Shown here: piece after piece, positions 1-64,000 of the stretch
How the letters are laid out: every line of letters starts with the position of its first letter
How positions within the stretch are numbered: position 1 is the stretch's first letter
IMG/VR virus record: IMGVR_UViG_3300009788_000100
DNA length: 64,000 nt
From: a virus
Lineage: Duplodnaviria > Heunggongvirae > Uroviricota > Caudoviricetes
Strand: one strand, 5' to 3'
Notes under the pieces: model-generated
The model's input: only the letters and a program-made list of their open reading frames with translations
What the model was told of the DNA's origin: nothing
Database searches by the model: none
Program-made: the position numbers and the translations under genes

Positions 1-918
1 CCTTAGTTCGCTCAATAAAGCCAAGCAAGATTAGATAGGGCTCATTAACCTCTGCAATTGTACGCTGGTCTAAGTTTGTTTTCACCGCTAAACTGTCTAA
101 CCCCTTGGGGGACTCACTATCATACAGCTCTTGCATAATAATTGTATCTGATTCAGTTAGTCCTAAGTGGTCGATGCCTTGAAGTTGGAATTGAGCTCTA
201 GCGGTATCGGCTGTAATCTTATTTTTTCCCATGAAGGACATGAAGTCGTGGGTAGCATCTAGATACCGAACAAGGATTCGCGGTGTCCCCCGCCCACGCT
301 GGGCAATTTCCTCAATAGCCTCGGGGCTAATAAATATCCCCTTTTTATTCGCATGAAGAGCGACAATGAGTTTAGACTCTTCATAGCTGTAGCTTCCAAA
401 GATCATTGTAAACTTGAATCGATCCCGGAAGGGTTTTGATAGGTCCCCTTCTTTAGTTGTTGCACAAATAAGAGTAAACTCCGGTACCCAGGCGGTCTGG
501 GGGCGCTTGTTGCGTCCACGACCCACCATGTAGGTATGCCGAAAGTTTTCCATTGCGATGCCCAGCATCTCCTCGCTTTTTAAAGTTAGCCGGTGCGCCT
601 CGTCGATGAATACAATTGCAGGATTTATTTCGCCTATTTTTTCTCCGGTCTTGGGGTCGTAACCATCGCCGGGAAATCTCTCAAATAGTCTTGCTAGGTC
701 TTCGGAGGATCGCACCGATTCTGAACTAATTTCAAAGAAAGGAGTATCGTCTAAATGGGAGACAGCTTTGGCTGTTGTTGTTTTTCCACAACCCGCCAGT
801 CCTGAGAATAAAATGTGGCGCATAGCCCTGTTATGTAGCCGGGCTGCGCCGTGAGCAATAGTTAGCTGTGTACGTATCGCTTTCCCCCCGATTAGGTCTG
901 CAAGATGTAGTTTACCCA
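1..918 (-). CDS. ruvB: RuvB-like AAA+ Holliday-junction ATPase, C-terminus cut by window edge
   Basis: Minus-strand translation starts MGKLHLADL at 918 and runs off coordinate 1. Motifs FSGLAGCGKTT (Walker A), IVFIDEAHRL (Walker B), FTLICATTKEGDLSKPFRDRF, RGTPRILVRYLD and EPYLILLGFIERT align closely with E. coli RuvB (LIFGPPGLGKTT / VLFIDEIHRL / [21 protein letters not shown] / RGTPRIANRLLRRV / EPYLIQQGFLQRT). Confidence 0.7.
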
Positions 919-1436
919 TTAGAGGCCGCCTTTCCTGGTTTAGTCTTCTTTGAATAGTAAGCCTCTTGCAGCTTATTGTCAAGATCCGACCCAGGAAAAA
1001 TCAGTACAGCATTGCAGATATCGTGGTATTTTTTGATAATATCTTTAATGGCCTTGTGGTAGTAGTCGCAACCTCGAATCTTACCTAGAGGTTCGTTTTC
1101 TGCCCTTACCCAACCAGCGTCTATATCTTCACTTTCAATTGCGTCGGCTTCTTCTTCTTGCCACCTTTTCCTCATCACCTTGTGGAAGATAGTCACCCAA
1201 GAAGAGGGGTTCTCTTTTTTGAAAACTATTACATTGGTTTTGTCTAAGGAGTCAGTGATTTCAAGCCTTAGAGGCAACCATGCGTCGATGTCCAGTGTGC
1301 CGGGAGCCGTTGTCTTACCTGTTAGCCAACTAACGTTTAGCCTATTATTGCTATGCAGCGAGTGCAGCAAGGCTGCGCGTGGGACTAAAGTCTTCTTGGA
1401 CTCGATCACTAGCTTTAGGTGGGCGATACGGCTCAT
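912..1436 (-). CDS. hypothetical protein immediately upstream of the RuvB-like gene
   Basis: 174-aa ORF overlapping the RuvB-like start by a few nt. Acidic mid-region; no motif recognised. The true start may be an internal Met, because the 5' part overlaps the GNAT ORF. Confidence 0.3.
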   Translation of the reverse strand: MSRIAHLKLVIESKKTLVPRAALLHSLHSNNRLNVSWLTGKTTAPGTLDIDAWLPLRLEITDSLDKTNVIVFKKENPSSWVTIFHKVMRKRWQEEEADAIESEDIDAGWVRAENEPLGKIRGCDYYHKAIKDIIKKYHDICNAVLIFPGSDLDNKLQEAYYSKKTKPGKAASNG

Positions 1437-1854
1437 TTTCTCTCAACAGAAGGTGAACTTTGTAGTCTGATACAGTAGAGGTTGCTGAAATGTGAAAACC
1501 CATAGATACAAACAGTGCAATCGAGGCTTCATTATCAGCGCGAATAGTAGCGAAAAGTAGGGGTGTTATCGCTGTAGCCATCGCTTTCTTCAACAAGCCC
1601 CGACCGAGCCCCGCCCTACGAAGAATAGGGTGCACCACGAGGTGCTTGACCTCCGACAATAAGAAGCTCACACGTTGAACTCCAATACTACCGAAGACCA
1701 AACCCCCGAGGACTTCTGGAAGGTACACCGTTTTTGAGTTCAATACCTTAAAGGCATTGTACGGGGTGCGTAGCCGGTTATGTAGGTTAAGTAGGTGGGC
1801 TACTTGTGCAGCAATAACTTCCGTGGGTAGTTTTGAATTACCCAGTTGAGGCAC
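1351..1854 (-). CDS. GNAT-family N-acetyltransferase
   Basis: 167 aa. Motif VHPILRRAGLGRGLL matches GNAT motif A (Q/R-x-x-G-x-G/A acetyl-CoA site). Stop overlaps the next gene (coupled). Confidence 0.6.
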   Translation of the reverse strand: MPQLGNSKLPTEVIAAQVAHLLNLHNRLRTPYNAFKVLNSKTVYLPEVLGGLVFGSIGVQRVSFLLSEVKHLVVHPILRRAGLGRGLLKKAMATAITPLLFATIRADNEASIALFVSMGFHISATSTVSDYKVHLLLRENEPYRPPKASDRVQEDFSPTRSLAALAA

Positions 1855-2827
1855 CTGTGAGCCCGCCCTTCATCTTCCGGAGCTCAACAAGAATTGCATC
1901 CGTCTCCGCATCGGTAGCGTCGTGCACTAGGGAAAGAAGGAGCTCTCGGGAGGTCATAGCCTTCTCTGTTACCCAAGCAGCAATCGCTGCAATAATGGGT
2001 TGTTGAATTGAAACTACCTCCCGAAGGTTGGGGGTGGTAACTACGTTCAATACTAGGGGAGCACCGGACTCGGTAATTACCACATCAACCGCGCAGAAGT
2101 CGAACTCGAGTGCTTTACACACCTCAACAGCACACTGCCGTGTCGTCTCAGAGAAAGCAGTATAGGGCATCCAGTAGGATTTCGCTGGCGCCACTACCTT
2201 CTCGTCTAGCGCTCTCTGCATCACGTGGCGGTATGCCGCCTCGGAAATGCTATCTTCGTCTCCGCCAAACAACTGCGTGGCGGCAAGGTCGGCGAAGCTG
2301 GCATTGGTGGGGGTAGTTTTGCGAGTGCAGGCAACAACATCATTCCCGACAACAAATAGCCGAATACGCTCCTTACTGAGGAAAGCACGTTGGATTGCCA
2401 GAGTGCACCCATCTGCCATTGCCGCCTGAATATCCCCCTGATTTTTGACCAGGCGGGCCATGGAGCCGTTGTTTTTGCAGGCAACGAATCCTGCTGAAGG
2501 CGTAGCGTTCAGCAAGTTACAGGTGTTTTCGTACCCTGTAGATGCCGCAAGTAAAAACACACCCAGTGTAATAGTTCCCGTTTCGCCAATCTTTGCGAAC
2601 ATAGTTCGCCGGTCAGTGTACTTTCGTACTTTACGTGGGTCGTTAAACAGGCTTCGAAAATTGCGCCTTTCCCACTTGAAGATATCGCTAGGGCCGGCGC
2701 CCCAACAAACGGCTGTGCCGTTAAACCCACTAGGGGGAACGAGACCTCGTAAGCTGGTGTTAAGTTGTGAAGCGAGCCAGGTTGCGGTTTCCGCCGATGC
2801 TTTTGAGTGCCAAATGAAATTGTCCAT
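1838..2827 (-). CDS. ATP-grasp-fold enzyme (RimK / glutathione-synthetase-like ligase)
   Basis: 329 aa. C-terminal FDFCAVDVVITESGAPLVLNVVTTPNL resembles the ATP-grasp GLDVAGVDIL...PLVMEVNASPGL block, with the catalytic E/N positions partly substituted. Overlaps neighbours on both sides. Confidence 0.45.
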   Translation of the reverse strand: MDNFIWHSKASAETATWLASQLNTSLRGLVPPSGFNGTAVCWGAGPSDIFKWERRNFRSLFNDPRKVRKYTDRRTMFAKIGETGTITLGVFLLAASTGYENTCNLLNATPSAGFVACKNNGSMARLVKNQGDIQAAMADGCTLAIQRAFLSKERIRLFVVGNDVVACTRKTTPTNASFADLAATQLFGGDEDSISEAAYRHVMQRALDEKVVAPAKSYWMPYTAFSETTRQCAVEVCKALEFDFCAVDVVITESGAPLVLNVVTTPNLREVVSIQQPIIAAIAAWVTEKAMTSRELLLSLVHDATDAETDAILVELRKMKGGLTGASTG

Positions 2828-2830
2828 GTT

Positions 2831-4069
2831 TTATCCTCTCACGAATAGAGACCCTTTTGCCAACCATGTATCCCGAACATCGAGATTTAGGCGCCCTTGG
2901 TCTTTTTCAGTCATACGAACAAGGCTTAGAAATTCGTCTATTTCCGCCTTGTATTTAGAATAGTTATCTAGTGACCGCAGTTTCTTTGCTACCCCGTCCA
3001 ACAAAGATGTACTTACTGTATTAGGATCGGCAGAGTTGATAGCTCCTTGGACGTCTTCTATCCGACTAACCTTTCGGCTTTTAAGAAATCCCTTTCTATC
3101 AACCCTTGCACAAATCCACTCATCGTTAAACGACTTATCTGCCATGTCCTGTAAACATGATTCTACTACAGCTTTAGAAGCGCCGAGCACTGCTGTTGCA
3201 AATGTAGGGTGGCTTAACCATAAACCGGAGGGCACCCGCCACTCGAAGCGCCCCTCCTTAACTCTGTAGTCTCCCCAGCGGCCGTACCTTCCGTAGTTAC
3301 CCCACTTCTCATTACGGCGGTGGTGCGGCATGGGGGTATCAACCTTGACGAGAGCTAGGGCAACCGTTTCGTCTAAAACACGCACCGTTTGTTTATAGAT
3401 GCTGTTCTTCTGGTCTTCAGGAAGTTCCCTTGGATTACCAAACTGTATATGGCCGCCGATGTGAACGATGCGCGCTGTAGGGTTGGGACTTTTATAAGAA
3501 GCGCCGGAGCGCCACAGATATGGATTAAGTTTTCCTGCGTCTCGTTGTAAAATTGTTTTAATGTTTGCAACGAGTCCCGCCGGGGTTAAAGTCGGCGGCG
3601 GCCTTACCTCTACTAGCGGGCCATCGTGTCCAAGCTCATCCTCTAAAGAAAGCCCTGTAAGGTGTTCTGCGTATTTATAGGTAAGAGTCTCCGGATCAAC
3701 TATGGCAAACTCGGGGTCTCCTCCAATTAAAATGTTGCCTACTCCATCGGAGATATAGGCTTTTTTAGAGTCCGTGGTAACGCGGCAGAAAATCTCCGGA
3801 GAAACGAAACAAGTTATACATGCTTCTTCTCTTGTTATTTCTCCTTTGGCTATCTCTACTGTTAGATTACGGGAATCTTCGGTGTACGCGTTATTCACTT
3901 GCAAGAAAACTTGTTGTTCCCCCGCCGTGAGTGCGAGTGTAGCCCCCGGGGAAAGGCCGTGGTGCTGCCGTGTTCTCTTAGGAAGCCGGATAAGCCCCTG
4001 CTCTCCGGGTTTCCCGGGTCCCATCTTGTCGGAGACAACAAGACGGATACCAGCATTTTTATTCTGCAC
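2831..4069 (-). CDS. carboxylate-amine ligase (YbdK/GCS2-like 'amidoligase'), paralog 1
   Basis: 412 aa. N-terminal IGGDPEFAIVDPE (compare YbdK LGIELEMQVVN metal-binding block) and GGHIQFGNPRE (compare YbdK FGQHVHVG). The same two motifs recur in the ORFs at 9418 and 30344. Confidence 0.55.
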   Translation of the reverse strand: MQNKNAGIRLVVSDKMGPGKPGEQGLIRLPKRTRQHHGLSPGATLALTAGEQQVFLQVNNAYTEDSRNLTVEIAKGEITREEACITCFVSPEIFCRVTTDSKKAYISDGVGNILIGGDPEFAIVDPETLTYKYAEHLTGLSLEDELGHDGPLVEVRPPPTLTPAGLVANIKTILQRDAGKLNPYLWRSGASYKSPNPTARIVHIGGHIQFGNPRELPEDQKNSIYKQTVRVLDETVALALVKVDTPMPHHRRNEKWGNYGRYGRWGDYRVKEGRFEWRVPSGLWLSHPTFATAVLGASKAVVESCLQDMADKSFNDEWICARVDRKGFLKSRKVSRIEDVQGAINSADPNTVSTSLLDGVAKKLRSLDNYSKYKAEIDEFLSLVRMTEKDQGRLNLDVRDTWLAKGSLFVRG

Positions 4070-4076
4070 TTCGCTC

Positions 4077-5909
4077 CTAGTTTTTAATGCTCTTTAGAAC
4101 TGCACGCGTGTCTTTCGCAGTTTCGTTTGTGGCCATTTTTGCGGTTTGGGAAAATCCTTGGGTAATAACTTGAAGGTTTTGCTCACTGAAGAGCTCCCGG
4201 ACCATGCTGGAGGAGACGTTTTGAAAGCCCGGGGCCGTTGTTATAAAGTCTTCTAGATCAGAATCGAACTCTAAGCAAGTCTCACCCAAGGCGTTTTCTT
4301 CAACGGTTCCCAGTCCGTGAGTAACGATGGCTGCTAGCAGGAAGCCTTTCATGTTAGCAATGAACGCCGCTGCCCTGCGCTGTTTAGTCTTAGCGTCCAT
4401 CAGCTTGCTGCGGAGACTTACCGATTCGTGCTCCAAGCTTTTGATTATCTCAGAGTCGTCTGAGGCGGTATCACTGGAAGCCTGTGCCGCGGCCCCTTTA
4501 CGAAAGCCAGTAGCGTACCCCTCACCAAAAGCTTCCGGGTACAGTTGGTGCACTAGCTCACCGGCGTCGCCTTCCGCGACTCCCTTAATGGAGACGTAGT
4601 CAGCGAACTTACCCGCGTGGCGGTTAAGCAGTAAGTTCTCGTCATCCCGTGCACCTTCTCCAAGGGCCCACTCGGCCCCTTGTTTACAAAGTTCGTCCAC
4701 GGTGTAGGTATCTCCAACGTTTGTGTCTTCGCCCATATCATCCATAATTTCGGTGTCATTAACAACTTGTGTTTTAGCTTTCTCTGCTCCATACCCAGAG
4801 AGGTCGACGACTTCGGCCTGCGCCAACGTTGAACGCTTTGCCGGCTTTGAGGTGTTTACACCACCTGTTTCGCTGTCGGAAGAACCGCTGCTTGTGCCCG
4901 CACCGGAACTACGGAAGGATGTTTTGGGAGCAGAGAGTCCTTGTTTGTGACCGTTACCTTGATTTTTTGAATGGTTCGGTTTATCTGTTTTATACTCGTC
5001 CAAAACGTCCGGGCATTCAACCAGAGGAAACATTTCGGAGAGTGAGACAGTATCATCCATGGACTGGGAAACGTCGATAACACCACCCTTATCCAAGGGA
5101 ATTTTCATCCACTCGCACGACAGCTCTGGGAGATTTCGGTCCAACGACATCCGCGCCCGCGTGTACACATCTAAGGCAGTGTTAAGGAAGCGCTGTTCAG
5201 AGCAGATCACAGCGAGCCCAAGCTCTCGAATGTAAGCGAGTTCCAGGGGGCGCTCGTGATTGCGGAAATAAATAACCTTTTCGGGATGGTTTCTATTGTA
5301 CGCAAAGACTGCCCGGGGGCCAACAATTCGCTCAGTAACGAATTTAATATCCTCTTCCCCCAGAGCTCGATCATTAGCGTTTTCTGCAAGGAGTTGGAAG
5401 ACGGCCTCAGAATCTACTTCTCCCATGCGAGTCATTTCGCTGTGTTTGTTGTAGATCTCTTTGCAGTTTTTAATGCCACCATTATGAACGCCGATAATGT
5501 TACCAACCAAAATAGGATGGTTGTTAACAGGGTGGTACTCTGACCCAACGGTTTTCGCCCGGGTGTGCCCCAAGATGTGTAACAGGGGGCGCTTTACTTC
5601 ACAGGCTACATCCATTAGGTTAAAAATGTCAGCGCCCTCTTCCTGGCCTTTGTAGCGGGGGCTGGTGCCATCGTTATTATAAAAATCCCCTGTGTCGACC
5701 GGCTGTTTAAGTACGGTCCAAAAGTAGGGACCCTGGGGGTCGGTTTCTCGTTGTCCAAAAGAGAGGGCAATTCCTGTTGCATCTTTTCCACGCGCGACGG
5801 TTTCTAACAGCGTCTCGTTGTGGATGTACAAAGAAATCAGACGCCGCGACGCCGGGCCTACCGCTTGGTTTGAAGTTTTTAGGGGAAAAACCCCTACGAT
5901 TCCGCACAT
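4077..5909 (-). CDS. class-II (Ntn) glutamine amidotransferase domain protein with long acidic/low-complexity C-terminal region
   Basis: 610 aa starting MCGIVGVF, the Met-Cys N-terminus diagnostic of Ntn-type GATases (PurF/GlmS/AsnB). The C-terminal ~300 aa are S/D/E-rich with no synthetase domain recognised. Confidence 0.7.
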   Translation of the reverse strand: MCGIVGVFPLKTSNQAVGPASRRLISLYIHNETLLETVARGKDATGIALSFGQRETDPQGPYFWTVLKQPVDTGDFYNNDGTSPRYKGQEEGADIFNLMDVACEVKRPLLHILGHTRAKTVGSEYHPVNNHPILVGNIIGVHNGGIKNCKEIYNKHSEMTRMGEVDSEAVFQLLAENANDRALGEEDIKFVTERIVGPRAVFAYNRNHPEKVIYFRNHERPLELAYIRELGLAVICSEQRFLNTALDVYTRARMSLDRNLPELSCEWMKIPLDKGGVIDVSQSMDDTVSLSEMFPLVECPDVLDEYKTDKPNHSKNQGNGHKQGLSAPKTSFRSSGAGTSSGSSDSETGGVNTSKPAKRSTLAQAEVVDLSGYGAEKAKTQVVNDTEIMDDMGEDTNVGDTYTVDELCKQGAEWALGEGARDDENLLLNRHAGKFADYVSIKGVAEGDAGELVHQLYPEAFGEGYATGFRKGAAAQASSDTASDDSEIIKSLEHESVSLRSKLMDAKTKQRRAAAFIANMKGFLLAAIVTHGLGTVEENALGETCLEFDSDLEDFITTAPGFQNVSSSMVRELFSEQNLQVITQGFSQTAKMATNETAKDTRAVLKSIKN

Positions 5910-5910
5910 A

Positions 5911-6831
5911 TTATGATTGTCCTCCCGACGCGACCCACGTTACGTTATCTGTGGCATACTCGGTAATAGTGTTTACATTTATTACCGACTCTTTCACATC
6001 CCACCCCGACTCCGGTGGTTTCTTATATGTATCTAAATCGTGGCGCTGTTTTGTGGCTTCTAGTGGTGACATAAAACCACCGTAAAAAGAGATTAACTTG
6101 GCAGACGTGGTTGTTTCTCGTTTAAGATCTACACCGTCTAGATGTGTAATGTAATTAGAGTTCTTGCTAAATAGATAGACATCGCTGTTCATCCTAGAAG
6201 CATAAACTCCTGCTTTACGATCTCTACCGTTGGGCCAAGGGCGAGTAATAACTTCTATCGCTGCCCCGCAGAGTGTTTCCGCTTCATAGGTGGGGACTAT
6301 TGTATCCAGCCCGTATAAACGTGCCTCGATGAGCACCGCCGGTGGAGTACCCGGTATGGCCTCTCTTTTCCACAAAATTTGGCAAGGATACTTTTTACCA
6401 ACTTCGTGGAGCAACGCCAAGATGGAACGCTTGCCCACTACGTTAAAGTAAACGGATGCGTCTGTTAACCGATCAATGTCGGCGAGGCTCTTGAGGGGAG
6501 ACCTTTTATACAAGGACACCGGCACGCGGTCTACTACATGTAAATCTCTGGGAGAAAGTAATTGACCTTCCTCTGCCAAGATCTCCGGGTCCAGGGGGTT
6601 GTGCTCATTGCGGACGAAAGCCAGCCTAGAGTTAGGCACTATCAAAGGAAATCTTACTGGTATTAAGTTATCCTTGCGTGCTTTACCGTATTTTTCTTTG
6701 TAGACACTTTCCTCCAAAAGACTACGCAGGGTTTCTCCTAGACAGCCGTAGAAGGGGGGGATGTTTAGTTTGGCTTTAGTCTTCCCGGCGGGAACGCCAG
6801 GAAAAAACTCGACCGTTATCAACTCATTCAT
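5911..6831 (-). CDS. hypothetical protein, operon member between the two GAT-II genes
   Basis: 306 aa. Start is 2 nt after the upstream stop, and its own start overlaps the next gene (6828..6831). No confident motif. Confidence 0.35.
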   Translation of the reverse strand: MNELITVEFFPGVPAGKTKAKLNIPPFYGCLGETLRSLLEESVYKEKYGKARKDNLIPVRFPLIVPNSRLAFVRNEHNPLDPEILAEEGQLLSPRDLHVVDRVPVSLYKRSPLKSLADIDRLTDASVYFNVVGKRSILALLHEVGKKYPCQILWKREAIPGTPPAVLIEARLYGLDTIVPTYEAETLCGAAIEVITRPWPNGRDRKAGVYASRMNSDVYLFSKNSNYITHLDGVDLKRETTTSAKLISFYGGFMSPLEATKQRHDLDTYKKPPESGWDVKESVINVNTITEYATDNVTWVASGGQS

Positions 6832-7778
6832 GCCCTTTTACCGCGGCCTTCTGTGACCTCGTAGTCATCTTTATATTTAACTAACATTTTAGCTCTGGCG
6901 ATTATCGACTGACTCGGAGGTAAGTCCCTCTTGCCCAATAATAGGGTGGAGTAATCGCTGGGGGCGTCGCCATCAAGGGTGATCAGCTGGTTGGGTGCAA
7001 GCTTGTAGCGTTTGAGGGGCTTACGGATTTCGTCTTCTAAAGAATTATTAATGTAACTCCACCGAGAAGCAAAAACAGCTATTTCCGGGGTGCCGCACCA
7101 ACCTAAAGACAGTGGTGCCTCTCGGTCCCGAGCTAATAATATTTTGCCTGGTTCTTTCAGGCACACGACAGCAACTGCATACCAACCCCGCACTTCGTGT
7201 AGAGCCGCCGCTAGTGCGGTTTCAGGCTCGACCGCACTGCCGGATAGAAGTTTTCGGTGTGTAAGGGCAAAGATAATCTCACTATCGCACTTACTTTTTG
7301 GCTGCAAATAACCGGAATATCGGGCCCAAAGTTTGGCGTCGTTAATTACCCTCCCGTTGTGAACCCCAACGATGTCGCCATAAAAGTGCGGGTGGTTGTT
7401 AGTGTTGTCCTCTGCTCCGGAGATACTACCACTGACCGCCCGCGTATGGCCCACTATAGACAGTGTACTATTATTAACACGATCTAAAAGACTCGAGTAT
7501 TCGTTAGTTTCGACAAAATCTTTAGCACATAGGGGGGCACGAAGAATATATACTTTTGGTTTGGCTTCGGCATTCTCTCTAGAGACAAGCATTACGCCAG
7601 TAGCAGCTGAGCCCCTCTCTTGGGCCTCCACCAACATTTTGGTGAATGTTTCTTTTACTGCATTAATCTTAGTGCCCCTATAGTCAGAGTCTCTTTTAAA
7701 GGAGAACCCTACGATTCCACACATTATTTCTGTATACCTTTCTAGGCTACTAAGAATCCGCCGTGCTCTGAAGACCAA
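6828..7778 (-). CDS. stand-alone class-II (Ntn) glutamine amidotransferase
   Basis: 316 aa. MCGIVGFSFKRD N-terminal nucleophile Cys. SIVGHTRAVSGS and NHPHFYGDIVGVHNGRVIN blocks parallel the 4077 paralog (LHILGHTRAKTVGS / NNHPILVGNIIGVHNGGIKN). Confidence 0.7.
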   Translation of the reverse strand: MVFRARRILSSLERYTEIMCGIVGFSFKRDSDYRGTKINAVKETFTKMLVEAQERGSAATGVMLVSRENAEAKPKVYILRAPLCAKDFVETNEYSSLLDRVNNSTLSIVGHTRAVSGSISGAEDNTNNHPHFYGDIVGVHNGRVINDAKLWARYSGYLQPKSKCDSEIIFALTHRKLLSGSAVEPETALAAALHEVRGWYAVAVVCLKEPGKILLARDREAPLSLGWCGTPEIAVFASRWSYINNSLEDEIRKPLKRYKLAPNQLITLDGDAPSDYSTLLLGKRDLPPSQSIIARAKMLVKYKDDYEVTEGRGKRA

Positions 7779-9424
7779 TTTATTTTCTGCTGAGCAGCTA
7801 ATTGTGCAGCAAACTCTTTAAGCTCGGTGTGTAGAGCGTTGGTCTCTTCTTCACTTTGACTAGCACCGGTTTCTCGTGCAAGTTGGTCAGCGGCAGCGCT
7901 AACCCACTCTTCAGAGCTACCGCACTCGGATATTGCCCCAAGATTAGCTATGCGGAGGATGTACTCTTCGTGTTCGTGCACATCCGTGCGGTACGGCATA
8001 AGATCAGTTTCGATCTTCTCCCAAGAATCCCCTCGGATAAGGCGCAGTGCTATAGGCATTTCCGCTAATTCTCGCAGAATTGCATCCGCCGGATAAAGCT
8101 CCGAGAGCGTATTCTTCACTAGCCTAATTAGCTGGTGTGATTGTTTGGTGAGCTCCGGAATATAAGGATCCAAGCGGCTAGTATCAGAAACACGGGTAGA
8201 GGCACCATCACTTCCCCAGGAGCTGTCGTTGTTGCAGAGGTGACTATATATCTCCTTCTGCAGCGCCATATACTCTTGGTTGCCTGATTTTAGAATACCA
8301 TGGCGTGAGACCTCTACCGCCTTGATCATCAACCCAAACAGAAGGCAAACGTGTGCCGTAATGGCTGCCGGAGAGGTACACCCGTCCATGTAGCGGCCCT
8401 CGACGTGAAGGCGATCTACTTCGCCCTCGTCGTTGAACTCAATCTGTTCGTAGTTAATAAATCCGTATTTTCGCTTGCTCTTACTCGCGTTTCCTACTTC
8501 TCTGACAACAACCGGCATTTTATAGCGGATTGCTGAGTAGGGAAGGATTGTTTTTCTGAATTTTTCCCACCGCGTAATGCTGTTTTTGTGTGCCCCGGCC
8601 GCACTAAGCCACACGAGAGCACTTTGGTAACGCCGTACAAGCTGATGAAAGTTAGCGAGAATAATCTCAGGAACAGCTCTCTCCAACTCTGTAATCGCCC
8701 CGCGAAGGTATTTAGTGCCTCTGTCTCCCTCCCCAAATTCTGGAGTTAAGTAGGAGGCTAGAATATGCACGTGAATAGAACAACGTTCATTGCTGTAGGC
8801 CCCGCGCTCCTTGCAGATGTTCAGAATTCCCCGCATCATGTCGTAGATGGGGGCGAATTGAACGCGCCGCCCTACCGTTGCTACTTCGATGCCGCCGTCC
8901 CCCAGCAGGGAACCGTCGCGACAAACCTTGTATGTTCCCGTGGCCCCGTACTGCCCAACAAATCGGGTCGGCTTCAGTTTTTTGCCGATATCATCGCGAA
9001 TCTTACGCGGATCTTTATCAATGTCGTATAACTCAGGACAGGCGGCGCACCCTCGGTCGAAGTCGCTGCACTTAGAACACGGGGATTTGAAGGCTACGCA
9101 ATACACTCCTGCGCACTTCTCTTGCTGAGCAATTTCGCAGTTACCGTTATTCCAAAGAGTACATTGCTCGAAACACGATTTGGTTTCGGGCATCGGTTTG
9201 GTCGCATCATAGGGAACTTGGCATTTACAAAGGAAGTTTTGACGGTCGCACCGCCCGTGGACTTCCGGTAAATTGAGCTCCACTTCGATACCGGCTTTCA
9301 GCAAACGCTGTAGTGTCTGCTTCCAGTAACGGACTTCTTTAGCGTCAAGTGCTGGCCGAGAGGGCTTTTCGACAAAGACCCATTCACTAGACTGGTTTTT
9401 CATATTCTCCCCGCGGTTTACCAA
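7742..9424 (-). CDS. large Cys-rich protein of the operon, possibly a divergent amidoligase-like enzyme
   Basis: 560 aa. N-terminal Cys cluster (CKCQVP...CFEQC...CEIAQQEKCAGVYC...CSKCSDFDRGCAACPE), then GDGGIEVATVG and CSIHVHI, which loosely echo amidoligase E-x-E and HVHV motifs with atypical spacing. Overlaps both neighbours. Confidence 0.4.
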   Translation of the reverse strand: MVNRGENMKNQSSEWVFVEKPSRPALDAKEVRYWKQTLQRLLKAGIEVELNLPEVHGRCDRQNFLCKCQVPYDATKPMPETKSCFEQCTLWNNGNCEIAQQEKCAGVYCVAFKSPCSKCSDFDRGCAACPELYDIDKDPRKIRDDIGKKLKPTRFVGQYGATGTYKVCRDGSLLGDGGIEVATVGRRVQFAPIYDMMRGILNICKERGAYSNERCSIHVHILASYLTPEFGEGDRGTKYLRGAITELERAVPEIILANFHQLVRRYQSALVWLSAAGAHKNSITRWEKFRKTILPYSAIRYKMPVVVREVGNASKSKRKYGFINYEQIEFNDEGEVDRLHVEGRYMDGCTSPAAITAHVCLLFGLMIKAVEVSRHGILKSGNQEYMALQKEIYSHLCNNDSSWGSDGASTRVSDTSRLDPYIPELTKQSHQLIRLVKNTLSELYPADAILRELAEMPIALRLIRGDSWEKIETDLMPYRTDVHEHEEYILRIANLGAISECGSSEEWVSAAADQLARETGASQSEEETNALHTELKEFAAQLAAQQKINWSSEHGGFLVA

Positions 9425-10515
9425 TTGTCCAAGAGACGTGGACTATACTGTTTGTTTTCTGCCATTACCGAAAAGTAACCACGAATAGACTCTTCGTGTT
9501 CGTGGAAGTACCTTAACCGGCGAAGACGTTCAATTAAATTAGGGAGCATTGCCACCGCTGCTTTTTTTGTCGGCTCTGACAACGCCCACCGAATACTACT
9601 TTTACTTGGAAGATCGTACTTTTTCTGAAATAGAGAAAACCCCGCACACTTGTTAAGTTCGCGCCAGTTAAGGCTCTCGCTTCGTGCGTCCTCGAATATC
9701 TCCCGAGATACACATAAAGCCAAACCCATAACCCCAGCAGCGTAATTTGGGTGCCGGAGATGAAAACCTCCCGGCGTTCTATATTCTACAGTACGATTAG
9801 TGATTCTAAAGTCGCCCGGCTTTCCGTACATCCCATTGCCGAGTCGGCGTAAGTTGGTATCCTCAAGAAGCATTGCTGGGATGCCTACAAAATAATCGAG
9901 CGCTGTAATAAAGCTTCTAACAAACTCTTTAGAAGCGACCGCTGCGCCTGTAGTAATTTCCCGAGGAGCTCCGATGTGAATGTGGAAACCTAAAGCATAG
10001 TTTTGCCAGCAGGAGTGCCCCTCCATGGTGACCTGGGAAGTGCCACCAAATTGATGCTCCATTAATACAGGTAGACAATGAATTAGCTTTCTTAAGTTTT
10101 CTACTACCTCTCGTTCGTGTTCTGCCGGAGAAGGTCTTAGTTCTGCTAATGGCCCGTCGCTGCCTACTAGACCTTTTGTAGGTAGCCAATAGTTGGCTGG
10201 CATAACTTGGCCTCTAGAGTCTATAAATACAAACTCTGGATCACACCCTAAAGTTACAATATCAGGGTCCGTAGGATTACCAACCACCAAGTCAAAGGTG
10301 TGCTGGCTTACCCAAGAGGCCCCTCTTTCCTTCGCTGCCTCCGCACTGTGGGCGTCGGCCACAACAACAGAGAGCTTACCCCCAGATTCAGTGCTTAGCG
10401 AAAGCTCTGCCCCGGGGTTTACTTTAAGCTTTGCTTTTTGTTTCGCCGATAGCCGGATTACACCATCTTCTCCCGCCTTCGACATTCTTGTACTTACTTG
10501 TAAGTCTAAGCGCAT
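9418..10515 (-). CDS. carboxylate-amine ligase (YbdK/GCS2-like 'amidoligase'), paralog 2
   Basis: 365 aa. LGCDPEFVFIDSRG and LGFHIHIGAPRE motifs shared with 2831..4069 and 30344..31267. Confidence 0.55.
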   Translation of the reverse strand: MRLDLQVSTRMSKAGEDGVIRLSAKQKAKLKVNPGAELSLSTESGGKLSVVVADAHSAEAAKERGASWVSQHTFDLVVGNPTDPDIVTLGCDPEFVFIDSRGQVMPANYWLPTKGLVGSDGPLAELRPSPAEHEREVVENLRKLIHCLPVLMEHQFGGTSQVTMEGHSCWQNYALGFHIHIGAPREITTGAAVASKEFVRSFITALDYFVGIPAMLLEDTNLRRLGNGMYGKPGDFRITNRTVEYRTPGGFHLRHPNYAAGVMGLALCVSREIFEDARSESLNWRELNKCAGFSLFQKKYDLPSKSSIRWALSEPTKKAAVAMLPNLIERLRRLRYFHEHEESIRGYFSVMAENKQYSPRLLDNW

Positions 10516-10531
10516 TATTACCTATTCTATT

Positions 10532-11926
10532 CTAAACTATAGTCACCACCGGTGTATTGTTAGCTTCATACACATCTAAACGCACGTCCGCTTGCCGGTT
10601 GAGCACCCCTACGTGTTGGTCCACATAATCGAAAACGACGGCATCCGTCTTCCCCGGAAATGTTCTCTCGATACGACCGCAAGCCTGTTCAATTAAAGAG
10701 CGGCCTTTAAAGGGGGCCGTTAGGAATAATCTATTCGAGGGTTGGTAGTCAAACCCCTCTGCTAACATCCGATAGGTCGCTATTAAAATACGAAGTTTTC
10801 CTGTTTCGAAAGCATCAAGTATCTCGTCACTCTTTTTGTTTGACATTTTAGAGTGAACAAAACCTACACCAGGTAGTATTTGATCGAGTATTTGATGCAG
10901 CTCTTCCCCGTGAGGAATCCTACCGACTAAGACAATACAAACATTGTTCTCGTCGATAGAAGACTCGACAACGACGTCTGTAGCTATCTGCTGATTACGC
11001 TTTACGTCTGTGGCCAATGCGTCGCACAAGGCAGCGTAACCGAAGCGTTTTCCGCCAGCGGGGTTGTAGGGAAACTTAAATTCAGTGGGTCTCCGCTGTA
11101 CTAACGGAGTAACTAGTTGCCCATTCTTCCGCAACACCTCTTTATCTAAGTAGCACAGGGCCGGCCCTAAAGCCTGGAACATTAGCCTTCCGAGTCCGTC
11201 TTCTCTATAAGGAGTCGCCGTTAAACCGTACCGGTAGTGTGCATTAAAGGCGGATACTACCTCCATGAAAGAACGGGCCGGAGCGTGGTGGCACTCGTCG
11301 AGGATAATTAAGCCAAACTTGTCCTTGTAGTTGGACAAGTCTCGCCTAATTAACGTCTGAACGGTACCTACTGTAAAGTGAGCTATCTCTTCTTTGCCTT
11401 TACCGATAATGCCTGTATCTATCCCAAGAAATTCTGATGCTCTCTTACGTGTTTGTCGTAGCAGCCTTCCGGTGTGAGTAAGCCACAAGCAAGGCTGCCC
11501 TAATGCGGCGTAAACCATGAGAGCCATTATCGTTTTGCCGCTGCCCGGGGGAGCTACCCCCACTCCTTGGTTGCTGTTTAAAAGAGCGTTTACCCAAGGT
11601 TGTTGATAGTCTCTGGGAGTAATAATTCCCGGCGGCGGGCGTGGCTTAAAGACGAGGCTACGGTCATCGCAGTTAATTGTATGGCCGTTTTCCTGCGCGG
11701 CTTCGGCGAAGCGAGCCCAGTAACCGCGAGGTAAGCTAATCCTAGAGTTTTCCTCTGTATAGGATCTGATCTTTCTAGGAATTCCCCGGGCGCTGCGCCC
11801 GTGCTTAACAGCATCTAAGTACTCGGGGTTGTTAAAGGTTAGCTCTTTTTTACACAGTTTTATAAAGCTGGGGGGCCCCCTATCTAAATGTATGTGGCTA
11901 TCTATAATTACGTTGAGTGAAGGCAA
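10532..11926 (-). CDS. SF2 DNA/RNA helicase (DExH, ResIII/UvsW-like)
   Basis: 464 aa. APPGSGKT (Walker A), LIILDECHHAP (DExH), YRYGLTATP (motif III). C-terminal helicase lobe with FDY...Q..GR motifs. Confidence 0.75.
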   Translation of the reverse strand: MPSLNVIIDSHIHLDRGPPSFIKLCKKELTFNNPEYLDAVKHGRSARGIPRKIRSYTEENSRISLPRGYWARFAEAAQENGHTINCDDRSLVFKPRPPPGIITPRDYQQPWVNALLNSNQGVGVAPPGSGKTIMALMVYAALGQPCLWLTHTGRLLRQTRKRASEFLGIDTGIIGKGKEEIAHFTVGTVQTLIRRDLSNYKDKFGLIILDECHHAPARSFMEVVSAFNAHYRYGLTATPYREDGLGRLMFQALGPALCYLDKEVLRKNGQLVTPLVQRRPTEFKFPYNPAGGKRFGYAALCDALATDVKRNQQIATDVVVESSIDENNVCIVLVGRIPHGEELHQILDQILPGVGFVHSKMSNKKSDEILDAFETGKLRILIATYRMLAEGFDYQPSNRLFLTAPFKGRSLIEQACGRIERTFPGKTDAVVFDYVDQHVGVLNRQADVRLDVYEANNTPVVTIV

Positions 11927-12273
11927 GCTAGGTATTCCTCCCGGTCAGAGCAAATTAACGTAGCCGTGTAGGCTCGAGGCTCTACTTTTGTGACGGTACG
12001 TAATAGTGTGCTACTATGAGAGGAACTACTTGGAGACAGCCTCCTTCGCCTTTGGCGAATGATGAGTCTGCGCAGTGCGCCTTTCACGAGGTAAGCAAAC
12101 GGCCTGCCTTTAAAAGAGTCTCGATCTTCTTCAAAGCACACCCGCAGGTTATCGCAGCTTTGCTCACAGGGCGCAATGAATGGGCATGCTGGACATTCTG
12201 CGTATTTCCAAGCGAAGAGCCAGCTGGTTTTAACGCGTTCCTCTGTTGGCATGCTCTGAATTCCCCACCACAA
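11908..12273 (-). CDS. hypothetical small Cys-containing protein
   Basis: 121-aa ORF. N-terminal part (CPACPFIAPCEQSCDNLRVC) looks protein-like. The C-terminal part overlaps a plus-strand ORF. Start uncertain. Confidence 0.25.
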   Translation of the reverse strand: MWWGIQSMPTEERVKTSWLFAWKYAECPACPFIAPCEQSCDNLRVCFEEDRDSFKGRPFAYLVKGALRRLIIRQRRRRLSPSSSSHSSTLLRTVTKVEPRAYTATLICSDREEYLACLHST

Positions 12274-12396
12274 CGAGAGTACTCGTTCTTTGTATGAGGA
12301 GTTGCTTTCTTAGCGCTTCTTTTTCCTCACGTAGTTTTTCTAGGTCCCCTACTTTATCAAAGGTACGGCCGGGGAATTCAGAGCATGTGAATGCCA

Positions 12397-12831
12397 TTAC
12401 TGTCCTCGAGAACCTTTAATGTATTTTTGAGCGAGCTCTCGCTTAGTGGCAGCATCAAGTGCGTCGAAGTCCGTGGTATCGTCCTTGTCTTCGGCCTCTT
12501 CCTTACTGCCACCGGAACCAAAGATAACATCACGAGCAACGCAACCGAAGCCCGTACGTTTGATGTCGTTGCGGTCCGTATATTTGTCGGACTCGAACTC
12601 TCCAGTTACGAGGACGGTGCGCCCTCGGCTGAGGAACTCTCCACAAACCTGAGCTTGGCGCCCGAAGACGGTGGTAGGAATGAAAGCAGTCTTCTCCTCA
12701 CCATTGGGGAGTCGCCGATTAACAGCAACGGTGAACTTGCAAGCAGTGGTGCCGTTGTCGAAGGTGCGCATTTCGGGGTCATCCGTAAGCCGCCCTTGGT
12801 ATGTAATTTGTGCGAAGCCGATGATACTCAT
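12397..12831 (-). CDS. ssb: single-stranded DNA-binding protein (OB-fold SSB), paralog 1
   Basis: 144 aa. IGFAQITYQGRLTDDPEMR...FIPTTVFGRQAQVCGEFLSRGRTVLVTGEFESDKY follows the bacterial SSB OB-fold pattern. Acidic C-terminal tail (EEAEDKDDTTDFD). Confidence 0.75.
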   Translation of the reverse strand: MSIIGFAQITYQGRLTDDPEMRTFDNGTTACKFTVAVNRRLPNGEEKTAFIPTTVFGRQAQVCGEFLSRGRTVLVTGEFESDKYTDRNDIKRTGFGCVARDVIFGSGGSKEEAEDKDDTTDFDALDAATKRELAQKYIKGSRGQ

Positions 12832-12847
12832 ATATTGTTTTCCTATT

Positions 12848-13567
12848 CTATTGATTTAGTGAGTAAGAGTTGTCTATTTCTGCCTGATTGTGTTCTTTGT
12901 GGACAATTGCTTGTAGTTTTGTTTGGCGCTTGCTCGGGTTGAGGTTCGCTAGACGTAGTTGCACTAGCTCTGAACGTGCAGACACTTGTTGTTTCCCTTT
13001 TACACCATAAACATTTTTCGCGTTCAGTAAGAGGTAGCTATTAAAGGCTTTTTGCAGGGTAGTAGACCACTTGCGGGTATCCGCGGGCAGACAGGATTCC
13101 TCGTTTACCCCAAAATAAACCATCATTTTTCTGGGAAGAGTATAGGTTTTACCATGGTAACTTAAACTCAAGTTAGGGTAGGTGTTCAAGATCACGAAAT
13201 GGTCTGTAGGTACGGTCCATAAGGCTCCGGAAGTTACCAAATACCCCTTGTATTTAAGTACGGGGGTACTCTTGCTTAGTTTAAAGACATCCTCGGCTGG
13301 TCCTATTTTTGTACACTCCGGGGTGTATTTGGCAAGCTCGTTCAGCCAAGCGAGGCGGAGGGCGCCGTCGCCCGCGGCTTTCAACAGCTCACTATACTCA
13401 GGCGCACACAGCTTTTTACTTAGATTTGTGTCATAGTATCTCTCCGCGCGCGCAAACCGAAGCTCGTATTCTGCTTTTATCACTTTTTTTGGCGCCTGGC
13501 TTCTCTTTACGAGGTGCTTCTTCTTTCGTTTAAACTTGAGCGCGGGCTTGGAGTAGATCTTGGACAT
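12848..13567 (-). CDS. hypothetical protein with basic N-terminus
   Basis: 239-aa ORF, K/R-rich N-terminus, no motif recognised. Confidence 0.35.
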   Translation of the reverse strand: MSKIYSKPALKFKRKKKHLVKRSQAPKKVIKAEYELRFARAERYYDTNLSKKLCAPEYSELLKAAGDGALRLAWLNELAKYTPECTKIGPAEDVFKLSKSTPVLKYKGYLVTSGALWTVPTDHFVILNTYPNLSLSYHGKTYTLPRKMMVYFGVNEESCLPADTRKWSTTLQKAFNSYLLLNAKNVYGVKGKQQVSARSELVQLRLANLNPSKRQTKLQAIVHKEHNQAEIDNSYSLNQ

Positions 13568-13847
13568 CTGTGCATTCCTCTAGGTTGCTGTATAACCAAG
13601 CAGATAGGTTTCTCGGGGGTTTTTTTTTCTTACCTTTGCGTTGCTTTTTTGGTTCAGCAAAATGGCTACAAATAGGAGTTAGTTTTATCTTGTCAAGATT
13701 AACCGTTGCTCCTCGTGGGAGTTCGTCTGCGTCATAGACTAAACCCTTGTAGGCAAAACAGCCGTAAGGAAGGATAGTTACGTTGTGCTTACCGCGTAAT
13801 GCTCGTCCTTCTATTCTAGCTTTTATTCTGCGCTTATTTTTGGCCAC
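13530..13847 (-). CDS. hypothetical basic protein
   Basis: 105-aa ORF, K/R-rich. Confidence 0.25.
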   Translation of the reverse strand: MAKNKRRIKARIEGRALRGKHNVTILPYGCFAYKGLVYDADELPRGATVNLDKIKLTPICSHFAEPKKQRKGKKKKPPRNLSAWLYSNLEECTDVQDLLQARAQV

Positions 13848-14164
13848 TGCTCCCCAGCTTCTTTTGCATTGTGGTAGAGATAAGCTCTCCTAGACTGCGG
13901 TTTCTTCTTCTTTCTGGCAGCTCCTATTAATGCTTGCATTCCTACTTTAGCCATAAAATCTGTCAGGTCTTCCGCCTTTACTACAAAGTGCTTGTCTTCC
14001 CAGACAACGACGTAATCCCCGTGTTTAGTTCTAGTTATATTAAAACAATCAGGAATAGACCAAGATTCCATTTGTTCCCGACCAATTCCAGTTTTTTCTC
14101 TTCGGTCTTTCTGCGAATTTTTTCGTTGGGTTTTTGTGCTTTTTGCACCAGCCGTAGAACCCAT
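13823..14164 (-). CDS. hypothetical protein
   Basis: 113-aa ORF. Overlaps the upstream ORF, so the start is probably an internal Met. Confidence 0.25.
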   Translation of the reverse strand: MGSTAGAKSTKTQRKNSQKDRREKTGIGREQMESWSIPDCFNITRTKHGDYVVVWEDKHFVVKAEDLTDFMAKVGMQALIGAARKKKKPQSRRAYLYHNAKEAGEQWPKISAE

Positions 14165-15167
14165 AGTCGTCGTTATGGCCGTAGAGGTTAGCCCCTAACC
14201 AGTACTTAATGATACTCGAGGTTTGGTTCTCATTAACGTACTTGCGGAACATACCCCAAGTGTACTCATTTAGGGGGTAGGCCCCTAGGTTTGCGTGCAC
14301 TTTATCTGTTTTCCAATAGCGCTTTAATTTTAACAGGTATCTTAACAGGGTCCGTACATCTTCGTTATTTAGGGCCTTACGGCGCCTGATACGCTTGAGG
14401 TGCGCTATCGATTTCTTAAGGTTAACCCGCTTGTCAATAGCCCCGTACTTACCTTCAAGGTAAAGCTCAATACAAAAGCGACCTAATCCAAGAACTAGGC
14501 TCAGGTGTTCCGGCCGCCTTAGCATCTCGTTGGAAAGTCCGTTATATCTTAGATAGCATGTAGCTATCTTAAACTCTGTTGTATCGTACCCGCCAGTCTC
14601 TTCGACATAGGAATCAGCGGTCTCTTTACGGGTGGTGGCTTTTTCGACTGGGTTAGCGGAGTAGCGAGTAAAGGCCTTAGGACCACCAATAAGCATCCCA
14701 GTGCACCCCAAAACATAATCCATAAGGATGAACAGTTGTTCCTGTTGTTCCTTAGTTGTTGCTAGCTTGAAGATGTCACTGTAGAGATCTGAAGTAAACT
14801 CGGTGCAGTAGTCCTCGTGGAAATGGCCAGCAATGCTCTTGTCTGGGCCGAGGAGACGAAAGCTCAGTTCCAGAGTATCCTTTACTCCCGGAGGCGCCTC
14901 TAAACATAATAGACTATCTGCTGGAACCTTATTAAGATCTTCGCGAAAAAAAGCAGAGAAGCTGTTGCACACGGTTTCTCTGCAGTTTGAGGGTTCTCCG
15001 TCGGTTACACGCAAAGATTTTTTGTCGTCTTTAAGTTCAGTACTTGCGCGGTAAGAGGTTGAGTCTACGTAATCCCGGTGCCATTTATCTGGGCTGCCGT
15101 CTGCGCCGCGCAAAAATAACTTACCGCTGCAGCCTAGTTCCGTTGAAAGGTACTCGTACTTTTTCAT
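14049..15167 (-). CDS. hypothetical protein
   Basis: 372-aa ORF, no recognised motif. Confidence 0.4.
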   Translation of the reverse strand: MKKYEYLSTELGCSGKLFLRGADGSPDKWHRDYVDSTSYRASTELKDDKKSLRVTDGEPSNCRETVCNSFSAFFREDLNKVPADSLLCLEAPPGVKDTLELSFRLLGPDKSIAGHFHEDYCTEFTSDLYSDIFKLATTKEQQEQLFILMDYVLGCTGMLIGGPKAFTRYSANPVEKATTRKETADSYVEETGGYDTTEFKIATCYLRYNGLSNEMLRRPEHLSLVLGLGRFCIELYLEGKYGAIDKRVNLKKSIAHLKRIRRRKALNNEDVRTLLRYLLKLKRYWKTDKVHANLGAYPLNEYTWGMFRKYVNENQTSSIIKYWLGANLYGHNDDYGFYGWCKKHKNPTKKFAERPKRKNWNWSGTNGILVYS

Positions 15168-15357
15168 CGTTTATCTCAAGGAAGAGAACACGTAGTGCCC
15201 GCGTTTGTCGAACTTGGCCACTTCTGCGTGAACACACTCGCAGGCATCCCCACTAAGCTCACGGTAGATAGACATCGCACCTTCCGAAGTTTTCGCGAAC
15301 TGAAGTGCAACGGGCAGCTCTTCGTTTCCTATAATCACCCAGACTTTAGTTTTGCTT

Positions 15358-15942
15358 TTATTGGACATCTTTTTCCCCACTAAAGGGCGCTACCAAGCAG
15401 TCACGAATTAAACTGACCGCCTCTTTGCTTAGAGTGTATACCGATTTTTCCCGATACGGTTCAGATTCTTGAAAATAGAGGGAGAACGCTGTCGCGAACT
15501 GCTCAATATTAATATGTTTATTATCCCGATCTTTTTCTTCGCAGTAGGTACTCAAGGGGCCCATGCCTCTAAGAACTTCAGCTACCCCAGGCTGTGAGCT
15601 AAACAAACCACGGTCACTCCACAAGTAATCAACGGCGTGTCCGACCTCATGGAGCATTGTAGTGTCTACGTAGTAGTTCCAGAACTGGGCGTGAGGAAAT
15701 AAAATTAAGCGTTGTTTCGGGCGGTACTGGGGTGTTTCCGCCGTCACTCTTCCGTCTTCAGCCAACGTTTTATCGGGAATTTGGAGCCGCTTATGAACAA
15801 TGTTACTCGCTTTTTGCACATCCTCTGGTAAGACATGAAAATCTAACCCGCGGTTAAATAGCCAAGGAAATAAGCCGGGGGGCAGGGGCCACGTAAGAAG
15901 CTGGAAGCGGGATAAGTACCTCTCACTGGGGAGATACAGCAT
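15358..15942 (-). CDS. HEVGH zinc-metallopeptidase-like protein, paralog A
   Basis: 194 aa with TTMLHEVGHAVDY (HExxH). Related to ORFs 25878..26438 (ILLHEVGHVDW) and 40425..40967 (LLTHEVGHCIDF). Confidence 0.45.
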   Translation of the reverse strand: MLYLPSERYLSRFQLLTWPLPPGLFPWLFNRGLDFHVLPEDVQKASNIVHKRLQIPDKTLAEDGRVTAETPQYRPKQRLILFPHAQFWNYYVDTTMLHEVGHAVDYLWSDRGLFSSQPGVAEVLRGMGPLSTYCEEKDRDNKHINIEQFATAFSLYFQESEPYREKSVYTLSKEAVSLIRDCLVAPFSGEKDVQ

Positions 15943-16364
15943 TAATTGCCCGCGTCCAGCACCTTAAGTCGCCACTGTCCTTCGCTTGTAATGAAGTAGT
16001 AACAGTCGCCCTCGTGAAATAAATCTTGTACGGGTTCGACAGAATTGATGCTGCCGAAATCAGACAGATTATTCCAACTATGATAAGGCATAATGAAGGT
16101 CTCTCCCTCTCTAGGGAGAGCTTCTTTGTTGATGAGACCAATTACTTTACTCTTATCAAGTAGCCTTTTTTCAGGTGTTACTTTTCCAGAGGCGGCGGCA
16201 GGATTACGTGTTCGTCTGAATTCAACCCGCAGCGCTTGGTCGGTTATCTCGGTGTGGTCGGTCATATCGACCACTATGTTTTTCTCCTCCTCTTCGAAGG
16301 GCTCTTCTATATCATCCAGTGACCAACTCTTCTTGTATTCCGTTATCGTCATAACCGCTTTCAT
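15942..16364 (-). CDS. hypothetical protein
   Basis: 140-aa ORF, acidic N-terminus. Confidence 0.3.
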   Translation of the reverse strand: MKAVMTITEYKKSWSLDDIEEPFEEEEKNIVVDMTDHTEITDQALRVEFRRTRNPAAASGKVTPEKRLLDKSKVIGLINKEALPREGETFIMPYHSWNNLSDFGSINSVEPVQDLFHEGDCYYFITSEGQWRLKVLDAGN

Positions 16365-16548
16365 AGTCTAAGTTAGAATCAACCTCAATATCTGTACAGT
16401 TTTTAGTGCCGCACGCGGTGCAGTCGCCCGTGCTAACGATTCTAGTTATCTCGTAAGGCTCGTCACCGCCGTCGTAGCCCAATCCAAAAGCATAGTTACG
16501 TGATAAAGAATCGTCTCCAAGAGGCGATCCACAATACTGACATAACAT
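16312..16548 (-). CDS. small Cys-containing (zinc-ribbon-like) protein
   Basis: 78 aa with CQYCGS...CTACGTKNC pairs. Confidence 0.3.
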   Translation of the reverse strand: MLCQYCGSPLGDDSLSRNYAFGLGYDGGDEPYEITRIVSTGDCTACGTKNCTDIEVDSNLDYESGYDDNGIQEELVTG

Positions 16549-16561
16549 AATCTCTCCTTAA

Positions 16562-17068
16562 CTAAGTTCTAAAAGACTGTCCACAACCACAGGTGCTTGT
16601 GACGTTCGGGTTATTAAACTTAAAGCCCGCCCCTTGTAACGTGTCCACATAGTCTATTTCGGTGCCACGTAGGTACATTAGACTCATTTGATCTACAACG
16701 AATGAAACTTCGTGCAGAACAACTAATAGGTCTGTTGCGCTAACTTCATCTTCTACTTCTGTATCAAAGGAAAGGTCGTAGGCAAAACCAGCGCAGCCTC
16801 CTCCCACTACTTTTACTCTTAGTTTAAAAGAAGAAAGTTTCGCGTCGGTGGCCACGTCTTTAATTACTTCGGCGGCTATTTCGGTAACTCTGAGCGGGCA
16901 CTCAGGGCTTTCTTGCGGTGGTTCTTTGCTAGGCGCGCCTTCCTCTTGATCTCTTCGTCTCCCTCGTTCTTCTTCTTGAAGACGAGCTCCTCGGTTTCCG
17001 GAGTCGAGTCTGCCTTCCGCTTTTTTCGCTTCTTCGCCACTTGTGTCGGCCATTTTATCTGAATCCAT
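16562..17068 (-). CDS. IscA/HesB/ErpA-family iron-sulfur cluster carrier
   Basis: C-terminal ~110 aa carry GGGCAGFAYDLSF and the terminal NPNVTSTCGCGQSF A-type-carrier signature. The ORF's first ~55 codons overlap the 16876..17559 ORF in another frame, so the true start is probably near 16900-16930. Confidence 0.7.
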   Translation of the reverse strand: MDSDKMADTSGEEAKKAEGRLDSGNRGARLQEEERGRRRDQEEGAPSKEPPQESPECPLRVTEIAAEVIKDVATDAKLSSFKLRVKVVGGGCAGFAYDLSFDTEVEDEVSATDLLVVLHEVSFVVDQMSLMYLRGTEIDYVDTLQGAGFKFNNPNVTSTCGCGQSFRT

Positions 17069-17559
17069 GTCCCTACTCCCGGTTCCGGGTTTCTTGCCGG
17101 CTTGTAGCCACGCGCACGTAGCTCCTTTATAACCTCTTCGATGACAACAGCAGGTACATCATCATCTTCGGGTATGACAAAGGAGTGCTCCCCTTTGAGA
17201 ACTATGTCGGGAGTAGCTACTTCTTTAAGGAAGGCGCGTACGAGGTCGCGCGCTGCTCTACCTATCGTTTCTTCCCGCATTTGTTCTGCTACGCGGGCCA
17301 TATCAGCCGCAGAGGGGATCTCTTCCTCTACAGACATAGGGCCTCGCCCCTTTTTAGAGACGAGGCCCTCCGGTTGCTCCTCAGCGCTGACCCTTTGGGG
17401 TCTATGAACTTTAGTCCCGTCTAGCTGTTCGATTATGCGCTCTCGTTTAAGGATATAGCCGCAAGCATCTTCAGCACAAACGGTTTCTTCAACGTCGCCG
17501 GCGTCGTCGATATCAACGCGGATCTTGATGTCTTCACTTTTACAAAATGGACACTGCAT
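16876..17559 (-). CDS. zinc-ribbon protein with highly charged C-terminal tail
   Basis: 227 aa. N-terminal MQCPFCKSEDIKIRVD...CAEDACGY zinc ribbon, K/R/E-rich tail. Start overlaps the RNAP stop region. Confidence 0.4.
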   Translation of the reverse strand: MQCPFCKSEDIKIRVDIDDAGDVEETVCAEDACGYILKRERIIEQLDGTKVHRPQRVSAEEQPEGLVSKKGRGPMSVEEEIPSAADMARVAEQMREETIGRAARDLVRAFLKEVATPDIVLKGEHSFVIPEDDDVPAVVIEEVIKELRARGYKPARNPEPGVGTWIQIKWPTQVAKKRKKRKADSTPETEELVFKKKNEGDEEIKRKARLAKNHRKKALSARSELPK

Positions 17560-20500
17560 TAGACTCTCTTCTCTTATTAAGTGCCCGGTGCCACAAATAC
17601 GAGGTCAAGTCGACCGACGCTGTGTCCAGGTGCTGCCGCAACCGGACCGGGCTCAGGTTGGAACGAGTTGCAAAGTAGAAACGTCGCTTCTTCTTCACGA
17701 TGACGTTGACGATGCTGGAGCGCCCTCGTTTCAGGTGGGAACTGTAGTGACGCTGCAGGTCATTTACCCCAACACCTTCCGCCTCTTTGCGAATGATTTC
17801 ACACAGTCGTTCTGACCCCTCTGCGGGGAAGCCCATTGCGAGAAGTTCCTTAAGATTTGCCGTGCAAATTGCTGCTTTACAGCGGTCTTCTAGAGAAACG
17901 CCCGCGTGCTTCTTGGCGAAGACGGAGTTTGCCACTTTATCCATGATAACTTCCATGGCCAAGTTTGTTTCGCGGTCGTCAAACCCAACGTTGCCCTCAA
18001 TGATTCGCATAGTGTTGTAAGCCAACGCTACGACGGTGCCGGTGCCCCGCTTGACTCCGGTGAGATTAACAACGATTTCCGCCTGCTCCTCTGCGTTGAG
18101 GGGGTTAAAGCTGCTGAGGCCGATGTCTGTTATGTTGACTGGTTTTGTGCAAGGAACTTTGGTTGCATTAGCCGCCCGTATGTAGCCAATACGGCTAGCG
18201 TCTGGAGCTAAGTACTCCTTTTGAAGGAGCTCTTTTGCTGCTTCTGTGTGGAACGACATCAAGAAGATAACATCCCCATCGAAGTCGAGGCCCTGAGAAA
18301 CCAGGCTATTGCCGCTGACCCGAATGACGAAACGACACGCGGGGTCGTCCGTTACTCGCACTCGCTGCATTCGCAGCGACTGAAACCCGAGGCAAGGGAA
18401 GCGTTCAGCGATGACAATATCGCCGGTTTTTACTGCGAGATTCTCTGCCATCTCGGCATGAATCTCAATCCAGTTCTCCGGGAGGTCGTCTTTAGCTAAG
18501 GTTGCCGTCGCTTTCGCGGAGTGGGGATAGCGCACAGCTAGGGCGTAAGTGGCGATGTCTCCTCGTTTAGTACTTAACTTCTTCGACACGTGATGGAAGT
18601 AGCGGTTAATTGTACGCAGAAGATTATCTTCCGGGGCCCCCTCGTCGACGTAACGGTGGCAGGCTACCACGATGTTGTTGAGGTAGCCTCCTGTATCGGA
18701 GAGCCCCCAAGTTCCTGTTGGGTGCTGCCAACAATCTCGCAACTCCGCACGAGGAATATACAACTTATCGATAAAGGTGTTCACTCCCCCGGGGAGAGAG
18801 GCTTCTTCTAGATTGTTTCCCTCTGAAATCAGGCGATACTCTACATCCTTGTTCTCATCGTCGGGAACGAAGACGTGATAAAGTCGAGGCAACTGCAACA
18901 TGAAGCCTTCGGGGCCGAGAGTGCTATCGACAATGGTATACCGCAATTCTGCGCGGGAGTGGAAATAACTCCCGTTTTGATATAGAGGCTTGATGCAAGA
19001 CCAATCCAAGATGGACTTTTTAAAGCTTTCGCCCTGCAGAGTACCCAGGGTATCGACTAACTCCACGACGTCATCAAACCCTTGTTGGTAGGAGAGAATC
19101 TCATCGGTGATGGGGTTATCTTTTCCGAATATGGTTGTCAAGCCCCGGATCTCGATGTGGCTGAGCTTTACCCCTGCAGTTCGACGACCGCGGTTATCGG
19201 TGGCAGTAACTTCGGCTTTGGTCCACAGCTGATTTTCAGGGTTCTTAATCAGACCCCAGAAGCCCCACCCGCAGAGAGTCCTTCCCGTAAACCAAGGGGT
19301 GCGCACCGGAGAAGTTCCGTCGGCGGCGTACCCCGAAGCTACCAGGGAGGTTTGCAGTTGTGGCAAGCTGACCTTGGCGTCATCTTCAATGACTGTTTCG
19401 CGACCATGTGTTGTCAACGTTAACAGCGCTTCTAAAACCTGCCCGAAGTTACGACGTTTTCCAACCGTTTTTGCAGAGACAATAATATCGATAGGGCGTT
19501 CTTCACCAGTACCTTCGTCTACCATGGTACCACAGTCAGCAAAAGTTACAACTCCCTTGTTGCCGTGACAGTTCGTTAGTTTGACACCTTCTTTAAAGCT
19601 ATGCTTGGTCTCAATGTAGACCCAGGTAGCGTGGCGTTCTTTGCCGTTAAAAGCAACTGTGTCTGTTTCCACGGCGGTTACAAGCGCGTGGTCGGCCCTT
19701 ACCCAGAAGCTGAGTGGCTTGCCATTAGGCTCGACAGAGAGCACGTAACCTTCCTCTATCTGATCGCCAGCTGCAACCTTAACCTCACCAAAACAAAGAA
19801 AGCGCCGGCTTTCTGCCGTCACTTTGTCCAGGTGCCTGTTATCGAGAATCAACTGGTCTTCGAAGTTAGCAGGAACATCAAGGAAGCAGGTCATCAGGTT
19901 CCAGCCCCGGCGGGCAACCCCGGTCTTTTGGGTCAACTCGGCCATGCTGCGACTTTGGATAGTCGGCGTTTCAGTTCCCTTCATCCCCAGCGTTTGGTAG
20001 AGGTTGCGCATCGGGTTGTGGTGGGACAGTCCGAAGGGGGTGAAGCGACGCAGGTCCTGCTTGAGCAGGTTGTTGTTGCACATCCCAGAATCGGAGAGAC
20101 CGATTGAGGTCCAAGGAAAATGCTTCTTGTTGAGCTCTCGCTGGTATTCTAATGCTGCTTGTGGCGGCAGCGCATCGAACTCCGGATCCAGAAAGACAAC
20201 ACGGTTGCACATCGCCCAGGTTTCCATAGGGGTTCCCGTCAGCGGCAGCTTGTTGACCAGGCCGTTGACAATATCCTGAAGGCTGCGGAAAGACATCGGC
20301 GCTTGCTTAGAGTCGAAACTCATAACCAGCCGTTCAAGTTGGGAGCGTTTTCCAACCCCGGCAAAAGCGGTCTCTATTCTGCCGGTGAGTAACCAAGCCA
20401 TAAGGTTCCAGTAGCTGTACTCTTTATCGTCGTGATTCCAAGTACCTACGGCTCTCTTTACACGTCTTCCGATGACGTAGTTTTTGTATTCATCGTCGTA

Positions 20501-20713
20501 AGGCTTCGGGAAACAGAGGCTCTGAGAAAGCTCGCCGCAGAAGAAATGGAGCCAAAGGCTATCTTCGGTCTCGCTCGTACTACAGAGCACCTGCAGAGGG
20601 TTACCCCGTCGGTACTTATTCAAGTTGCAGATGATTGCGCCGAGCTTTAAGTTAACTGCGGCCTTGAAACACTCCATGCTCTCTTCTCCTTTGGGTTCGT
20701 GGACACACACCAC
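17540..20713 (-). CDS. single-polypeptide RNA polymerase with beta-like and beta-prime-like double-psi beta-barrel motifs (YonO / crAss-gp66 / QDE-1-like)
   Basis: 1057 aa. KLTNCHGNKGVVTFAD at about aa 385 matches the RpoB GRHGNKGV lysine motif. SQGLDFDGDVIF at about aa 815 matches the RpoC NADFDGD Mg-binding motif. Both sit in one ORF, in beta-then-beta-prime order. A good SD (AAAGGAGAAG) precedes the ATG. Confidence 0.55.
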   Translation of the reverse strand: MVCVHEPKGEESMECFKAAVNLKLGAIICNLNKYRRGNPLQVLCSTSETEDSLWLHFFCGELSQSLCFPKPYDDEYKNYVIGRRVKRAVGTWNHDDKEYSYWNLMAWLLTGRIETAFAGVGKRSQLERLVMSFDSKQAPMSFRSLQDIVNGLVNKLPLTGTPMETWAMCNRVVFLDPEFDALPPQAALEYQRELNKKHFPWTSIGLSDSGMCNNNLLKQDLRRFTPFGLSHHNPMRNLYQTLGMKGTETPTIQSRSMAELTQKTGVARRGWNLMTCFLDVPANFEDQLILDNRHLDKVTAESRRFLCFGEVKVAAGDQIEEGYVLSVEPNGKPLSFWVRADHALVTAVETDTVAFNGKERHATWVYIETKHSFKEGVKLTNCHGNKGVVTFADCGTMVDEGTGEERPIDIIVSAKTVGKRRNFGQVLEALLTLTTHGRETVIEDDAKVSLPQLQTSLVASGYAADGTSPVRTPWFTGRTLCGWGFWGLIKNPENQLWTKAEVTATDNRGRRTAGVKLSHIEIRGLTTIFGKDNPITDEILSYQQGFDDVVELVDTLGTLQGESFKKSILDWSCIKPLYQNGSYFHSRAELRYTIVDSTLGPEGFMLQLPRLYHVFVPDDENKDVEYRLISEGNNLEEASLPGGVNTFIDKLYIPRAELRDCWQHPTGTWGLSDTGGYLNNIVVACHRYVDEGAPEDNLLRTINRYFHHVSKKLSTKRGDIATYALAVRYPHSAKATATLAKDDLPENWIEIHAEMAENLAVKTGDIVIAERFPCLGFQSLRMQRVRVTDDPACRFVIRVSGNSLVSQGLDFDGDVIFLMSFHTEAAKELLQKEYLAPDASRIGYIRAANATKVPCTKPVNITDIGLSSFNPLNAEEQAEIVVNLTGVKRGTGTVVALAYNTMRIIEGNVGFDDRETNLAMEVIMDKVANSVFAKKHAGVSLEDRCKAAICTANLKELLAMGFPAEGSERLCEIIRKEAEGVGVNDLQRHYSSHLKRGRSSIVNVIVKKKRRFYFATRSNLSPVRLRQHLDTASVDLTSYLWHRALNKRRESNAVSIL

Positions 20714-20750
20714 ACCGTGCCCGACGAAAATTAAACCCCCACCTCAACTG

Positions 20751-21722
20751 TTAGTCAGTCGCTTCAGTATAGGGGTAAGCTTCCCGGCGAATAATGTCTA
20801 ATTGCCTGGTGAAAGTTTCCTGCTCCTGTGCTAAAGCATTCACAAAACGAACAGACTTATCTCTGAAGGAAGCGGAAGCATGTTGTTCAAATTGAAAGTA
20901 CCACTGGAGCATCTTCACTCCGCCGCGGGTTACGGGATCCCTGTCTCGGTACTCCATCATCCTAACCACTTCCATACTATAGCCGTGTTTGTAAGCTTCG
21001 CAGACATAATAAGCGGGGACAAGTACTCGCCGTAAAAGATCACGGCTCAAGTCGTCTTCTGAGCTTAAGTCGAGGCGTTCTCCGTAAGCATCAATAACCT
21101 CATCCGGATCGAAGGGGGCGCTTCGGAAGTACTCACGTACAAACTGAAATACGCTCCCATGTCTTCCGTCTCTTCCTTTCTGGTGGTTAACAAAAAGAAG
21201 GCCCCTCTTAGCTAGCGCTCTCTTCTCCATCAACCCGGAGACGTCACCGCCATTTTTTTCATTGAAGATACCACAAATGTCAATGTCAAGAACGTGGAAG
21301 TCTGGTCCCGCAGTCTTGTGAAATTTATACATCTCCGGCCTGAACAGGGGAAAGCGCGTCCAGCTGCCATCCCCTAGTAGGATGCGTTCTTTTGAGTACA
21401 TCCGGCGAAAAGCATTAAATTCGTCTGGCCAGATGCGCATGTCTGGCAAGTAGGTATCCCTGGTTGCTATTAGTCGGCGAAGAACCTCGGCTCTCCCGGA
21501 CCGACGGCAGTCCTGGATGGTAATAATATCCTCAGGTTTTATTAGTTTTTGGCGCAGCAACCCTCTCTCGAAGTGGGCTTTAGCCCCTGCAAAGGTCAGC
21601 GCCCTTAGCCGAGTGGGCAGATAGCCATTAGATGCCGCGTGTCGAACGAGCGTCAGCTTAAGTGACCTCGCCCTTTGTTTGTTTGGCCCGTCCCAGTGAA
21701 GGACTTTGCGGGAAGTAGACAT
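20751..21722 (-). CDS. hypothetical protein
   Basis: 323-aa ORF. No confident motif; weak methyltransferase-like impression only. Confidence 0.4.
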   Translation of the reverse strand: MSTSRKVLHWDGPNKQRARSLKLTLVRHAASNGYLPTRLRALTFAGAKAHFERGLLRQKLIKPEDIITIQDCRRSGRAEVLRRLIATRDTYLPDMRIWPDEFNAFRRMYSKERILLGDGSWTRFPLFRPEMYKFHKTAGPDFHVLDIDICGIFNEKNGGDVSGLMEKRALAKRGLLFVNHQKGRDGRHGSVFQFVREYFRSAPFDPDEVIDAYGERLDLSSEDDLSRDLLRRVLVPAYYVCEAYKHGYSMEVVRMMEYRDRDPVTRGGVKMLQWYFQFEQHASASFRDKSVRFVNALAQEQETFTRQLDIIRREAYPYTEATD

Positions 21723-21853
21723 TTTTATGTGGTGGCTTTGGGGGAACCAGCAGAGTAACCCATGGAGTAAGAAACCTCTACCGATCCCCCCTAGGCCGGG
21801 GGCGACTAAGTAGCTGAAGGAAAGGAAAACCCCAGCATGCCTTAGTCGGGGGC

Positions 21854-22144
21854 TTAGAGCCCCTGGTTTTTACGGCGCGTCGCAGCTGCTTTCTTAGCAA
21901 TCTTCGACCGTCGCCGGCGCTCGGCAGCTTCGGTGGCGCGGCGGGTATCCCACGCGGTGAACGCGGCCTTGCTGCGCTTACGCTCAACAGCAGTTTTGCC
22001 GCGACCGCGCTTTCGGGTAGTGGCGCTTACAGGTTTTCGTGTACTCATAGCTTTTTCCTTGTGTTGTTTATGGAAGTAGACAGAAATACTCTCCAGTGGC
22101 CGAGCTGAAGATAACGTCAAGATTAGTTTCGGTGTTGGAAACAA
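21854..22144 (-). CDS. small highly basic (DNA/RNA-binding?) protein
   Basis: 96 aa, R/K-rich (RKRGRGKTAVERKRSKAA...RRRRSKIAKKAAATRRKNQGL). Confidence 0.3.
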   Translation of the reverse strand: MFPTPKLILTLSSARPLESISVYFHKQHKEKAMSTRKPVSATTRKRGRGKTAVERKRSKAAFTAWDTRRATEAAERRRRSKIAKKAAATRRKNQGL

Positions 22145-22631
22145 TGCCGAGGTAAGTATCTCTTAGAGTGTAAAAATCGACGATAAAATACGCCTGTTCA
22201 ATACCTGCGTACTGATGCATGGAAAGCTCATGAAGTTTTTCCCCGCCCTCAATCCGATACTGAAGCCCCGCCATGCCCCCACCGTCAACGCTGCGTCGAA
22301 ACTCAATAAAACGGTGCCCGTTTTCATCCATCGGTTGTGGGTTAGGCATCCCCACCGAAGCTTCTAGCAAAGGCCAAGTCTTCGCTTCGGAAACAGACTT
22401 CGTCGCTTCAGGACAGCCTTTGTAGAGCTTACGATCTTCGGCGTTGAAGCTCTCCCAAGGAGCCTTCTTGACAATTGGTTTAGTGTCGGTGACAACCTTT
22501 ACACTTGGGCCGCCGCAACCGATGAGGAAGAGGGCGGCTGCTATTATCGTGATTAGCTTGTTCATGTTTATTCTCCACTCCCGGGGTAGCTTGCTTTCTT
22601 TGAGAGGTACCAAGGCAGTCCGACGGGCCAC
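22068..22631 (-). CDS. lipoprotein (signal peptide plus lipobox)
   Basis: Internal start MNKLITIIAAALFLIGCGG (near 22565) gives a typical L-x-G-C lipobox. The ORF track start further upstream is probably an over-extension. Confidence 0.4.
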   Translation of the reverse strand: MARRTALVPLKESKLPREWRINMNKLITIIAAALFLIGCGGPSVKVVTDTKPIVKKAPWESFNAEDRKLYKGCPEATKSVSEAKTWPLLEASVGMPNPQPMDENGHRFIEFRRSVDGGGMAGLQYRIEGGEKLHELSMHQYAGIEQAYFIVDFYTLRDTYLGIVSNTETNLDVIFSSATGEYFCLLP

Positions 22632-22770
22632 AAAAGTAAGATAAAGAGCATAGGTAGAAGGTTGCCAGACCAGCCCCTATAGGGGCCGCGGACTACCGTA
22701 ATGGAGATAGAAATAAAGGTCCCTAGGAACCAAATCAGAATCAGAGTCGCAACCATGTTTGTTTTTATCC

Positions 22771-23268
22771 TTATAGTAACAGGGTATCAAGCTCATTCCA
22801 GAAGCTGGGAAGTCTTCCCGTCTTAAGAAACCAGCGAATGAAAGGGTATTCTTTCTTGTACATTTCGAACTGAGGGGAGCCGTTGGCTTTCGAGAACCTT
22901 GAGTTGGCAATACGATCTGCCAGCTTGACAGCCAATGCCAGGGTGCCTCCCTCCCGAACCTTCAACATTGTCTTAACCGTTTTTTCCTTCCGATTCCTAC
23001 CGTTTTCATTGGTAACAGCGAATACTAACTCGCCGGTGTCATCCCCGAAAAGGTCGTAGACGTGGCGCAGCTTAGCAGAGGTGTCTTCGACTACGTCGTG
23101 CAGCCAGCCGGCAGCAAACACTCTGTCTGGAAAGTAGAAATCCCCGCTGTGCTGTTGTAACACCTGAACTACGTCTGTTAGGTGTTTCTCATAGGGATGC
23201 TCCCCGTATAACTGTCCGCCGTGGCTCTCGATGGCGAACTGTCGGGCGTTGTTAATGAGAACCTTCAT
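22771..23268 (-). CDS. HD-domain phosphohydrolase
   Basis: 165 aa. H..H...GWLHDVVEDT HD motif plus downstream D. Confidence 0.65.
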   Translation of the reverse strand: MKVLINNARQFAIESHGGQLYGEHPYEKHLTDVVQVLQQHSGDFYFPDRVFAAGWLHDVVEDTSAKLRHVYDLFGDDTGELVFAVTNENGRNRKEKTVKTMLKVREGGTLALAVKLADRIANSRFSKANGSPQFEMYKKEYPFIRWFLKTGRLPSFWNELDTLLL

Positions 23269-23820
23269 TTAATTATTTCCCCGTCCCGGGTGACCCTTTT
23301 TATCTTTATCATTTTTTTTCCGAGGAGGCATAGTTTTTAGGGGAGGACACCTATTTAACTATCTCCCAGCCCCAGGTGATCATGATTAACATTTCCTGGT
23401 GCATTTGCTCTTCTAGCTCTGCTTCCCCATCAAAATATTCATCGTCTACTTCGATTACTCTTTCAACGAGGGATTTAACCTTGCTTGTTCTAGCCCATAC
23501 TTTAACCTTCATTCGCCTGTACCTCGGCTTTAGGGAAGGAGTTCTCCATCAACAGCCTGCAAACACTGTACTCCCAGCAATCGGGCCAAACTTCTCCGCG
23601 CATCCCGGAAAGAATTTGCTGGGGTAAACTTCCACTTATAAAGGTCTTCTTTTTACCCTTCCAGGACAGACGAATACCGGTGCCAGCACCGTCTACTCGT
23701 GTTATGGTGAAGTAGTCGCGCTTTTTGGCTGGAATGTGGGTGTGCTTACCCTTCCAAGGGAAGTAATTAAACTGACAAATACCACACCATTTTGCTCCGT
23801 ACATATTCTTATCTTTCTCA

Positions 23821-24215
23821 GTGGACCTGCTCGGAATCGAACCGAGGTCCGAACTACTTCAGTGTTGGGTGCTTTACTACGGCTATCTGTACCCAGCTTT
23901 GTGGACTTCATACCCTGTCCACGGTTTTTCTCCTATCTGGGAACCGACTTGAGGGTCTAATGGTTTAACGTCTTCTAGTAGGACGTACAGCGGTCCTGCT
24001 TGGGTAATAAGGTGAGGAGAGCCTACCCCACGCCGACTCTAGGCCGCGGCGAGCGCACGGGGCGCCGCCGTCCGATTGGTGTTAGCCACCATCGAAGCGA
24101 ACTTAACAAACGAGTTGCCAGTTATTGATCGGATAACCAAAGTTAAGGCATTTAGGTTCCAGTATGCCAGCCGAACTTGCCACCGAAAATAGCCCGTCGA
24201 AGCCAGTTCAGGCCC
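23821..24215 (-). ncRNA. ssrA: tmRNA (ssrA-like transfer-messenger RNA)
   Basis: Minus-strand RNA begins GGGCCUGAACUGGCUUCGACGGG (E. coli tmRNA: GGGGCUGAUUCUGGAUUCGACGGG). It ends with T-arm CUCGG-UUCGAUU-CCGAG and CAGGUCC-A, which pairs with the 5' GGGCCUG (one G-U). About 395 nt in a 400-nt ORF-free gap. No canonical ...ALAA tag frame identified by eye. Confidence 0.6.
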
Positions 24216-24223
24216 GTTAGGGA

Positions 24224-24991
24224 CTAGTAGTGTTTTTTCTTTTTTTTCTTCGAGGAAAACTTTCCTGTAGAAGAAGCCCCTCCCTTCTCTTCAGCCGCTT
24301 CTAGTAGCTTTTTAAGATCGCCGCCAATTTTAGCTCCTGTTGCCTTTGGTCGCCGGAACTTTTTACGCAGTAGTTTAGGTGCACTGATGAGCGGCGACGT
24401 TAAGTCCCTGAAGCCGATAATTTTTGTAAAGTAGGAGGTTCTTGAAGGGTTGGAGTTAAAGCCGGAATTACTGTTGCGTAGCTGAGCTCTGTTTTGTAGG
24501 TGCTTTATTGCTTTTTTACTCAGTGCCCTTGGGTTGGGTGGCCGGCGCTTTGCTGCCCACTTCGACCGAGTTCGCATGATGTCCTGGAAAACAGGATCGT
24601 TAAGGAACTGAGTTGAGGTCGCGCCCTTGAGGTAGTTATTCAGGTCAGTGTTGTCTGCTTGGAATTGTGGCATCAACTCCATCCAGCTACAGCTTTGTTG
24701 GTACAGCTCGCTTGAATTAACGCTCAAGGAGAGGTATTCGTGCCAAATAAAAGCCCTCCTGATCTCAGCTTCCCACTTAGTCATATCGTAGGGGAGCACG
24801 CTAAACTCCTCCTTTACTTCAACCCGTGCTGCCGACACCGACAAGTGAAAACCGTAATCATTTCTTTTTGATGTGTTGCCCCACACTAGAAGCAGATAAC
24901 GTTTTGCCTGCTCATCGGCCTTTAGTACCATAAATTTTCCGGTACCGTAACCTTCGATAGTTAACCGAGCCGATAGGTGTTTTCGAAGCAT
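24224..24991 (-). CDS. hypothetical protein with poly-Lys C-terminus
   Basis: 255-aa ORF ending ...SSKKKKKKHY. Confidence 0.35.
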   Translation of the reverse strand: MLRKHLSARLTIEGYGTGKFMVLKADEQAKRYLLLVWGNTSKRNDYGFHLSVSAARVEVKEEFSVLPYDMTKWEAEIRRAFIWHEYLSLSVNSSELYQQSCSWMELMPQFQADNTDLNNYLKGATSTQFLNDPVFQDIMRTRSKWAAKRRPPNPRALSKKAIKHLQNRAQLRNSNSGFNSNPSRTSYFTKIIGFRDLTSPLISAPKLLRKKFRRPKATGAKIGGDLKKLLEAAEEKGGASSTGKFSSKKKKKKHY

Positions 24992-25288
24992 TGCTCGTTA
25001 ATTTCGATTTCGTTAGGGTTAACAACGGTTCCGATTAACTCTCTTGTTTTGGCACTGTGAATAGCAACTGTCATTTCGCTGATAGCTTCTGACCAACATA
25101 AAAGGTAATAGAAACCCATCACTAGGTAGTGGGCTCCTACGGCCTCCTCGTTAATCTTATAGACCTTTGGCCAGTCATTTTTTCCTTCATAAACTAACCC
25201 TGTTGTGGGGCAATGAATGTCTGGCGTTGTTCTACCGTTAATAAGAATTCCACAAAGAGACCGAGCTACTGGAGTTAGGGGTGCTCTC

Positions 25289-25936
25289 CTAGAGCTCATG
25301 CCCACAAACCCCATTAAGAAAATTCCAAATAATTGAGGTACCTGCTTGGCTGGAAGCATCTTTACCTAGATGTTCCGGGTGGAACTGTACTGCGTACAAA
25401 CCACGCTCTTCATCTTCCATAGCAGCGGCCTCTGTAGCTTCAGTAGTACCCGTAACGGAAAACCCCTCAGGAACAGTGGTTACTTTACAGACATGCGCCA
25501 TCCACACAGGAGCTCCCGCATCGGTAAAGTCTCGGAATAGTTCCGAGGGCTCCTCCGTGAAGTCCAGGTGGATTAGTTCTTTCTCCCGTTCGTGCATCCG
25601 TTTGACCTCGCCGCCAAAGTCCTTCGCCATTCGTTGCATGCCGTAGCAAATGCCAAGGACGGGGACACCAAGGGTGTAGATAGTTGTGTCCACCGTGGGC
25701 GCTTTGGGAGAATTGACGTATTCAGGAGAGCCGGAGATGAAAAGTGCCAGAGGGTTTAGTGCCGTTAGAACTTCGGCTGGCGTGTCGCTGGGCAGCAAAA
25801 TGGGGCGCAGCTTGAAGTTAATTAAAGTATCGTATAAGCTCTTGGTAAAAGAGGAACCACAGTAAAGAATAGGAACATTACGCATTGAATTTACTTTCCT
25901 CGCTGCCGTATCCGTGCAAGCTGCCGTGGCTTTCAA
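25289..25936 (-). CDS. class-I glutamine amidotransferase (triad GATase1)
   Basis: 215 aa. VPVLGICYGMQRMA (G-x-C-x-G nucleophile elbow) and VQFHPEHL (His-Glu of the triad). Confidence 0.65.
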   Translation of the reverse strand: MKATAACTDTAARKVNSMRNVPILYCGSSFTKSLYDTLINFKLRPILLPSDTPAEVLTALNPLALFISGSPEYVNSPKAPTVDTTIYTLGVPVLGICYGMQRMAKDFGGEVKRMHEREKELIHLDFTEEPSELFRDFTDAGAPVWMAHVCKVTTVPEGFSVTGTTEATEAAAMEDEERGLYAVQFHPEHLGKDASSQAGTSIIWNFLNGVCGHEL

Positions 25937-26438
25937 GTAATTGCTTTGCTAAGGGCGCATCGTAAATCTTTGCTAGCTGGTCGTGCGCGTATAGGTCCGC
26001 GTATAACTCTAACTCTGCGTGGCTCCAGAAGGGCGACAACTCTTCCTTACGGCAGTCCCAGTCAACGTGACCAACTTCATGGAGAAGAATAAACTCAGTC
26101 TCCATAGTAGTTAAGCCATCGACGACTTCGTTGAGCCAAATACCGCAGGACTTAGTATGCTTCTCCCACTCTTTCGCTTTCGCCGCCTTCATTAGGTAAC
26201 CCCAGTTGAGTCGGTAGGCCTTCGGAATAGCCACCAGCAGTTGCTCCACGGAGTAGTACTTAATCATTCTCTCTAGGAAGTCATCTTGAGTTTGAATAGA
26301 GATGTTGGTAACCATCGGAGGCACATTAGAGTCGGTAACTTTTTTGCCCAGCAAGTTTAGGGGCCAGTAAGTATGCGGCACAACGCGCTCTACCATCGCG
26401 TCGAGAACACTTTGAGTGAGTTTGGTGGAAGTTGTCAC
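25878..26438 (-). CDS. HEVGH zinc-metallopeptidase-like protein, paralog B
   Basis: 186 aa with FILLHEVGHVDWD. Sits between GATase1 and Cys-rich ORFs. Confidence 0.45.
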   Translation of the reverse strand: MTTSTKLTQSVLDAMVERVVPHTYWPLNLLGKKVTDSNVPPMVTNISIQTQDDFLERMIKYYSVEQLLVAIPKAYRLNWGYLMKAAKAKEWEKHTKSCGIWLNEVVDGLTTMETEFILLHEVGHVDWDCRKEELSPFWSHAELELYADLYAHDQLAKIYDAPLAKQLLESHGSLHGYGSEESKFNA

Positions 26439-26851
26439 TGGTTCCTCTCTTTTGGTAGATTTCCGCTGGAGATGAGGTCAAAAATTTCAGCTGCGTCAAC
26501 GTCTAAATTGTACTCTAGTTCCTTGTCGCCCAGCAAGTATTCTCCTAAGTCATAAAAGCCGGAGCAACTTAGTAATGGAATTCCGATCATTTGGCAAGCT
26601 TTATCGTAAGCTGCGGCCGACATCGCGGTCGTTTCGTGGCAACCGCAGTCGTTGACACAGGTTAACTGGAAGCCCCGCTTCTCATCATCGTCCCCATCCT
26701 TAGCAATGAAGGACACAGAGAAAACGCAATCCCAGGGTTCTCCCTGCCAGGCCTCGGCGTTGGGTAAGGAAGACCAAAGAGAACGTAGATTCTTATTCCA
26801 ACGGACAAGGTCACCAATGTTTAGGCAGTCAAAACTATCTATTGCCGACAT
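26435..26851 (-). CDS. hypothetical Cys-containing protein
   Basis: 138-aa ORF. Start overlaps the upstream stop. Confidence 0.3.
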   Translation of the reverse strand: MSAIDSFDCLNIGDLVRWNKNLRSLWSSLPNAEAWQGEPWDCVFSVSFIAKDGDDDEKRGFQLTCVNDCGCHETTAMSAAAYDKACQMIGIPLLSCSGFYDLGEYLLGDKELEYNLDVDAAEIFDLISSGNLPKERNQ

Positions 26852-27399
26852 GCCCGGTACCTTGTTTGAATTTCTACGGCTTGGTTGTAGATCTTCTCAA
26901 CTCCCGCGCCGCCAATTTTATTTGCGTTGGCGCCGCACTTGTAATTATCACAACAATTAAAGGTGCCCGTCCCATAAGCAAACGGTGGATAGATTTTTCC
27001 CGAAGTGCGGCAAGCTACACACAGATAGTGCCCCGCCCAGTCGCGCCAACAGGTATCATTATAGTGGCCGCATCCGTGGCAGTACTCGCTGTAGAGCTTA
27101 ACGATGAGGCTGCCCCTGGCGTCTACTCCCTCGGGAGATAAATCAATTCGGTACAGCTTCAAGTCCCCATGTTTTTTGTGTAAACTCCGATTAGTTGCGT
27201 TGGTGCAGGTTAACGTAAAGTAGTCTTTAGAGGGCATGCCACTTAAGACGTTTCTTTCGGTTACCTCTAAAATACAGTTGGCGCGCTGGATAAACTCCTG
27301 TCGCCTAGGACCCGAATACCTGGGTAAAAACTGCGGGTTCATCTGGTACGTTGCCCGCGGTACCAAAGTCGAGCAGTGCACGGGGTTGAGTATGATCAT
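26839..27399 (-). CDS. hypothetical Cys-rich protein
   Basis: 186 aa with YCHGCGHYNDTCWRDWAGHYLCVACRTSGK and NCCDNYKCGANANK clusters. Confidence 0.3.
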   Translation of the reverse strand: MIILNPVHCSTLVPRATYQMNPQFLPRYSGPRRQEFIQRANCILEVTERNVLSGMPSKDYFTLTCTNATNRSLHKKHGDLKLYRIDLSPEGVDARGSLIVKLYSEYCHGCGHYNDTCWRDWAGHYLCVACRTSGKIYPPFAYGTGTFNCCDNYKCGANANKIGGAGVEKIYNQAVEIQTRYRACRQ

Positions 27400-27684
27400 T
27401 TCAATTTTTCCAGTCCGCTCGCCAACGACTTTCGGTGTTTTTTAGTTTTCGTCTCTACTATTTTAACCTCGTCCACAGCAAGATCAGTCACTTGCATTAC
27501 GAAATGACTATCGTCCGCAATTTCAACTACGGGAGATAAATCCGCTCGGGAGAGCCCGGTTGTTTGGCTGCGGTTCCAGCGGAGGTACTCTTCCCAGGGA
27601 TCCCAGTTACAATGACTGCTTGCCTTTTTTTTTCGCTTGCTCGTTTTCACAGCGGCTTCGACCCTGTCCCGGCGCCGCTGCTTC

Positions 27685-28128
27685 TTACTCTGGCTTACTA
27701 CGCCGTACACCGGGTTTTCTCGACTGTCGCTTTTTGCTTTTGGGTTTCTGACGGCTCTTTTTTTCTTCGACAACTTTCTCTAGCGGTTCTTCTTGCCGTC
27801 CCGAAATCTCTTTTCCCTCGCCATTTTTATTTTCCCTCGTTGCCTTTAACCTCTCTAGGCGACCACGCGTGAAAGCAGCGTTGAAGTAACGCTGGAAAGC
27901 AACGGGGTACTCCTTGCGTCGGCGCTCAATTTTAGCTTCAATGCCCTCTGTTCTTTTAACAACCATCATGTCCCCTACAAAGATGGCCGTGTCTCTTAAA
28001 TCTTTAATAAAAGCGTAGGCTTCTGCCTGCTGCCGAAGTAGCTTTTTCTCACGCTCTGTTAGCTTCATCGGCATCTCGTTCCGTGTAAGGTATGATATAG
28101 TGTTCCACGAGTTGCTGCACATAGTCAA
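27685..28128 (-). CDS. hypothetical basic protein
   Basis: 147-aa ORF, K/R/E-rich tail. Overlaps the 27396..27773 ORF, so one boundary is wrong. Confidence 0.25.
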   Translation of the reverse strand: MTMCSNSWNTISYLTRNEMPMKLTEREKKLLRQQAEAYAFIKDLRDTAIFVGDMMVVKRTEGIEAKIERRRKEYPVAFQRYFNAAFTRGRLERLKATRENKNGEGKEISGRQEEPLEKVVEEKKSRQKPKSKKRQSRKPGVRRSKPE

Positions 28129-28783
28129 CTGCGGGTGCGCTTTCCGGCATCCACTCCGGGTGAAACTGCATACCCAGAGCTTTAATTTTCGGGTACCACA
28201 CTACGTCCGGTTCCGTCTTCAACTGCGCGGAAGCTGCGTCGATATCAATAACAGATTCCGCATCAAACGCGTAGTGCATTGAATAAGGCTTCGGACTCCA
28301 CGCCAGTACCTCAAAGTCACCGGTTGGTAGATCCCAAGGATATTGCATTTGGTGGTGATCCCCCTTCACCATTAATTCCTGAATGTAGCCCTCAGGGAAG
28401 CGTGCTGTTACTGGGTGGGTGCACATCCCATGATTGGTGACATCTTGAAGTAGCTTTCCCCCCGCCATCACACAGAGGAGCTGTGCTCCTCGGCAAATAC
28501 CTACCATCGGTACTCCGTGCGCTTGGGCGGTGTCAAAGACATTCATTTCCTCTACATCACGCGCAAAGTTAGAGAAAGTTGCGGGGTGCTTAGCCCGGTC
28601 ATAAATTTCCGGGGATACGTCGGCTCCCCCGGTAAAAACAACCATCGCGACTTGTTCTGGGGTTCGCTGAAGAATCTCCGGATCATCGGTATACTCGAAC
28701 CCGAAGGTGTGGAAGGGCCGAGAATGATTTCGAGGGGAGTCGTTAACTACTAATAGTTTTTTCAAAAGTGACATTACGGCCAT
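28049..28783 (-). CDS. class-I glutamine amidotransferase-like protein
   Basis: 244 aa. HGVPMVGICRGAQLLCVMAGG (G-x-C-x-G) and LGMQFHPEWM (H-P-E). Confidence 0.6.
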   Translation of the reverse strand: MAVMSLLKKLLVVNDSPRNHSRPFHTFGFEYTDDPEILQRTPEQVAMVVFTGGADVSPEIYDRAKHPATFSNFARDVEEMNVFDTAQAHGVPMVGICRGAQLLCVMAGGKLLQDVTNHGMCTHPVTARFPEGYIQELMVKGDHHQMQYPWDLPTGDFEVLAWSPKPYSMHYAFDAESVIDIDAASAQLKTEPDVVWYPKIKALGMQFHPEWMPESAPAVDYVQQLVEHYIIPYTERDADEANRA

Positions 28784-29657
28784 TTCTTTTTAGCTGTTCG
28801 ACAAGCTCCGCTGCACGTTTAAAGCTCCCGGAGGCAATAACCGGGTAGACCTCGCTCGAGAGCATCATTTCGGGGTTGGAAACGATAAAGCGTCGCGGGG
28901 GGACTGTTGTACCTGTCTGCCAACCCCACATGAGTGATCTTTCGTTGATGCACGCCGTTTTGAGGTGGCGGTCATCGATTTCTTCAGGACAGTGGGTTAA
29001 GCGATGCATTTGCAGCACTATCCCTAGGTCGCAACCAGCATTAGCTGGGTGGGAACCAAGCCCTGGAATGCTAGTGGAGAAAGGATAGAGCGACTGGTCA
29101 AGGTAACCAACGTGGTCTCGGTGACAATAGGCGATTGCCGCCCAGGGGTCGCAACCCGCTTCGTCGATTAGTTGGGTGCCGTGAAGAACAATACCAATCC
29201 CTTCTCTAATCCAACGTAACCAGCACAACTGCATATAAATACGAGGGATAATCGCCTCGGCGGCATCTAGGTCAATGCGAATTCCCTCTCCGGTTACCAA
29301 GCTTTTGGCAGTTTGCTTTAGGGGAAGTAGGCCGATAGCTTGCCCTATTTCCGCCCAGCGAATACAATGGGCGAGCGGGACCGGTACGCTGCCATCCTCT
29401 TCCACCGCCTGGTGCGGGCAGTATGTTAAGTATCTTGTGGCAGGGCGGTTTTTAAGGTAGTTACCTAGGTCTCCAAAGCAAGCACGGTTTTGAGTCTCCA
29501 GCAATACTTTATCATCCGCATCGCGAAGGTAGTACTTCACGGCATACTTAGGAGTTTTGTAGCGTTTTGACTGTACCGCAGCGAGAAGCCGACGTATTGT
29601 TCTATCCGGAAATAAACGCCGCATCAATTCCGCATTTAGAAGCGCACTTGTAACCAC
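28743..29657 (-). CDS. hypothetical protein (candidate Cys/His enzyme)
   Basis: 304-aa ORF with AGCDPWAAIAYCHRDHVGY. No family assigned. Confidence 0.35.
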   Translation of the reverse strand: MVTSALLNAELMRRLFPDRTIRRLLAAVQSKRYKTPKYAVKYYLRDADDKVLLETQNRACFGDLGNYLKNRPATRYLTYCPHQAVEEDGSVPVPLAHCIRWAEIGQAIGLLPLKQTAKSLVTGEGIRIDLDAAEAIIPRIYMQLCWLRWIREGIGIVLHGTQLIDEAGCDPWAAIAYCHRDHVGYLDQSLYPFSTSIPGLGSHPANAGCDLGIVLQMHRLTHCPEEIDDRHLKTACINERSLMWGWQTGTTVPPRRFIVSNPEMMLSSEVYPVIASGSFKRAAELVEQLKRNGRNVTFEKTISS

Positions 29658-30148
29658 AACTTCCTCTTACATTTCTTAAAGCCGTTGTTAATGAAACACT
29701 GAACTTTTTTATCGTAGTTATTCTTTAGGACACGAAAGCCCCAGTTATAGTGCCCCCACCAGGGGTGTGGTCGGTGGCAGTTTTTAATCCCCCTCCACTT
29801 GCCGTACTTTTTGTAACCACATTTTCCTGTACTACTATACAGTTTAACGCAGAACTTAGTATGTTGTTTCTCCCAGTAGAGCAATTCTCTCGCGGCTTCC
29901 CTTACAGAGGCCTTATCGCTGGGCATTTTGGGGCGGGTATCTGAAGTCGTGGTGCGGTGGTTTTGACAAAAACCAATGTCCCAACTTTTGTTCTTATTGC
30001 GGTGCCACTTTTTACTGCCGTTGCCGCTTTCGTAGCGGCAAATACCCTCTAGCACAGCAGCATCGACCCCGTACTTCTTTGCGGTCGCCTGGAAGTAAGT
30101 ACCGCTAAGTGCGGCTAGTGCTATAATGGCGCTAAAAAGGTATGGCAA
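29636..30148 (-). CDS. secreted lytic transglycosylase (SLT/lysozyme-like) domain protein
   Basis: 170 aa. N-terminal signal peptide (MPYLFSAIIALAALSG), GVDAAVLEGICRYESGN with catalytic-type E-S, then IGFCQ (compare GLMQ). Confidence 0.5.
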   Translation of the reverse strand: MPYLFSAIIALAALSGTYFQATAKKYGVDAAVLEGICRYESGNGSKKWHRNKNKSWDIGFCQNHRTTTSDTRPKMPSDKASVREAARELLYWEKQHTKFCVKLYSSTGKCGYKKYGKWRGIKNCHRPHPWWGHYNWGFRVLKNNYDKKVQCFINNGFKKCKRKLWLQVRF

Positions 30149-30343
30149 ATCTACTCCTTGCTTAGGTTGTCACTGCCCAGCTCCGCCAGTTCTCCAATTG
30201 CTTTTACGGAGAGCCAAAAAGGAGGTAAATCCGACCCGGGCTCGTGGACACGATAAAAGCGACCATATTCGTTATATAAGCCGCTGTATTCGACAGTGGT
30301 GTTGTTGTCCCGTAAAATCTGAACCGCATCGCCAAAGAGCACC

Positions 30344-31267
30344 TTAAAATTCCCAAGCTTGAGAAAGCTCGGCGGCAGGCATCGTATCCACTTGCTCTAT
30401 TCTATTGTGAAGCTCTTCATCCAACAACGGGTGGAGGTGTTCTTCGTAGAGTTTTCGAGCCGTCGCGATGTCAGACTCGTTGATGACCCGCTGCAGCTCT
30501 TCCGCGCCACCGAGATCCTCGATGAGCTCGACGAAAAGCTCTTCGTCAAGAGCAACTGCAAGCGCTTTGGCACTCAAGTCATAGATGAGGTGGGTGTGTT
30601 CTGGCGTAGCCAGCCACCACGAGCTGCAGGCCCGGTATTCAACCCCGTATGTTTTGGGGCGGTGCGCGCCCGCCTTTCCATAGAGGCCGCGCCGCGCCGC
30701 CGCCGTCACATCCTTGTCTAAGAAGACACTCATAAGACCAACAAAGATATCAAGAGCCTTAACGACCCTCACTTTGCCCAAACCACTTTCGTCAAGCAAC
30801 AGCTCCGCTAACTCTTTGTCTTCTTTGTGCGCGCCGATATGAAGGTGCCCGCCGGCGGACCGGAAGGGCTTGTGCGCCGCGTCAGCGGGAACGTGGTTGA
30901 TCGCTAGTGCGTAAGCATCGAAGTCGGGGTCACAGCCGAAGGCGCTCGCTTCGTAACCTTGGAGCTGGCTGTTCGGAAAGTTAGCCGAAGCTTGTAACAG
31001 CAGTTCGGTGTTCTTTGCTGCCGCTAAAGAAGAAATTTCCTTTAGCGCTGTTCCTATAATAGCGGTAAACTTTTCAGGAGTATCCGCCGGAATGGTGTTA
31101 AACTCGATGAGTACGTTGTCATGCAAAACAGCACCACCAGTGGCCAACGGCCGGGGCGCCATCTTACCTTCCGCAATCACGGGGATTGCGGAGCGTAACT
31201 CCTTAGTCTCAGGGTCCCTTAAGAAAAGTTCGGGGTCTGAGCCTAACAAAAAGCGAACCGTCTCCAT
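30344..31267 (-). CDS. carboxylate-amine ligase (YbdK/GCS2-like 'amidoligase'), paralog 3
   Basis: 307 aa. LLGSDPELFLRDPE at the N-terminus and SAGGHLHIGAHKED. Same motif pair as 2831 and 9418. Confidence 0.55.
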   Translation of the reverse strand: METVRFLLGSDPELFLRDPETKELRSAIPVIAEGKMAPRPLATGGAVLHDNVLIEFNTIPADTPEKFTAIIGTALKEISSLAAAKNTELLLQASANFPNSQLQGYEASAFGCDPDFDAYALAINHVPADAAHKPFRSAGGHLHIGAHKEDKELAELLLDESGLGKVRVVKALDIFVGLMSVFLDKDVTAAARRGLYGKAGAHRPKTYGVEYRACSSWWLATPEHTHLIYDLSAKALAVALDEELFVELIEDLGGAEELQRVINESDIATARKLYEEHLHPLLDEELHNRIEQVDTMPAAELSQAWEF

Positions 31268-31291
31268 GGAAATTTCTCCTTATCCCTCTTG

Positions 31292-32140
31292 CTACCAGTT
31301 CTTCTTGACCGCAGCAGCAACCCTACCTTCGGAAAGAGAAACTATTCCGGAGTGATCGTGCAGGCCGTAGATTCCCGCATCTGCAGGGTAGTTATCCTCG
31401 AATTTTGAAGCGAATATTTCTGTAATCGGTTTTCCGATCACCTTATCCAGCCCCGCTTTAGCGCGAGTAGTGTACTTAGCATCATTGCTGCCGATATAAC
31501 TCTTGGCGTTCTCAAAGTGTTCCCGCCACGAGCCTTCCTCGTAGGTCATACCGACGCGGACGGCGAGGGTGTAAAGAGAAATCAGTGTAGGTGAGTACAT
31601 CCACCTAACATCACCGACAAGAACGTAAACTTCGTCGGTACCGTCCTTGTATTTGCCGCCATATTCCAGGCGGCTGGGATCAAATCCCTGATCCGCTTCG
31701 ATAGCCCGCATGAAATTTAGCGACTTCAAGCACTTAGACTTAAAGTCTTGGTCCCCTTTAAGGCGAACTGCGACGCGGGTAGCCTTAAAATCAACCACCG
31801 GATTAGTTCCGGGAACATAGTAGAAGCCATAGATGCCGGCGTTTTGATTGTTGATGGTTGCCCAGACAGCATCCTGCAGATAGTCTTTACAGAAAGCAAA
31901 CGGATGGCACTGTTTACCCTCGGGAGAGACCCAGGAAAATTCCAAACCAGTGCTGTATATCTGGTTCATCCCTTTATCGTCGAACCAGCTCGTCATAACG
32001 GCGGTGGTAAGGTCTAACGGTGTCGATTCGTTCGCGGCTATCTTAACTGCCCCCACGAAACTCTTGCCGGTGGCTACCGCGTTGGCTCGACGAGTGATCC
32101 AGCCCTGCTTAGCAGCTCTGCTTCGTTTTGAGTTGACCAT
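31292..32140 (-). CDS. hypothetical protein
   Basis: 282-aa ORF, no motif recognised. Confidence 0.35.
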   Translation of the reverse strand: MVNSKRSRAAKQGWITRRANAVATGKSFVGAVKIAANESTPLDLTTAVMTSWFDDKGMNQIYSTGLEFSWVSPEGKQCHPFAFCKDYLQDAVWATINNQNAGIYGFYYVPGTNPVVDFKATRVAVRLKGDQDFKSKCLKSLNFMRAIEADQGFDPSRLEYGGKYKDGTDEVYVLVGDVRWMYSPTLISLYTLAVRVGMTYEEGSWREHFENAKSYIGSNDAKYTTRAKAGLDKVIGKPITEIFASKFEDNYPADAGIYGLHDHSGIVSLSEGRVAAAVKKNW

Positions 32141-33307
32141 CTAGCTTATTTTTTCCTATGTAAATTTCTTTAAAGACAGCCCCCGGTAATGACATTTATC
32201 ACACCGGTAGAGGCCCGTTAATCCGCGCACTGTAGTTCCCCCCTTACCATTACCGATTAATTCGTAACGGTACCGCCTCCAAATTATACCAACACCACAC
32301 CTTTGGCAATACTGTTTCGTAGCTCGCTCGAAATAAAACCTGGAATCAGTTGGGATGCGGTGATCAAACCAGGCTAGTAAGGTGTTCTCCGCTTGCAGTT
32401 CTCTATACTTGAAGATGTAAAAGCCGACAACAACTACACCAAGCACTATTACCCAGATCATTCGTCCAACTCCAAACCTATTTCGGAGATAACAAAGAGC
32501 TCAGTTTCAACCACGTTGACAGTAGTACGCACGATGTCTGAAATATCAGCTGTTTTTTGACGCCGGTTCCAGTCGTCCCAGTCTTCTATCGCCCTACGTC
32601 GCCGATCTCTTACACGGGCAAAGGGGGGTATTATTTTGTTAACAACACTCCGACTGTGTGGACCTGCCCAACCGCGAGCTGACCCCGGGGGGTTAGCCAT
32701 CATCCGTCGTGGTCGAGCAAACGTCAGAAAACAGTTAGCGCAGTGGTAGTCTGTATAGCTCCCGGCATCGGAGAAGCGAGAAGGGCCTTGTTGTTCTTGG
32801 GCGGTTAATAAATGACAGTAAGGACAATTAATAATCATCCTTACCCCCATTCTTTTTATCTGCAGGTACAAGACACCTATCTAACTCAAAAGACATAGTG
32901 GATGTTCTTATTGCCCGGCGCCCATAGCTGTTTTTGTTGTTCCCCCAAGGCATCCAACGAACTTTTGTGTTTGGCCAAGTACTACTAACCATACAGTAAG
33001 TTCCTTTTGGAATGCCGCCCCTATCGCACCTTAGAAAGAACATTCTTCCGAGAACAAAACGCTTCAAGCTATACTTCGCTAAGGCTTCGTGCACCCCATC
33101 CAAGTATTGTTTAGAAAACTTACGCCTTTTTTCTCTGGAAGCAGACCAGTAGTCCTCATCTGGCCGCTTGTCCATCTATAACAGACCCTCAAATAAGCTA
33201 ATGTTGCTAAACAACATTACTGGGGTAAGCAATAGCTGAATGGGGAGCAACAGCGGCATCAGTAGGAGCGCGAGCATGGCGGTAAAGAAGCGGAATATAG
33301 TGCCCAT

Positions 33308-34069
33308 TTATGCTAAAACCTGCTTGAGTTCTTTGGGAGAAAGCTCGTTGTTACTGAATTCGAAGAGGGCGTGCCCCCTGGCAGCGTTAGAAAAGTGAAC
33401 TTTATTTAAACCGCCCCCTCCGTTTGTCATCTGTCCAAAAGCTTCATGAATGTGACCAAAACAGTGTAGACGTACGTTAGTTTTTCCTGTATACATTCTA
33501 CGTTGCAGATAGCCGTGCAAAGCGGTAGAGCCACAAAGATCGCCGCCGTAAGCCCCATCTAGAATTCCGTAGGGTGGGGCGTGTGTAACTAAGATATCAA
33601 TGTTAACTGCTAACTTTTGCGTCCGCTCAACCCAGGAAGTAAAGTCTAACTCATCCGCCCAGGTGTTATCGTTGCCGATAGCGTTGATGCCGCGGACGCC
33701 ACCGAAGTGCACACCGTTGATTGTATAAAGTGTGGCTTCGTCCCCCATCTCGTAGGTGTCACCTCCATCAAATAAGCGCGCAAGCGAGACAAAATCATGG
33801 TTGCCCCGACAGATAACTACGGGGGCTTTTGGGTTTCCGAGGTATTGGCGACCGTCAATTTTCCGCAGCGCCTTGGCCTGTAGAAAAATCTCCCTATTCC
33901 TATCAATGCCCCCGAAGTTTTTAGTAGGGTAGTTATCTAACATGTCCCCTGTACAGATATAGACATCCGCTTCGGGGAGCAGGTACCACTCGCCGTGGAA
34001 GTCACTGAAGTGGCAAATTAGCATATTAATTTCCGAGGAAAGACAATACCGCTGCACCGATGGCAGCAA
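33308..34069 (-). CDS. calcineurin-like metallophosphoesterase
   Basis: 253 aa. YICTGDMLD (GD), VICRGNHDF (GNHD/E), CFGHIHEAF (GHxH). Confidence 0.65.
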   Translation of the reverse strand: MLPSVQRYCLSSEINMLICHFSDFHGEWYLLPEADVYICTGDMLDNYPTKNFGGIDRNREIFLQAKALRKIDGRQYLGNPKAPVVICRGNHDFVSLARLFDGGDTYEMGDEATLYTINGVHFGGVRGINAIGNDNTWADELDFTSWVERTQKLAVNIDILVTHAPPYGILDGAYGGDLCGSTALHGYLQRRMYTGKTNVRLHCFGHIHEAFGQMTNGGGGLNKVHFSNAARGHALFEFSNNELSPKELKQVLA

Positions 34070-34475
34070 CGGCAGAGATCAGTGCTACAGTTACTGTGTA
34101 TTTTCCTTTACGGCCGACACGTTCGGCTTCTTTCTCTTGTGAAAGACGATCACTGTCGGAAACTTCCAAGCGTTCGAGATCCCGGCGTAGCTCTATAATT
34201 TGGTTTTCTATGGTGGCCACGCGAGCGATAAGGGGCTTTTCACCGTTACCCTCGTGAAGAACTTTGGCGATGCGTCGGATAGCTCCGTGAACTTCCTTGA
34301 GATCTTCTCGGAAGTGATCCAAGTCCCGAGACTGCCCCTCTTGAGACTCTAGCAGAGTACTCAACATCGCCGCCATCGTATCAGCAACTTTATTCAGTTG
34401 TTCGACGACTTGTTCATCCACTTTTGTGTGTTCGTCAGCACTCAAGGAAGCCTCCAAAAGAAGAGGCCCTCCCAT
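34026..34475 (-). CDS. coiled-coil protein with C-terminal transmembrane anchor
   Basis: 149 aa, heptad-like charged region. Hydrophobic C-terminus TVALISAVAAIGAAVLSFL. Confidence 0.3.
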   Translation of the reverse strand: MGGPLLLEASLSADEHTKVDEQVVEQLNKVADTMAAMLSTLLESQEGQSRDLDHFREDLKEVHGAIRRIAKVLHEGNGEKPLIARVATIENQIIELRRDLERLEVSDSDRLSQEKEAERVGRKGKYTVTVALISAVAAIGAAVLSFLGN

Positions 34476-34514
34476 ATTTAAAGGAGAGCCTCTTCGTCTT
34501 TCTGTTAGGGGTTA

Positions 34515-34988
34515 CTACTCGCTCAGTGTCGCAGCAATGCCAGCGACCTTCTCTAAAATATCGGGGTTTTTGTCGAAGAGCTCAGCGAAGTTGATGCCGG
34601 CAAGAGCTGCCGCCGCAGCGGCGTCGCCGCTCTGGAGCGCCTTCTGCATTTTCTGCTGATTGGAATCACGACCGAAACTGATGTTGTGAATCAGTACCTC
34701 GGTAAAGTTCTTCCAGGCGTCGCCCTCCTTCGCCGGTCTGATGTTGTTGACGCGAAGTTCGCCGATAATAGCGACCTCTTTGCCCTTTCCGGTGAAATTT
34801 GCCATGTTAGTGGCAGTATTTCCCCAGGCGACGACCTGCACGGCGTCGTAGCGGCGCTTACCGTCTTTCGAGGGCCTTCGGTTAATGATGACGCGACCAA
34901 CAGCGCGAGCTGAGCGGCCATTTTCTTCGGGGGTGTACATTACCCCATCCGCAAGTCGGCCGACGAGCTGTACTTGATTCATATCCAT
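34515..34988 (-). CDS. single-stranded DNA-binding protein (OB-fold SSB), paralog 2
   Basis: 157 aa. VQLVGRLADGVMYTPEENGRSARAVGRVIINRR...YDAVQVVAWGNTATNMANF..GKEVAIIGELRVNN is a classic SSB OB-fold pattern. Ala-rich linker; no acidic DDDIPF-type tail. Confidence 0.65.
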   Translation of the reverse strand: MDMNQVQLVGRLADGVMYTPEENGRSARAVGRVIINRRPSKDGKRRYDAVQVVAWGNTATNMANFTGKGKEVAIIGELRVNNIRPAKEGDAWKNFTEVLIHNISFGRDSNQQKMQKALQSGDAAAAAALAGINFAELFDKNPDILEKVAGIAATLSE

Positions 34989-35061
34989 GGGTTCTCTCTC
35001 CTATTCGGGGGTATTGTACCGCCGTACTACCGACGAATACTTTCGCCCTTTAAACCACCAC

Positions 35062-35694
35062 CTAACCAGCTTTATTACTTTGCTGGGCTTGAAGGATGAT
35101 GTTAGTAATTACATCTTGGAAAAGATAGGCCCTTGCGGAATTGCTGAGTTCCTTCTTAGGCAGCACTACCGCTGCTGGTTTTGTTGCTTTCTTCTCCTTT
35201 TGAGTAACTCTGATCGATGCTACTGCGGTCGCTTCTTCCAGCTCCTGTTGCGTCTCTGCTTGGTCGTGGAAAACAGGCCCTTCTTCCGAAAAGCGAAGCA
35301 TTCCCAACATCCAATAGACGGGGGATTCTGCCTGCTGCTGACAAAACTCAAGGTTTGAGTCCCACAGAGTTACTTTGCTTGCTCCAAGCCCAGGCAGAGT
35401 GACTCGTGTGTACTTCTCCCGGTGGTTCACACAAATGCCATACTCTATGAAGAAGAGTACATCCGGATTGAAGGTGAGGTTAGAGATAAAACGCTGAAAA
35501 ACAGTCTGATTCCAATAGAGATACACCTTTGGGGCCAACCCGTCGGCAACAAAGCCGAGCCGAAGTCCGAAAGCGAAGTCTTTGACCCACCGTTGTCCAC
35601 GTTTATGTTTTTTCGACCACTCGACAAGCTGGTCGCCGCGCGCTTCCTTTCCAAGGAGAGGAAACGCGTCGGGCTCGAAGTGTTGTTTACTCAT
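35062..35694 (-). CDS. hypothetical protein
   Basis: 210-aa ORF. Confidence 0.3.
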   Translation of the reverse strand: MSKQHFEPDAFPLLGKEARGDQLVEWSKKHKRGQRWVKDFAFGLRLGFVADGLAPKVYLYWNQTVFQRFISNLTFNPDVLFFIEYGICVNHREKYTRVTLPGLGASKVTLWDSNLEFCQQQAESPVYWMLGMLRFSEEGPVFHDQAETQQELEEATAVASIRVTQKEKKATKPAAVVLPKKELSNSARAYLFQDVITNIILQAQQSNKAG

Positions 35695-35715
35695 GGTTTT
35701 CCTTTCAGTAACTCT

Positions 35716-36156
35716 TTACCGGGCCGCAGCCGTTGCCAACTCTTCGAACTCCATCATGTCGGAGGTGTAAAGCCGTGCTGCCCTAGGGGATACTGCTCCC
35801 CCAGAGGGGTCTGTAACTAGTGCGTTTATAAGGCACAGAGTGTCAAGGTGTTTCAGTGGTTTAGGTACAACTCTGTCACAAATCTCCCCGTCGACTATAA
35901 GGTACGTACCTATTTCTAGCTTCCTTAAGTAGGCAATATAATCGCTCGCCGCGCAACGAAAAAAGACATCGGCGCTAAGGCCCTCAAAGCCCCTGTAGTC
36001 GAAGCGTCGACTTCCTTTCCAGTGAGGGTGCAACGCTAGTTCGCCAACAACAATGCTCCACTCTTGCTGGTGGTGTACGGAGTCGTCTTGCAAGCTTACT
36101 AACCGCGCTACCCACCCGCTGAAAGGCGCAAAGTAAGCATTACTATAACCTACCAT
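35716..36156 (-). CDS. hypothetical protein
   Basis: 146-aa ORF. Confidence 0.3.
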   Translation of the reverse strand: MVGYSNAYFAPFSGWVARLVSLQDDSVHHQQEWSIVVGELALHPHWKGSRRFDYRGFEGLSADVFFRCAASDYIAYLRKLEIGTYLIVDGEICDRVVPKPLKHLDTLCLINALVTDPSGGAVSPRAARLYTSDMMEFEELATAAAR

Positions 36157-36840
36157 CGTTTTTTCCGCCTTCTCTCCGATGATGAACCCAGTCTGTGAAC
36201 AAATAAATGCCCGCTGTTACTAAAATATAAGGAATAAACAGCCAACTGGTAGTACCCTCTATAGCGAAATAAATAATCCAAAAGGTCGCTAAGAGTACAT
36301 TTAGTTTTGCTGCGTAAATGCAGGGGGGATACTTCAACGGTATCTCACAACCGTACAACGAAAAGTGTCAGCAGCTTCAGCAACAGTTGGTCGCCCTGAC
36401 TCTGCCCAAGCGATTGGGATGTACGCCTCTTCCCCCGGCTTGTTGAGAGCTTTTAAGTTAATGTGTAGCGCCCAATTCCCATCTCCGGAGCAGCTCCAGG
36501 GAACCACTTCGAGGATGTCGTTACCTTTCCAAAAGTTTAACACGAAGTCAATATCTTCTTTAGTCCCCCCACGTAGGAATAAAATCAACTTGGTGACCGA
36601 AATAGAATCAACACTAAGCATAGTCATACCGAGGTACATTAGTTTTCCTCAGTTTTTAGCGGTAATTCAACATAGTAAAGACGGTCAAACTCGGGAAGGG
36701 TTAAAAGCTTGGTTTCTTTTTTGACAAAACTATGTACGCTCACTCTATTGTCGTCTCTTTTTTCTCCGACGAAATACGCGACTAGCGTTTCTTTATCAAC
36801 TACCCTATCGCCTCTTTTCATATGTTGCCTTTTGATTTAG

Positions 36841-36905
36841 CGTGCCGTGTGGGATTCGAACCCCGGAGTCTGCCATCTACAGAACGCTCCTCACATCCGC
36901 AGCAC
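36841..36905 (-). tRNA. tRNA-like element, non-canonical (possible tRNA pseudogene)
   Basis: Minus-strand GGGGUUCGAAUCCC T-loop motif. The acceptor-like 5' GUGCUGC pairs with 3' ACGGCAC with mismatches. Only about 65 nt; the T-stem is interrupted by an ACA bulge. Confidence 0.3.
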
Positions 36906-37019
36906 TGAAGCTTGCCCGTCCCCGAGACAGGAGCTCTTAATTGCGCGCTGCTGCTTTCCCTGGGCAAGGTGGGGATCAGACCCGCGCCCTTACCATTTTT
37001 TAAGCTAACGGCACAAACA

Positions 37020-37096
37020 ACAATCGCCTTGGATTCGAACCAGGCCTTCTGAGACTAAAGAGGACTCAGGTGTGCGTTACCACCACACTCCGATTG
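37020..37096 (-). tRNA. tRNA-like gene with abnormal anticodon arm
   Basis: Minus strand. Acceptor CAAUCG/CGAUUG (6 bp plus one mismatch), D-arm UGUG-GUGGUAACG-CACA, T-arm CCUGG-UUCGAAU-CCAAG. The anticodon arm is CUGAG/CUCAG with an 11-nt loop UCCUCUUUAGU (or a 7-bp stem with loop CUCUUUA). Isotype not assignable. Confidence 0.4.
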
Positions 37097-37860
37097 TTGC
37101 ATACTTTATGTCAGGTTGTCGTAGTACTCCTTGAGCTCGATGCTCTCGCGGCGCCCAGCAAGCAGAGGCCAGGCCATAATGAGCGCAGCGCAGGCGACGC
37201 CAAAGAGGCCCCAGCCCTTCGAATCGAAAGAGGCATAGACCACCAGACCGACAGCAACAGCGGTGCCCACTGATATCAAGGCGACCAGCAGGATAACACT
37301 TGTGTGCAGCAGTTTATTGTTAGTGATGCGTAAGTTCATACTTGTTCCTCTTTGAGTTAAGCGGCGCCCTCGCCGACTTCAACGATGCCCTCGGAGTCTA
37401 CACTTAGCCAACACCCCACCAACGTAAACATCAAGACCGTTTTCTTGCCAACGTTGTGGATAGAAACGCTGATGTTGGGGTAGTTTTCTAAGTTTGAGTC
37501 TAAAAGAGCGCTATAAGCCGACGCTAGAAGGGTGTTAAATGTTGCGGGTGTAAAGTAGTCCGCCGCTTCAGTGAAGGGGCCCTTTATCTCATCGTTAGTG
37601 TAGAGCCTGCCGCGGTAAATTGAACCAGACATTACTTATCCACGGGAATTATTAGTATTTCTAGCTTCGTTCCCGATTTAAACTTCTCCCTCATCTCAAC
37701 AGGAATATCGACTTTGAAAGAGTTTTCATCACTAAACCCCTCCTTATCAAGGGAGATAGTAATATTAGCGGGGGCCCCGGGAGAATCACCCTTTGGCCAA
37801 GTCATCATGTATACCCAAGCTTTAGTTTTTAGAGCTTTCACTCCTACCATCTCCTTTTCT

Positions 37861-37900
37861 CCCCACAAAAAGAGGGCAGCCGCTGAAGCGGCCACCCTCT
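37861..37900 (-). terminator. rho-independent terminator after the SPFH-lipoprotein gene
   Basis: Minus strand reads AGAGGGUGGCCGC-UUCA-GCGGCUGCCCUCU (GC-rich hairpin) followed by UUUUUGU, a few nt downstream of the stop at 37908. Confidence 0.55.
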
Positions 37901-37907
37901 AAGAAAG

Positions 37908-38759
37908 TTAATTACTGATTAGAATCCCCGGCGATGTGCCCCCGGTGATGATAACTTTATCACCTGGCGCAACTTTGCTGTAAAGCAACGCGGCGGCCTC
38001 GATGCGCCGCACTGAGAGGTAGGCTGGCGTCAGAGATTTGGCGAGGATGACGTTGTAGGCAGCCTCAGCTTGAGCTTCTGCAGCTCGCACGATCCTCATC
38101 TTCTCGGCGATCTTCATGCGGTTGTCGGCGCGCAAAACCTCCATCTGTTGTTTCGCGACCTCTTCTTGTAGCTCAATCTCCCGCTTCCGCTTCTTCTCCA
38201 TCGCATTGGTAATGACTTCGGGATAGTCGAGGTTGGAGGTAACAACCATCGTAATCTCGACCGGGGTACCCTTAAGGGCAGCTCGCAAGTCCTTGGCGAT
38301 TACTTCCTGAATTTCTGCTCGCCGCTCGCGAATATCTGTCGTCGAGTACTGCGAAACGTAAAAGCGAGTGATGGAGCGAGCCTGGGGACGAACGTAATTG
38401 TTGTAGAGGACGTCGAAATCTAACACCCCCTTCTTCATTTTCGAACCCTGGTTGTTGAGTACGGCGCGCATCCCCTCCCCATCAGTGACGGCCAAACGAG
38501 CACGGACTTTGAGGTCGAACTTCATGTTGAGCTCGTCCTTGCAGAGCACGCTCATCTTCTCTTTGTAGGTCGTTTCTGAGGTCTCGATGAGCAGCATCTC
38601 GCAGCGACCGTAGCAAGTGTGACGACCGGGCTGCAGGGCTTCAGCTTGGATGCCGCTGGGTTCCTGCCGCACGCCGATGAATCCGGGTGGGACAACTTCG
38701 TTACACCCAAGGGTGTAAAGACTGCAGAAAGCAATAAGGGCGATGATGAGTTTGTTCAC
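37908..38759 (-). CDS. SPFH/band-7 (prohibitin/HflC-like) domain lipoprotein
   Basis: 283 aa. MNKLIIALIAFCSLYTLGC lipoprotein signal, band-7 core, and C-terminal coiled-coil (REIELQEEVAKQQMEVLRADNRMKIAEKMRIVRAAEAQAEAAYN) typical of the SPFH family. Confidence 0.6.
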   Translation of the reverse strand: MNKLIIALIAFCSLYTLGCNEVVPPGFIGVRQEPSGIQAEALQPGRHTCYGRCEMLLIETSETTYKEKMSVLCKDELNMKFDLKVRARLAVTDGEGMRAVLNNQGSKMKKGVLDFDVLYNNYVRPQARSITRFYVSQYSTTDIRERRAEIQEVIAKDLRAALKGTPVEITMVVTSNLDYPEVITNAMEKKRKREIELQEEVAKQQMEVLRADNRMKIAEKMRIVRAAEAQAEAAYNVILAKSLTPAYLSVRRIEAAALLYSKVAPGDKVIITGGTSPGILISN

Positions 38760-39196
38760 TTAGTTCCTCCGTCGGGTTGGTACTGCTTGAGTTTATCTTG
38801 GAGAGCCTTGTCGGTCTCCTTTTGGATTTGATCGTAGTCCTTCTCCCACTCTGGCGTTGGCGCCGGGGCAGCATCGGGACGCAGCTGTTCTTGCTGCTTC
38901 TGAGTTTCGGTGACACCATCGCCACCAGTGCCGGTGTATGTATTCTTTGCGGGTTCTCCTGGGCCATAAGCAGTGAAGAAAAGGAAGAAACAAAGGGCTG
39001 CTGGTGCGGCTAGCCACACTACCTTCATTATTAGCTGACCGGGTGTGTAATTTTCCCAAACGTCACCGTTGTCAACGTCGGCGAAGAGGTCATAGATTTT
39101 GAGCAGGGAACGTCCCACCAAGAAGGTGAAGAAGAGGGCGCCGGCGAAGCTAACCCAGGCGACGATGTCAGTGCCGAAGTTAGTAATGGTGGACAT
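38756..39196 (-). CDS. membrane protein
   Basis: 146 aa with two hydrophobic segments and a P/T/G-rich linker. Confidence 0.35.
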   Translation of the reverse strand: MSTITNFGTDIVAWVSFAGALFFTFLVGRSLLKIYDLFADVDNGDVWENYTPGQLIMKVVWLAAPAALCFFLFFTAYGPGEPAKNTYTGTGGDGVTETQKQQEQLRPDAAPAPTPEWEKDYDQIQKETDKALQDKLKQYQPDGGTK

Positions 39197-39668
39197 GCTT
39201 GTTGTTCTCCGTTTCTTTCAGGTAAGTATCGGCTGCTTCTTGATAGGTACAAGGCGTAACTACATTCAAGTCGTTCGCGTTAAGAATTGCCTCCCACACG
39301 ATGCAGTCGGCCCCGTTTGCGAAAGCTGCTATACAGATTTCTCCTTCGGGGTCGCAAACCCAGGCGGTGTAGTACACATCGGAGGAGGCGCAGGGACCCC
39401 CACGCTTACCCTCTCCCCAAACCCTCTCGTTACGGGTGTACTTTGCGCATGCCCCCATGCCAAGGAAACAGCGGGTGTCCTTCTTTGGGCTTTCCGTACA
39501 GCTCCAAAATTCTTTCAGGGCCTCATCCCTGTTCGGGGGAGTGTCGCTGTTGACGCACCCTGCGACAAGCGCCAGTGTGATAGCTAGGAGTGTTAGTTTC
39601 ATTGAACTCACGTGTAGGTAGTTAATTATTGGTCCTCTTATTTGTTGCGACCGAAACCGAAAATTCAA
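39180..39668 (-). CDS. secreted Cys-rich lipoprotein
   Basis: 162 aa. MKLTLLAITLALVAGC lipobox and 10+ cysteines. Confidence 0.4.
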   Translation of the reverse strand: MNFRFRSQQIRGPIINYLHVSSMKLTLLAITLALVAGCVNSDTPPNRDEALKEFWSCTESPKKDTRCFLGMGACAKYTRNERVWGEGKRGGPCASSDVYYTAWVCDPEGEICIAAFANGADCIVWEAILNANDLNVVTPCTYQEAADTYLKETENNKHVHHY

Positions 39669-40424
39669 CCACCATTTGTTCGCACATCAATAACTGCGCT
39701 CACCTTACCGAGCTTTTATCGTGAAGTGAAACTCCAAACGGTCGCTGCTACCTACGGTGTACTCGTATAAATCTTGGGTGACAGATTCTAGAGTTAGGGT
39801 AGTACGCTTTAGCCAATCAAGGGCCTCTTCGTTTCCTCGCAGGCGATACTTTAGAATTCCCACCTCTTCCCTCGCCTTCTTGAAGGCTTCTCTGGTGTCG
39901 ATGGCGTCGATTGTAAAACGCTCTACGGTTTCTTCCATCTTACTTCTCCTGCAGTATCATCTCGCACAGCTCTCGACACAAGCGACTGCATTTAGTTTCC
40001 ATGCGTTGGAGAGACCGTATCTCTGCGTTTCTTTGAGTGCGGAGTCGTTCTATCTCCGCAATAAGGCGGAGCGCATCGCGGGGGGACCAGGGGTAAAGAA
40101 AGCCGTACTCCTCCAGAAGCTTGAGTTCTTTTTGAGTTAGGTTCTGCTCACGCGTTCCTTTTCCCATCGGTAATATATACCTCTTTTACATTTTCTTGAG
40201 GATGTGTTGGAGGTCGTCGAGGTAATCTCGTGCCCACTGCAAAGCGGATCGCTTCGCACTTTCCTCGCTAGCTAGGTCTCTACAAAGCCACAGTTGGTTT
40301 CGACCGGCATCGAGGACTAACACTGTCCAGCTCCCATCAAGCGCTTCATAAGCTCGTAAGCTGAGCATAGAACCAATATCGAGGACATTGCTATTGACCC
40401 CCCGTTTTCTCCAAGTAAAGTAAC

Positions 40425-40967
40425 TCATCTCTTTGCTATTGCCTTGTAGTTTTTGTGGTCGGGGTTAACTTTAAAATCGCTAAGCACTCCCTTATGCTCG
40501 CCGTTAGCGAGGATCTTTACACCTACACAATAGGCTCCCCAGTAACAGGAAAGTTCATAGCGCATTGCCGCTTCAGTATAAGCCTGGAACCAACCATCGA
40601 AGAGTTTATGTTGGCGTAGAAGCGTTACCCCCTCTACCCACGCCAATTGCTCCCTTTTGTAAACTTCGCTGTCAATTGTGTACTCTGTGCCGTTGTCGTG
40701 GCGGTAAACAGCCATAGGTTGGGGGCAGAAAGGTTGGTTGGTAAAATCAATGCAGTGGCCAACCTCGTGAGTTAGTAAGGCGGCGGTGGCTAGCGGGCTC
40801 CGCTCGCCCATTTGAATGTAGTTGATCTTGTTATACCAAACACCATCGTCAACATCAATGTACGAAAGACTGACATTACTACGGTAGATATCAGATGTTT
40901 CTATGGGCCAATGCTTCTGCTCGCAGTAATCCACGAGAAAATCAAGTACTTCTTTTGATGTAGTCAT
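40425..40967 (-). CDS. HEVGH zinc-metallopeptidase-like protein, paralog C
   Basis: 180 aa with AALLTHEVGHCIDF. Confidence 0.45.
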   Translation of the reverse strand: MTTSKEVLDFLVDYCEQKHWPIETSDIYRSNVSLSYIDVDDGVWYNKINYIQMGERSPLATAALLTHEVGHCIDFTNQPFCPQPMAVYRHDNGTEYTIDSEVYKREQLAWVEGVTLLRQHKLFDGWFQAYTEAAMRYELSCYWGAYCVGVKILANGEHKGVLSDFKVNPDHKNYKAIAKR

Positions 40968-40974
40968 TTACTTA

Positions 40975-41055
40975 GTCCCCCAAATGGGATTCGAACCCAC
41001 ACGACCTTACAGTCAGGTGTTTAAGGTGGGGGGGGGGAGGTTTGGATACCTCCCC
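40975..41055 (-). tRNA. tRNA-like element with intact T-arm/acceptor 3' half and aberrant 5' half containing a C11 homopolymer
   Basis: Minus strand. T-arm GUGGG-UUCGAAU-CCCAU, 3' acceptor UUGGGGG-A. The upstream part holds the hairpin GGGGAGG-UAUCCAAA-CCUCCCC and an 11-C run (plus strand G11 at 41029-41039), with no D-arm. Confidence 0.3.
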
Positions 41056-41162
41056 ATTAGTTCCTAGCTCTTTTGGAGCAGAAGTCGTAAAGACTTGCAT
41101 TAAGCTTTGGACACTTAACAAAAGGCAAAACACCTCAGAAGAACTAATCCCCGTAGTTTTAG

Positions 41163-41235
41163 TGCAGCGAGGGGGAGTCGAACCCCCACGATCTTTCAAT
41201 CAACGGATTTTCTTACCAACTACAGTTTTCACTGC
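41163..41235 (-). tRNA. tRNA-like gene, 73 nt, good acceptor and T-arm but no recognisable D/anticodon cloverleaf
   Basis: Minus strand. Acceptor GCAGUGA/UCGCUGC (one G-U), T-arm GGGGG-UUCGACU-CCCCC, discriminator A. The internal 39 nt (contains UAGUUGGUAA D-loop-like string) do not fold into standard arms. Confidence 0.4.
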
Positions 41236-41350
41236 CACGGTAAACGTGTTTGTGGTCTGGACTTTATCTTTACCATTTCCCTAAAGTTATATTATTCTTA
41301 GAGAGGCAGGTAGATGCCGTCAAGTCTCTACACCTTCTTAAGGAGAGTAT

Positions 41351-41827
41351 ATGAAATGGACCTGGAGAACTAAAACTTTAGAGCAGGTTAAGGATGCGGT
41401 AGCAAAATCCACTTCCTACTGCCAGGCTTTAAACCGATTAGAGCTTAGAGCTGCTGGCGGTAACTACGCTTCTCTAAAGCGAGCAATCAAAGAACATAAC
41501 ATAGATGCCTCCCATTTCCGTGGTCAAGGTTGGAGGAAAGGAAGAACGTTTCCTCCCAAGCGCTGCTTGGAAGAGTACCTCACCAATAAGTTTCCCCTTC
41601 AATCTCACAAACTTAGGCTTCGCCTCCTCTCTGAGGGGGTTTTTAAACCCGTTTGTAGCAATTGTAAGAGAAAAACCTGGTTAGGTAGTCCAATCCCTCT
41701 TGAACTAGAACACATTAATGGGGACAATTTGGATAACAGCCTAACAAACTTGTGTTTGCTGTGTCCTAATTGCCATGCGCTTACACCGACCTATCGAGGT
41801 AAGAACAAAGGAAAACCATCTCCTTAA
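41351..41827 (+). CDS. HNH homing endonuclease
   Basis: The only convincing plus-strand gene. 158 aa with ELEHINGDNLDNSLTNLCLLCPNCHALT (HNH) and CSNCKRK zinc knuckle. Sits inside the tRNA cluster. Confidence 0.7.
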   Translation: MKWTWRTKTLEQVKDAVAKSTSYCQALNRLELRAAGGNYASLKRAIKEHNIDASHFRGQGWRKGRTFPPKRCLEEYLTNKFPLQSHKLRLRLLSEGVFKPVCSNCKRKTWLGSPIPLELEHINGDNLDNSLTNLCLLCPNCHALTPTYRGKNKGKPSP

Positions 41828-42385
41828 GCTTGGCTCGGTATTGCCATTACTAAAGGGTTCACCGAGTTTGACATCTTCTACTCCCGGGGTTTCCCCCGGG
41901 GCACTCAAATTTTACTTAAGTCCGTCGTGGCTACCATTACACCACCGCTGCATAGTCCCAGTCAATTGACTCTGCCAATTGGTCTACCGGGGGTTTATTT
42001 ATCTTTTTGTGCACGCAGCCAAAGCACTTGGTGTTTAGGTTGACCTACACCTACACATTTTACTTTAGTGGAAGCTATATGAGGTTCAAGAGCATTCCCC
42101 TTCGAGAATCCAACTTTTCGTCCACACCAAGGACACTTTATCTTCTTTTTATTCGCGGGCACAAGTTACTATAAAGAATAGGGATTGCATGCTTTGCAAG
42201 GGCAATAGAGATGAAGAAACTTGGGCCAGTCTTTACGAGGAATGCCTTCTTCCTTCAACCTTTGGTAGTAAGCTTGGATAGCGCAGTTCTTTTTAGGGTT
42301 TTCGTCTGCCCAGTGTTCCTTTTTATGTACCCACTGCTTTACTTTATTCTTTTCATCCTTTGGCATGTTTTTCTCTCTTGTTGGA

Positions 42386-42455
42386 TCGGGTGCAGGGAAT
42401 CGAACCCCAGTCCTCAGGACCAAAACCTGATGTCTTACCTCTAGACGACACCCGA
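42386..42455 (-). tRNA. tRNA-Gln (anticodon UUG)
   Basis: Minus strand. Acceptor UCGGGUG/CACCCGA, D-arm GUCU-AGAGGUA-AGAC, anticodon arm UCAGG-UUUUGGU-CCUGA (U33, anticodon UUG, G37), T-arm UGGGG-UUCGAUU-CCCUG. CCA not encoded. Confidence 0.8.
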
Positions 42456-42658
42456 ATACATCCCCGATTTTTTTCAGGTAGTGTCAGAAGCTTTAGGGGG
42501 CGTCGGGCCATAAGCCAGAGACTCAGTGAAGTCCAACGTAGAGCCGTCAGGGAAGGAGATAAAGGTAATTCCTGCCTCCACCCTTATTTCTGCTGAGGCA
42601 GAGTCGGCCATATCTCCGATTGACTCGTCCAACTGCTCCTTAAAGCTTTCTGCGTGGG

Positions 42659-43186
42659 TCATGCTTGATCTCCGTATTTCTTTTGAAGTTTGGCTAACAG
42701 CTTTTTATCTTGCTCGATTTGTTTCTCTTCAGCCGTTCGTGCTTTTAATACAGCGGCTTTGTTCTTCTCCGCCTTCTCTAAAACGAGGGCTGCCAAAATA
42801 TTCTCTTCCCACTTAGTATCATTGAGTAGTTCTAAAGGAACCATATAGGATACCGATTCCCCCGGGCAGGAGCTACAGTGACCTCTTCCCTCCAGCCAGA
42901 GAGTAATGTGCTTGGGGTCGGTAAGCTCGTAATCCTCTAGCCAGCTAACAGGATAAGTTGTCGGATGCTGCAACTCATGGTAGCGTTTTCCGAATTTCAA
43001 CAGTTGGCTTTCAATATCCTTTTTCTCAGCGAAGAACTTTTCTAATCTCTCAGCTGTTATCATATTACTTGCTCTTTTTGTGCCCAGGAAGAGAGGAAGA
43101 GCAGGCCGGCGATTAGTACTAGTACATAAGCCCCCATGGCCAACCCGGCCGCGCCGAGAGCAACCGCACCGAAACGGGTCACCCAA
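42659..43186 (-). CDS. hypothetical protein
   Basis: 175-aa ORF. Likely true start at internal MITAERLEKFF; coiled-coil C-terminus. Confidence 0.3.
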   Translation of the reverse strand: MGDPFRCGCSRRGRVGHGGLCTSTNRRPALPLFLGTKRASNMITAERLEKFFAEKKDIESQLLKFGKRYHELQHPTTYPVSWLEDYELTDPKHITLWLEGRGHCSSCPGESVSYMVPLELLNDTKWEENILAALVLEKAEKNKAAVLKARTAEEKQIEQDKKLLAKLQKKYGDQA

Positions 43187-43683
43187 GTCGCTGTTGAGTT
43201 AGCAGCGTCTAGGCCCCAAAATTTAGCAATCAAAGCGTGGAAGATGCGGCCGCCGTCGAGAGGGAAGAGGGGTAGCAGGTTGAAACACCCGATAATTACA
43301 TTTAGGCCAAAGAATAAGGCCACTAGCTGGTGGGGTATAAGAGGAAAAGTAACCCAAGTAAGAAAAGCCAGCATAAAGTTAACAGCTGGGCCAGCAAGCG
43401 CGATATTAACGCTCTCTTTGACGTTAAAGCTTCGACGGGGCATAATCAAGGCTGCCCCACCGAGACCATGGAGAATGATGCCTTTAAAGCCGTAACCGTA
43501 GTACCGAGCTACAGCGACGTGGCTAAGCTCGTGAAGCAGAATGCTCACAAAAACCATCATCAATATTGGAATCATTATAAGGCCACCAAAGAGGACGAAA
43601 AGGCCCATCGCCAGTAGGAAGGTACTGTGGATGGTAAGTGGCTGCCCCCAAATAGTACCTATCTTTATCCCTTTTCCGGTCAT
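43060..43683 (-). CDS. M50-family site-2 protease (intramembrane zinc metalloprotease)
   Basis: 207 aa, multi-pass membrane protein. ILLHELSHVAVAR (HExxH in a TM helix) and NLLPLFPLDGGRIF (the LDG motif of RseP/SpoIVFB). Confidence 0.65.
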   Translation of the reverse strand: MTGKGIKIGTIWGQPLTIHSTFLLAMGLFVLFGGLIMIPILMMVFVSILLHELSHVAVARYYGYGFKGIILHGLGGAALIMPRRSFNVKESVNIALAGPAVNFMLAFLTWVTFPLIPHQLVALFFGLNVIIGCFNLLPLFPLDGGRIFHALIAKFWGLDAANSTATWVTRFGAVALGAAGLAMGAYVLVLIAGLLFLSSWAQKEQVI

Positions 43684-43901
43684 TGTTTTCCTTTTGTATC
43701 TACCTTAAACCTAGCTTTTTAACTAGTTTCTCAACGGCCTCTTCTGGGGTTTTGGCCTTGCTGTGCTCGGAGTCCCAGACGATATTTGTCCAGCCGTTGC
43801 CGGCCAACCTACGTTTACCGCAAGTCCAAAAAAGCACACTACTTTCTCCTAGTACAGGAGTCAGCTGAAGCCTGTGCTTTTTATAACCCTAAGGTAGTTC
43901 A

Positions 43902-44120
43902 TTACCGTTTTCGGAAGGTAATCAGCCCGCGAGAAGAGTCATAGGGAGAAACGGCCACAGTCACCTCATCCCCCAGCACGACTCGAATACGGTTCTTTCG
44001 CATTCGACCAGAGAGTTTAGCGATAACCACGATGTCATCTTCGCAGCTAACGCGGAAGTTTCCACCTCCCCCGCAGCTAACTATCGTCCCCTCCATTTCG
44101 ATATGATCTTCTTTACCCAT
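43902..44120 (-). CDS. infA: translation initiation factor IF-1
   Basis: From internal Met: MGKEDHIEMEGTIVS...FRV....VVIAKLSGRMRKNRIRVVLGDEVTVAVSPYDSSRGLITFRKR. E. coli IF1 is [66 protein letters not shown]. 72 aa. Confidence 0.8.
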   Translation of the reverse strand: MGKEDHIEMEGTIVSCGGGGNFRVSCEDDIVVIAKLSGRMRKNRIRVVLGDEVTVAVSPYDSSRGLITFRKR

Positions 44121-44511
44121 AACGCTGTGCTTTCCTTTCGCTGCAATGCTGCCGCCAGCTACCCGATTCAACAACAGCGTCATCACGGTAACTGCCGTTG
44201 TAGATGTAAATAAGGATGTCTTCAGTACCGTCTTCTAGGGTGATAAATTCTCGGCGGTACAACCCCTGCGTCGGGTCGGCCTTGTAGACGCCCTCTAAGC
44301 CGTTCAGACGGTCTTCTTGTTCCGTGTCCACCTCGTACACCTCTCCCTGGAGAGGGGTCTCACCGTCCAGGAAGACGCCAGGAAAGGCGCCTAAAGAAAC
44401 CATGGTGAACTCCGGTTTCGTGGTCGCTTCGCCAACGAAAACTGCATCTTCTAGTAAACAGTGGTTGCCAAAGCCCTTTAATAGGCTACCATAAACAAAA
44501 ACTTTGGTCAT
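44113..44511 (-). CDS. gamma-glutamyl cyclotransferase / AIG2-like protein
   Basis: 132 aa starting MTKVFVYGSLLKG (the YGSL motif of the GGCT/AIG2 fold) with a downstream conserved E (LQGEVYEV). Confidence 0.6.
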   Translation of the reverse strand: MTKVFVYGSLLKGFGNHCLLEDAVFVGEATTKPEFTMVSLGAFPGVFLDGETPLQGEVYEVDTEQEDRLNGLEGVYKADPTQGLYRREFITLEDGTEDILIYIYNGSYRDDAVVESGSWRQHCSERKAQRYG

Positions 44512-44526
44512 TTTATTCCTTATCTA

Positions 44527-45024
44527 TCAGTTTTGGAGGTCTTCGAGCAGCTTTAATACTTGCTTATACCCGAAGCTTTCTCCCAGCAAAAAGGTTTTTT
44601 GTTGTGTCGCGCCGTCGAGCGTCATGATTTTTCGCTTGAGTATCTTGATTAGCCGCTCGTTCGAGGCTGCCTCCGTAAGCTCAACAAACTGGCGCACAAC
44701 TTCGGCGACAGTCTTTCTTTGTAGTTGTCCTTCGGCTACCCGTTCTGCTTCCTCTAAGAAGCTAACGAGGAGATCAACTCGTGGTTTTACGCCCACGGAC
44801 TTTTTGTTTCTGCCCCTTGCGGTCGTTGCGGTGACGTGGCCGCTTGGCGTCGTTAGTGTTGTCCACTTCAACCGGCTTCTCCGCTTTTCGGGTTGAAACG
44901 TGGTGGAAAAGAACGATACGGAAACTTTCTCTCTTTTCGTCCCGCGCCCTTCGCCGCCGAATACGTACCTTAGCTTTTCCGTTGGTGCGGCTGCCGTCGC
45001 TGTTAACCTTACCGTAAGGTGCAA
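44527..45024 (-). CDS. hypothetical protein
   Basis: 165-aa ORF. Overlapped in another frame by a 117-aa ORF; only one is likely real. Confidence 0.3.
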   Translation of the reverse strand: MHLTVRLTATAAAPTEKLRYVFGGEGRGTKREKVSVSFFSTTFQPEKRRSRLKWTTLTTPSGHVTATTARGRNKKSVGVKPRVDLLVSFLEEAERVAEGQLQRKTVAEVVRQFVELTEAASNERLIKILKRKIMTLDGATQQKTFLLGESFGYKQVLKLLEDLQN

Positions 45025-45129
45025 ACGTTTTATCCGCTATAACCTGAGCTTCTTGATAAGTACCAGCGACGTGCTCTTCAACCTTGAAGTAGTTTGCCGA
45101 CAGTTGTTCTGTGTCTATATCGATCATAT

Positions 45130-45528
45130 TTAACTTCCAAAGCTAACTGTTCCCGTGGAGGCATATGTTCCCATAACGTAGCTGTTCGGGGCCGAAAGAG
45201 GAACTTCTCTTTTTTTCTTTGCCGAAAGGAGATTTTTTTTCTCCTTTTTTCCATGCAGCTTTAATCGTCGGCGCTTTAACTTATTAAGTCGGTGAGCCAA
45301 CGTTTTTTCAACGTTATACCACCGCTGGTAGTGGTACTTCTGATACATACGTTCGCGCACGCTAGCGGCAATGCTTGAACCCACTATCGTCGGTGAGTTG
45401 TGCAGCGCTACACTTTCGTAACGCAATCGGTGGTGACTGGCGGTGTCGCGGGCATTTTTTAACAGTTCCACCAGCTTCACTATCTTTTTATCGATAGCAG
45501 CGACCTTCACTTTCTTAGCCGACGCCAT
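45130..45528 (-). CDS. hypothetical basic protein
   Basis: 132-aa ORF, K/R-rich. Confidence 0.3.
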   Translation of the reverse strand: MASAKKVKVAAIDKKIVKLVELLKNARDTASHHRLRYESVALHNSPTIVGSSIAASVRERMYQKYHYQRWYNVEKTLAHRLNKLKRRRLKLHGKKEKKNLLSAKKKREVPLSAPNSYVMGTYASTGTVSFGS

Positions 45529-46090
45529 GCTTCTTCCTCCATTTACGCACCTTCTTGGTAACCATCTTCTTTTTCATCGGGCTAAACCCTTCCAACATTG
45601 TCTGGCCCAGAAGATGCTCAAACTCGTGTTGTATAACCCGCGCTAAGAAGTCCTTTGCCGTGATAAAAAATTTTCCCCCCGCGACATTATATGCTTCGAT
45701 AACTACGTCACGCTGGCGTTTTACTTGCAAAAAAATATCGGGGAAAGAAAGGCACCCTTCTAGCCCGGTTATTGGTTCGCCTGGGTGCAGCATGACAATT
45801 TGCGGGTTAATAAGAACCCAGGCCCCCTTGAGCCCACTTTCTTCTCCTCCCCACTTTATTAAATCACCACCATCTTCTAGTTCTTGATTAATCACGAAGA
45901 TGCTAGCAGAGCTACCTATTTGTGGCGCGGCTAAACCAACACCTCCCCAGATAAACATCGAATCAACAAGGTTCGTTGCTAGTGCTAAAGTTTCCTCGTT
46001 GAACTTACTAATAGTATTAGTTTCGCTCTTCAGGTGCGAACTTGGCCAGTAAACTAATGGCTTAGCAGTTGGCATATTTATCTGTTGCAC
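45515..46090 (-). CDS. def: peptide deformylase
   Basis: 191 aa with all three PDF motifs: GVGLAAPQIG, LEGCLSFP, VIQHEFEHLLG. Confidence 0.8.
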   Translation of the reverse strand: MQQINMPTAKPLVYWPSSHLKSETNTISKFNEETLALATNLVDSMFIWGGVGLAAPQIGSSASIFVINQELEDGGDLIKWGGEESGLKGAWVLINPQIVMLHPGEPITGLEGCLSFPDIFLQVKRQRDVVIEAYNVAGGKFFITAKDFLARVIQHEFEHLLGQTMLEGFSPMKKKMVTKKVRKWRKKHGVG

Positions 46091-46403
46091 TCCCCGGGCA
46101 CGGCACTATTTTATTGTTCTTTCTCATTTTGTGGTTGAGAATCTTATTGTCAAGGTAATTAATGTTTACTCGTAGCTTGCAAAGACTGCAAAGACCGATT
46201 CCAGATGTCTGTGGTTTATAGCCAGCCCCAGGGCAGCTACTTCCGTATTGATCTGCATGGCCCATAACGTGACCGGATCTGTCTATTTTATGGGAGCCCC
46301 CACATTCGAAGCACGAACCTTGTTGGGTTGGTACGGTGACGTCGCCGACTGGAACGCGGCCATAGATAGCTAGGCGTTTTAGAGATTCTGTTTCGCTACT
46401 CAT
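46062..46403 (-). CDS. zinc-ribbon protein, tandem paralog 1
   Basis: 113 aa. N-terminal LKRLAIYGRVPVGD motif shared with the next two ORFs. CFECGGSHK...CPGAGYKP...CSLCKL cysteine pairs. Confidence 0.4.
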   Translation of the reverse strand: MSSETESLKRLAIYGRVPVGDVTVPTQQGSCFECGGSHKIDRSGHVMGHADQYGSSCPGAGYKPQTSGIGLCSLCKLRVNINYLDNKILNHKMRKNNKIVPCPGSATDKYANC

Positions 46404-46437
46404 TCTTTTTCTTCTCTATTTTGAGCCCTTCGCACAT

Positions 46438-46902
46438 CTAGCCAAACCACGATTCGTTGACTTTACTGAAGTAATTTAGTGGCACCGACGGTACTGCGTT
46501 CGGTATCGGTTCAGGCACCCATTTGTTGCTACCGTTACAGTAGCCCCCTTCAGTATCAAAGTGCTCCGTATATATTAATGCAGATTTACTATAAATACTA
46601 GGGTATTCTACTGGTTTAACCTGCCTGAGGCACTGGGGGCACTCGGCTAAGCTCGGTCTTTTAGCCGTTACTTTTTTACTACCAGGACACAGTGTACCCC
46701 CGGACAAGTGCGCCGGAACTTTATTTGGCACACTATTACCGGATGTTATTCTCAGAGTGTACCTGCCACTACAATCGGGGCAAGCAATAAGGAGGCCCCC
46801 ACTCGCCAACAAAACCCAAGACACTTCGTTTCCAAGCTGCTCTTCTCCTTTTGGCCTTTCTCCTGGTACACGGCCATAAAGTTGAAGCTTCTTTAACATC
46901 AT
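46438..46902 (-). CDS. zinc-ribbon protein, tandem paralog 2
   Basis: 154 aa. N-terminal LKKLQLYGRVPGERP. CPDCSGRY...CPGSKK...CPQCLRQ. Confidence 0.4.
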   Translation of the reverse strand: MMLKKLQLYGRVPGERPKGEEQLGNEVSWVLLASGGLLIACPDCSGRYTLRITSGNSVPNKVPAHLSGGTLCPGSKKVTAKRPSLAECPQCLRQVKPVEYPSIYSKSALIYTEHFDTEGGYCNGSNKWVPEPIPNAVPSVPLNYFSKVNESWFG

Positions 46903-47288
46903 CCTATTTTACCGTAATCACCAAGAACAAGCACTTGGCCGCTGTTTTCACACAGCTCTTCTCCCTTTAACCCCCCATGCCGCGCCATTACACCGCTGCC
47001 GTCTTTAAACATCACATAAGTAGTGTACTGTCTGCATAACCAGCACCTCGCACCGACGCGCCCGGGACGGAACCCCGACCCCTTGCAGTCAGCCCCGTGG
47101 TGGGTCAAATGTGCATGAAGGGTTTTGTTCTTCCTGATTCTAATCCAGCGCCCGCAACTTAGACAGCGGCCCTTAAGTTTACCCTCCCCCTTTACCCCCT
47201 TTAAAGCGGCAGCTACTCCGGGAACTAAGGAGTAAACGGATAAAGCTCGTAGAGACTTCTTCTCTTGGTCGAGGTTATTTTTAGCCAA
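46899..47288 (-). CDS. zinc-ribbon protein, tandem paralog 3
   Basis: 129 aa. N-terminal LRALSVYSLVPGVAAALKG. CLSCGRW...HAHLTHHGADCKGSGFRP...CWLCRQ. Confidence 0.4.
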   Translation of the reverse strand: MAKNNLDQEKKSLRALSVYSLVPGVAAALKGVKGEGKLKGRCLSCGRWIRIRKNKTLHAHLTHHGADCKGSGFRPGRVGARCWLCRQYTTYVMFKDGSGVMARHGGLKGEELCENSGQVLVLGDYGKIG

Positions 47289-47801
47289 CTATCCAACCGT
47301 ATTAAGAGTTAAAGAGTAGCGAATTCCCTTTGTTACCTGAGTCATCCGATAAAGCGGCCGTGGTAGGGGGTTGACATTACAACGTTGAACGAGAACATCC
47401 CCCGGCTCAAGTCGAACACGAGACCCACGGCCGATAGCCATCTCGGCGCCAGAGAAGCCCCCAAAGATTCCGGTTACCGCAAAACCAGTATAATTAATCG
47501 GGTCACGGTGGGGCCTTATTCCTTGGTTGACTTCATGCCTTTGCAAAAAAGCAGTGGTAAAGCACTGTTGCGGAACGAGGGACTCTAGACGATTAGCAAT
47601 GTTCTTTAGCGTCTTTGGTAATTTTCCGTAGTTTTTACTATAAGCCCGCCCGTAAATACGAAAGGCGTAGTTACCCAGCCGTTTTTGTATTGGCCTCCAC
47701 TTAGTCCACGTCATGTGGAACATGAAAGCCTCCAGTTCGCTCTCAGTTAGGAAGTTTCGATGAACTTGGAAAAGGCGTGCTTTTGTTTTCTTTTTCGTCA
47801 T
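47289..47801 (-). CDS. AlkB-like 2OG-Fe(II) dioxygenase
   Basis: 170 aa. GIRPHRDP (HxD iron ligands), later H, and RYSLTLN (compare AlkB RINLTFR 2OG-binding Arg). Confidence 0.55.
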   Translation of the reverse strand: MTKKKTKARLFQVHRNFLTESELEAFMFHMTWTKWRPIQKRLGNYAFRIYGRAYSKNYGKLPKTLKNIANRLESLVPQQCFTTAFLQRHEVNQGIRPHRDPINYTGFAVTGIFGGFSGAEMAIGRGSRVRLEPGDVLVQRCNVNPLPRPLYRMTQVTKGIRYSLTLNTVG

Positions 47802-47999
47802 TGCTTTCCAGCTTTAGTAGGCGTTCATCTAATGTTTTTATTGCCGTGACTGCATCAACTAACATGGTGCTAACAGTTTCCTTGAAGTCAAGTAGAGCTA
47901 GTGTCACTTCCCCGAGCTTAATTGTTGCCCGCTCTAATCCCTCGAGCCGCCGTTTAATCGGCCCTAGTGCAGTGTTAACCATTAGCATAGTTACTTTGC

Positions 48000-48914
48000 T
48001 CATGGCCTTACTATCCTATTGATGAAGTCAACCTCTGTCACTGGCATGGAGGCACCGGCTGCTTCAGTATGCCCGTCACCCCCGAAACACCGCGCAATAG
48101 CTGAAACGTCTTCAGTTTCTGGAGTAGAGCGCAACGACCAGGTTACTTTGCCCTTACTGATACGGTACGCACCGACAAAGGGAAATTCTCCCAGTTTGCT
48201 CAACATTTCACAAACAAGACTGCCTAAAATACTGGGGCAGTTGGCAGCTAATATTTTGTGGCCGCAAAAACTCCACTCTTCTGCTCCATCTAGAATAGAG
48301 TTGGCGATAGCCTCTTGCTTACTTAGCATCGCTGCACCAAGTTCTCGAATACGTATACCCCCTTTAAGCTCTTCCAGGTCATGCGCTAGGCGGTTCCAGG
48401 CCTCGAAGTCAAAGGGAAGGCTTTTAATGTAAGCACAGATCTCATGGGCGCTGCCTAACTTCCACGTCCAAAGGTCTTCGTCTTCGACGAAATGAAGTAA
48501 CGTCGGAGGTAATATTGGCCCGAAATGTGTATGCGGTATTTTACCCTTTGTAGCGAAGCAAGCCTTCCACATCAAGATAGCACCAGAATGCTCGCCACTG
48601 TAATAGCAGTAATCTAAGCCCTCTAGCTTCTTTGCTGCAGACTCATGGTGGTCAATGACGGTGAGAGAGGCTGCCGCTGCGTGCAGTTTTTCAGTTAACT
48701 CGCGTTCAAAGGAGAAATCACCAACGACAACGTGCTTGTCTCTTACTTTCTCCAGCCAATAGGCCTCGTCTTCTCTGTTTTCAGCGTAAATGCCCGGAAG
48801 GAACTCAACGGAGTCGCCAAAGCGCTTCCAGCAGGCCCAGGCGGCTCCGAATCCATCGGAGCAAGGGCTGTGGTAGATACAAACATCTACCTTCGTAATC
48901 ACTGGTAGTTGCAT
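48000..48914 (-). CDS. DHH-family phosphoesterase (NrnA/RecJ-like)
   Basis: 304 aa. CIYHSPCSDGFGAAWA (motifs I/II) and LTVIDHHES (DHH). Confidence 0.6.
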   Translation of the reverse strand: MQLPVITKVDVCIYHSPCSDGFGAAWACWKRFGDSVEFLPGIYAENREDEAYWLEKVRDKHVVVGDFSFERELTEKLHAAAASLTVIDHHESAAKKLEGLDYCYYSGEHSGAILMWKACFATKGKIPHTHFGPILPPTLLHFVEDEDLWTWKLGSAHEICAYIKSLPFDFEAWNRLAHDLEELKGGIRIRELGAAMLSKQEAIANSILDGAEEWSFCGHKILAANCPSILGSLVCEMLSKLGEFPFVGAYRISKGKVTWSLRSTPETEDVSAIARCFGGDGHTEAAGASMPVTEVDFINRIVRP

Positions 48915-49193
48915 TTAGTCCTCTATGAGCACCACTTTGCGCACTGTTTCCCAGAGGGCTATTTCGGGAATAATCTCAGGCCAAAGTTCAACTCGGTAAG
49001 CATATTTACGCGGAACCCACACAGGCTTCATATGAGTAACCGCCTCTAGCCGAGTGCCGGCGTTTTGTCGCCGGAGCCTTGCCCTGTCGTCTTCTTTTGT
49101 AGGAAGGATCGCTTTGTCGCCGCCCCAAATTGAAGCTCTAAACGGTACTTTGAGATAAACATAATGTTCCATAAAATAACCTAGTTTTAGTTG

Positions 49194-49646
49194 TTAAGAA
49201 GCAAACGCCTCCCCCTCTACATCTTCTTGCTCCCAGAAAATGTCCCAAATAAAATCTTTAGCTTTTTTAGTTTTCTTGGGGTCACCCCACCAGCGATTGT
49301 GAGGCGAAGGGTGCGGAAATAATACGACTTCTTCTCCCCCCGGAAGAACATACCACTCTAGTGGTTCTGTGGCACTGTAAAGGCCGAAACAGGCTGCGAC
49401 GCGGCTACCGAGTAGAATATTAGCGCTGCTTAACTCTAAAGAGCGTGCAGCCACCGATGCTGCTCGTAGAGGGAAGCTTCCCTCAGGGTGAAACCCCAAC
49501 AGTGTGACTACACGTGCTAATTTAGTTAATTCGCTGATGTCTTTTAATTCTAGCAGGCCGCAAATGCGTCCATAGCTGAGGCTGGTAAGGGGGGCTGCTT
49601 CGTATTTTTTCTCGGGGGACTCACCAATTATCGTAATCTCGTTCAC
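49194..49646 (-). CDS. uracil-DNA glycosylase superfamily-like protein
   Basis: 150 aa. IIGESPEKK (compare the GE[AG]PG family 4/5 motif) and VVLFPHPSPHNRW (compare the HPSPL motif). Weak call. Confidence 0.4.
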   Translation of the reverse strand: MNEITIIGESPEKKYEAAPLTSLSYGRICGLLELKDISELTKLARVVTLLGFHPEGSFPLRAASVAARSLELSSANILLGSRVAACFGLYSATEPLEWYVLPGGEEVVLFPHPSPHNRWWGDPKKTKKAKDFIWDIFWEQEDVEGEAFAS

Positions 49647-51633
49647 TTATCACCATAATGAAGATGAAGATGAAGGTGCAGACTGTGGCTAACGCCGCTG
49701 TGAAAGCTGCTGCCGCTTTAAAGAACGTATACCAGTTATCAAGTAACCAGTAGCCACCGTCAAGAAAAAACAGCCAGAGGCTGAGAGTCATTCCGAGCAG
49801 CAGCCGCACCCATTGACTCGGTTTAAGTTTCTGTTTTCGCATCGGCTTTATCTTCAAACCCTGTTTCTGGGTCCAAGTCAGCAATTGCTTTTACAAGGTG
49901 TTCGCGAGCTTTATTTGGGTCCTTAGCCCCTCGTAATATCAGTTTGGTCATTAAAACCCATGCTACCCCTAAATGCTTAGCTTCTAAGCTCTTATTGGTT
50001 TCTGGGTCAAAACTTTCGAAATTGATCGCATCTTCGCAAAAATCGAGAGAAAGCTGTTTAGCTGGAAAATTTTTATCGACTGGCATTTCTATAACAGATG
50101 GGTAAATACAACTGATACTGGAAGGGCAACACCGGTTATGATGATAGCACACGCAAGGATAAGGAGGCAATCAGATGCTTTACCTGCGTAGGGCTCTTTA
50201 GCGACCACTTCAGTGCCTAAACCTAGAATAATAAAGAGAAGTAGACAACAAGCTAGCACAAAACTGAAGGTTTCCACGGTTTACTTACCTTTCCCCATTT
50301 CTTTACTCAGAGAAACAATGGAGTTAGCTCTTTCTAAGATGGTAGTAAAGTCTTGACCGGCCTCGGCACACTGTTTAGCTAGGGCGCAGGCCATTCCAAG
50401 GATTAAAGTTGTTTCGTTGTACCAACCGTCTTTTAGGAGTACTTCTTTAAAGAAAGCAACGAATTCTTTTTTAGCCTCGGCGGTCTGCTTAGCAAGTATC
50501 TCGGCATTGTCAGCGAGAACTTGCTGTTCCGCCGCAGCAAGAGAGTTGAAGTTTTTCATTAAGTAATCCTCTCGATCTTAGCTGCCGGCATCACGTTAGG
50601 TCCGGCGATAATTACCCCGAGACTTCCATAAGAGCATCGGGGTGCATGCCAATTAATTATAATGCCGGGGTGGTTAAAGACGCCAAAAATAGCCGCGTGG
50701 CTGTTATAATAGCGAGCAGTTTCGAAGGTGCTGGCAACGTCGAAGTTGATGGAGACGAAGCTATCGAGAAGATCGCACCCCCAGGTGTAACAGCAGAAAC
50801 CATCTTTATCGAGGTCTCTAATCTCACCTGGAATTTTACCGTACTTCGATAAGTTTACCAGAAATTCATCAGCTAAAACCGTCATTAATTTTTTCCTGCA
50901 CCCTCGCTGTTAGCTCCTCATCCTCTATGTAGAAAATATCTTCTCCGTCCCGGGTGAGGTTGCTCAGAAGTTGTCCCAAACGCGTGTCCGGGTAACGTAA
51001 CCACAGAACGCTAATTTTTTCTAGAAGGGGCCAAATTCTTTGGGGGGACCTCATAAATAAACTCCAAATTCTGCAGCGTACAGCCTAGCACAAATACGGT
51101 GGTGGTAGAGCATCACGTAAGAGTTACGTTTATACCACGCCTCTCCTACGACTAGGTGCATAAATGCTGTTAACTCTTTCAATCCCCTAACCCGTATGCC
51201 TTTTCCCAAGAATCAACGAGATTGGGCAGATATTCCCGCATTGATCTGCGAAATTCAGGCACAGTAATAGCATAAGCGTGAAGAAGCTGATGCGCTGTGT
51301 CTACGGCGAACTTTCCATGTACTTCCCCGTTAGCCAAAGCTTCAGTTAGCACCAACCGTTGAAACCCTATTTCCTCAAGGGTGTCACGCGAATCAAGAAC
51401 GAAATCCCAGCTTTGGAGAGATATTTTATAGGTAGTTTGGGCGTTTTCGATGCCGCTCTTCTCGAGGAAGGGTGTCTCTTCTAGCCAAACTTTCAATCTA
51501 CCAATTCCATGGCGTGAATAACTGGGCTCAATACAGAGAAAGAGTGAATGCACCGGGCGCCGCACGCGTTTGCTATATTCACACATAGTATAGCTGACGA
51601 TACGCGTACGGTATGTGTTACTTCGTTCAAAGC

Positions 51634-52026
51634 TCATAATTTTAGCACTGTAAGACCAACTCCGTAAGCTGGCGAGTTGTCGGCAATATTATAGCCAGCC
51701 CAGACGAAAGGACCCACTTTGCCCTTGTAGAAGGCGCCCCAACCTAATCCCAGCATTAAACGACTGTTAGCAATGCCGAAATCAAGTGAAAATTCCTCTT
51801 TACCCATTTTCCAGTCGACCATTTCGAGGCCAACGTAGAAAAAACCGTCGCGGTTTTTAGGATCGAAGTCAATGAGAAAGCCGCTTTTGAGGGTAAGTGT
51901 ATCCTCTTCTACGGTAAGGCAGCGTACTCCCTCTTCGTTAAATTTACAGGTAAACTCCCTCGGTTCTGCTTTTACAGTTGTAGCTAGCGACAGAAGGAAT
52001 AAGATGCTAGTAATTAACCGTTTCAA
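51634..52026 (-). CDS. secreted small protein
   Basis: 130 aa, signal peptide MKRLITSILFLLSLATTVKA, aromatic-rich. Confidence 0.3.
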   Translation of the reverse strand: MKRLITSILFLLSLATTVKAEPREFTCKFNEEGVRCLTVEEDTLTLKSGFLIDFDPKNRDGFFYVGLEMVDWKMGKEEFSLDFGIANSRLMLGLGWGAFYKGKVGPFVWAGYNIADNSPAYGVGLTVLKL

Positions 52027-53171
52027 ACGGCCTCCTTAAAAGTAATCGTTCCAGACAGAGTCGGCGCAGTCGCGGCAATCAACGTATTTTGCACTAAGCG
52101 TGTAAGGTTTTGCGGCGGGGCTAAAAACCAAAGCATGGTGAGAAAGAGATTCAAGTTTCCCGGTTGTTACTAATTCCTTGAGCCAACGATTGGGTAGAAC
52201 GACAAGTCTAAGTCCGCCGACTTTGAGCGCTTCTTTGATATCCCAAGTGAAATAAGCGGACCTAGATTTGAAATCAACGCATGCCCCCTCAGATACGTGT
52301 ATTAGCTTTCCACCAAGCATTCTCTTAATGTATAGCGGTTTATTTAGGTTAAGTTCTCCGCTTGCTGCAGCTACCTTAACCATCGGAATGCTTGTGTGAG
52401 CCTTAAGTCGCTGATAGAATGAACCTTCGCTCATAATACAGTAAGTTCCGTGACACGCAACCCTTCATCGGTAGCCTCTCGCATGTACTCCACCTTTACC
52501 CCCCGCTGTAGTCCTCGCCAGCCTTTTTCATCGGGGGGAATAACACTGTTATGTACAAAGACATCTTATCCGTCTTCCGCAGCGATGAAACCATAACCAA
52601 AGTGCTTATTAAACCAACGGACTCGCCCATAGCGTATCATGTTAACTCCGTTTAGTCAGTGCCAAACATAAGCGGCGTATCTTCGTCAAGAAAGTCACTC
52701 TCTGGGGTAATTTTTAGATCGGCGCTTTCCCTTAAGAAGTGCCGTTCCTTACAGCCTTTACAGATAGGAATTCCCCTGGAAGTACGAAAAGTAGTATAGA
52801 TGCCGATGCATATGTAGCAGAGACTTTCTCTGTGATCGCCGCCTAGTTCAACGCTGAGTCTCTTTTCCATTTAAGTAAGCTTTGGTCGGGGCTCGACTTT
52901 AAGGATAATCTCCATGTCACTAGATACCCAACGCTCTGTAATTGCGTCTAATAAGTAACAGCGGGAGCACCTTGGGTAACCTTTGCTGGTGAGATCAGCG
53001 TTATTGGTGTGCTCGTCGCTACAACTGTTTCGGTTATGGTTGGGCCTAAAGAGATTTACCATCTCGATGGTCAGAAAGCTCCCTACAGTATCAGCCCAGG
53101 CCTCCCGTTTGGCGCCCTCGGCGGCTACTTCAATAGCTTTGCGGCGGGCAAGCTCGCTAGTAAGAGCTTCC

Positions 53172-53837
53172 TTACTGAATTTGCTTAGAGTGCTCATTGA
53201 AATCCTCTTCGTCGATAATCTTGAAGCCTCGTTTTTTGTATTTTTCAATTCTATGCATTAACGAAGCTAAACACACTGTGTCGGTACAGCGTAGTGTTCT
53301 CGTTTTCATGTCGTTTAGCGCGGTTCTGTTACTAACCGTTTCACCGTTTAAAACAGCTATTTGACAGATTGAGAGGTCAAATCGAGACAACATAAAAGCA
53401 ATTTTACTTTCTAAGTTGCCTGCATAAATATCGGTATGGGCTTTAATGACCTGAACTTTACGATAGACGTCAGCGGGGTGTTCAAAATTATCGCAGTGGG
53501 GAAAATCATCGACTCGCTTATAGCCCAAGTTCACTAGCGTATCTTGAGCTGTAAGGATGCATGTTTTTGATAGCGGAAAGATGTCTACATCTCCGTAAGC
53601 TACAGCTAAGTATGCTCCTAGGACAGCTCCCCCGGCGATTGGGACTTCAGTGCCCTTGAAAGCCGAGATGAGTTCTTCTAACTGCGGTATTTTGACAGCT
53701 GGTTTCCAAGGCTGGGCACACCAAGTATAATCAGTGGGGAAAAGGAAGTCCTCTGTTTTACTGTAGCGTTTGTGGGAGGCTTTCTTCTCTTTTGCAACCT
53801 GGTTAAAGAGGTAAGAAAATGTTTTGCTGTAGCTCAC
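53172..53837 (-). CDS. Pol-beta-superfamily nucleotidyltransferase (CCA-adding/poly(A) polymerase head-like)
   Basis: 221 aa. PIAGGAVLGAYLAVAYGDVDIFP parallels the class-II CCA enzyme head YLVGGAVRDLLLGRPPKDIDLV (GG...DxD). Shorter than full CCA enzymes. Confidence 0.45.
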   Translation of the reverse strand: MSYSKTFSYLFNQVAKEKKASHKRYSKTEDFLFPTDYTWCAQPWKPAVKIPQLEELISAFKGTEVPIAGGAVLGAYLAVAYGDVDIFPLSKTCILTAQDTLVNLGYKRVDDFPHCDNFEHPADVYRKVQVIKAHTDIYAGNLESKIAFMLSRFDLSICQIAVLNGETVSNRTALNDMKTRTLRCTDTVCLASLMHRIEKYKKRGFKIIDEEDFNEHSKQIQ

Positions 53838-54270
53838 GGTTCATTCTGACTTTATTTTTTGAAGCTCTAAAAAGCTTAGGGGCCGATTGAATGTTCTAGT
53901 TACACGCCTAGCAATCTGCTTAGCCTAGCCGTAGAACAGTTCAGGCTTGCGATATGACTCGTCTTTATTCTTGTGCTCTGTTCTTGCGCACCTTCTGCCG
54001 GACGAGACTACCCTCTTAGCTTCTCTATGGGTTAAATTCGCTTGAACGGGCTCCCCTAGAGCATTGAGTACGCTCCAAATCTCCTTGTCCGGTAAGTCTT
54101 CTTTGGCGTGGTGCATTGCCAGGGATTTATAGGTTGTCACTTTCCAAGGGGTTGCCCGTGGGTTGACTCTTTTAAGCTCATTGCGGGCAATGTTACCTAT
54201 TTCATCATCTCGCTTAACGAGCTTAATCAGTTGGGTCATTGTTAGACTTATTACTGGCATATTTAACCTA

Positions 54271-54519
54271 CTAATTAAAGGGTGCCCAAGCGTAGCTGAG
54301 ACCCCAGTAAGGTCCCCATTCGCCATACATACTAGACCAAGCTCCCACTGTGCCCCACAGTTCTCCTACAACGGGGTAGTTGATGCCCGATGAAATGAAG
54401 GAGTCTTCCGGCCGTGCCGTATCCCCACCGGCTGAAACGTCAATGTATGTGTTCTGGCGCCAATCTCTCTGAGATGCTGTACACCCCAGCAGTAAAACTG
54501 TCAGTAATAACCACTTCAC
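54271..54519 (-). CDS. small secreted lipoprotein
   Basis: 82 aa, MKWLLLTVLLLGCTAS lipobox. Confidence 0.35.
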   Translation of the reverse strand: MKWLLLTVLLLGCTASQRDWRQNTYIDVSAGGDTARPEDSFISSGINYPVVGELWGTVGAWSSMYGEWGPYWGLSYAWAPFN

Positions 54520-54664
54520 TGTTTATCCTTTGGTGTCAGGGTGTAGCAAGCGGAGAGTCCCAGAACAAGAGCCTCAGTTAAAGCAAGAGCATCGTCGTCA
54601 TTATCGCAGCAACGCCCTCGGTTATTATCGAGAATGCTGAGAATCTTATCGAAGAGGTTTTCGT

Positions 54665-54925
54665 TCATTTGTTTTTGCTCAGGGTTGCGCCGTACATCTC
54701 AGTAACGCAAGCGTTATACTCGCGGGAGTCTGTTTCAAAGTCGGCAACAGCTTCACAGCATTTCCTGATATATTCCGTTGCTGGCCACTTCGATGGCGGT
54801 GGAACGTCAGACCGCGCTTCAAACCACAATGCTCTGCAGACCGAGGCAGCTTTTTTACCTTCGGGGCCGCACCGGACAGTACAGGCGGAAAGAAGGAGGC
54901 AAAGGATAATAAATAGCTTATTCAT
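54665..54925 (-). CDS. small secreted/lipoprotein
   Basis: 86 aa, MNKLFIILCLLLSACTV. Confidence 0.35.
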   Translation of the reverse strand: MNKLFIILCLLLSACTVRCGPEGKKAASVCRALWFEARSDVPPPSKWPATEYIRKCCEAVADFETDSREYNACVTEMYGATLSKNK

Positions 54926-55643
54926 GGTGCTTTCTCTGGGTATACAGCAAGTACCCTAGATAGCTGATTGTACTTCTCACCAAGTGCGGTCTGCTCCGCT
55001 TTAAGGTCAGTGTTTTGTTGTTCTATGTCCGCTCGAATAAAGTCCAAAGCTTTAATCTCCGCATCCTCGAAACAAAGATAATCTTCTGGAAGGTTAAGGT
55101 CATTAACCAGTGCTTTAAAAAAACCACCGTTCACCCAGTTCGGTGCAAAGTTGGGTACATAGATGAGGCGAATCGTTTCCCCGGCTACCGTGGCCCGGTA
55201 AGATACTACCCCCGCAGCATCCTCCGAGCGAACATAAGCTATACCGAAGCTACTTTTCCATTCAGTCATAATTTATACCTGCTGTGGGGGTAAGAGAGCT
55301 TCCCATTTGCCGGGAGAATAAAGGTCAACCTTGGTATCAATGGATTTACTTGTGTAGTAACCAGAGAGTCCCAGCACTTCATTGTTCATATAGAAGATAC
55401 GAACCTGATGACTGCCATTCCCCCGAGATTGAACATTGACCATGAATTCAATTGCTAGGTCATCTTGCTCAAGTTCAAGTACCATGTTGAGGTAACTTTG
55501 TACGGCGTTACTGTGTTTACCCCGCACCTCTCCCCTAAGGTCTACATAATGTTGTAGCCTATCGGCGAGTTCGTCGGGGTTATAGGGAAACTCAATTGTT
55601 TTCTTCCCGAAGGGAAATTGTACGCTCATAGTCTAAATTTTTC

Positions 55644-56051
55644 TTACGGAGTGTTCCTCAGATAACACTCTGAGAATATGTAGTTGTTGCTCCGTTCAAC
55701 ATTACAGGAGTAGAAGCTGCTCCAGCAATACTCCGGGTCCCCGGGAGTTGGTCCCTGAAAGCAGTAGACAAAGTAATCGTATTGGCACTCTCCGTAGTAG
55801 TACCAACCCCCTTCTCCTTGTCTGTCGTGCCAGAACTGTAGATAGTCTGTTTTCGCTTCTTCGCAGGTACCCCGGCTAGTAACGCATTGGTTGTTCCCCA
55901 ACTTAAAGTAGCTATCAAAGGGACAATAGTCCCCTGAACACTCAGTCCACCGGGCTAGGCACCAAAAACTATCAGGTTGTTGAGGGGCTACTGGGTGAAG
56001 TTGACAAGCGAAAAGGGAGAGTAATAGGAGCAGCAACCACTTCACTGCCAT
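55644..56051 (-). CDS. small secreted Cys-rich protein
   Basis: 135 aa, signal peptide MAVKWLLLLLLSLFACQ, 10+ cysteines. Confidence 0.35.
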   Translation of the reverse strand: MAVKWLLLLLLSLFACQLHPVAPQQPDSFWCLARWTECSGDYCPFDSYFKLGNNQCVTSRGTCEEAKTDYLQFWHDRQGEGGWYYYGECQYDYFVYCFQGPTPGDPEYCWSSFYSCNVERSNNYIFSECYLRNTP

Positions 56052-56326
56052 TCCTCCTCGGTGCAGTCAACTGTTACGCGAGTTTTTTCTACCTGACAGC
56101 CTTGCTCTGTTTGAATGTAAACATTGGTGCGTTTACACTCGACCCAGCCGAGCTGTTGACACTCGTGCTCGGCCATCACCTCTAGGCTGTCGTCTAGGCC
56201 TGCGTAAATGTCGTTGACCGTGGCGTTCGCGCGACAAACACCATTATCAACAGTGACATCGACGTGAGTCTTCGGGCCACCGCAAGCCCCCATTACGAAC
56301 AATAACGCGAGTAGTAAGTATTTCAT
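56042..56326 (-). CDS. small lipoprotein
   Basis: 94 aa, MKYLLLALLFVMGACGG lipobox, 6 cysteines. Confidence 0.35.
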   Translation of the reverse strand: MKYLLLALLFVMGACGGPKTHVDVTVDNGVCRANATVNDIYAGLDDSLEVMAEHECQQLGWVECKRTNVYIQTEQGCQVEKTRVTVDCTEEEWQ

Positions 56327-56730
56327 TTCCTATCTATTTCTCCCACAAAGTCATGTCTTTGATTGCTTTGTCAAATAGTTGGTGTGTGATACAACCGGAG
56401 AGCCGCTCAATCGCTTTTCGTAGAGCAGCTCCCTGATCCAGCGCCAGCTCCACGCCTTCAGGACCCTTAACGGTTCCTTTATAGAGTTGGCCGTTAAGGC
56501 GGAAAGCATAATGCCAAGTGGAGGCGTCAAACCCGGTGCCTCTACTGGAAGTTGTGAGACTGACAGTTTCTAGGGTGTTACCCTGGACAAGAAAGCCGCC
56601 GAGCACTGAATCAAGTGCTTCTTTCTCCATGGCTCGGAGAATTTTAACACTCTCATCTGTCGGGGCCCTATGCTCGACAACCTCTGTTTTGTTGTAGCTG
56701 TGGGTGGTTCCCCCACCAATATTAATTCTG

Positions 56731-57519
56731 TCAAACACTTGGTAGCTCCTTCGGTGTTTCCTCTACAGTATCTTTAACCACCCAGCGAGTTGATTTGGGC
56801 CCAACAATTGCCTCTACCCCTAAATCGGCTCTTATACTGGGGTTGTTTTTCAGGGTGCGCTCAAAGTGAGCTCTGCCGTGGGAGCCCCAACCGGTTTTCC
56901 ATCCCTCTGCACTGCTGTCTCCAAAGAGCTCTTTAAGCGAACGCTTCTCCACTAGCCGGTGCAGTAGGGACCTTGGCAACCGCCGCCCACGGCGAATAGT
57001 TCTGTAGTAGCGGCGCAGTTCACCTAGGTACATTGAATACATCGGGCGGCTGTAGCGCCAAGCGTGAGCTGCCTCAACAACCCAGCGAGTAGCGAAGCCC
57101 CCTACTGCCGACATGGCGGCTAAGCAGCGGATAGTGTGGGGTTTAAGTCCAAGCTGTTCTTCAAGCCGGTGTACCTGGTAGCGCATATTACTAACACCAA
57201 GAATAAGCCCTTCTTTAGTGGGGGCAGTGATCGCTAAGTAAACCTTAGTTTCCAGTTGAACGTTTTTTTTGTACAATAGGGCGGCGTAAGAGGCGACCAC
57301 CTCGCGGCAGAGATGTCCTGTGTCAGAAACGCTCGTGGAGTAGTAGAATCCCTTGAAGGGGAGAATGCTAGCGCCGGAACCTATTTTATGATTATCTACC
57401 TTATCCTTGGTATCCGTCTCGTACCAGCTAAGCTCTTTGGTCATCTGTTTACCCGGCGGCCTTATTGTTATAGTCAATGCAGACATCGAGGCAGTTCTTG
57501 CGGCAAATTTCGTCTGCAA
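56731..57519 (-). CDS. hypothetical protein downstream of the radical SAM gene
   Basis: 262-aa ORF. Start overlaps the radical SAM gene's 3' end. Confidence 0.3.
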   Translation of the reverse strand: MQTKFAARTASMSALTITIRPPGKQMTKELSWYETDTKDKVDNHKIGSGASILPFKGFYYSTSVSDTGHLCREVVASYAALLYKKNVQLETKVYLAITAPTKEGLILGVSNMRYQVHRLEEQLGLKPHTIRCLAAMSAVGGFATRWVVEAAHAWRYSRPMYSMYLGELRRYYRTIRRGRRLPRSLLHRLVEKRSLKELFGDSSAEGWKTGWGSHGRAHFERTLKNNPSIRADLGVEAIVGPKSTRWVVKDTVEETPKELPSV

Positions 57520-58405
57520 AGGTGTTGTGTTCTTCCGCCCACTTTATTCTGTCGGTTCGCATTGAAGCACCTACAGTGCCGATAGAATCGCCATGTTCTC
57601 GCAGGTAGATAACACAGGGATAGTGTTTGTCGCCGTGAACAACGCTATCGTCTTTAAGCAGCGGGCAGCGGTGGTTATCCGTCTCTTTGATGCCCCGCAC
57701 GTTGCGACCATTAAGCAGGTTATTAACTCTGTACTTGAGTATTGGGTGGGCGCCCAAGACTTCCTGCCGCACAAGACGGAGAAACTTGAGATCCTCCTCA
57801 TTGTATTGAGCGGCGGTAATCAAGCGAATGTCAGCTACACCCAGCTCGTGGGCTGTTTCGATGATCTCCAAGGTACGCCCGATGTTACCCTCAGTGAGAA
57901 CAACGCCAGCAGTAACGTAAGTGATCTTCGACAGTTCCCTGATGTTGTTAGTAACTCGTTTCCAACTACCGGGTAGATCAGCAATAGCATCGCCGTCGCT
58001 AGCACAGCAAGCATCGAGGGAGATTGAAAAGTCGTTGACCCCAAGATCAACCAGAGTGAGGTAGTGTTTGAGGGGAAAGCTACCGTTGGTGGAGATGGCG
58101 ATACGCTCGACACCTCGCCCTCTAGCAAAGGCAACGAGGGCGAACAAGTACTTGCTTGTAAGCGGCTCGCCGCCGGAAAAGCGTACGTTGCGAAGCCCGT
58201 CGCTGCACCAGCTGTCTAGTGCCTTCATAGCTTGACTTACAGTGGTATCATCGCCACAACCCTCTTTGGGCCCTCGGCAGTAGTCACACTTGAAGTTACA
58301 CTTGTAAGTGAGAATCATCTCACAGCGCTGCATCGGGGAGATAGCGCTGGAGGTTTTAGCTCGGTGGTCGGTGAGAGTGTAAAAGCCAATGTCTTCAAGT
58401 TTCAC
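57449..58405 (-). CDS. radical SAM enzyme (MoaA / SPASM-twitch-like)
   Basis: 318 aa. ILTYKCNFKCDYC (CxxxCxxC), VRFSGGEPL (glycine-rich SAM motif), AISTNGSF, and C-terminal Cys clusters (CPLL...C...CRKNCLDVC) suggesting an auxiliary Fe-S cluster. Confidence 0.75.
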   Translation of the reverse strand: MKLEDIGFYTLTDHRAKTSSAISPMQRCEMILTYKCNFKCDYCRGPKEGCGDDTTVSQAMKALDSWCSDGLRNVRFSGGEPLTSKYLFALVAFARGRGVERIAISTNGSFPLKHYLTLVDLGVNDFSISLDACCASDGDAIADLPGSWKRVTNNIRELSKITYVTAGVVLTEGNIGRTLEIIETAHELGVADIRLITAAQYNEEDLKFLRLVRQEVLGAHPILKYRVNNLLNGRNVRGIKETDNHRCPLLKDDSVVHGDKHYPCVIYLREHGDSIGTVGASMRTDRIKWAEEHNTFADEICRKNCLDVCIDYNNKAAG

Positions 58406-58602
58406 TTTATCTCCGTGGGGTGTAAAGGAAGAACTTGTATTACTAGGTACTTATACCCCTCTTTATCTTTATCCCGCGTGATTGTACAAGCACGCTCTCC
58501 GAGTCTGTTAGGAAGGAAGACAACAACCTCTGCGGCGTCAGGTAAGCCTTTGATTATTTTTTTGAGGTCTTTTACAGTATTCCCCCCAGATTGAGTATTC
58601 AT
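58402..58602 (-). CDS. small ORF translationally coupled upstream of the radical SAM gene (candidate substrate peptide or RRE-like partner)
   Basis: 66 aa. Stop overlaps the radical SAM start (58402-58405). Confidence 0.3.
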   Translation of the reverse strand: MNTQSGGNTVKDLKKIIKGLPDAAEVVVFLPNRLGERACTITRDKDKEGYKYLVIQVLPLHPTEIK

Positions 58603-59319
58603 TCCCTGTTCCCTTTAGTAACGATCGTCGTCTTCACCAGGCAACAAACAGCGGTTATTATCCGCAGCCTCGAGCCTATGCAGGGCTCTAGAAGACTGTG
58701 TTTCCCAATACTCTCTGTTCTCCCTTGCTAATTTCTCGTCAAGATTTTCTTTTCGCTTGGAACAGCGCTTACACGGGCAACTTGGGCGCGCGCAGTTTTG
58801 ACAGCGAAACCCCCCAAGGGGGTGTTCCCAAATAGCACGTTTGTTACAAAGGTCGCACTCTTTGGGCCTAATCCTTTTCCACGATGACATTCAGTTACTT
58901 CCTTGCACAGGTACTATATCTCCGAAGTTGACGCCGCAGCGACGACAGGTAAGGTTCTGGGGAGAAATAATATCGTGCCCTTTCTCGTGGCATTCCGTCC
59001 ACTTGCCGGTATCTTTGAGCTCTTGTATGTGCTTCTTAATCCACTCAGGGGTGTCCTTGCTCATTTATCTTTCTTCGGTAGTCGCGGCCAGTGGTCCTCT
59101 TTTTCACTAAGGATGAGTGCCACAAGCACACCCACGAAGGTTCCGATTACCAGCATCGCCCAAGTGTAGTTGAAGGGGCTATAGCCACTCCAATCGATTC
59201 GCTTGACAGCTTTGTACTTATCCGCGTGGTGAATCGCTGTAGTGGCAATAAGCAATAGCAACCAAAGTGACGCCATTGCTAGTGCCAGGGAAAAAAAGTT
59301 TCTGTTTTGTTTCTGCACT

Positions 59320-60084
59320 TTATCCCTCTTCAACGTCTACAAGTTGTTGTATGTAGCCCCTGTCTTTACTAAATCTGGGAATGTCATTATCCTCTCCCCA
59401 GCTGTGGCGCGCAGTTGATACTACTTCGCCGTTTTGTACCACTTTTTGGAGAGAGGCGCCTCGTGTGATACAGAGTCCCCGCTTCTGTACAGTGGGGCAG
59501 GCATTCCAGTTGATCTCTCTCTGCAGCATCAACATATCCTGCATCGCCCCAAAGTCCTTTCCATGCAACTCCTTGTGGCTGAAGTGGGCCTGGGCCAGAG
59601 AAGCGACGGAGTTACGAGACGCATCCTGTTGCCGCCAAATAAAGTAATTGACTACCTCCTCCTTTGGTAAATTAAAAGCGCGGCAATCAAAGAGCCCCAT
59701 GATGCCACGCTCAGGGAAGACACGCAGAAAGAGGCTGTTGAAGCTGGCCGTAGCGATGCTGGCCGCCACTGAGCACATCTTCTGGACGCGGTTACCAAAC
59801 CAGGGCTGTGTTTGTAGGGTCCGGTAGTTTACCAGTAGGAGAGAAATTTCATCCGATTGTGTGTAGGCAATCTTAGCACCATCGATGTTTTCACACAGTG
59901 TCTGTGCAGTTAGTGCCATGCATTCATTGAAACGCCAGTCAATCGGTTTATCCATGCCCCTGGTTAAAGTGTGGAAAGCCTTACCATCGAGGCGGAGGAT
60001 GACCGGCATGCGGGGGACAAGGTAGCTGTCGGGGACCCCCTCATACTTCTTCATGCGGTTGCCGAGACTTGTTCTATCGCTCAT
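59320..60084 (-). CDS. Thg1-like protein (tRNA 3'-5' nucleotidyltransferase; tRNA-His guanylyltransferase family)
   Basis: 254 aa. YEGVPDSYLVPRMPVILRLDGKAFHTLT (compare Thg1 VVVRLDGRNFHRF), KIAYTQSDEISLL (compare AYGQSDEYSFVF), NYFIWRQQD (compare DYLSWRQAD). Confidence 0.75.
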   Translation of the reverse strand: MSDRTSLGNRMKKYEGVPDSYLVPRMPVILRLDGKAFHTLTRGMDKPIDWRFNECMALTAQTLCENIDGAKIAYTQSDEISLLLVNYRTLQTQPWFGNRVQKMCSVAASIATASFNSLFLRVFPERGIMGLFDCRAFNLPKEEVVNYFIWRQQDASRNSVASLAQAHFSHKELHGKDFGAMQDMLMLQREINWNACPTVQKRGLCITRGASLQKVVQNGEVVSTARHSWGEDNDIPRFSKDRGYIQQLVDVEEG

Positions 60085-60909
60085 GTTATGAACTCCACTT
60101 TGGAGGGGTGGAAGAGGCTTAACAGCATGCCATGACCGTCGAGGCGAACAACAATAACAGTGTCTCCCATATCGGTACAGTGGAGGCCAATAAATTTTCC
60201 CTCTTTATCTTCTACTTTTACTCGCCGTGCACCCATGCAACAGGTACAGTCTTCCGAGCACCCCACTGCTCTCTCTTCACAAGACTCTTCTTCGGTGCGG
60301 TCAGGGTGTGTGCACTTGCTGCCTGTATTCTCTTGGTTGGCTTGGTGTAGCCCATCAAAGGTTTCGAGAATACCTGGTAGAGAGCTGTAGTCGGGACGAT
60401 CCATTTTTTCGATGTTAGCGCAGATTATCGCTCGAAATTTTTCGCATGCGCTCATACATTATCCTTGAATTCTAGTCAACGGCTGTTGGTTAACATCGCG
60501 ACACAGCTCTCTATTGTGCCGAGAATAATGAGTAGGATGAGAAAGGTCCACCCCGGGTGTTCTTTTACGAATGCCCAAAAATTATCCATTGTTTTTCTCC
60601 TAGTCTAAAACCAAGCTTCTTTGTAGGGGCTGGCCCCGACAATTTCCTGAACTTCTCCTTCATGCAGCCTAGTATAGCGGGCGTTGCTCCAGCGAAACTC
60701 TTCGCCGGGTTTAGCAGCATCAAAGCGTTCTCTAAAGGTCCCAAGCAAGAAGCCGGTCATTTGACTGTACTCGCCCTGGCAACGAAAAGAACAGTAGGCA
60801 CCCTCCATGGACTCAGTAAAGGCGTTCTCAAGGACAGCGATGATAACTGTTTTTCCGCCTTTAACCTTCCGGTAACCACCGGCTATCTTTTTATCCGTTA
60901 GGTCGATCA

Positions 60910-61383
60910 TTACATTACTAGGATAAAGTAGATGATAGCATAGTGGGTAAAGTGGTGAGCCATTTGGTCAAAGCCGAGGCTCCACCAAAAGTATTTGTTG
61001 CCCCGCCTTTGTTTCTCAGTAGCTGTAGGGTAGTCCTTAGCCGTTAAAGATTTGTGTCTTCCAAGCAACTTAGGCGAAGCCTTTAACCTATCGACAAGGA
61101 AATGAACTGTGTGATCAAAGATGGCCGTTAGAATAGCAAGAGGCCAAGAAGAAAACACCAAAACAATAATGAAGGTAAGGGCGGCATGAACGCTGGCGTG
61201 GGCGTGGAGCGGACCGATGTAGTCGGGAGACGGTTTAAACTTGCCTAGCATGTACCCCGTTTGCAGGGGGTAATCAGCGAGAAAGTGTTTGACCTGAAAA
61301 ATAGCGAGGAGAATAAATACGGTAGTAATTTCCATTACGGCTCTACTCGTCCGCTTTGTTAATAAGCCAGGCGACGCCCCCAC
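60910..61383 (-). CDS. integral membrane protein
   Basis: 157 aa, 4 predicted hydrophobic helices. Confidence 0.35.
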   Translation of the reverse strand: MGASPGLLTKRTSRAVMEITTVFILLAIFQVKHFLADYPLQTGYMLGKFKPSPDYIGPLHAHASVHAALTFIIVLVFSSWPLAILTAIFDHTVHFLVDRLKASPKLLGRHKSLTAKDYPTATEKQRRGNKYFWWSLGFDQMAHHFTHYAIIYFILVM

Positions 61384-61493
61384 CTACCATGAAGAGTCCG
61401 TAAAGCACAGCTACCCCCGCTGCGGCGTCGCCTTTACCGGTGTAGGTAAAGAGGACACCAAGGGTAACAGCAATACCAGTCATAAATGTAAAC

Positions 61494-62726
61494 TTATCCA
61501 TCGTCTTCCTCCGCGTATTCGAGTACTTTTTTATCGGCTACATTCTTGAAAGCATTGAGTAGGTTAGCGTGCTGCTGCCATGCTCCAAACTGAGGCCCAT
61601 TACTAAAAGAAGGGCGCCACTGGTAACGGGTATTAGCCAGTATACTCTGAATAAAAGCTAATTCTGCGGCGCTGTCCAAGAAGTAGGTTTTATCTTCTTC
61701 AGACAGCTCCTCTCTTTTCAGGGAAGTTACTCTGAAAGCAGTAGCAAGGCCGACGGTGAAGGGAACCACATCGTCACAGAACACACGACTATAGGGTTCC
61801 TTACTGTGTCTCAGTGTAATCCTATCTAGTGCGGAAAAGTTACTGGCACCAGAGAGTTTATCCCAGATCTTCTCTGCCGAATTCCTATACGCTTCCAGCT
61901 TGACGGTTTTACCAAGCCAGTCTTCTGTTTCTAGAGTAATGAGGGCCTGCCAGATATCTTCCCGTATCATCACTTGCCCAACCAGTAGATTTTTGTCTGA
62001 TAGGTCGTTACTGAAGTGGTACTTCGATATTTTTGAGTTGGGGCGAATTAGAAGCTCTGCTTGGTTGGCGTAAGAGCCCGTTCCCCTGGTAACCATTGCC
62101 GCGTAACCGGCTGCTTTAGCTAAAGATTCTAGCTTAGCGAGTGGTTCACTCCCGTCACCGAAGGTACCATAACGAACGCGGATACGACCGTAGCCCTGGT
62201 CGTCATCAACCATTACGGTAGTTTTGCTATGGTTACCATCGAAAGGTGTAAACCCCCCTTGTAGGGCCAGTTCTTTGATATTCTCTAAGGTAGGTACCCC
62301 CTCGATAAGCTTTTGTTTGTGCGTGGTGAGCGACGGGATTGCGTTTTTTCCCAGCTCAGGGAAGATGGGGACATCTTGGCTAACATGGACTCTCCCCTCC
62401 CAAATAGCTGCTAGCAGGTGCCCAAAGTCCATCTCTTTGTGAACATCAATGTCGTGGCAGGAATTGTTCCCCCAGCCCCGCTCGATAACGTCAAGTTTAA
62501 GAGCGTCTAGCCAGGTCTGCTGTAGAGCCTCACTTTTAATTTCCTCGACGCTGCCGTAGTCATTGTAAACGGCACGGAGGGGGTAACCGCGAGGGAACCA
62601 GAGGTCATGAATGTAACAGCTAATGCTATCTGAGTAGGGACTCTTCGTGAGTAGAAGGTACCTTACTTCATCCCCACATTCAATCGGCAGCCCAGAGACC
62701 GCACAGGTCATTGCAAAAGATCCCAT
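61494..62726 (-). CDS. hypothetical protein
   Basis: 410-aa ORF, no motif recognised. Confidence 0.4.
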   Translation of the reverse strand: MGSFAMTCAVSGLPIECGDEVRYLLLTKSPYSDSISCYIHDLWFPRGYPLRAVYNDYGSVEEIKSEALQQTWLDALKLDVIERGWGNNSCHDIDVHKEMDFGHLLAAIWEGRVHVSQDVPIFPELGKNAIPSLTTHKQKLIEGVPTLENIKELALQGGFTPFDGNHSKTTVMVDDDQGYGRIRVRYGTFGDGSEPLAKLESLAKAAGYAAMVTRGTGSYANQAELLIRPNSKISKYHFSNDLSDKNLLVGQVMIREDIWQALITLETEDWLGKTVKLEAYRNSAEKIWDKLSGASNFSALDRITLRHSKEPYSRVFCDDVVPFTVGLATAFRVTSLKREELSEEDKTYFLDSAAELAFIQSILANTRYQWRPSFSNGPQFGAWQQHANLLNAFKNVADKKVLEYAEEDDG

Positions 62727-62729
62727 TAT

Positions 62730-63038
62730 TTACCTGTTCTCTCCCCCGGTGTCAATGCACCACGTGTAAATTTGTTTTGCACTTATCTTTTGGTTGCTAT
62801 TACCCTCAATGATGACTAAGTCTCTACAAGTACTGTTAACTGCGATAACACAAATACTGTGCTCGGCACTCCACCCGGGGTGGGCGCATTGCTCTACCTT
62901 CCCACTAATTGCACGGGCGTAATCGTTAGCTGCCGCTCGACGACGGTCCTTAAAATTGGAACAGCCTGTAGAATGGATACCCGCGGAGAGAATTCCCCCT
63001 AAAAGGGTAATGATCGCTAATAGAATTACGCTTTTCAT
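62730..63038 (-). CDS. small lipoprotein
   Basis: 102 aa, MKSVILLAIITLLGGILSAG...STGC. Confidence 0.35.
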   Translation of the reverse strand: MKSVILLAIITLLGGILSAGIHSTGCSNFKDRRRAAANDYARAISGKVEQCAHPGWSAEHSICVIAVNSTCRDLVIIEGNSNQKISAKQIYTWCIDTGGENR

Positions 63039-63061
63039 TAGTGGTTATCTCCCATCTCTTC

Positions 63062-63256
63062 CTAGGCTTCATAGCCGGAAGGCCGTTCTCCGATTGCTGC
63101 GTACATTTTCAACTCATACGTACGGAGAGGCATCGTCTCTCGACAACTAGGAAACTTGGAGCAGCCATAAAAAACTCTAGTCCCCTTTAGCTCTTGGTGG
63201 ACACGTTTCCGCATGTGCCCTGGACATTTGGGGCAGGATATTTTAAGTTGATCCAT
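63062..63256 (-). CDS. C4 zinc-ribbon protein (topoisomerase-type zinc finger)
   Basis: 64 aa. CPKCPGHM...FYGCSKFPSCRE matches the Topo-I C-terminal zf-C4 pattern CPxC...GCSxYPxC. Confidence 0.35.
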   Translation of the reverse strand: MDQLKISCPKCPGHMRKRVHQELKGTRVFYGCSKFPSCRETMPLRTYELKMYAAIGERPSGYEA

Positions 63257-63847
63257 TATTCCTCCCGGTGTATCTTTGAGCAGTGCTTCTTCTTACACGG
63301 GCAGTAACCGTGCTCAGCGAGGGCCCAGCTGTGGGTTGAACCGCACCAACAGACAGGGTAAGCTGAAGAGATTGCGTGGCGTGTGTGCTTCTTCCACTCG
63401 TGAGCGCGCTCTTTTTCTAAGCCCCGGAGCAGAGTATGAAGGTTGGCAATCTCCTCACTCAGAGCCGTAATCCTCTTGCGACTACTGCACGTCGGCTTTG
63501 CTGGCAACATCTAATTTCAGTCCTGTCTCTTATTTGGTAAAGCTTTTGCTCTAGGCAATTTAGGTTTGTTTAACCTAAACAATTTAGCTAGTAGTGGCCA
63601 CCGAATGTGGAAAGGAAGGCTCCAGCTACTACGATTATCTTCAGCTTGTTTCAAGGAGATCCAGTTATCGCATACCGGGCACTTAACTGCCTTTTTAATT
63701 ACTTCTTTACCATTTTTCGTAACTGTTTGCTCACTAAAATCTTCTCGTAAAACTGTATAAACTGCCCCGCATTCGGATACTTGAGTATAAACAGAGTCTG
63801 GGTTTAGATACGTAGGTAAACTCTTGACAATAAGCATGTGGCCCCTA

Positions 63848-64000
63848 TTTAAGTTTGATCTTCAGCCCCATCTTCTGCTTCATGTGCAGCAGAGCTTCAA
63901 CGTTGCCTCGACAGTCATCAACCGGGTGATGCGTGTGCTTGGTCTTACGCAAATACTTAAATGATTGAAAAGTATCGCTACGCATCCCTTTGAAGAGGGA
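63848..64000 (-). CDS. C-terminal end of a protein whose start lies beyond the window
   Basis: Open minus-strand frame from the window edge to the stop at 63848 (...HPVDDCRGNVEALLHMKQKMGLKIKLK*). Confidence 0.3.

Follow-up and report, generated by a model that had tools for sequence, protein, structure and literature searches.

What does a tailed phage make or modify with a run of eight minus-strand genes, most of which encode enzymes for forming amide bonds? The question is raised by positions 1351 to 10515 of a stretch of viral DNA of 64,000 nucleotides (the 64-kb window). The first-pass annotation described this locus as an ammonia-generating and amide-bond-forming toolkit with no obvious substrate gene, and the family assignments reported below agree with that description. 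The eight consecutive minus-strand ORFs it listed were all present at the coordinates claimed for them (8/8). The block is made up of seven enzymes, namely three GCL-fold ligases, an ATP-grasp ligase, two glutaminases and an acetyltransferase, together with a protein encoded between the two glutaminase (GATase) genes and here termed the slot protein.

Overlaps had been proposed for all junctions in the block. Only two were found to be genuine, one of 17 nt between the GNAT and ATP-grasp genes and one of 4 nt between the slot gene and the shorter GATase gene, gatS. The overlaps of 36 nt (7778/7742) and 6 nt (9424/9418) were artefacts of longest-ORF calling, the true junctions being gaps of 17 and 14 nt, and the remaining junctions are gaps of 1, 3 and 7 nt. 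The start of gatS was placed at an internal ATG (gene 6828-7724), because only that start yields Cys1. The Cys-rich ligase starts at ATG codon 8, with GGGGAG ahead of the ATG (gene 7742-9403); the ORF proposed earlier is genuine, while its product measures 553 aa and not 560. Independent JGI/ENA gene calls of 298 aa for gatS and 553 aa for the Cys-rich ligase agree with these lengths. No intergenic terminator or promoter candidates were seen inside the block, and it is therefore likely to be co-transcribed.

Two of the ligases, ligA and ligB, matched PF14395 (COOH-NH2_lig), the Pfam family 'Phage phiEco32-like COOH.NH2 ligase-type 2'. The 365-aa ligA (9418..10515, minus strand) did so at 9.1e-25 (87.8 bits, cutoff 25), and the 412-aa ligB (2831..4069, minus strand) scored 74 bits against the same cutoff. 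The first ~110 residues of ligB (nt ~3740-4069) form a double-psi beta-barrel (DPBB) of the CDC48/VAT-N type, nearest to the N-domains of CDC48/VAT/PEX1/NSF. Such domains are protein binders in AAA+ ATPases. The YbdK/GCL-fold ligase domain of ligB carries the motifs GGDPEF, DG, ExRP, HIGGH and ExR. A homologous N-terminal domain of ~88 aa (nt ~10252-10515) is found in ligA, together with a catalytic domain containing GCDPEF, DG, ExRP, FHIHIG and EYR and a conserved C-terminal N-W. The two proteins are 24% identical over their full length (E=2e-24), and the catalytic residues of ligA are at least 93% conserved in 15 orthologues. The YbdK/GCS2 fold first suggested by the motifs is borne out by structure. 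A third PF14395 ligase (30344..31267, minus strand, 307 aa; Pfam 9.8e-11, BLASTP 9e-9 to ligA and 5e-8 to ligB), 20 kb away from the cassette and possibly associated with it, consists of the catalytic domain without the DPBB. Bacterial PF14395 relatives are flanked by YheCD ATP-grasp and M99/AstE-type carboxypeptidase genes, which is a peptide context.

The Cys-rich ligase (7742..9403, minus strand) was matched by no Pfam model and was found in no deposited phage. What had been seen as amidoligase-like remnants in this protein is, judged by its structure, a genuine carboxylate-amine ligase of the GCL/YbdK fold, with the motifs GxExE, DGS..GxE, SxHxH and HxExR. It has 19 Cys in total, and 11 invariant Cys are located in a lineage-specific insert at residues ~46-130 (nt ~9014-9268). 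A winged-helix-like domain forms the C-terminus (residues ~475-553, nt ~7745-7981). All three ligases have the GCL/glutamine-synthetase fold with metal- and phosphate-binding motifs intact.

Both glutaminases begin with MCGIVG, as first noted, and scored 41.4 and 48.9 bits for GATase_6 (cutoff 27); their Ntn domains have an intact Cys1 catalytic set. The stand-alone Ntn (class II) glutamine amidotransferase gatS (6828..7724, minus strand, 298 aa) matched GATase_6 at 8.6e-13 and GATase_7 at 1.9e-9, and matches to the GlmS N-domain and EgtC were under the NCBIfam cutoff. It was present in 13 of 13 distinct loci, and its orthologues keep Cys1, R, N-HP, HNG and DSE. In gatL (4077..5909, minus strand, 610 aa) the GAT-II domain covers residues 1-~300 (nt ~5010-5909; GATase_6 1.7e-10), and Cys1, HTR, N-HP, HNG and D-x-E are kept in 15 orthologues. 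The acidic low-complexity tail of about 300 aa in the first-pass annotation corresponds to the C-terminal ~310 aa of gatL (nt ~4080-5009), which are mildly acidic (pI 4.8) and rich in A/S/G/T/D/E. This tail is poorly conserved (13-24% identity among orthologues), and total protein length varies from 556 to 710 aa. Considering the EgtC-like matches, the stand-alone GAT-II domains might be gamma-glutamyl amidohydrolases and not ammonia donors.

The 329-aa protein encoded at 1838..2827 (minus strand) is probably an ATP-grasp ligase, as proposed earlier, and resembles RimK. The match is weak and partial, as Pfam RimK was exceeded (3.9e-5, 23.8 bits, cutoff 21) over the C-terminal residues 225-273 only, NCBIfam rimK_fam (1.8e-7) fell far under its cutoff and PHROG 2599 gave 2e-4. 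Orthologues were found by jackhmmer in at least 11 of 13 loci. The GNAT-fold N-acyltransferase (1351..1854, minus strand, 167 aa) is present in every locus and matched PF00583 at 3.5e-7 (30.9 bits, cutoff 20.7), in line with its first assignment; the nearest NCBIfam model, RimI, was under cutoff. Profile searches of the kind that the first-pass annotation had proposed placed GNAT, RimK, PF14395 and GATase_6 above cutoff, with the families as claimed.

The 306-aa slot protein (5911..6831, minus strand) had been listed as unknown; family searches returned no match and a search of 5.8 billion proteins only the protein itself. It has a globular N-domain of ~230 aa ending with ..LDN...(L/V)DG..(L/I), followed by a variable low-complexity tail. 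Pairwise links were detected among its positional equivalents in other loci (window-L001 1e-20, L002-L017 5e-12, L002-L011 2e-8, L012-L013 7e-27), and the gene is missing from loci L010, L014, L016, L018 and L024. It is a dispensable, variable accessory of a fast-evolving family, outside the core of the cassette. This, and the relation of the cassette to the phiEco32/LUZ24-type system, had been overlooked earlier.

The cassette is an enlarged variant of the phiEco32/LUZ24-type phage amidoligase system, represented by Pseudomonas phages HHBS10_2, UFV-P2, tf and LUZ24. The first analysis of this type of cassette (PF14395 ligase, Amidoligase_2, GAT-II, ATP-grasp, GGCT) is reported to be that of Iyer et al. 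(2009). Among cultured small phages, HHBS10_2 carries GAT-II, PF14395, a hypothetical protein, Amidoligase_2 and ATP-grasp, and UFV-P2 carries PF14395, Amidoligase_2, GAT-II, ATP-grasp and GGCT (ORF29, beside ATP-grasp). Shared with the present genome are the PF14395 ligase, a C-terminally extended Ntn GAT-II, ATP-grasp, a GGCT/AIG2 protein somewhere in the genome, an Amidoligase_2-type ligase (matched here at fold level only) and a location in the early/replication region near helicase and sigma factor. However, the PF14395 ligase and GAT-II are each doubled here, both in-cassette PF14395 ligases have gained the CDC48/VAT-N-type DPBB, and the Amidoligase_2 slot is taken by the 553-aa family with its 11-Cys insert and winged helix. 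A GNAT and the hypervariable slot gene are additional, and the genome is that of a jumbo phage instead of a small one. Whereas GGCT directly follows the ATP-grasp gene in LUZ24-like cassettes, the gamma-glutamyl cyclotransferase here (GGACT/AIG2-like, 44113..44511, minus strand, 132 aa), picked out by its FVYGSL motif, lies away from the cassette and is possibly associated with it; the ORF set matched Pfam GGACT at 5.6e-21 and phrog_2520 at 2.9e-25.

Other known systems are more distant. GCL and YbdK (GCS2) are the closest structural relatives of the cassette ligases, yet identity is 13-16%, Pfam GCS2 did not match these ligases, and they carry additional DPBB, Cys-rich and winged-helix domains. 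No genes for a Pup-like small protein, for a proteasome or for Mpa were found, and in contrast to the Pup ligase PafA and the depupylase/deamidase Dop its amide chemistry would use separate Ntn glutaminases. RimK, the poly-alpha-L-glutamate ligase of ribosomal protein S6, is the best family match of the 329-aa protein, but the match spans only ~50 residues and no S6-like target was evident. The thymidine hypermodification clusters of Lee et al. (2018/2021), which reportedly comprise 5-HMUDK, aGPT-Pplase/AADT, PLP, rSAM, FAD and GNAT enzymes, are likewise phage clusters of tailoring enzymes, sometimes with amidoligase, glutaminotransferase and GNAT domains.

Across 14 divergent loci, at 33-71% identity and on contigs of up to 298 kb, the seven enzymes kept their order, the adjacencies Cys-rich ligase/gatS and gatL/ligB were invariant among these, and catalytic residues were kept in 11-15 orthologues per enzyme. 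As the gene order repeats in 14 divergent loci, the linkage is far above chance, and the block is core to an uncultured jumbo-phage lineage with genomes of ~230-300 kb. The idea that unrelated neighbours merely look like an operon through tight genome packing is therefore highly improbable, and effectively refuted by the synteny. Tight packing is not peculiar to the block, since only 16 nt separate it from the helicase gene upstream, outside it half of the junctions in the first 36 kb are at most 20 nt, and nearly all genes share one strand; however, the constant order persists down to 33% identity, and the family combination arises independently in unrelated small phages. It is unlikely that the ligases act on a base in phage DNA that bears a carboxyl or amino group (glycinyl/glutamyl-thymine or carboxy-pyrimidine, for example), extending, amidating and acetylating it and shielding the genome from restriction. 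Such DNA or nucleotide hypermodification would suit a core block situated in a replication/transcription module, with helicase and SSB upstream and RuvB-like ATPase and sigma factor downstream, and would suit the winged helix of the Cys-rich ligase. Amidoligase and glutaminotransferase domains accompany 5-HMUDK and aGPT-Pplase2 in metagenomic thymidine-hypermodification clusters, and 5-NmdU of PaMx11 is acetylated by a GNAT (PMC8989533). However, the search for a hydroxymethylase and a 5-HMUDK-type kinase that the first-pass annotation had suggested came out negative: the ORFs scanned in the window yielded no 5-HMUDK, aGPT-Pplase/AADT, thymidylate-synthase-like hydroxymethylase, TET/JBP or DpdA family, and neither did ~18 kb of extra flank or the Pfam-annotated flanks of two relatives. 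UDG-like and dioxygenase-like matches were under Pfam cutoffs and 40 kb away, the DPBB belongs to the CDC48/VAT-N type, and the established hypermodification pathways are not known to use a GCL-fold ligase in a demonstrated step. Five type II enzymes (RsaI, HpaI, EcoRV, SmaI and HaeIII) cut the virion DNA of phage tf, a carrier of the small cassette.

A soluble product, i.e., a free gamma-glutamyl-type oligopeptide or amine conjugate (glutathione-, polyamine- or cofactor-tail-like) serving host takeover or counter-defence, is doubtful, if conceivable. It agrees with glutamate-cysteine ligases and YbdK being the nearest structural relatives and with a cassette that has no conserved substrate protein. 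In ergothioneine biosynthesis, pairs of a GCS2-like ligase and a GAT-II enzyme work on small molecules, a precedent that the EgtC-like matches recall. The genome also encodes NAD-synthesis genes, an investment in metabolites, and the window encodes, besides GGACT, a possibly associated gamma-glutamyl-hydrolase-like Peptidase_C26 protein of the class-I GATase fold (28049..28783, minus strand; PF07722 6.6e-20; homologue in a relative, L013). Against this, docking domains of the CDC48-N and winged-helix types would be superfluous on small-molecule ligases, the cassette has no linked genes for transport or precursor supply, and the ligases are 8-16% identical to characterised small-molecule enzymes.

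We tentatively favour a multi-step amide-bond assembly line whose product is a Glu/Gln-type peptide adduct rather than a modified DNA base. The first-pass annotation had left the choice between a gamma-glutamyl-type peptide/protein modification and a nucleobase hypermodification; the evidence leans to the former, because the thymidine-hypermodification families were not detected in the ORFs and flanks scanned, gamma-glutamyl cyclotransferase and C26 proteins are encoded in the window, CDC48/VAT-N-type domains sit on two ligases and tf virion DNA is cut. DPBB and winged-helix domains are known in nucleic-acid-binding proteins too, and therefore do not prove a protein acceptor; from the position of the cassette a nucleic-acid target would fit as well. 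Linked COOH-NH2, ATP-grasp and GNAT genes have been read as serial peptide ligations followed by an acyl cap (PMC4431377), and for phiEco32 the proposal was that the cell wall is modified (as cited in PMC10580990). From family chemistry, each GCL-fold ligase of the assembly line would convert a carboxylate to an acyl-phosphate and join it to an amine. The Cys-rich ligase with gatS, and ligB with gatL, may perform glutamine-dependent carboxylate amidation, comparable to glutamine synthetase with free ammonia, while ligA and the ATP-grasp enzyme would add amino-acid units, probably of the Glu type, and the GNAT would cap a free amine. The barrels of ligA and ligB, like the winged helix of the Cys-rich ligase, could serve to dock these enzymes on a macromolecular acceptor, which would be a protein of the phage or the host or else a cell-envelope stem peptide, the target first proposed for phiEco32. 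Alternatively, they could dock the enzymes onto one another. The cassette would then, probably in early or middle infection, produce a short Glu/Gln-type peptide adduct that is amidated and N-capped.

Eight open reading frames on the minus strand at 1351-10515 had been proposed in the first-pass annotation. All were found in place, and profile searches confirmed each of the families that had been guessed from motifs. The neighbouring genes had also been described as overlapping by 1-36 nt, which was inaccurate; a check of the start codons corrected two junctions. The short glutamine amidotransferase gene, gatS, spans 6828-7724 (the longest open reading frame is 6828-7778), and we placed its start at an internal ATG because this yields Met-Cys1. 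The gene for the Cys-rich protein spans 7742-9403, with a far better ATG at codon 8 that is preceded by the Shine-Dalgarno sequence GGGGAG. Independent JGI and ENA gene calls from the same phage gave 298 aa for gatS and 553 aa for the Cys-rich protein, equal to the corrected lengths. Read from the end of the GNAT gene to the helicase gene, the first two genes overlap by 17 nt; gaps of 3, 7, and 1 nt follow, then another overlap, of 4 nt, and finally gaps of 17, 14, and 16 nt. Tight packing is a trait of the whole window, where 89 of 99 open reading frames are encoded on the minus strand; in the first 36 kb, half of the junctions outside the block are 20 nt or shorter. No intergenic terminator or promoter candidate was found within the block, and the scan overall was at or near the shuffled expectation.

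Two of the genes, ligA (9418-10515) and ligB (2831-4069), encode full-length paralogues with 24% identity. Both belong to the PF14395 family (phage phiEco32-like COOH-NH2 ligase type 2), with 87.8 bits for ligA and 74.0 bits for ligB against a gathering threshold of 25 bits. Their catalytic domains have the GS/GCL-type fold of the GCS/GS-fold superfamily, with conservation of at least 93% among the orthologues of both for the motifs GxDPE, DG, ExRP, HxH or GxH, and ExR. The N-terminal DPBB domain has the b-b-a-b pseudo-repeat fold of the CDC48/VAT-N type. A third PF14395 ligase (30344-31267, minus strand; 41.8 bits) consists of the catalytic domain only and lacks the barrel, and the PF14395 proteins of small phages (approximately 265-290 aa) are also without it. 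Strict membership of the YbdK family was rejected because Pfam GCS2 fails to match; the fold alone is common.

Hundreds of relatives match the Cys-rich protein over the full length, none of them annotated, and its family is small, with 257 representative clusters among 1.84 billion proteins. In an alignment of 37 sequences the motifs GxExE, DGS..GxE, SxHxH, and HxExR were invariant, as were eleven Cys between residues 52 and 122. The first-pass annotation had seen amidoligase-like remnants in this open reading frame. Kinship to ligases was borne out: the protein is a genuine third ligase next to ligA and ligB, and it seems to be active. Searches of Pfam with the Cys-rich family, and likewise with ten relatives devoid of the Cys insert, gave nothing even at E ≤ 10, and membership of Amidoligase_2 (PF12224) was not supported by sequence. 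Comparison with one phage Amidoligase_2 protein by hhalign gave a probability of 3%, and similarity to viral models annotated as "Amidoligase enzyme" was at the level of the fold only (Foldseek E 1e-6 to 1e-4). The hhalign comparison with the ligB family was not significant. Searches of PDB sequences gave nothing significant for the Cys-rich family profile and no match for ligA; homology to known ligases was detectable by structure only. The Cys insert, for which Pfam offered nothing usable at E ≤ 10, looks like a putative metal-binding element.

Both glutamine amidotransferases matched GATase_6 above the cutoff of 27 bits, the long one, gatL (4077-5909), with 41.4 bits and gatS with 48.9 bits. 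Both proteins, like all their orthologues, truly begin with MCG.... The residues for glutamine binding and the oxyanion (HTR, N-HP, HNG, and D-x-E) are conserved in both, and each of the two genes is invariably adjacent to a ligase gene. As the catalytic motifs of the three ligase families and of both glutamine amidotransferases are conserved across orthologues, none of these enzymes appears to be dead as judged from sequence. The matches to EgtC-like proteins were below threshold; given these, the glutamine amidotransferases may instead be simple amidohydrolases rather than ammonia donors to a partner synthase. The last approximately 310 residues of gatL, noted in the first-pass annotation as an acidic low-complexity tail of 300 aa, are poorly conserved and mildly acidic, and they gave nothing usable in Pfam at E ≤ 10. 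The ATP-grasp protein (1838-2827) matched Pfam RimK weakly (23.8 bits against 21), over residues 225-273 only and with no single stretch being significant. It reached 30.8 bits for NCBIfam rimK_fam, where the cutoff is 143, and its N-terminal part gave nothing usable in Pfam at E ≤ 10. The GNAT protein (1351-1854) matched PF00583 Acetyltransf_1 with 30.9 bits against 20.7, and the family is present at all loci.

Between gatS and gatL lies a gene for a protein of 306 aa (5911-6831). Neither this protein nor eight positional equivalents matched Pfam, PHROG, or NCBIfam, and a search of 5.8 billion proteins returned only the protein itself. The genes found in this slot at other loci are remote homologues (1e-20 between the window and locus L001, 5e-12 between L002 and L017, 2e-8 between L002 and L011, and 7e-27 between L012 and L013). 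Their products share an N-terminal domain of approximately 230 aa ending in ..LDN...(L/V)DG.., which is followed by a variable low-complexity tail with no conservation of the C-terminus. The slot is empty in five loci. Remote homology together with the empty slots indicates that this gene is a fast-evolving, dispensable accessory.

Relatives were recovered by a scan of viral contigs with the A2 alignment; the same scan with ligA alone gave none, its patterns being too specific. The neighbourhoods that we compared around relatives of the Cys-rich ligase (33-71% identity) came from two assemblies, from twelve IMG/VR contigs, the longest of 298 kb, and from a contig that had been binned in an archaeal MAG; gene order was identical in every case. 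Contigs of 230-300 kb from this lineage include UViG_3300023278_002893, UViG_3300022719_000329, and UViG_3300009285_010109. The common order is beta/beta'-like RNA polymerase, helicase, ligA, Cys-rich ligase, gatS, the optional variable gene, gatL, ligB, ATP-grasp, GNAT, one unknown gene, RuvB-like ATPase, and sigma70-like factor. In iterative searches gatS was found in 13 of 13 distinct loci and ATP-grasp in at least 11 of the 13. This constancy across divergent loci makes the seven enzymes a core module of the jumbo-phage lineage. Given this synteny, we rejected the proposal that they are neighbours without a functional relation.

The RNA polymerase gene (17540-20713, minus strand) encodes a fused two-barrel protein of 1057 aa with Pfam matches to both barrels: the beta-type barrel carries HGNKGV (RNA_pol_Rpb2_6, 3e-6) and the beta'-type barrel GLDFDGD at residue 810 (RNA_pol_Rpb1_2, 5e-3). 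All relatives have this compact fused polymerase (1054-1160 aa) upstream of the cassette. Just past the window start lies a gene for a sigma70_r2 protein.

Reference collections contain very little from this lineage. Among 50,697 deposited phages no match was found to the 9.2-kb block by megablast or to the Cys-rich ligase and the RNA polymerase by tblastn, and ligA had only remote tblastn matches (24-40% identity, 22-60% coverage). The 51 smaller window proteins that were scanned yielded matches to only eleven PHROG families, three of them being HNH endonuclease families. In the 64 kb and approximately 18 kb of flanks, no gene was recognised as having a role in the virion, packaging, or lysis. 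The sole match to the DPBB ligases among 185,579 species-representative genomes was a contig of 26.5 kb (L024, WJJK01000109.1) binned as "Candidatus Altiarchaeales archaeon". It holds the complete cassette of helicase, ligA, Cys-ligase, gatS, gatL, ligB, ATP-grasp, and GNAT. Most likely it is a mis-binned phage contig, and the binning could be a clue to the host.

Small phages carry a related system, among them the cultured phages LUZ24, tf, PaP3, and phiEco32. Pseudomonas phage HHBS10_2 has GAT-II, a PF14395 ligase, a hypothetical protein, Amidoligase_2, and a RimK-like ATP-grasp next to primase/helicase and a sigma factor. The LUZ24-like phage UFV-P2 has PF14395, a hypothetical protein, Amidoligase_2, GAT-II (486 aa), ATP-grasp, and an AIG2/GGCT-like protein. 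The window shares with this phiEco32/LUZ24 type the syntenic PF14395 ligase, second ligase (at the fold level only), GAT-II, and ATP-grasp, and both of its ligase-GATase adjacencies have a precedent, each in one small cassette. It differs in that the PF14395 ligase and GAT-II are duplicated, both PF14395 ligases within the cassette carry DPBB domains, the Cys-rich winged-helix family occupies the position of Amidoligase_2, a GNAT is added, and a hypervariable gene sits between the GATases.

The 2009 survey of Iyer et al. is said to be the source of the PF14395 family name, and cassettes of GAT-II, COOH-NH2 ligase, amidoligase, and ATP-grasp were reportedly predicted in that year. Such cassettes occur in many phages, including therapy candidates. 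Experimental work on phage amidoligase systems was sought in the literature, which yielded mentions in genome annotations only. A system of this kind has been described before, and the first-pass annotation read its enzymology correctly. New are the DPBB-fused ligases, the ligase family with a Cys cluster and a winged helix that is missing from Pfam, the duplication, the hypervariable partner gene, and the status of core block in an uncultured jumbo-phage lineage.

Several other genes of the window, all on the minus strand, were noted. A second region rich in amide chemistry (25289-32140), several unknowns included, encodes a class-I GATase (25289-25936; 4e-33), an HExxH protein (25878-26438), a gamma-glutamyl-hydrolase-like Peptidase_C26 (28049-28783), a weakly glucosaminidase-like open reading frame (29636-30148; E 0.005), and the third PF14395 ligase (30344-31267), and it may cooperate with the cassette. 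Genes for a Peptidase_M50-like membrane protein (43060-43683), a GGACT gamma-glutamyl cyclotransferase (44113-44511), and a peptide deformylase (45515-46090) are clustered within 43060-46090. A radical SAM enzyme (57449-58405) came closest to the families of MoaA, SPASM-maturase, and viperin, without reaching any of their cutoffs. The window further holds two SSB-family genes (12397-12831 and 34515-34988; 4.6e-22 and 3.7e-10), an HD_4 (RelA/SpoT-type HD) phosphohydrolase (22771-23268), the tRNA-His guanylyltransferase Thg1 (59320-60084; phrog_4717, 2e-92), tRNA-Gln(UUG) (42382-42455), and a tmRNA (23819-24215; Rfam RF00023, 65.3 bits, E 3e-23) for which ARAGORN gave the tag peptide GNSFVKFASMVANTNRTAAPRALAAA. 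In the same phage, approximately 8-10 kb beyond window position 1 (L022, 19023-20990), an NMNAT-like CTP_transf_like+NUDIX protein and NAD synthase (PF02540) are encoded, preceded by two pentapeptide-repeat proteins; these NAD-synthesis genes could serve counter-defence against NAD depletion. Beyond window position 64000, a related contig (L003, 3465-9993) encodes an RNA-repair set of AAA ATPase, RtcB, RNA ligase (PF09414), and RNase T.

Seven enzymes are conserved together: four predicted amide formers that depend on ATP (the ATP-grasp and three of the GCL/GS fold), a pair of intact glutaminases, and an acyltransferase. Family chemistry suggests that the GCL/GS-fold enzymes activate carboxylates as acyl-phosphates, that ligA and the ATP-grasp add amino-acid units, and that the GNAT caps an amine. 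The invariant adjacency suggests that the two ligase-GATase pairs carry out glutamine-dependent carboxylate amidation. A general logic of ligation followed by capping has been set out for linked peptide ligases (PMC4431377). Judging from the CDC48-N-type barrels and the winged helix, the enzymes would act on a macromolecular acceptor or within an enzyme complex.

As the product we tentatively prefer a peptide adduct of the Glu/Gln type, carried by a protein or an envelope peptide, because the bacterial PF14395 relatives sit in a peptide context, flanked by a YheCD-type ATP-grasp and an M99/AstE-type carboxypeptidase. For the small cassettes, the passage of PMC10580990 that cites Iyer et al. 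2009 gives their suggestion as cell-wall modification blocking superinfection. A soluble metabolite is a less probable product. DNA hypermodification, which we consider unlikely, would fit the position of the cassette in the replication module, and amidoligase and glutaminotransferase domains occur in metagenomic thymidine-hypermodification clusters (Lee et al., 2021, PMC8989533). Against it, no 5-HMUDK, aGPT-Pplase/AADT, hydroxymethylase, TET/JBP, or DpdA was found in the approximately 88 window open reading frames scanned, in a further 18 kb or so of flanking sequence from the same phage, or in the annotated flanking genes of two relatives, a scan covering the smaller part of each 230-300-kb genome. 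The dUMP/dCMP hydroxymethylase and 5-HMUDK-type kinases for which the first-pass annotation proposed a search were not detected in these window open reading frames and annotated flanks. No thymidylate-synthase-like or TET_JBP match offered a source of 5-hydroxymethylpyrimidine in the window open reading frames scanned. A UDG-superfamily protein (49194-49646, minus strand) and the only dioxygenase-like match, an Asp/Arg-hydroxylase-like cupin (Asp_Arg_Hydrox; 47289-47801, minus strand), are both sub-threshold and distant from the cassette. Five type II enzymes cut the virion DNA of phage tf, a carrier of the small cassette, and this DNA could be cloned in the normal way. The absence of markers from the DNA scanned and the cleavage of tf DNA weaken the case for DNA as the target.

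A more specific and, in our judgement, rather improbable reading is that the cassette is a phage machine for protein tagging or peptide building, or, as a variant, for a decoration of phage DNA that bypasses the known 5-HMUDK/AADT chemistry. In the tagging form, a specific protein of phage or host would be brought in by the barrels of ligA and ligB; candidates are the product of the variable gene and the disordered gatL tail. On this protein the four ligases would assemble an oligo-Glu/Gln branch that is amidated and acetyl-capped. For a tag of the pupylation type, no candidate came to notice for a small protein with a conserved C-terminal Gln/Glu or for a recognition ATPase or proteasome.

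Altogether, these observations show that such a cassette need not be an optional extra and can form a conserved core block throughout a jumbo-phage lineage, which speaks for an important role during infection. The CDC48-N-type and winged-helix domains, the Cys insert, and the hypervariable gene are specific entry points for experiments. If protein tagging is true, the cassette would represent a new viral post-translational modification system, comparable to pupylation or polyglutamylation.

Follow-up and report, generated by a model that had tools for sequence, protein, structure and literature searches.

A tmRNA, probably functional and phage-borne, with a conserved tag reading frame

A complete tmRNA gene

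The stretch of DNA analyzed here (64,000 nucleotides; referred to below as the window) encodes a bona fide tmRNA on its minus strand. Apart from a full assignment of pseudoknots PK2-PK4, every determinant of a working tmRNA that can be read from sequence is present and conserved, and we consider it very probable that the gene is a functional, phage-borne copy of the standard one-piece tmRNA (ssrA). Two independent detectors, ARAGORN and the Rfam model RF00023, agree on the identity of the RNA. ARAGORN calls a one-piece (i.e., standard-form) gene from 24215 to 23821 on the minus strand, and RF00023 matches 24215 to 23819 over model positions 1-374 of 374, with a score of 65.3 bits (E 3.4e-23) against a gathering score of 47 bits; the score is modest because the central region of the RNA is divergent. 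A first-pass annotation, made from the letters alone, had placed a phage-encoded ssrA-like RNA at 23821-24215 and had named a covariance-model or ARAGORN search as the way to check it; the significant match over that interval bears out the presence of a tmRNA. The features of the gene are as follows, with nucleotide (nt) numbers counted from G1 of the RNA.

23821..24215, minus strand: one-piece tmRNA gene, with G1 at 24215 and the discriminator A394 at 23822 (ARAGORN, RF00023, and the sequence)
24209..24215, minus strand: 5' strand of the acceptor stem, GGGCCUG (nt 1-7), including G3 of G3.U70; 7 of 7 pairs formed in 7 of 7 clade members
24186..24196, minus strand: 5' strand of helix P2a (nt 20-30), whose partner is nt 356-366 (23850-23860)
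24131..24168, minus strand: pseudoknot 1 (nt 48-85), backed by covariation and highly conserved in the clade
24123, minus strand: A at -4 to the resume codon (nt 93), the equivalent of E. coli A86; invariant in 7 of 7 members
24039..24119, minus strand: tag frame (ARAGORN; Rfam register; length of 26 codons and stop position shared by 7 of 7 clade members)
24052..24066, minus strand: hairpin within the tag frame, in its 3' part (nt 150-155 with 159-164), backed by covariation in the 4-5 closest members
24031..24051, minus strand: predicted hairpin CGCCG/CGGCG (nt 165-169 with 181-185) whose loop contains the stop UAG, read from the window sequence
23892..23946, minus strand: 3' pseudoknot, with stem 270-274/290-294, loop 275-281 paired to 318-324, and an inserted hairpin 295-299/310-314
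23830..23846, minus strand: T-arm (nt 370-386), a 5-bp stem CUCGG/CCGAG with the 7-nt loop UUCGAUU
23822..23829, minus strand: 3' strand of the acceptor stem, CAGGUCC (nt 387-393), and the discriminator A (nt 394)

The gene fills a 419-nt gap bounded by the open reading frames (ORFs) at 24224-24991 and 23502-23804, in keeping with the ORF-free gap of the first-pass annotation, and the elements quoted there (the 5' end GGGCCUGAACUGGCUUCGACGGG, the T-arm CUCGG-UUCGAUU-CCGAG, and the acceptor strand CAGGUCC followed by A) can all be read in the sequence. The bases after the discriminator A are C-U-G, such that CCA is not encoded in the window copy and must be added after transcription; three of the relatives described below do encode CCA. 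Copies of the tmRNA that are 100% identical occur on two contigs, L007 and L008, from two other metagenome samples, and the window tmRNA is therefore no assembly artifact.

Structure and covariation

The fold of the RNA was examined in an alignment of seven sequences, the window copy and six relatives, with a covariation test that took in P1, P2a, P2b, P2d, the stems of pseudoknot 1, and the T-arm (43 pairs, 295 cells). Standard pairs occupy 93.6% of the 295 cells, versus 35-44% after a shift of the 3' partners by 1-3 columns; 18 of the 43 pairs have changed on both sides, and the observed covariation score was reached by none of 500 shuffles. In the acceptor stem, three pairs (positions 4-6) carry compensatory changes, and G3.U70, the alanine identity pair, is invariant in all seven members. 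The T-arm stem has changes on both sides at four of its five pairs, with 100% of cells paired. Helix P2a, which connects the tRNA-like domain with the remaining RNA, comprises eleven pairs, five of them changed on both sides and 88% paired. Pseudoknot 1 is built from stem P3, GGCAU/AUGCC (48-52 with 65-69), and stem P4, GGAACC/GGUU-AU-CC (56-61 with 78-85), the latter with a 2-nt bulge; both are fully (100%) paired wherever a member has letters at these positions, with one both-sides change in each. In total, P2a, P2b, P2d, P3, and P4 are backed by covariation, and P2d is, like P3 and P4, 100% paired.

Downstream of pseudoknot 1 the picture is more uneven. Within the PK2-PK4 region, one 3' pseudoknot is seen with covariation: its inserted hairpin has both-sides changes at all five pairs, stem 277-281/318-322 covaries, and stem 270-274/290-294 is conserved without variation. 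In the Rfam alignment, nt 186-269, to which no helices could be assigned, have low posterior probability. The hairpin that holds the stop codon in its loop may be comparable, by analogy, to helix 5 of bacterial tmRNAs; its pairing is poorly kept in register in the relatives. Thermodynamic folding alone lends no support to the structure (MFE z-score of -0.30). The first-pass annotation had looked to secondary structure for the pseudoknots and the resume codon, and this has succeeded in part, in that pseudoknot 1, one 3' pseudoknot, and the resume codon GGC are now located and the central region (23871-24030) is only partly resolved into helices.

The tag reading frame

The tag encoded by the window copy is GNSFVKFASMVANTNRTAAPRALAAA, 26 codons that run from GGC (tmRNA nt 97-99, 24119-24117) to UAG (24041-24039) and end in ...R-A-L-A-A-A-UAG. 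The RF00023 alignment sets this GGC, with high posterior probability, against the resume codon of the consensus. The adenosine that is invariant at -4, in a single-stranded stretch, corresponds to E. coli A86, which has been defined experimentally as the main determinant of the reading frame (PMC2481249). The first-pass annotation had reported no in-frame tag of the A-L-A-A-stop type, and that reading was wrong; one of the short frames that it offered in its place, ending in ...QLVC*, results from reading this tag stretch in the +2 frame.

The tags of the six relatives, by the contig that carries each, are as follows.

L016: GNSFAKVAAAVANANRAPVSMARVAA, stop UAG
L013: GNSFVNFAAEVAEANRSAVPMARAAA, stop UAG
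L018: GNSFVNFAAAVADANRSAVPMARAAA, stop UAA
L012: DNSFVKFAAAAAKANCSAAPLARAAA, stop UAA
L015: ANSLVQLADAALRSCVSAGASARAAA, stop UGA
L019: ANSFAQIADAAFRSCFSAPASAVAAA, stop UGA

All seven tags of the clade are thus 26 codons long, in a common register and with a common stop position, at which any of UAG, UAA, and UGA is used. Pairwise differences among the seven members number 165, 152, and 258 at codon positions 1, 2, and 3, respectively, i.e., there is an excess at the third position, and the synonymous share of codon differences is 0.37 in the tag frame versus 0.13 and 0.07 in the remaining two; no such codon-position periodicity is seen in a control stretch of 60 nt upstream of the tag. Residues N2, S3, A8, A22, A25, and A26 are invariant in the seven members. 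The resume codon itself varies in the clade among GGC, GAC, and GCC (Gly, Asp, or Ala). The C terminus is ...LAAA in the window copy and ...RAAA or ...RVAA in the relatives, compared with ...LAA in E. coli, and the last five residues across the clade follow the pattern A-[LRV]-[AV]-A-A. An Ala-rich, hydrophobic end of this kind is of the same type as the ends of bacterial tags. Taken together, the frame, its length, the stop position, the invariant A at -4, and the pattern of substitution indicate that the tag frame is real and translated. The suggestion of a non-canonical or absent degradation tag is contradicted by the ...ALAAA end and by the conservation of frame, length, and stop in seven members.

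Relatives and synteny

The six further distinct tmRNAs of the clade came from sequence flanking RNAP homologues of progressively lower identity and from a metagenome scan with the pattern of pseudoknot 1; L018 and L019 were found by the scan and not via RNAP homologues. Four of the further tmRNAs score 53-75 bits over the full-length RF00023 model, a fifth is that of a second contig of the L016 phage, and the L012 tmRNA was called only after splicing in silico (see below). In every clade member in which the RNAP homologue was looked up (57-66% identity), the tmRNA occupies the same syntenic place, a few kilobases upstream of the RNAP gene and immediately behind an ORF of low conservation. At the level of sequence, this comparison shows a tmRNA gene that a sub-clade of uncultured large phages has retained in a single syntenic place, with constraint on its structure as well as on its coding frame. 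In three more-distant relatives (RNAP identity of 39-46%), no tmRNA was found within 10 kb of the RNAP gene; the syntenic tmRNA may be limited to one sub-clade, or it may be located elsewhere in the distant genomes.

Searches of larger collections returned no further members. Scans of IMG/VR with the exact 5' end, two flanking proteins, and the pseudoknot 1 pattern found nothing; the clade is absent from the IMG/VR collection scanned. The pseudoknot 1 pattern had 0 matches in 185,579 genomes of bacterial representative species, and a pattern combining the resume region with 26 codons had 6 matches in the same set, none of them a tmRNA and their number about that expected by chance (an estimate). 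By blastn, the tmRNA has no DNA similarity to GenBank phages (50,697 records).

Two smaller observations can be added here. ARAGORN gave a wrong tag for L015 and missed L018. In L013, the last base of the stop codon of the upstream ORF is also G1 of the tmRNA.

The window as part of a phage genome

All substantial ORFs of the window are on the minus strand and tightly packed, and some of their products fall into PHROG and Pfam families characteristic of phages. These include a helicase, two SSBs, a 1,057-aa multisubunit-RNAP-like protein, three phiEco32-type COOH-NH2 ligases, and several glutamine amidotransferases. The translation genes of the window are those for peptide deformylase, IF-1, a Thg1-like tRNA-His guanylyltransferase, and tRNA-Gln. 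The Thg1-like protein is 51% identical to those of large Bacillus myoviruses, and for both it and the COOH-NH2 ligase genes the nearest sequenced relatives are phage. Metagenomes contain over 150 homologues of the RNAP-like protein, some of which lie on contigs of 250-330 kb, and one relative contig carries an endolysin-type amidase. No capsid, portal, or terminase was recognized within the 64 kb. A 20-kb stretch of the window had no megablast match among GenBank phages (50,697 records), nor did the RNAP-like protein have a tblastn match to GenBank phages. From gene content and relatives, and not from structural hallmark genes, we conclude that the window is most probably part of an uncultured large phage.

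What of a partner protein? No PF01668 (SmpB) match was found among the 110 ORFs of the window in a Pfam scan, and a phmmer search there with E. coli SmpB as the query reached an E of 0.93 at best; this search covered 64 kb of a probably much larger genome. Phages normally use the SmpB of the host, and its absence from the window does not argue against tmRNA identity. A CCA-adding enzyme was likewise not found in the 64 kb. The ORF that always abuts the 5' end of the tmRNA was considered as a candidate SmpB-like partner; it is only a fast-evolving positional orthologue (15-24% identity), has no Pfam match and no profile match to PDB sequences, and its single-sequence AlphaFold model (pLDDT of 39.4) is unusable. 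Around the tmRNA there are no sigma-70-like promoters and no minus-strand terminators, a null result that is uninformative because the phage has RNAP-like genes of its own.

Proposed mechanism and its alternatives

In total, the observations outlined above are in keeping with a model in which the tmRNA would be cotranscribed with its minus-strand neighbors, as suggested by the stop codon of the upstream ORF 8 nt before G1 and by the lack of a sigma-70-like promoter nearby. RNase P would then cut the 5' end, the 3' end would be trimmed, and the host CCA-adding enzyme would add CCA. We predict that host AlaRS would charge the RNA with alanine through G3.U70, and that SmpB and EF-Tu would bring it to ribosomes stalled on broken or nonstop mRNAs; we assume that SmpB is supplied by the host or by a phage copy outside the window. 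Translation would resume at GGC, such that the charged Ala and the 26 encoded residues would form a 27-residue tag, with release at UAG, and the Ala-rich, hydrophobic end (...ALAAA) would make the product a target of ClpXP-type host proteases. In this model, the phage would gain by keeping ribosomes free and by recycling amino acids during the mRNA degradation that accompanies infection. A rationale of ribosome availability is consistent with the peptide deformylase, IF-1, Thg1-like, and tRNA-Gln genes of the window, and the same rationale has already been proposed for other phage tmRNAs (PMC7162821, PMC9004378), whose suggested role is to rescue ribosomes or to maintain hijacked translation (PMC4131195, PMC7162821, PMC9004378).

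Several other readings have to be weighed against this model. Could the RNA rescue ribosomes without marking their products for proteolysis, its tag being non-canonical or absent, as the first-pass annotation had ventured? The tag is 26 codons long, versus a modal length of 10 (PMC11915505), and it begins with Gly and not Ala and ends in LAAA and not LAA. Set against these features is an in-register open frame that ends in Ala-Ala-stop and is under coding-type selection in seven of seven members, and a conserved frame of this kind leaves the idea of rescue without tagging unsupported. The last five residues, moreover, are of the Ala-rich, hydrophobic type that is generally known from bacterial tags. 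The idea has no basis in the sequence, and we hold it to be highly improbable. Might the RNA instead inhibit host trans-translation as a decoy that titrates out the SmpB of the host, a role that has been proposed for the TLD-only RNA of mycobacteriophage DS6A (PMC4131195, PMC11915505)? Besides this precedent, the lack of a phage SmpB in the window would fit such a role. However, the DS6A RNA consists of the tRNA-like domain only, whereas here conservation extends to pseudoknot 1, to the A at -4, and to the resume codon and the whole tag frame, and the tag changes with a synonymous bias; a pure decoy needs none of these conserved mRNA-like parts, and we give this reading very little credence. 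It is scarcely more than conceivable, too, that the gene is a bacterial chromosomal ssrA, or a fragment of one at the integration site of a prophage or island. It is true that ssrA is often an integration site, with partial copies in prophages (PMC9004378, PMC11915505), and that neither capsid nor terminase was recognized in the window. Yet the gene is full length and no 3' fragment, the 64 kb around it consist of genes on the same strand, with matches to phage families and none of bacterial housekeeping type, no integrase is among the listed Pfam families of the window, the gene is syntenic in seven related elements beside a phage-type RNAP gene, and the pseudoknot 1 sequence is absent from all bacterial representative genomes searched.

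The remaining alternative accepts a translated tag and concerns its reader. Does the tag serve simply as a degron for host ClpXP, or is it a clade-specific signal that is read by a phage factor (i.e., an adaptor, a protease, or the neighboring peptide ligases)? In favor of the latter, the N-terminal x-N-S-F and A8 are as conserved as the C terminus, the length of 26 residues is fixed in the clade, the two clade-specific patterns are without counterpart in the 185,579 bacterial species genomes, and many COOH-NH2 ligases and amidotransferases surround the tmRNA. However, nothing connects these ligases and amidotransferases with the tag, and the hairpin inside the tag frame also constrains the sequence. 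The N-terminal portion of the E. coli tag is also a binding site for SspB, a host adaptor, and by this parallel N-terminal conservation would be expected for an ordinary degron as well. We therefore regard a phage-read signal as unlikely, and the same doubt attaches to its fuller form, in which a long-standing, vertically inherited lineage of phage tmRNAs would carry an N-S-F motif read by a phage-specific factor, with stalled products redirected. If this were the case, the phage would impose a fate of its own on stalled products, be it selective destruction or modification by the neighboring peptide-ligase and amidotransferase enzymes; alternatively, the system might counter ribosome-stalling defense toxins, beyond topping up host trans-translation. 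We continue to favor a functional tmRNA whose tag would act as a host-type degron.

Comparison with known tmRNAs

Compared with bacterial one-piece tmRNAs (RF00023), the window RNA shares the tRNA-Ala-like domain with G3.U70, P2, pseudoknot 1, the A at -4, the resume codon with a short frame to Ala-Ala-stop, and at least one 3' pseudoknot. It differs from them in having a tag of 26 codons where the modal number is 10 (PMC11915505). It differs as well in being phage-borne, in the lack of an encoded CCA, in the LAAA C terminus, and in a resume codon that is Gly (GGC) here and GGC, GAC, or GCC in the clade. A long tag, a Gly resume codon, an ...LAAA end, and the lack of an encoded CCA all fall within the variation that bacterial tmRNAs show in nature.

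That phages can carry tmRNAs is well established, and the window copy is in all probability an ordinary case of this kind from another uncultured large-phage clade. They have been described from the Bxz1 group of mycobacteriophages and from Bacillus phage G (PMC4131195); huge metagenomic phages carry tmRNA, some of them with SmpB also (PMC7162821); and one survey found tmRNA in 402 of 18,146 phage genomes (PMC9004378). Like these, the window holds a complete ssrA in what is most probably a large phage genome, with other translation genes. Unlike the two-piece tmRNA of Melnitz and the pelagimyophages, it is in one piece; unlike the huge phages with SmpB, no SmpB is seen in the window; and unlike known phage tmRNAs in general, it is without DNA similarity to GenBank phages and belongs to an uncultured clade. 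With the DS6A RNA it has in common that it is phage-borne and has a tRNA-like domain, but DS6A is without an mRNA-like domain, whereas the window RNA keeps a coding-constrained tag frame. One more clade of uncultured large phages probably has a ribosome-rescue RNA of its own, with a tag that is unusually long and a resume codon that is variable, and the seven homologues suggest that a phage tmRNA gene can persist under structural and coding selection.

An intron-bearing relative

In L012, the tmRNA gene is interrupted by a 238-nt group I intron (L012 6018-6255) placed after UUCGAU, i.e., at T-loop position 7, which is the main known intron site in bacterial tmRNA genes (PMC11915505). The intron matches RF00028 over the full model with 36.4 bits (E 2.5e-7), below the gathering score of 50; its boundaries are a U at -1 and a terminal G. 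Splicing in silico restores a canonical T-loop, and ARAGORN then calls a tmRNA with the expected tag. In its site and boundary rules, L012 resembles the intron-form tmRNA genes already described; unlike them, it lies in a phage contig, and its LAGLIDADG ORF follows directly after the 14-nt 3' exon, outside the intron and on the other strand, whereas in the 23 described cases that ORF is inside the intron (PMC11915505). L012 suggests that intron-form tmRNA genes circulate in phages, too.

Organization of the tmRNA locus

The tmRNA gene is closely bounded at its 5' end: in all clade members (the window and its six tmRNA-bearing relatives), an upstream ORF ends 0 to 8 nt from the first tmRNA nucleotide. 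Representative junctions are as follows, the last two on related metagenome contigs.

24216-24226, window: upstream ORF end/tmRNA start
L013:7357-7359: upstream ORF end/tmRNA start
L016:6788-6791: upstream ORF end/tmRNA start

In L013, the G of the ORF's UAG stop codon is itself tmRNA nucleotide 1, and the last base of the stop codon would therefore be lost on RNase P processing. The ORF product is a positional orthologue that is evolving fast, with 15-24% identity; it had no match in Pfam or by PDB-profile search, and its AlphaFold single-sequence model (pLDDT 39) was unusable.

One relative, contig L012 (SRR10807626), carries its tmRNA gene in interrupted form, and the stretch L012:5640-6692 holds both this gene and a neighboring LAGLIDADG ORF.

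L012:6018-6255: group I intron, 238 nt, splitting the tmRNA T-loop after UUCGAU, at position 7
L012:6270-6692, opposite strand to the tmRNA: weak-LAGLIDADG ORF, beyond the intron and immediately past the 14-nt 3' exon

The intron scores 36.4 bits (E 2.5e-7) against the Rfam group I intron model RF00028, under the gathering score of 50, and after in silico splicing ARAGORN calls the tmRNA, with tag DNSFVKFAAAAAKANCSAAPLARAAA. The layout, with the LAGLIDADG ORF outside the intron, resembles that of a free-standing homing endonuclease beside an intron.

ARAGORN and Rfam differ on two further relatives.

L015:8172-8634: tmRNA, Rfam 70.6 bits
L018:4368-4774 (-): tmRNA, Rfam 56.4 bits

For L015, the ARAGORN tag (ETVVNVRSRGGR, then two stops) is a mis-call, the in-register frame being ANSLVQLADAALRSCVSAGASARAAA followed by one stop; the L018 tmRNA drew no ARAGORN call, though Rfam detects it.

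RNA polymerase-like protein and distant relatives

17540-20713 (-), window: RNAP-like protein, 1,057 aa, matching RNA polymerase Rpb2 domain 6

Relatives also match Rpb1 domain 2. A tblastn search of 50,697 GenBank phage records gave no match for the window protein, and metagenomes supply over 150 homologues, on contigs reaching 330 kb; the protein is a marker of a large uncultured clade. In three more distant relatives (L027, L028 and L029; RNAP identity, 39-46%), no tmRNA lies closer than 10 kb to the RNAP gene, and the corresponding interval holds one, no and seven tRNA genes, respectively. L028 also encodes a T4-type RNA ligase and L029 an endolysin-type amidase.

Gene content of the window

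Peptide-ligase and amidotransferase genes are unusually concentrated at 1351-10515 and 25289-31267 (-), and the synteny of the ligase, GATase and GNAT set is kept in relatives.

1351-1854 (-): GNAT acetyltransferase
2831-4069, 9418-10515, 30344-31267 (-): three phiEco32-type COOH-NH2 ligases
4077-5909, 6828-7778 (-): two class-II GATases
25289-25936, 28049-28783 (-): two class-I GATase/Peptidase_C26 proteins

Translation-related genes are also present, all four on the same strand as the tmRNA.

42382-42455 (-): tRNA-Gln(UUG)
43902-44186 (-): IF-1 homologue
45515-46090 (-): peptide deformylase
59320-60084 (-): Thg1-like tRNA-His guanylyltransferase, with large Bacillus myovirus counterparts (51% identity)

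Other genes include the following.

22771-23268 (-): HD_4 (RelA/SpoT-type HD hydrolase) protein, 165 aa, encoded some 550 nt downstream from the tmRNA gene
37908-38759 (-): Band_7/SPFH protein
43060-43683 (-): Peptidase_M50 (site-2 protease family) protein
57449-58405 (-): radical SAM protein

Follow-up and report, generated by a model that had tools for sequence, protein, structure and literature searches.

The region at 25289-31267 of a 64,000-nucleotide stretch of DNA from a large uncultured phage (the whole stretch being termed the window) is probably the second half of a split and expanded amidoligase cassette of the phiEco32/LUZ24/PA11/crAss type. The amidoligase system itself is already known: this phiEco32-type system was predicted by Iyer, Abhiman, Burroughs and Aravind in 2009 (cited in PMC10580990 and PMC11318856), the predicted role, in the account given by those two papers, being a modification of the cell wall that blocks superinfection. 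No biochemical test of any cassette member was found in the literature searched. New here are the synteny and tmRNA end of the gene block containing the region, together with three conserved gene pairs: a 282-aa protein (fam282) with the COOH-NH2 ligase, a 304-aa protein with a Peptidase_C26 (C26) enzyme, and a Lit-like zincin with a GuaA-type glutamine amidotransferase (GATase). The gene set is here joined to three protein families undescribed so far.

The region is the core of an operon-like block

The region forms the core of a co-directional minus-strand gene block extending from approximately 32461 to 24224, in which genes overlap and the largest intergenic gap is 29 nt. All open reading frames of the initial annotation were present at their coordinates on the minus strand. 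Promoter-like and terminator-like sites were not enriched within the block, which, given the overlaps and gaps of at most 29 nt, is operon-like. Its synteny is kept across a clade of large phages from metagenomes (25-73% identity in contigs L021, L022 and L023) and is partial in L011. The features are as follows.

32156..32461, minus strand: 101-aa protein, immediately upstream of the 282-aa gene, with a transmembrane helix at the N-terminus and a zinc-ribbon-like motif (CxxC...CxxC)
31292..32140, minus strand: 282-aa protein, undescribed family, just outside the region
30344..31267, minus strand: phiEco32-type COOH-NH2 ligase type 2 (PF14395), the 'third amidoligase'
30151..30342, minus strand: 63-aa ORF, position conserved directly after the ligase
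29636..30148, minus strand: EtgA/IagB-like (SLT, GH23) lytic transglycosylase candidate, 170 aa
28743..29657, minus strand: 304-aa protein, rare undescribed family, overlapping and always preceding the C26 gene
28049..28774, minus strand: Peptidase_C26-type class-I GATase-fold enzyme (PF07722)
27685..28068, minus strand: conserved small protein, 127 aa, with homologs (37-52% identity) at the same position in L021-L023
27396..27710, minus strand: basic protein, 104 aa, with weak homologs in L021 and L022
26839..27399, minus strand: Cys-rich protein, 186 aa, a variable member
26435..26851, minus strand: conserved protein, 138 aa, with homologs in L021-L023
25878..26438, minus strand: zincin metallopeptidase (HEVGH) whose active-site region resembles Lit (Peptidase_U49), overlapping the next gene
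25289..25885, minus strand: stand-alone GuaA-type class-I glutamine amidotransferase domain
24961..25314, minus strand: conserved protein, 117 aa, directly downstream of the 25289 GATase and overlapping it
24224..24931, minus strand: 235-aa protein with a lysine-rich tail, the last protein gene of the block
23819..24215, minus strand: phage-encoded tmRNA gene (ARAGORN and Rfam RF00023), the conserved 3' boundary of the block

The initial annotation had missed the conserved 282-aa partner, which lies just outside its range, as well as the tmRNA gene at the end of the block.

The ligase and the C26 enzyme are orthologs of cassette members

The third amidoligase proposed at 30344 was borne out. 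The protein matched PF14395 (Pfam name 'Phage phiEco32-like COOH.NH2 ligase-type 2') at 1e-10 (41.8 bits; cutoff 25) and phrog_3815 at 7e-60, and its motifs G-x-D-P-E, G-G-H-x-H-I-G and E-Y-R do not vary across 15 homologs. Identity to the cassette ligases of UFV-P2, QDWS535, cr108_1, TC6, Klyazma and the clade contigs is 29-56%. Its direct ortholog is the phiEco32-type COOH-NH2 ligase, and it is predicted to be an ATP-dependent carboxylate-amine ligase. The three ligases of the window align with one another beyond the motifs (BLASTP E values of 2e-9, 1e-8 and 6e-25).

Both ORFs annotated as class-I GATases, at 25289 and 28049, possess the expected motifs, with the Cys-His-Glu residues invariant in three clade homologs and in nine homologs, respectively. 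Neither non-aligning amidoligases nor GATases devoid of the triad were encountered. For the 28049 ORF, which spans 28049-28783, the Peptidase_C26 match (PF07722, 7e-20) surpassed that to GATase (5e-9), and GICRGAQ, HHQM and FHPE are invariant in the nine homologs. Its best solved relatives in the PDB are Lin1909, SpuA and PuuD, with weak NCBIfam matches to PuuD and gamma-glutamyl-CDP-amidate hydrolase. The enzyme is closer to gamma-glutamyl hydrolases (PuuD, SpuA) than to an amidotransferase, and is predicted to be a gamma-glutamyl amide hydrolase.

In LUZ24-like, PA11-like, crAss-like and Alcaligenes phages, the ligase, C26 enzyme, class-II GATase (GAT-II), ATP-grasp and often a gamma-glutamyl cyclotransferase (GGCT) are contiguous. 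The UFV-P2 cassette unites COOH-NH2 ligase, Amidoligase_2, GAT-II, ATP-grasp and GGCT; that of QDWS535 comprises GGCT, C26, ligase, amidoligase, GAT-II and ATP-grasp; that of cr108_1, ATP-grasp, C26, ligase and GAT-II; and those of TC6 and Klyazma, C26, GAT-II, ligase, amidoligase and ATP-grasp. BLAST confirmed the orthology of the window ligase and C26 enzyme to cassette members, with C26 orthologs lying within the cassettes of QDWS535, cr108_1, TC6 and Klyazma, and the same gene neighbours were found in 10 IMG/VR loci.

The remaining members of the cassette lie elsewhere in the window.

1838..10515, minus strand: locus 1 of the same system (Pfam and NCBIfam matches; paralogy with the 30344 ligase)
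1838-2827, minus strand: RimK-like ATP-grasp
2831-4069, minus strand: ligase
4077-5909, minus strand: GAT-II, 610 aa, followed by a 306-aa unknown
6828-7724, minus strand: GAT-II, then a 560-aa unknown
9418-10515, minus strand: ligase
44113..44511, minus strand: GGACT / AIG2-like gamma-glutamyl(amine) cyclotransferase (PF06094 at 6e-21)
43902-44186: IF1-like gene after the GGACT gene (PF01176 at 1.6e-18)

Both class-II GATases of locus 1 carry an MCGIVG N-terminal nucleophile, with weak NCBIfam matches to the EgtC amidohydrolase. The GGCT-like gene noted at 44113 is likewise present. GGACT homologs adjoin the ligase or cassette in UFV-P2, QDWS535, L011, L014-L016, L019, L020 and L043. Because the cassette is contiguous in other phages, the two loci of the window are read as one known system, split and expanded; the contiguity of the ligase and C26 orthologs with class-II GATase, ATP-grasp and in some cases GGCT therefore indicates that the two loci are functionally linked and that these are not unrelated housekeeping genes. 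Against a single system, approximately 15 kb separate the loci, with RNAP-like, HD-domain, tmRNA and other unrelated genes between them, and PF12224 (Amidoligase_2), present in classical cassettes, is absent from the window.

The block also sits in a neighbourhood of replication genes (a helicase, two SSBs and an ORF with weak UDG similarity) and the window contains a radical SAM gene, both of which would suit phage DNA hypermodification, for example amino-acid-derived groups attached or amidated on bases; the DNA-modification assays initially suggested point to the same idea. 7-Deazaguanine DNA modification offers a precedent for GATase fusions (Gat-QueC). We nevertheless regard this explanation as very unlikely: no window ORF contained a QueC or other PP-loop motif; FolE, QueD, DpdA/TGT, base hydroxymethylase and 5-HMUDK-type kinase were absent among approximately 70 ORFs scanned; and the radical SAM gene is only weakly QueE-like (PHROG 6e-6), with no other deazaguanine-pathway gene. 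Moreover, the well-studied phages LUZ24, PaP3 and phiEco32 carry amidoligase cassettes, and we know of no hypermodified DNA in these phages.

Conserved partners and variable inserts

The 282-aa family is large (1,491 cluster representatives), has at most one match in the GenBank phage collection and is found immediately upstream of the ligase at 15 of the 19 distant viral loci, making it a conserved gene partner of the COOH-NH2 ligase; it possibly represents a degenerate GS/GCL/PafA-like fold. The 101-aa protein before it is kept at the same position in all three clade contigs. The 304-aa ORF, coupled to the C26 gene, had been described as a Cys/His protein; the ORF exists, but its family is not Cys-rich, having a single invariant Cys.

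ORFs of 74-77 aa occupy the place of the 63-aa ORF in L021-L023 and share with it an N-terminal F-x-D-A...L-R...G-x-x-Y motif. A Pup-like tag was considered for this ORF and rejected because the C-termini are not conserved.

The proposed secreted SLT-like enzyme retains a hydrophobic N-terminus and catalytic ES and DIGxxQ motifs that align with EtgA (PDB 8urn; E 0.028), but its SLT Pfam score is sub-threshold (12.8 bits; cutoff 21.3). Its only homolog is in L023 (52% identity), the gene being absent from L021 and L022, two of the four clade members; it is an accessory, variable insert. The 186-aa Cys-rich protein similarly has a sole homolog, in L021 (30% identity), with the Cys cluster kept. 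The 117-aa protein has homologs in L021-L023 and appears among the gene calls of public contigs, whilst the 235-aa protein has a weak homolog in L021. Family searches gave no match for the 127-, 104-, 138-, 117- and 235-aa proteins or the Cys-rich protein. Of the genes initially grouped here, the ligase and C26 enzyme belong to the canonical cassette, the GuaA-type GATase and zincin are clade-specific, and the SLT-like and Cys-rich genes are variable inserts.

A clade-specific zincin and GATase pair precedes the tmRNA end

The annotated HEVGH peptidase is a conserved HExxH...E zincin (L-L-H-E-x-G-H-V-D ... E144, Y146 and D153 invariant in the clade) that can be refined to Lit-like active-site similarity. 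It matched NCBIfam PRK09672 (Lit) at 3.7e-5 (23 bits, far below the cutoff of 274) and phrog_87 metallo-protease at 8e-4; a precomputed PF10463 match is marked weak. No match was found in GenBank phages. The ORF of its GATase partner spans 25289-25936, although public gene calls place the start at 25885 (198 aa). This protein carries GICYGMQ and FHPE and matched PF00117 (4e-33), TIGR00888 guaA_Nterm (5e-44) and the GMP synthase structure 2ywb (5e-28). Together they form a clade-specific pair outside the canonical cassette, with no counterpart in classical cassettes, which argues against the one-system reading. The tmRNA matched Rfam RF00023 over its full length, at 65.3 bits (E 7.5e-25) against a gathering score of 47, and L022 and L023 each have a predicted tmRNA at the place corresponding by synteny.

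The E. coli zincin Lit acts by cleaving EF-Tu. Accordingly, the lower part of the block (zincin, GATase, 117- and 235-aa proteins and tmRNA) might be a separate module for translation takeover or protection, adjacent to the ligase/C26 module by chance. The match to the Lit active-site region, the persistence of zincin, GATase and tmRNA together in L022 and L023, the absence of the pair from classical cassettes, and the IF1-like, peptide deformylase, Thg1-like and tRNA-Gln genes of the window all favour this. However, the Lit similarity spans only approximately 50 residues around HExxH, it is hard to see what a GATase would do in translation takeover, and the lower genes overlap the upstream block without a break; we consider such a module rather doubtful.

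A collection of independent auxiliary metabolic genes with no single pathway is unlikely. Here the GuaA-type GATase would boost guanine-nucleotide supply with host GuaA, the ligase would work alone, the C26 enzyme would hydrolyse folyl-polyglutamate or gamma-glutamyl compounds, and the SLT protein would serve lysis or entry. The GATase is indeed nearest to genuine GMP synthase N-domains, its viral relatives are mostly full-length GuaA outside any cassette, and no other gene of the block is as well conserved (53-73% identity in the clade), which is what a metabolic enzyme would show; the SLT-like gene is variable. Yet a GATase domain by itself is unable to produce GMP and the window has no PP-loop synthetase, the C26 and ligase genes adjoin in at least five distinct phage groups, and the block is gap-free and syntenic.

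A putative ligate, modify and deprotect pathway

Under the preferred reading of a split cassette, the ligase with its 282-aa partner would couple an acceptor amine to a carboxylate at the expense of ATP, the carboxylate most probably being glutamate's gamma-carboxyl, by analogy with GCS2/GS-type enzymes. Further residues could be added or extended by the locus-1 ligases and RimK-like ATP-grasp; the class-II GATases would either supply ammonia for carboxylate amidation or, like EgtC, trim off glutamyl groups; the 304-aa protein may act on the conjugate; and the C26 hydrolase and GGACT would finally remove gamma-glutamyl groups. The overall logic would resemble that of PuuA/PuuD and the butirosin enzymes BtrJ/BtrG. 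The zincin and GuaA-type GATase would be a clade-specific add-on, and may have a role unrelated to the cassette. Of the multi-step amide-forming pathway originally suggested, the multi-step part is a sensible reading of the two loci; 'amide-forming' covers only part of the set, since the C26 enzyme and GGACT are amide-cleaving by family and the class-II GATases weakly match an amidohydrolase, EgtC.

A peptidoglycan stem-peptide precursor or other envelope peptide is a possible acceptor, and a host or phage protein equally so; a small amine or peptide metabolite is a slightly more tentative candidate, and DNA is improbable at best.

Comparison with known systems

Like the phiEco32/LUZ24/PA11/crAss cassette, the window has an orthologous COOH-NH2 ligase and C26 enzyme, N-terminal-Cys class-II GATase, ATP-grasp and GGCT/AIG2, in an early or replication region. 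Unlike it, the system is split into two blocks approximately 15 kb apart, has three PF14395 paralogs, no PF12224 member and two class-II GATases, and ends one block with a tmRNA gene. It also adds the 282- and 304-aa families, the zincin and the stand-alone GATase, none of which was detected in the five classical cassette loci examined.

In E. coli, the PuuA/PuuD pathway gamma-glutamylates amines, and P. aeruginosa has SpuA-type hydrolases (PDB 6vtv, 7d4r). Common to these and the phage system are an ATP-dependent GS-superfamily ligase and a Peptidase_C26 Cys-His-Glu hydrolase removing gamma-glutamyl groups; by this parallel, the gene between phage ligase and hydrolase could act on a glutamylated intermediate. 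In contrast, the phage ligase is of the GCS2/COOH-NH2 type rather than GlnA-like, no oxidase or dehydrogenase is recognisable, and GAT-II, ATP-grasp and GGACT enzymes are also present. Pup-PafA-Dop protein tagging (PDB 4bjr, 9cku) is likewise among the closest known systems.

Lit (Peptidase_U49), the e14 prophage exclusion protease, shares the HExxH zincin active-site region with the HEVGH protein, but is approximately 300 aa in length; the window zincin has 186 aa, is phage-encoded and lies in an operon with a GATase.

MurT-GatD and AsnB1/LtsA-type enzymes amidate peptidoglycan carboxylates. An ATP-dependent ligase with a glutamine amidotransferase amidating a peptide carboxylate is the shared feature, although no Mur-ligase or asparagine-synthetase domain was detected in the phage system and its enzymes, the SLT-like protein excepted, have no export signals. 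This likeness agrees with the cell-wall role predicted in the literature and with the presence of the SLT-like gene as an insert in the block.

Locus 2 is a compact block shared with a clade of uncultured phages

All substantial ORFs between 24000 and 33000 were found on the minus strand. Fifteen genes run from 32461 down to 24224, with neighbours overlapping by 4 to 32 nt or separated by gaps of at most 29 nt, and neither sigma-70-like promoters nor terminator-like sites were in excess in the block relative to shuffled sequence. Based on this tight packing and the lack of promoter or terminator excess, locus 2 looks like one transcription block.

Features of locus 2 and its immediate downstream border
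32458-32871, minus: small zinc-ribbon-like protein, head of block
32156-32461, minus: small zinc-ribbon-like protein with an N-terminal transmembrane helix, head of block
31292-32140, minus: 282-aa protein
30344-31267, minus: COOH-NH2 ligase
28743-29657, minus: 304-aa protein
28049-28783, minus: C26 enzyme
25878-26438, minus: HEVGH protein (zincin)
25289-25936, minus: GuaA-type GATase
23819-24215, minus: tmRNA

An identical locus is present on two public contigs, ENA ERZ27251120 k141_1086698 (68,087 bp) and Logan SRR5210996 (43,955 bp), whose gene calls correspond one-to-one with the window ORFs. Put together by their overlaps, the contigs indicate a genome of at least about 91 kb. Megablast of the locus DNA against GenBank phages returned no match.

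The same block, in the same gene order, was found on three contigs carrying homologs of the 282-aa protein: L021 (85 kb), L022 (315 kb) and L023 (81 kb). The order shared by these and the window is SSB, metallophosphoesterase, transmembrane/zinc-ribbon protein, 282-aa protein, ligase, an ORF of ~75 aa, a protein of ~300 aa, C26 enzyme, small ORFs, zincin, GuaA-type GATase, an ORF of ~110 aa and one more ORF. The transmembrane zinc-ribbon protein is kept directly upstream of the 282-aa gene in all clade contigs. Past the last block ORF, the window and L022 continue alike with a 320-aa protein and then a two-barrel RNA polymerase-like protein (1,060 aa in L022); the L021 and L023 loci end before this region, and the comparison there is between the window and L022.

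Immediately after the block, the 420-nt stretch below 24224 contains a full-length tmRNA gene (ARAGORN; Rfam RF00023 at 65.3 bits against a gathering threshold of 47, E 7.5e-25). Its predicted tag ends in PRALAAA, and both L022 and L023 have a predicted tmRNA in the corresponding place. Huge phages reportedly carry tmRNAs.

Two members of the block are variable. A 186-aa Cys-rich gene occurs in the window and L021 only, while the gene initially described as encoding an SLT-like enzyme is confined to the window and L023 (52% identity). The product of the latter scored below cutoff for both PF01464 (12.8 bits against 21.3) and Glucosaminidase (18 bits against 30.2). Its RYESGNG and DIGFCQ segments, kept in the L023 homolog, align with NESKNK and DIGIMQ of EtgA. 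The description thus holds at the level of the ES and DIGxxQ motifs and not of family score; given the sub-threshold Pfam scores and the EtgA alignment, we regard the protein as a candidate SLT/GH23 lytic transglycosylase.

The most compact core among the loci examined is that of L011 (IMGVR_UViG_3300022719_000329), a 296 kb jumbo-phage contig, where GGACT, 282-family, ligase, 304-family, C26 and a second 282-family paralog stand in a row (8094-13231).

Several genes elsewhere in the window relate to transcription or translation.

Transcription- and translation-related genes outside locus 2
17540-20713, minus: fused two-barrel RNA polymerase-like protein, 1,057 aa, with Rpb2_6-like and Rpb1_2-like regions
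42382-42455, minus: tRNA-Gln(UUG)
43902-44186, minus: IF1/eIF-1A-like protein, directly after GGACT; the pair is kept in L021 and L023
45515-46090, minus: peptide deformylase
59320-60084, minus: Thg1-like tRNA-His guanylyltransferase

The RNA polymerase-like protein found no tblastn match in GenBank phages. An M50 peptidase and an HD-domain protein are also encoded, as are two separate SSB-family proteins (12397-12831 and 34515-34988, both minus). The product of 47289-47801 (minus) showed a weak match to Asp/Asn beta-hydroxylases (cupin dioxygenases) at 3e-4, just under the family cutoff; if real, this would be another peptide-modifying enzyme of the same genome.

Three paralogous ligases and the 282-aa family

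The 30344-31267 product scores 41.8 bits (cutoff 25; 1e-10) on PF14395 ("Phage phiEco32-like COOH.NH2 ligase-type 2") and matches phrog_3815 at 7e-60, confirming it as the third predicted amidoligase of the window. Sequence comparison with the PDB detected no relative. The GxDPE, GGHxHIG (H-x-H) and EYR (E-x-R) motifs are invariant in 15 homologs, the invariant residues being G9, D11, E13, H141, H143, E210, Y211 and R212. Locus 1 (1838-10515) contains two more PF14395 ligases (74 and 87.8 bits), a RimK-like ATP-grasp enzyme and two class-II GATases, both of which start with MCGIVG and show weak EgtC matches. As the initial annotation had supposed, the three ligases are paralogs: they align pairwise far past the motifs, with 24-32% identity and E values of 2e-9, 1e-8 and 6e-25. 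The gamma-glutamyl cyclotransferase-like gene (GGACT) at 44113-44511 was likewise borne out (PF06094 at 6e-21).

The two locus-1 ligases (2831-4069 and 9418-10515, both minus) possess an N-terminal extension of ~90-110 residues with a common G-(V/L)-I-R-L...L...P-G-A-x-L-x-L motif. A family search with these extensions returned only insignificant MazE/AbrB and CDC48_N matches; the extension could form a beta-barrel that binds substrate or nucleic acid.

Just beyond the range first flagged lies the 282-aa ORF, which has no Pfam or PHROG match. We recovered 24 homologs at 43-61% identity, and a profile search of 1.84 billion representatives revealed 1,491 clusters at E<=1e-3. The family is nearly missing from GenBank phages (one weak match), and a pattern scan of GTDB genomes found none. 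In 15 of 19 distant IMG/VR loci (25-35% identity) the 282-family gene sits directly upstream of a PF14395-type ligase; in the remaining four it adjoins ATP-grasp, class-II GATase or GGACT genes. The notion that the protein is a degenerate glutamine synthetase (GS)-fold partner of the ligase is a lead. Foldseek and profile-profile comparisons did not confirm a GS-like fold, hhalign against the PF14395 and Amidoligase_2 alignments gave a probability of <1%, and of the GS/GCL/PafA catalytic residues the usual Glu, His and Arg are absent, with no invariant Glu in the family.

Two further candidates were set aside. After a radical SAM enzyme (57449-58405, minus; PF04055 at 3e-17) comes an ORF at 56731-57519 (minus) that weakly matched a broadened 282-family profile, with E 9e-5 in a small local database; its hhalign probability was just 5% and a second 282-family paralog in the window was not confirmed. 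The 63-aa ORF after the ligase was considered as a Pup-like tag and rejected, its C-terminal residue being Glu here but Pro, Asn or Met in homologs.

The C26 enzyme is coupled to the 304-aa family

The 28049-28783 product had been annotated as a class-I GATase. The fold and the Cys-His-Glu triad are present; however, Peptidase_C26 (PF07722, 72 bits against a cutoff of 20.5, 7e-20) fits better than GATase (5e-9). Relatives of solved structure are Lin1909, P. aeruginosa SpuA and E. coli PuuD, and all nine homologs compared keep the catalytic Cys, HHQM and HPE. Its family membership makes hydrolysis of gamma-glutamyl amides a likelier role for the enzyme than channelling ammonia as an amidotransferase.

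Wherever a homolog of the 304-aa protein was found, in L021 to L023 and also in L011 (by HMM, E 2e-5), its gene immediately precedes and overlaps the C26 gene. The ORF is genuine, but the family contains one invariant Cys and no more, and "Cys/His protein" is therefore a poor description of it. A GS-like fold found no sequence-level support here either (hhalign probability <1%, Foldseek negative).

A Lit-like zincin is paired with a stand-alone GuaA-type GATase

The assignment of a class-I GATase at 25289-25936 was upheld by PF00117 (115 bits, 4e-33), by TIGR00888 guaA_Nterm (150 bits, 5e-44; slightly below the equivalog cutoff of 172) and by a match to the GATase domain of T. thermophilus GMP synthase (2ywb; 5e-28). 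Its triad of Cys (GICYGMQ), His and Glu (FHPE) is invariant in the clade, and no other gene of the block is as well conserved (53-73% identity). With both class-I triads invariant in homologs and the ligases aligning beyond their motifs, the initial observation stands. The likely start at 25885 gives a stand-alone protein of 198 aa. No window ORF contains the SGGxDS motif of a PP-loop (ATP-pyrophosphatase) synthetase partner, and a role in a Gat-QueC-type 7-deazaguanine pathway was rejected, the window having neither this motif nor another Que gene. Matches among GenBank phages were all GuaA-like, none from a cassette-bearing phage, and the IMG/VR relatives are mostly full-length GuaA sited elsewhere.

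The zincin gene overlaps that of the GATase. Its signature LLHExGHVD...E...Y...D is invariant, and residues 103-154 alone, around HExxH, match the active-site region of the Lit exclusion protease (3.7e-5). As a full-length Lit/Peptidase_U49 the protein scores 23 bits against a family cutoff of 274, and tblastn found no match in GenBank phages.

Proposed chemistry and possible acceptors

The ligase and its 282-aa partner would form an ATP-dependent amide bond. Glutamate would be the most likely carboxylate donor because of the GCS2/GS ancestry of the ligase, the RimK-like ATP-grasp enzyme and the presence of two enzymes specialised for gamma-glutamyl bonds. PuuA/PuuD pathways ligate, modify and deprotect, and the order ligase, 304-aa protein, C26 enzyme fits this logic. 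GGACT could provide a second route to group removal, as does BtrG in butirosin synthesis. The class-II GATases may amidate activated carboxylates or, given their weak EgtC matches, trim glutamyl groups in the manner of EgtC.

The cassette was predicted by Iyer et al. 2009 from comparative genomics, and later papers describe the prediction as one of cell-wall modification that would prevent superinfection (PMC10580990, PMC11318856). We found no experimental test of it in the literature searched. The inserted SLT-like gene lends slight support to the published idea of a cell-wall acceptor. Slight support for a protein acceptor comes from the RimK-like ligase, the Lit-like protease, Dop/PafA fold matches and the translation-related neighbours. 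A small amine is possible, and nothing within the window specifically supports DNA modification.

A further and, in our estimation, unlikely reading is that the 282-aa and 304-aa families are degenerate GS/PafA-fold proteins in obligate hetero-complexes with the COOH-NH2 ligase and C26 hydrolase, together forming a phage-specific writer and eraser that reversibly marks proteins of host or phage, or cell-wall peptides, with gamma-glutamyl (isopeptide) groups. If true, this would be a viral analogue of pupylation and depupylation built from different parts. It would be common among large uncultured phages (>1,400 family clusters) and, in this clade, associated with a Lit-like protease, a stand-alone GATase and a phage tmRNA.

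Among phage gene sets without a known function, the amidoligase cassette is one of the more widespread, occurring in therapeutic Pseudomonas phages, phiEco32-like coliphages, a crAss-like gut phage and marine phages and, in the expanded form described here, in large uncultured phages. Identifying its product would resolve the 2009 prediction and could expose a novel way of taking over the host or of excluding superinfection.

Comparison with classical phage cassettes

By tblastn, the 30344 ligase matched 313 GenBank phage records, including LUZ24/PaP3-like Pseudomonas, Escherichia, Vibrio, Aeromonas and Proteus phages. Where the relatives are annotated, the ligase gene belongs to a single contiguous cassette.

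Gene content of classical cassettes in annotated phages
UFV-P2: COOH-NH2 ligase, 186-aa hypothetical, Amidoligase_2, class-II GATase, ATP-grasp, GGCT
Alcaligenes QDWS535: GGCT ... C26 "peptidase", hypothetical, ligase, hypothetical, amidoligase, class-II GATase, ATP-grasp
crAss-like cr108_1: ATP-grasp, two hypotheticals, C26, ligase, class-II GATase
TC6 and Klyazma (Zobellviridae): C26, class-II GATase, ligase, amidoligase, ATP-grasp

The 30344 ligase and the C26 enzyme at 28049 are orthologous to the cassette genes (29-38% identity, E 1e-26 to 1e-50 by BLASTP), the locus-1 ligases being more distant paralogs. The same neighbours, C26, GGACT and class-II GATase, accompany the ligase in ten IMG/VR loci retrieved with it, and COOH-NH2 ligase, class-II GATase, ATP-grasp and GGCT all co-occur in the window. 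Because of this orthology and the shared neighbours elsewhere, what had been presented as two separate loci, both of them present, are better seen as two pieces of one known system that is contiguous in other phages. The multi-step amide-forming pathway suggested by their redundancy is right in outline: the region reads as a linked, multi-step amide chemistry system, but one that is only partly amide-forming, and the concept is already known.

A Band_7/SPFH protein is encoded upstream of the block (37908-38759, minus), and in UFV-P2, too, a Band_7 gene precedes the cassette by a few genes; the association may be recurrent.

The window differs from the classical arrangement in that the set is split among 1838-10515, 24224-32461 and 44113-44511 instead of being contiguous. 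It is also without the Amidoligase_2 (PF12224) present in UFV-P2, QDWS535, TC6 and Klyazma: no window ORF of >=60 aa matched these four genes by BLASTP (E<=0.05), and Pfam assigned PF14395 alone to the three window ligases. Unannotated window ORFs showed no homology by BLASTP or HMM to the unannotated cassette neighbours of these phages or of cr108_1. Conversely, the classical cassettes have neither the zincin nor the GuaA-type GATase, whereas the window clade has both. What is new is the syntenic clade and three couplings, which join the 282-aa family to the ligase, the 304-aa family to C26, and the Lit-like zincin to the GuaA-type GATase. Together with the large unannotated 282-aa family, these offer direct handles and concrete protein pairs for biochemistry. 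From the sequence comparisons, we conclude that the window carries the known cassette, split in two and expanded.
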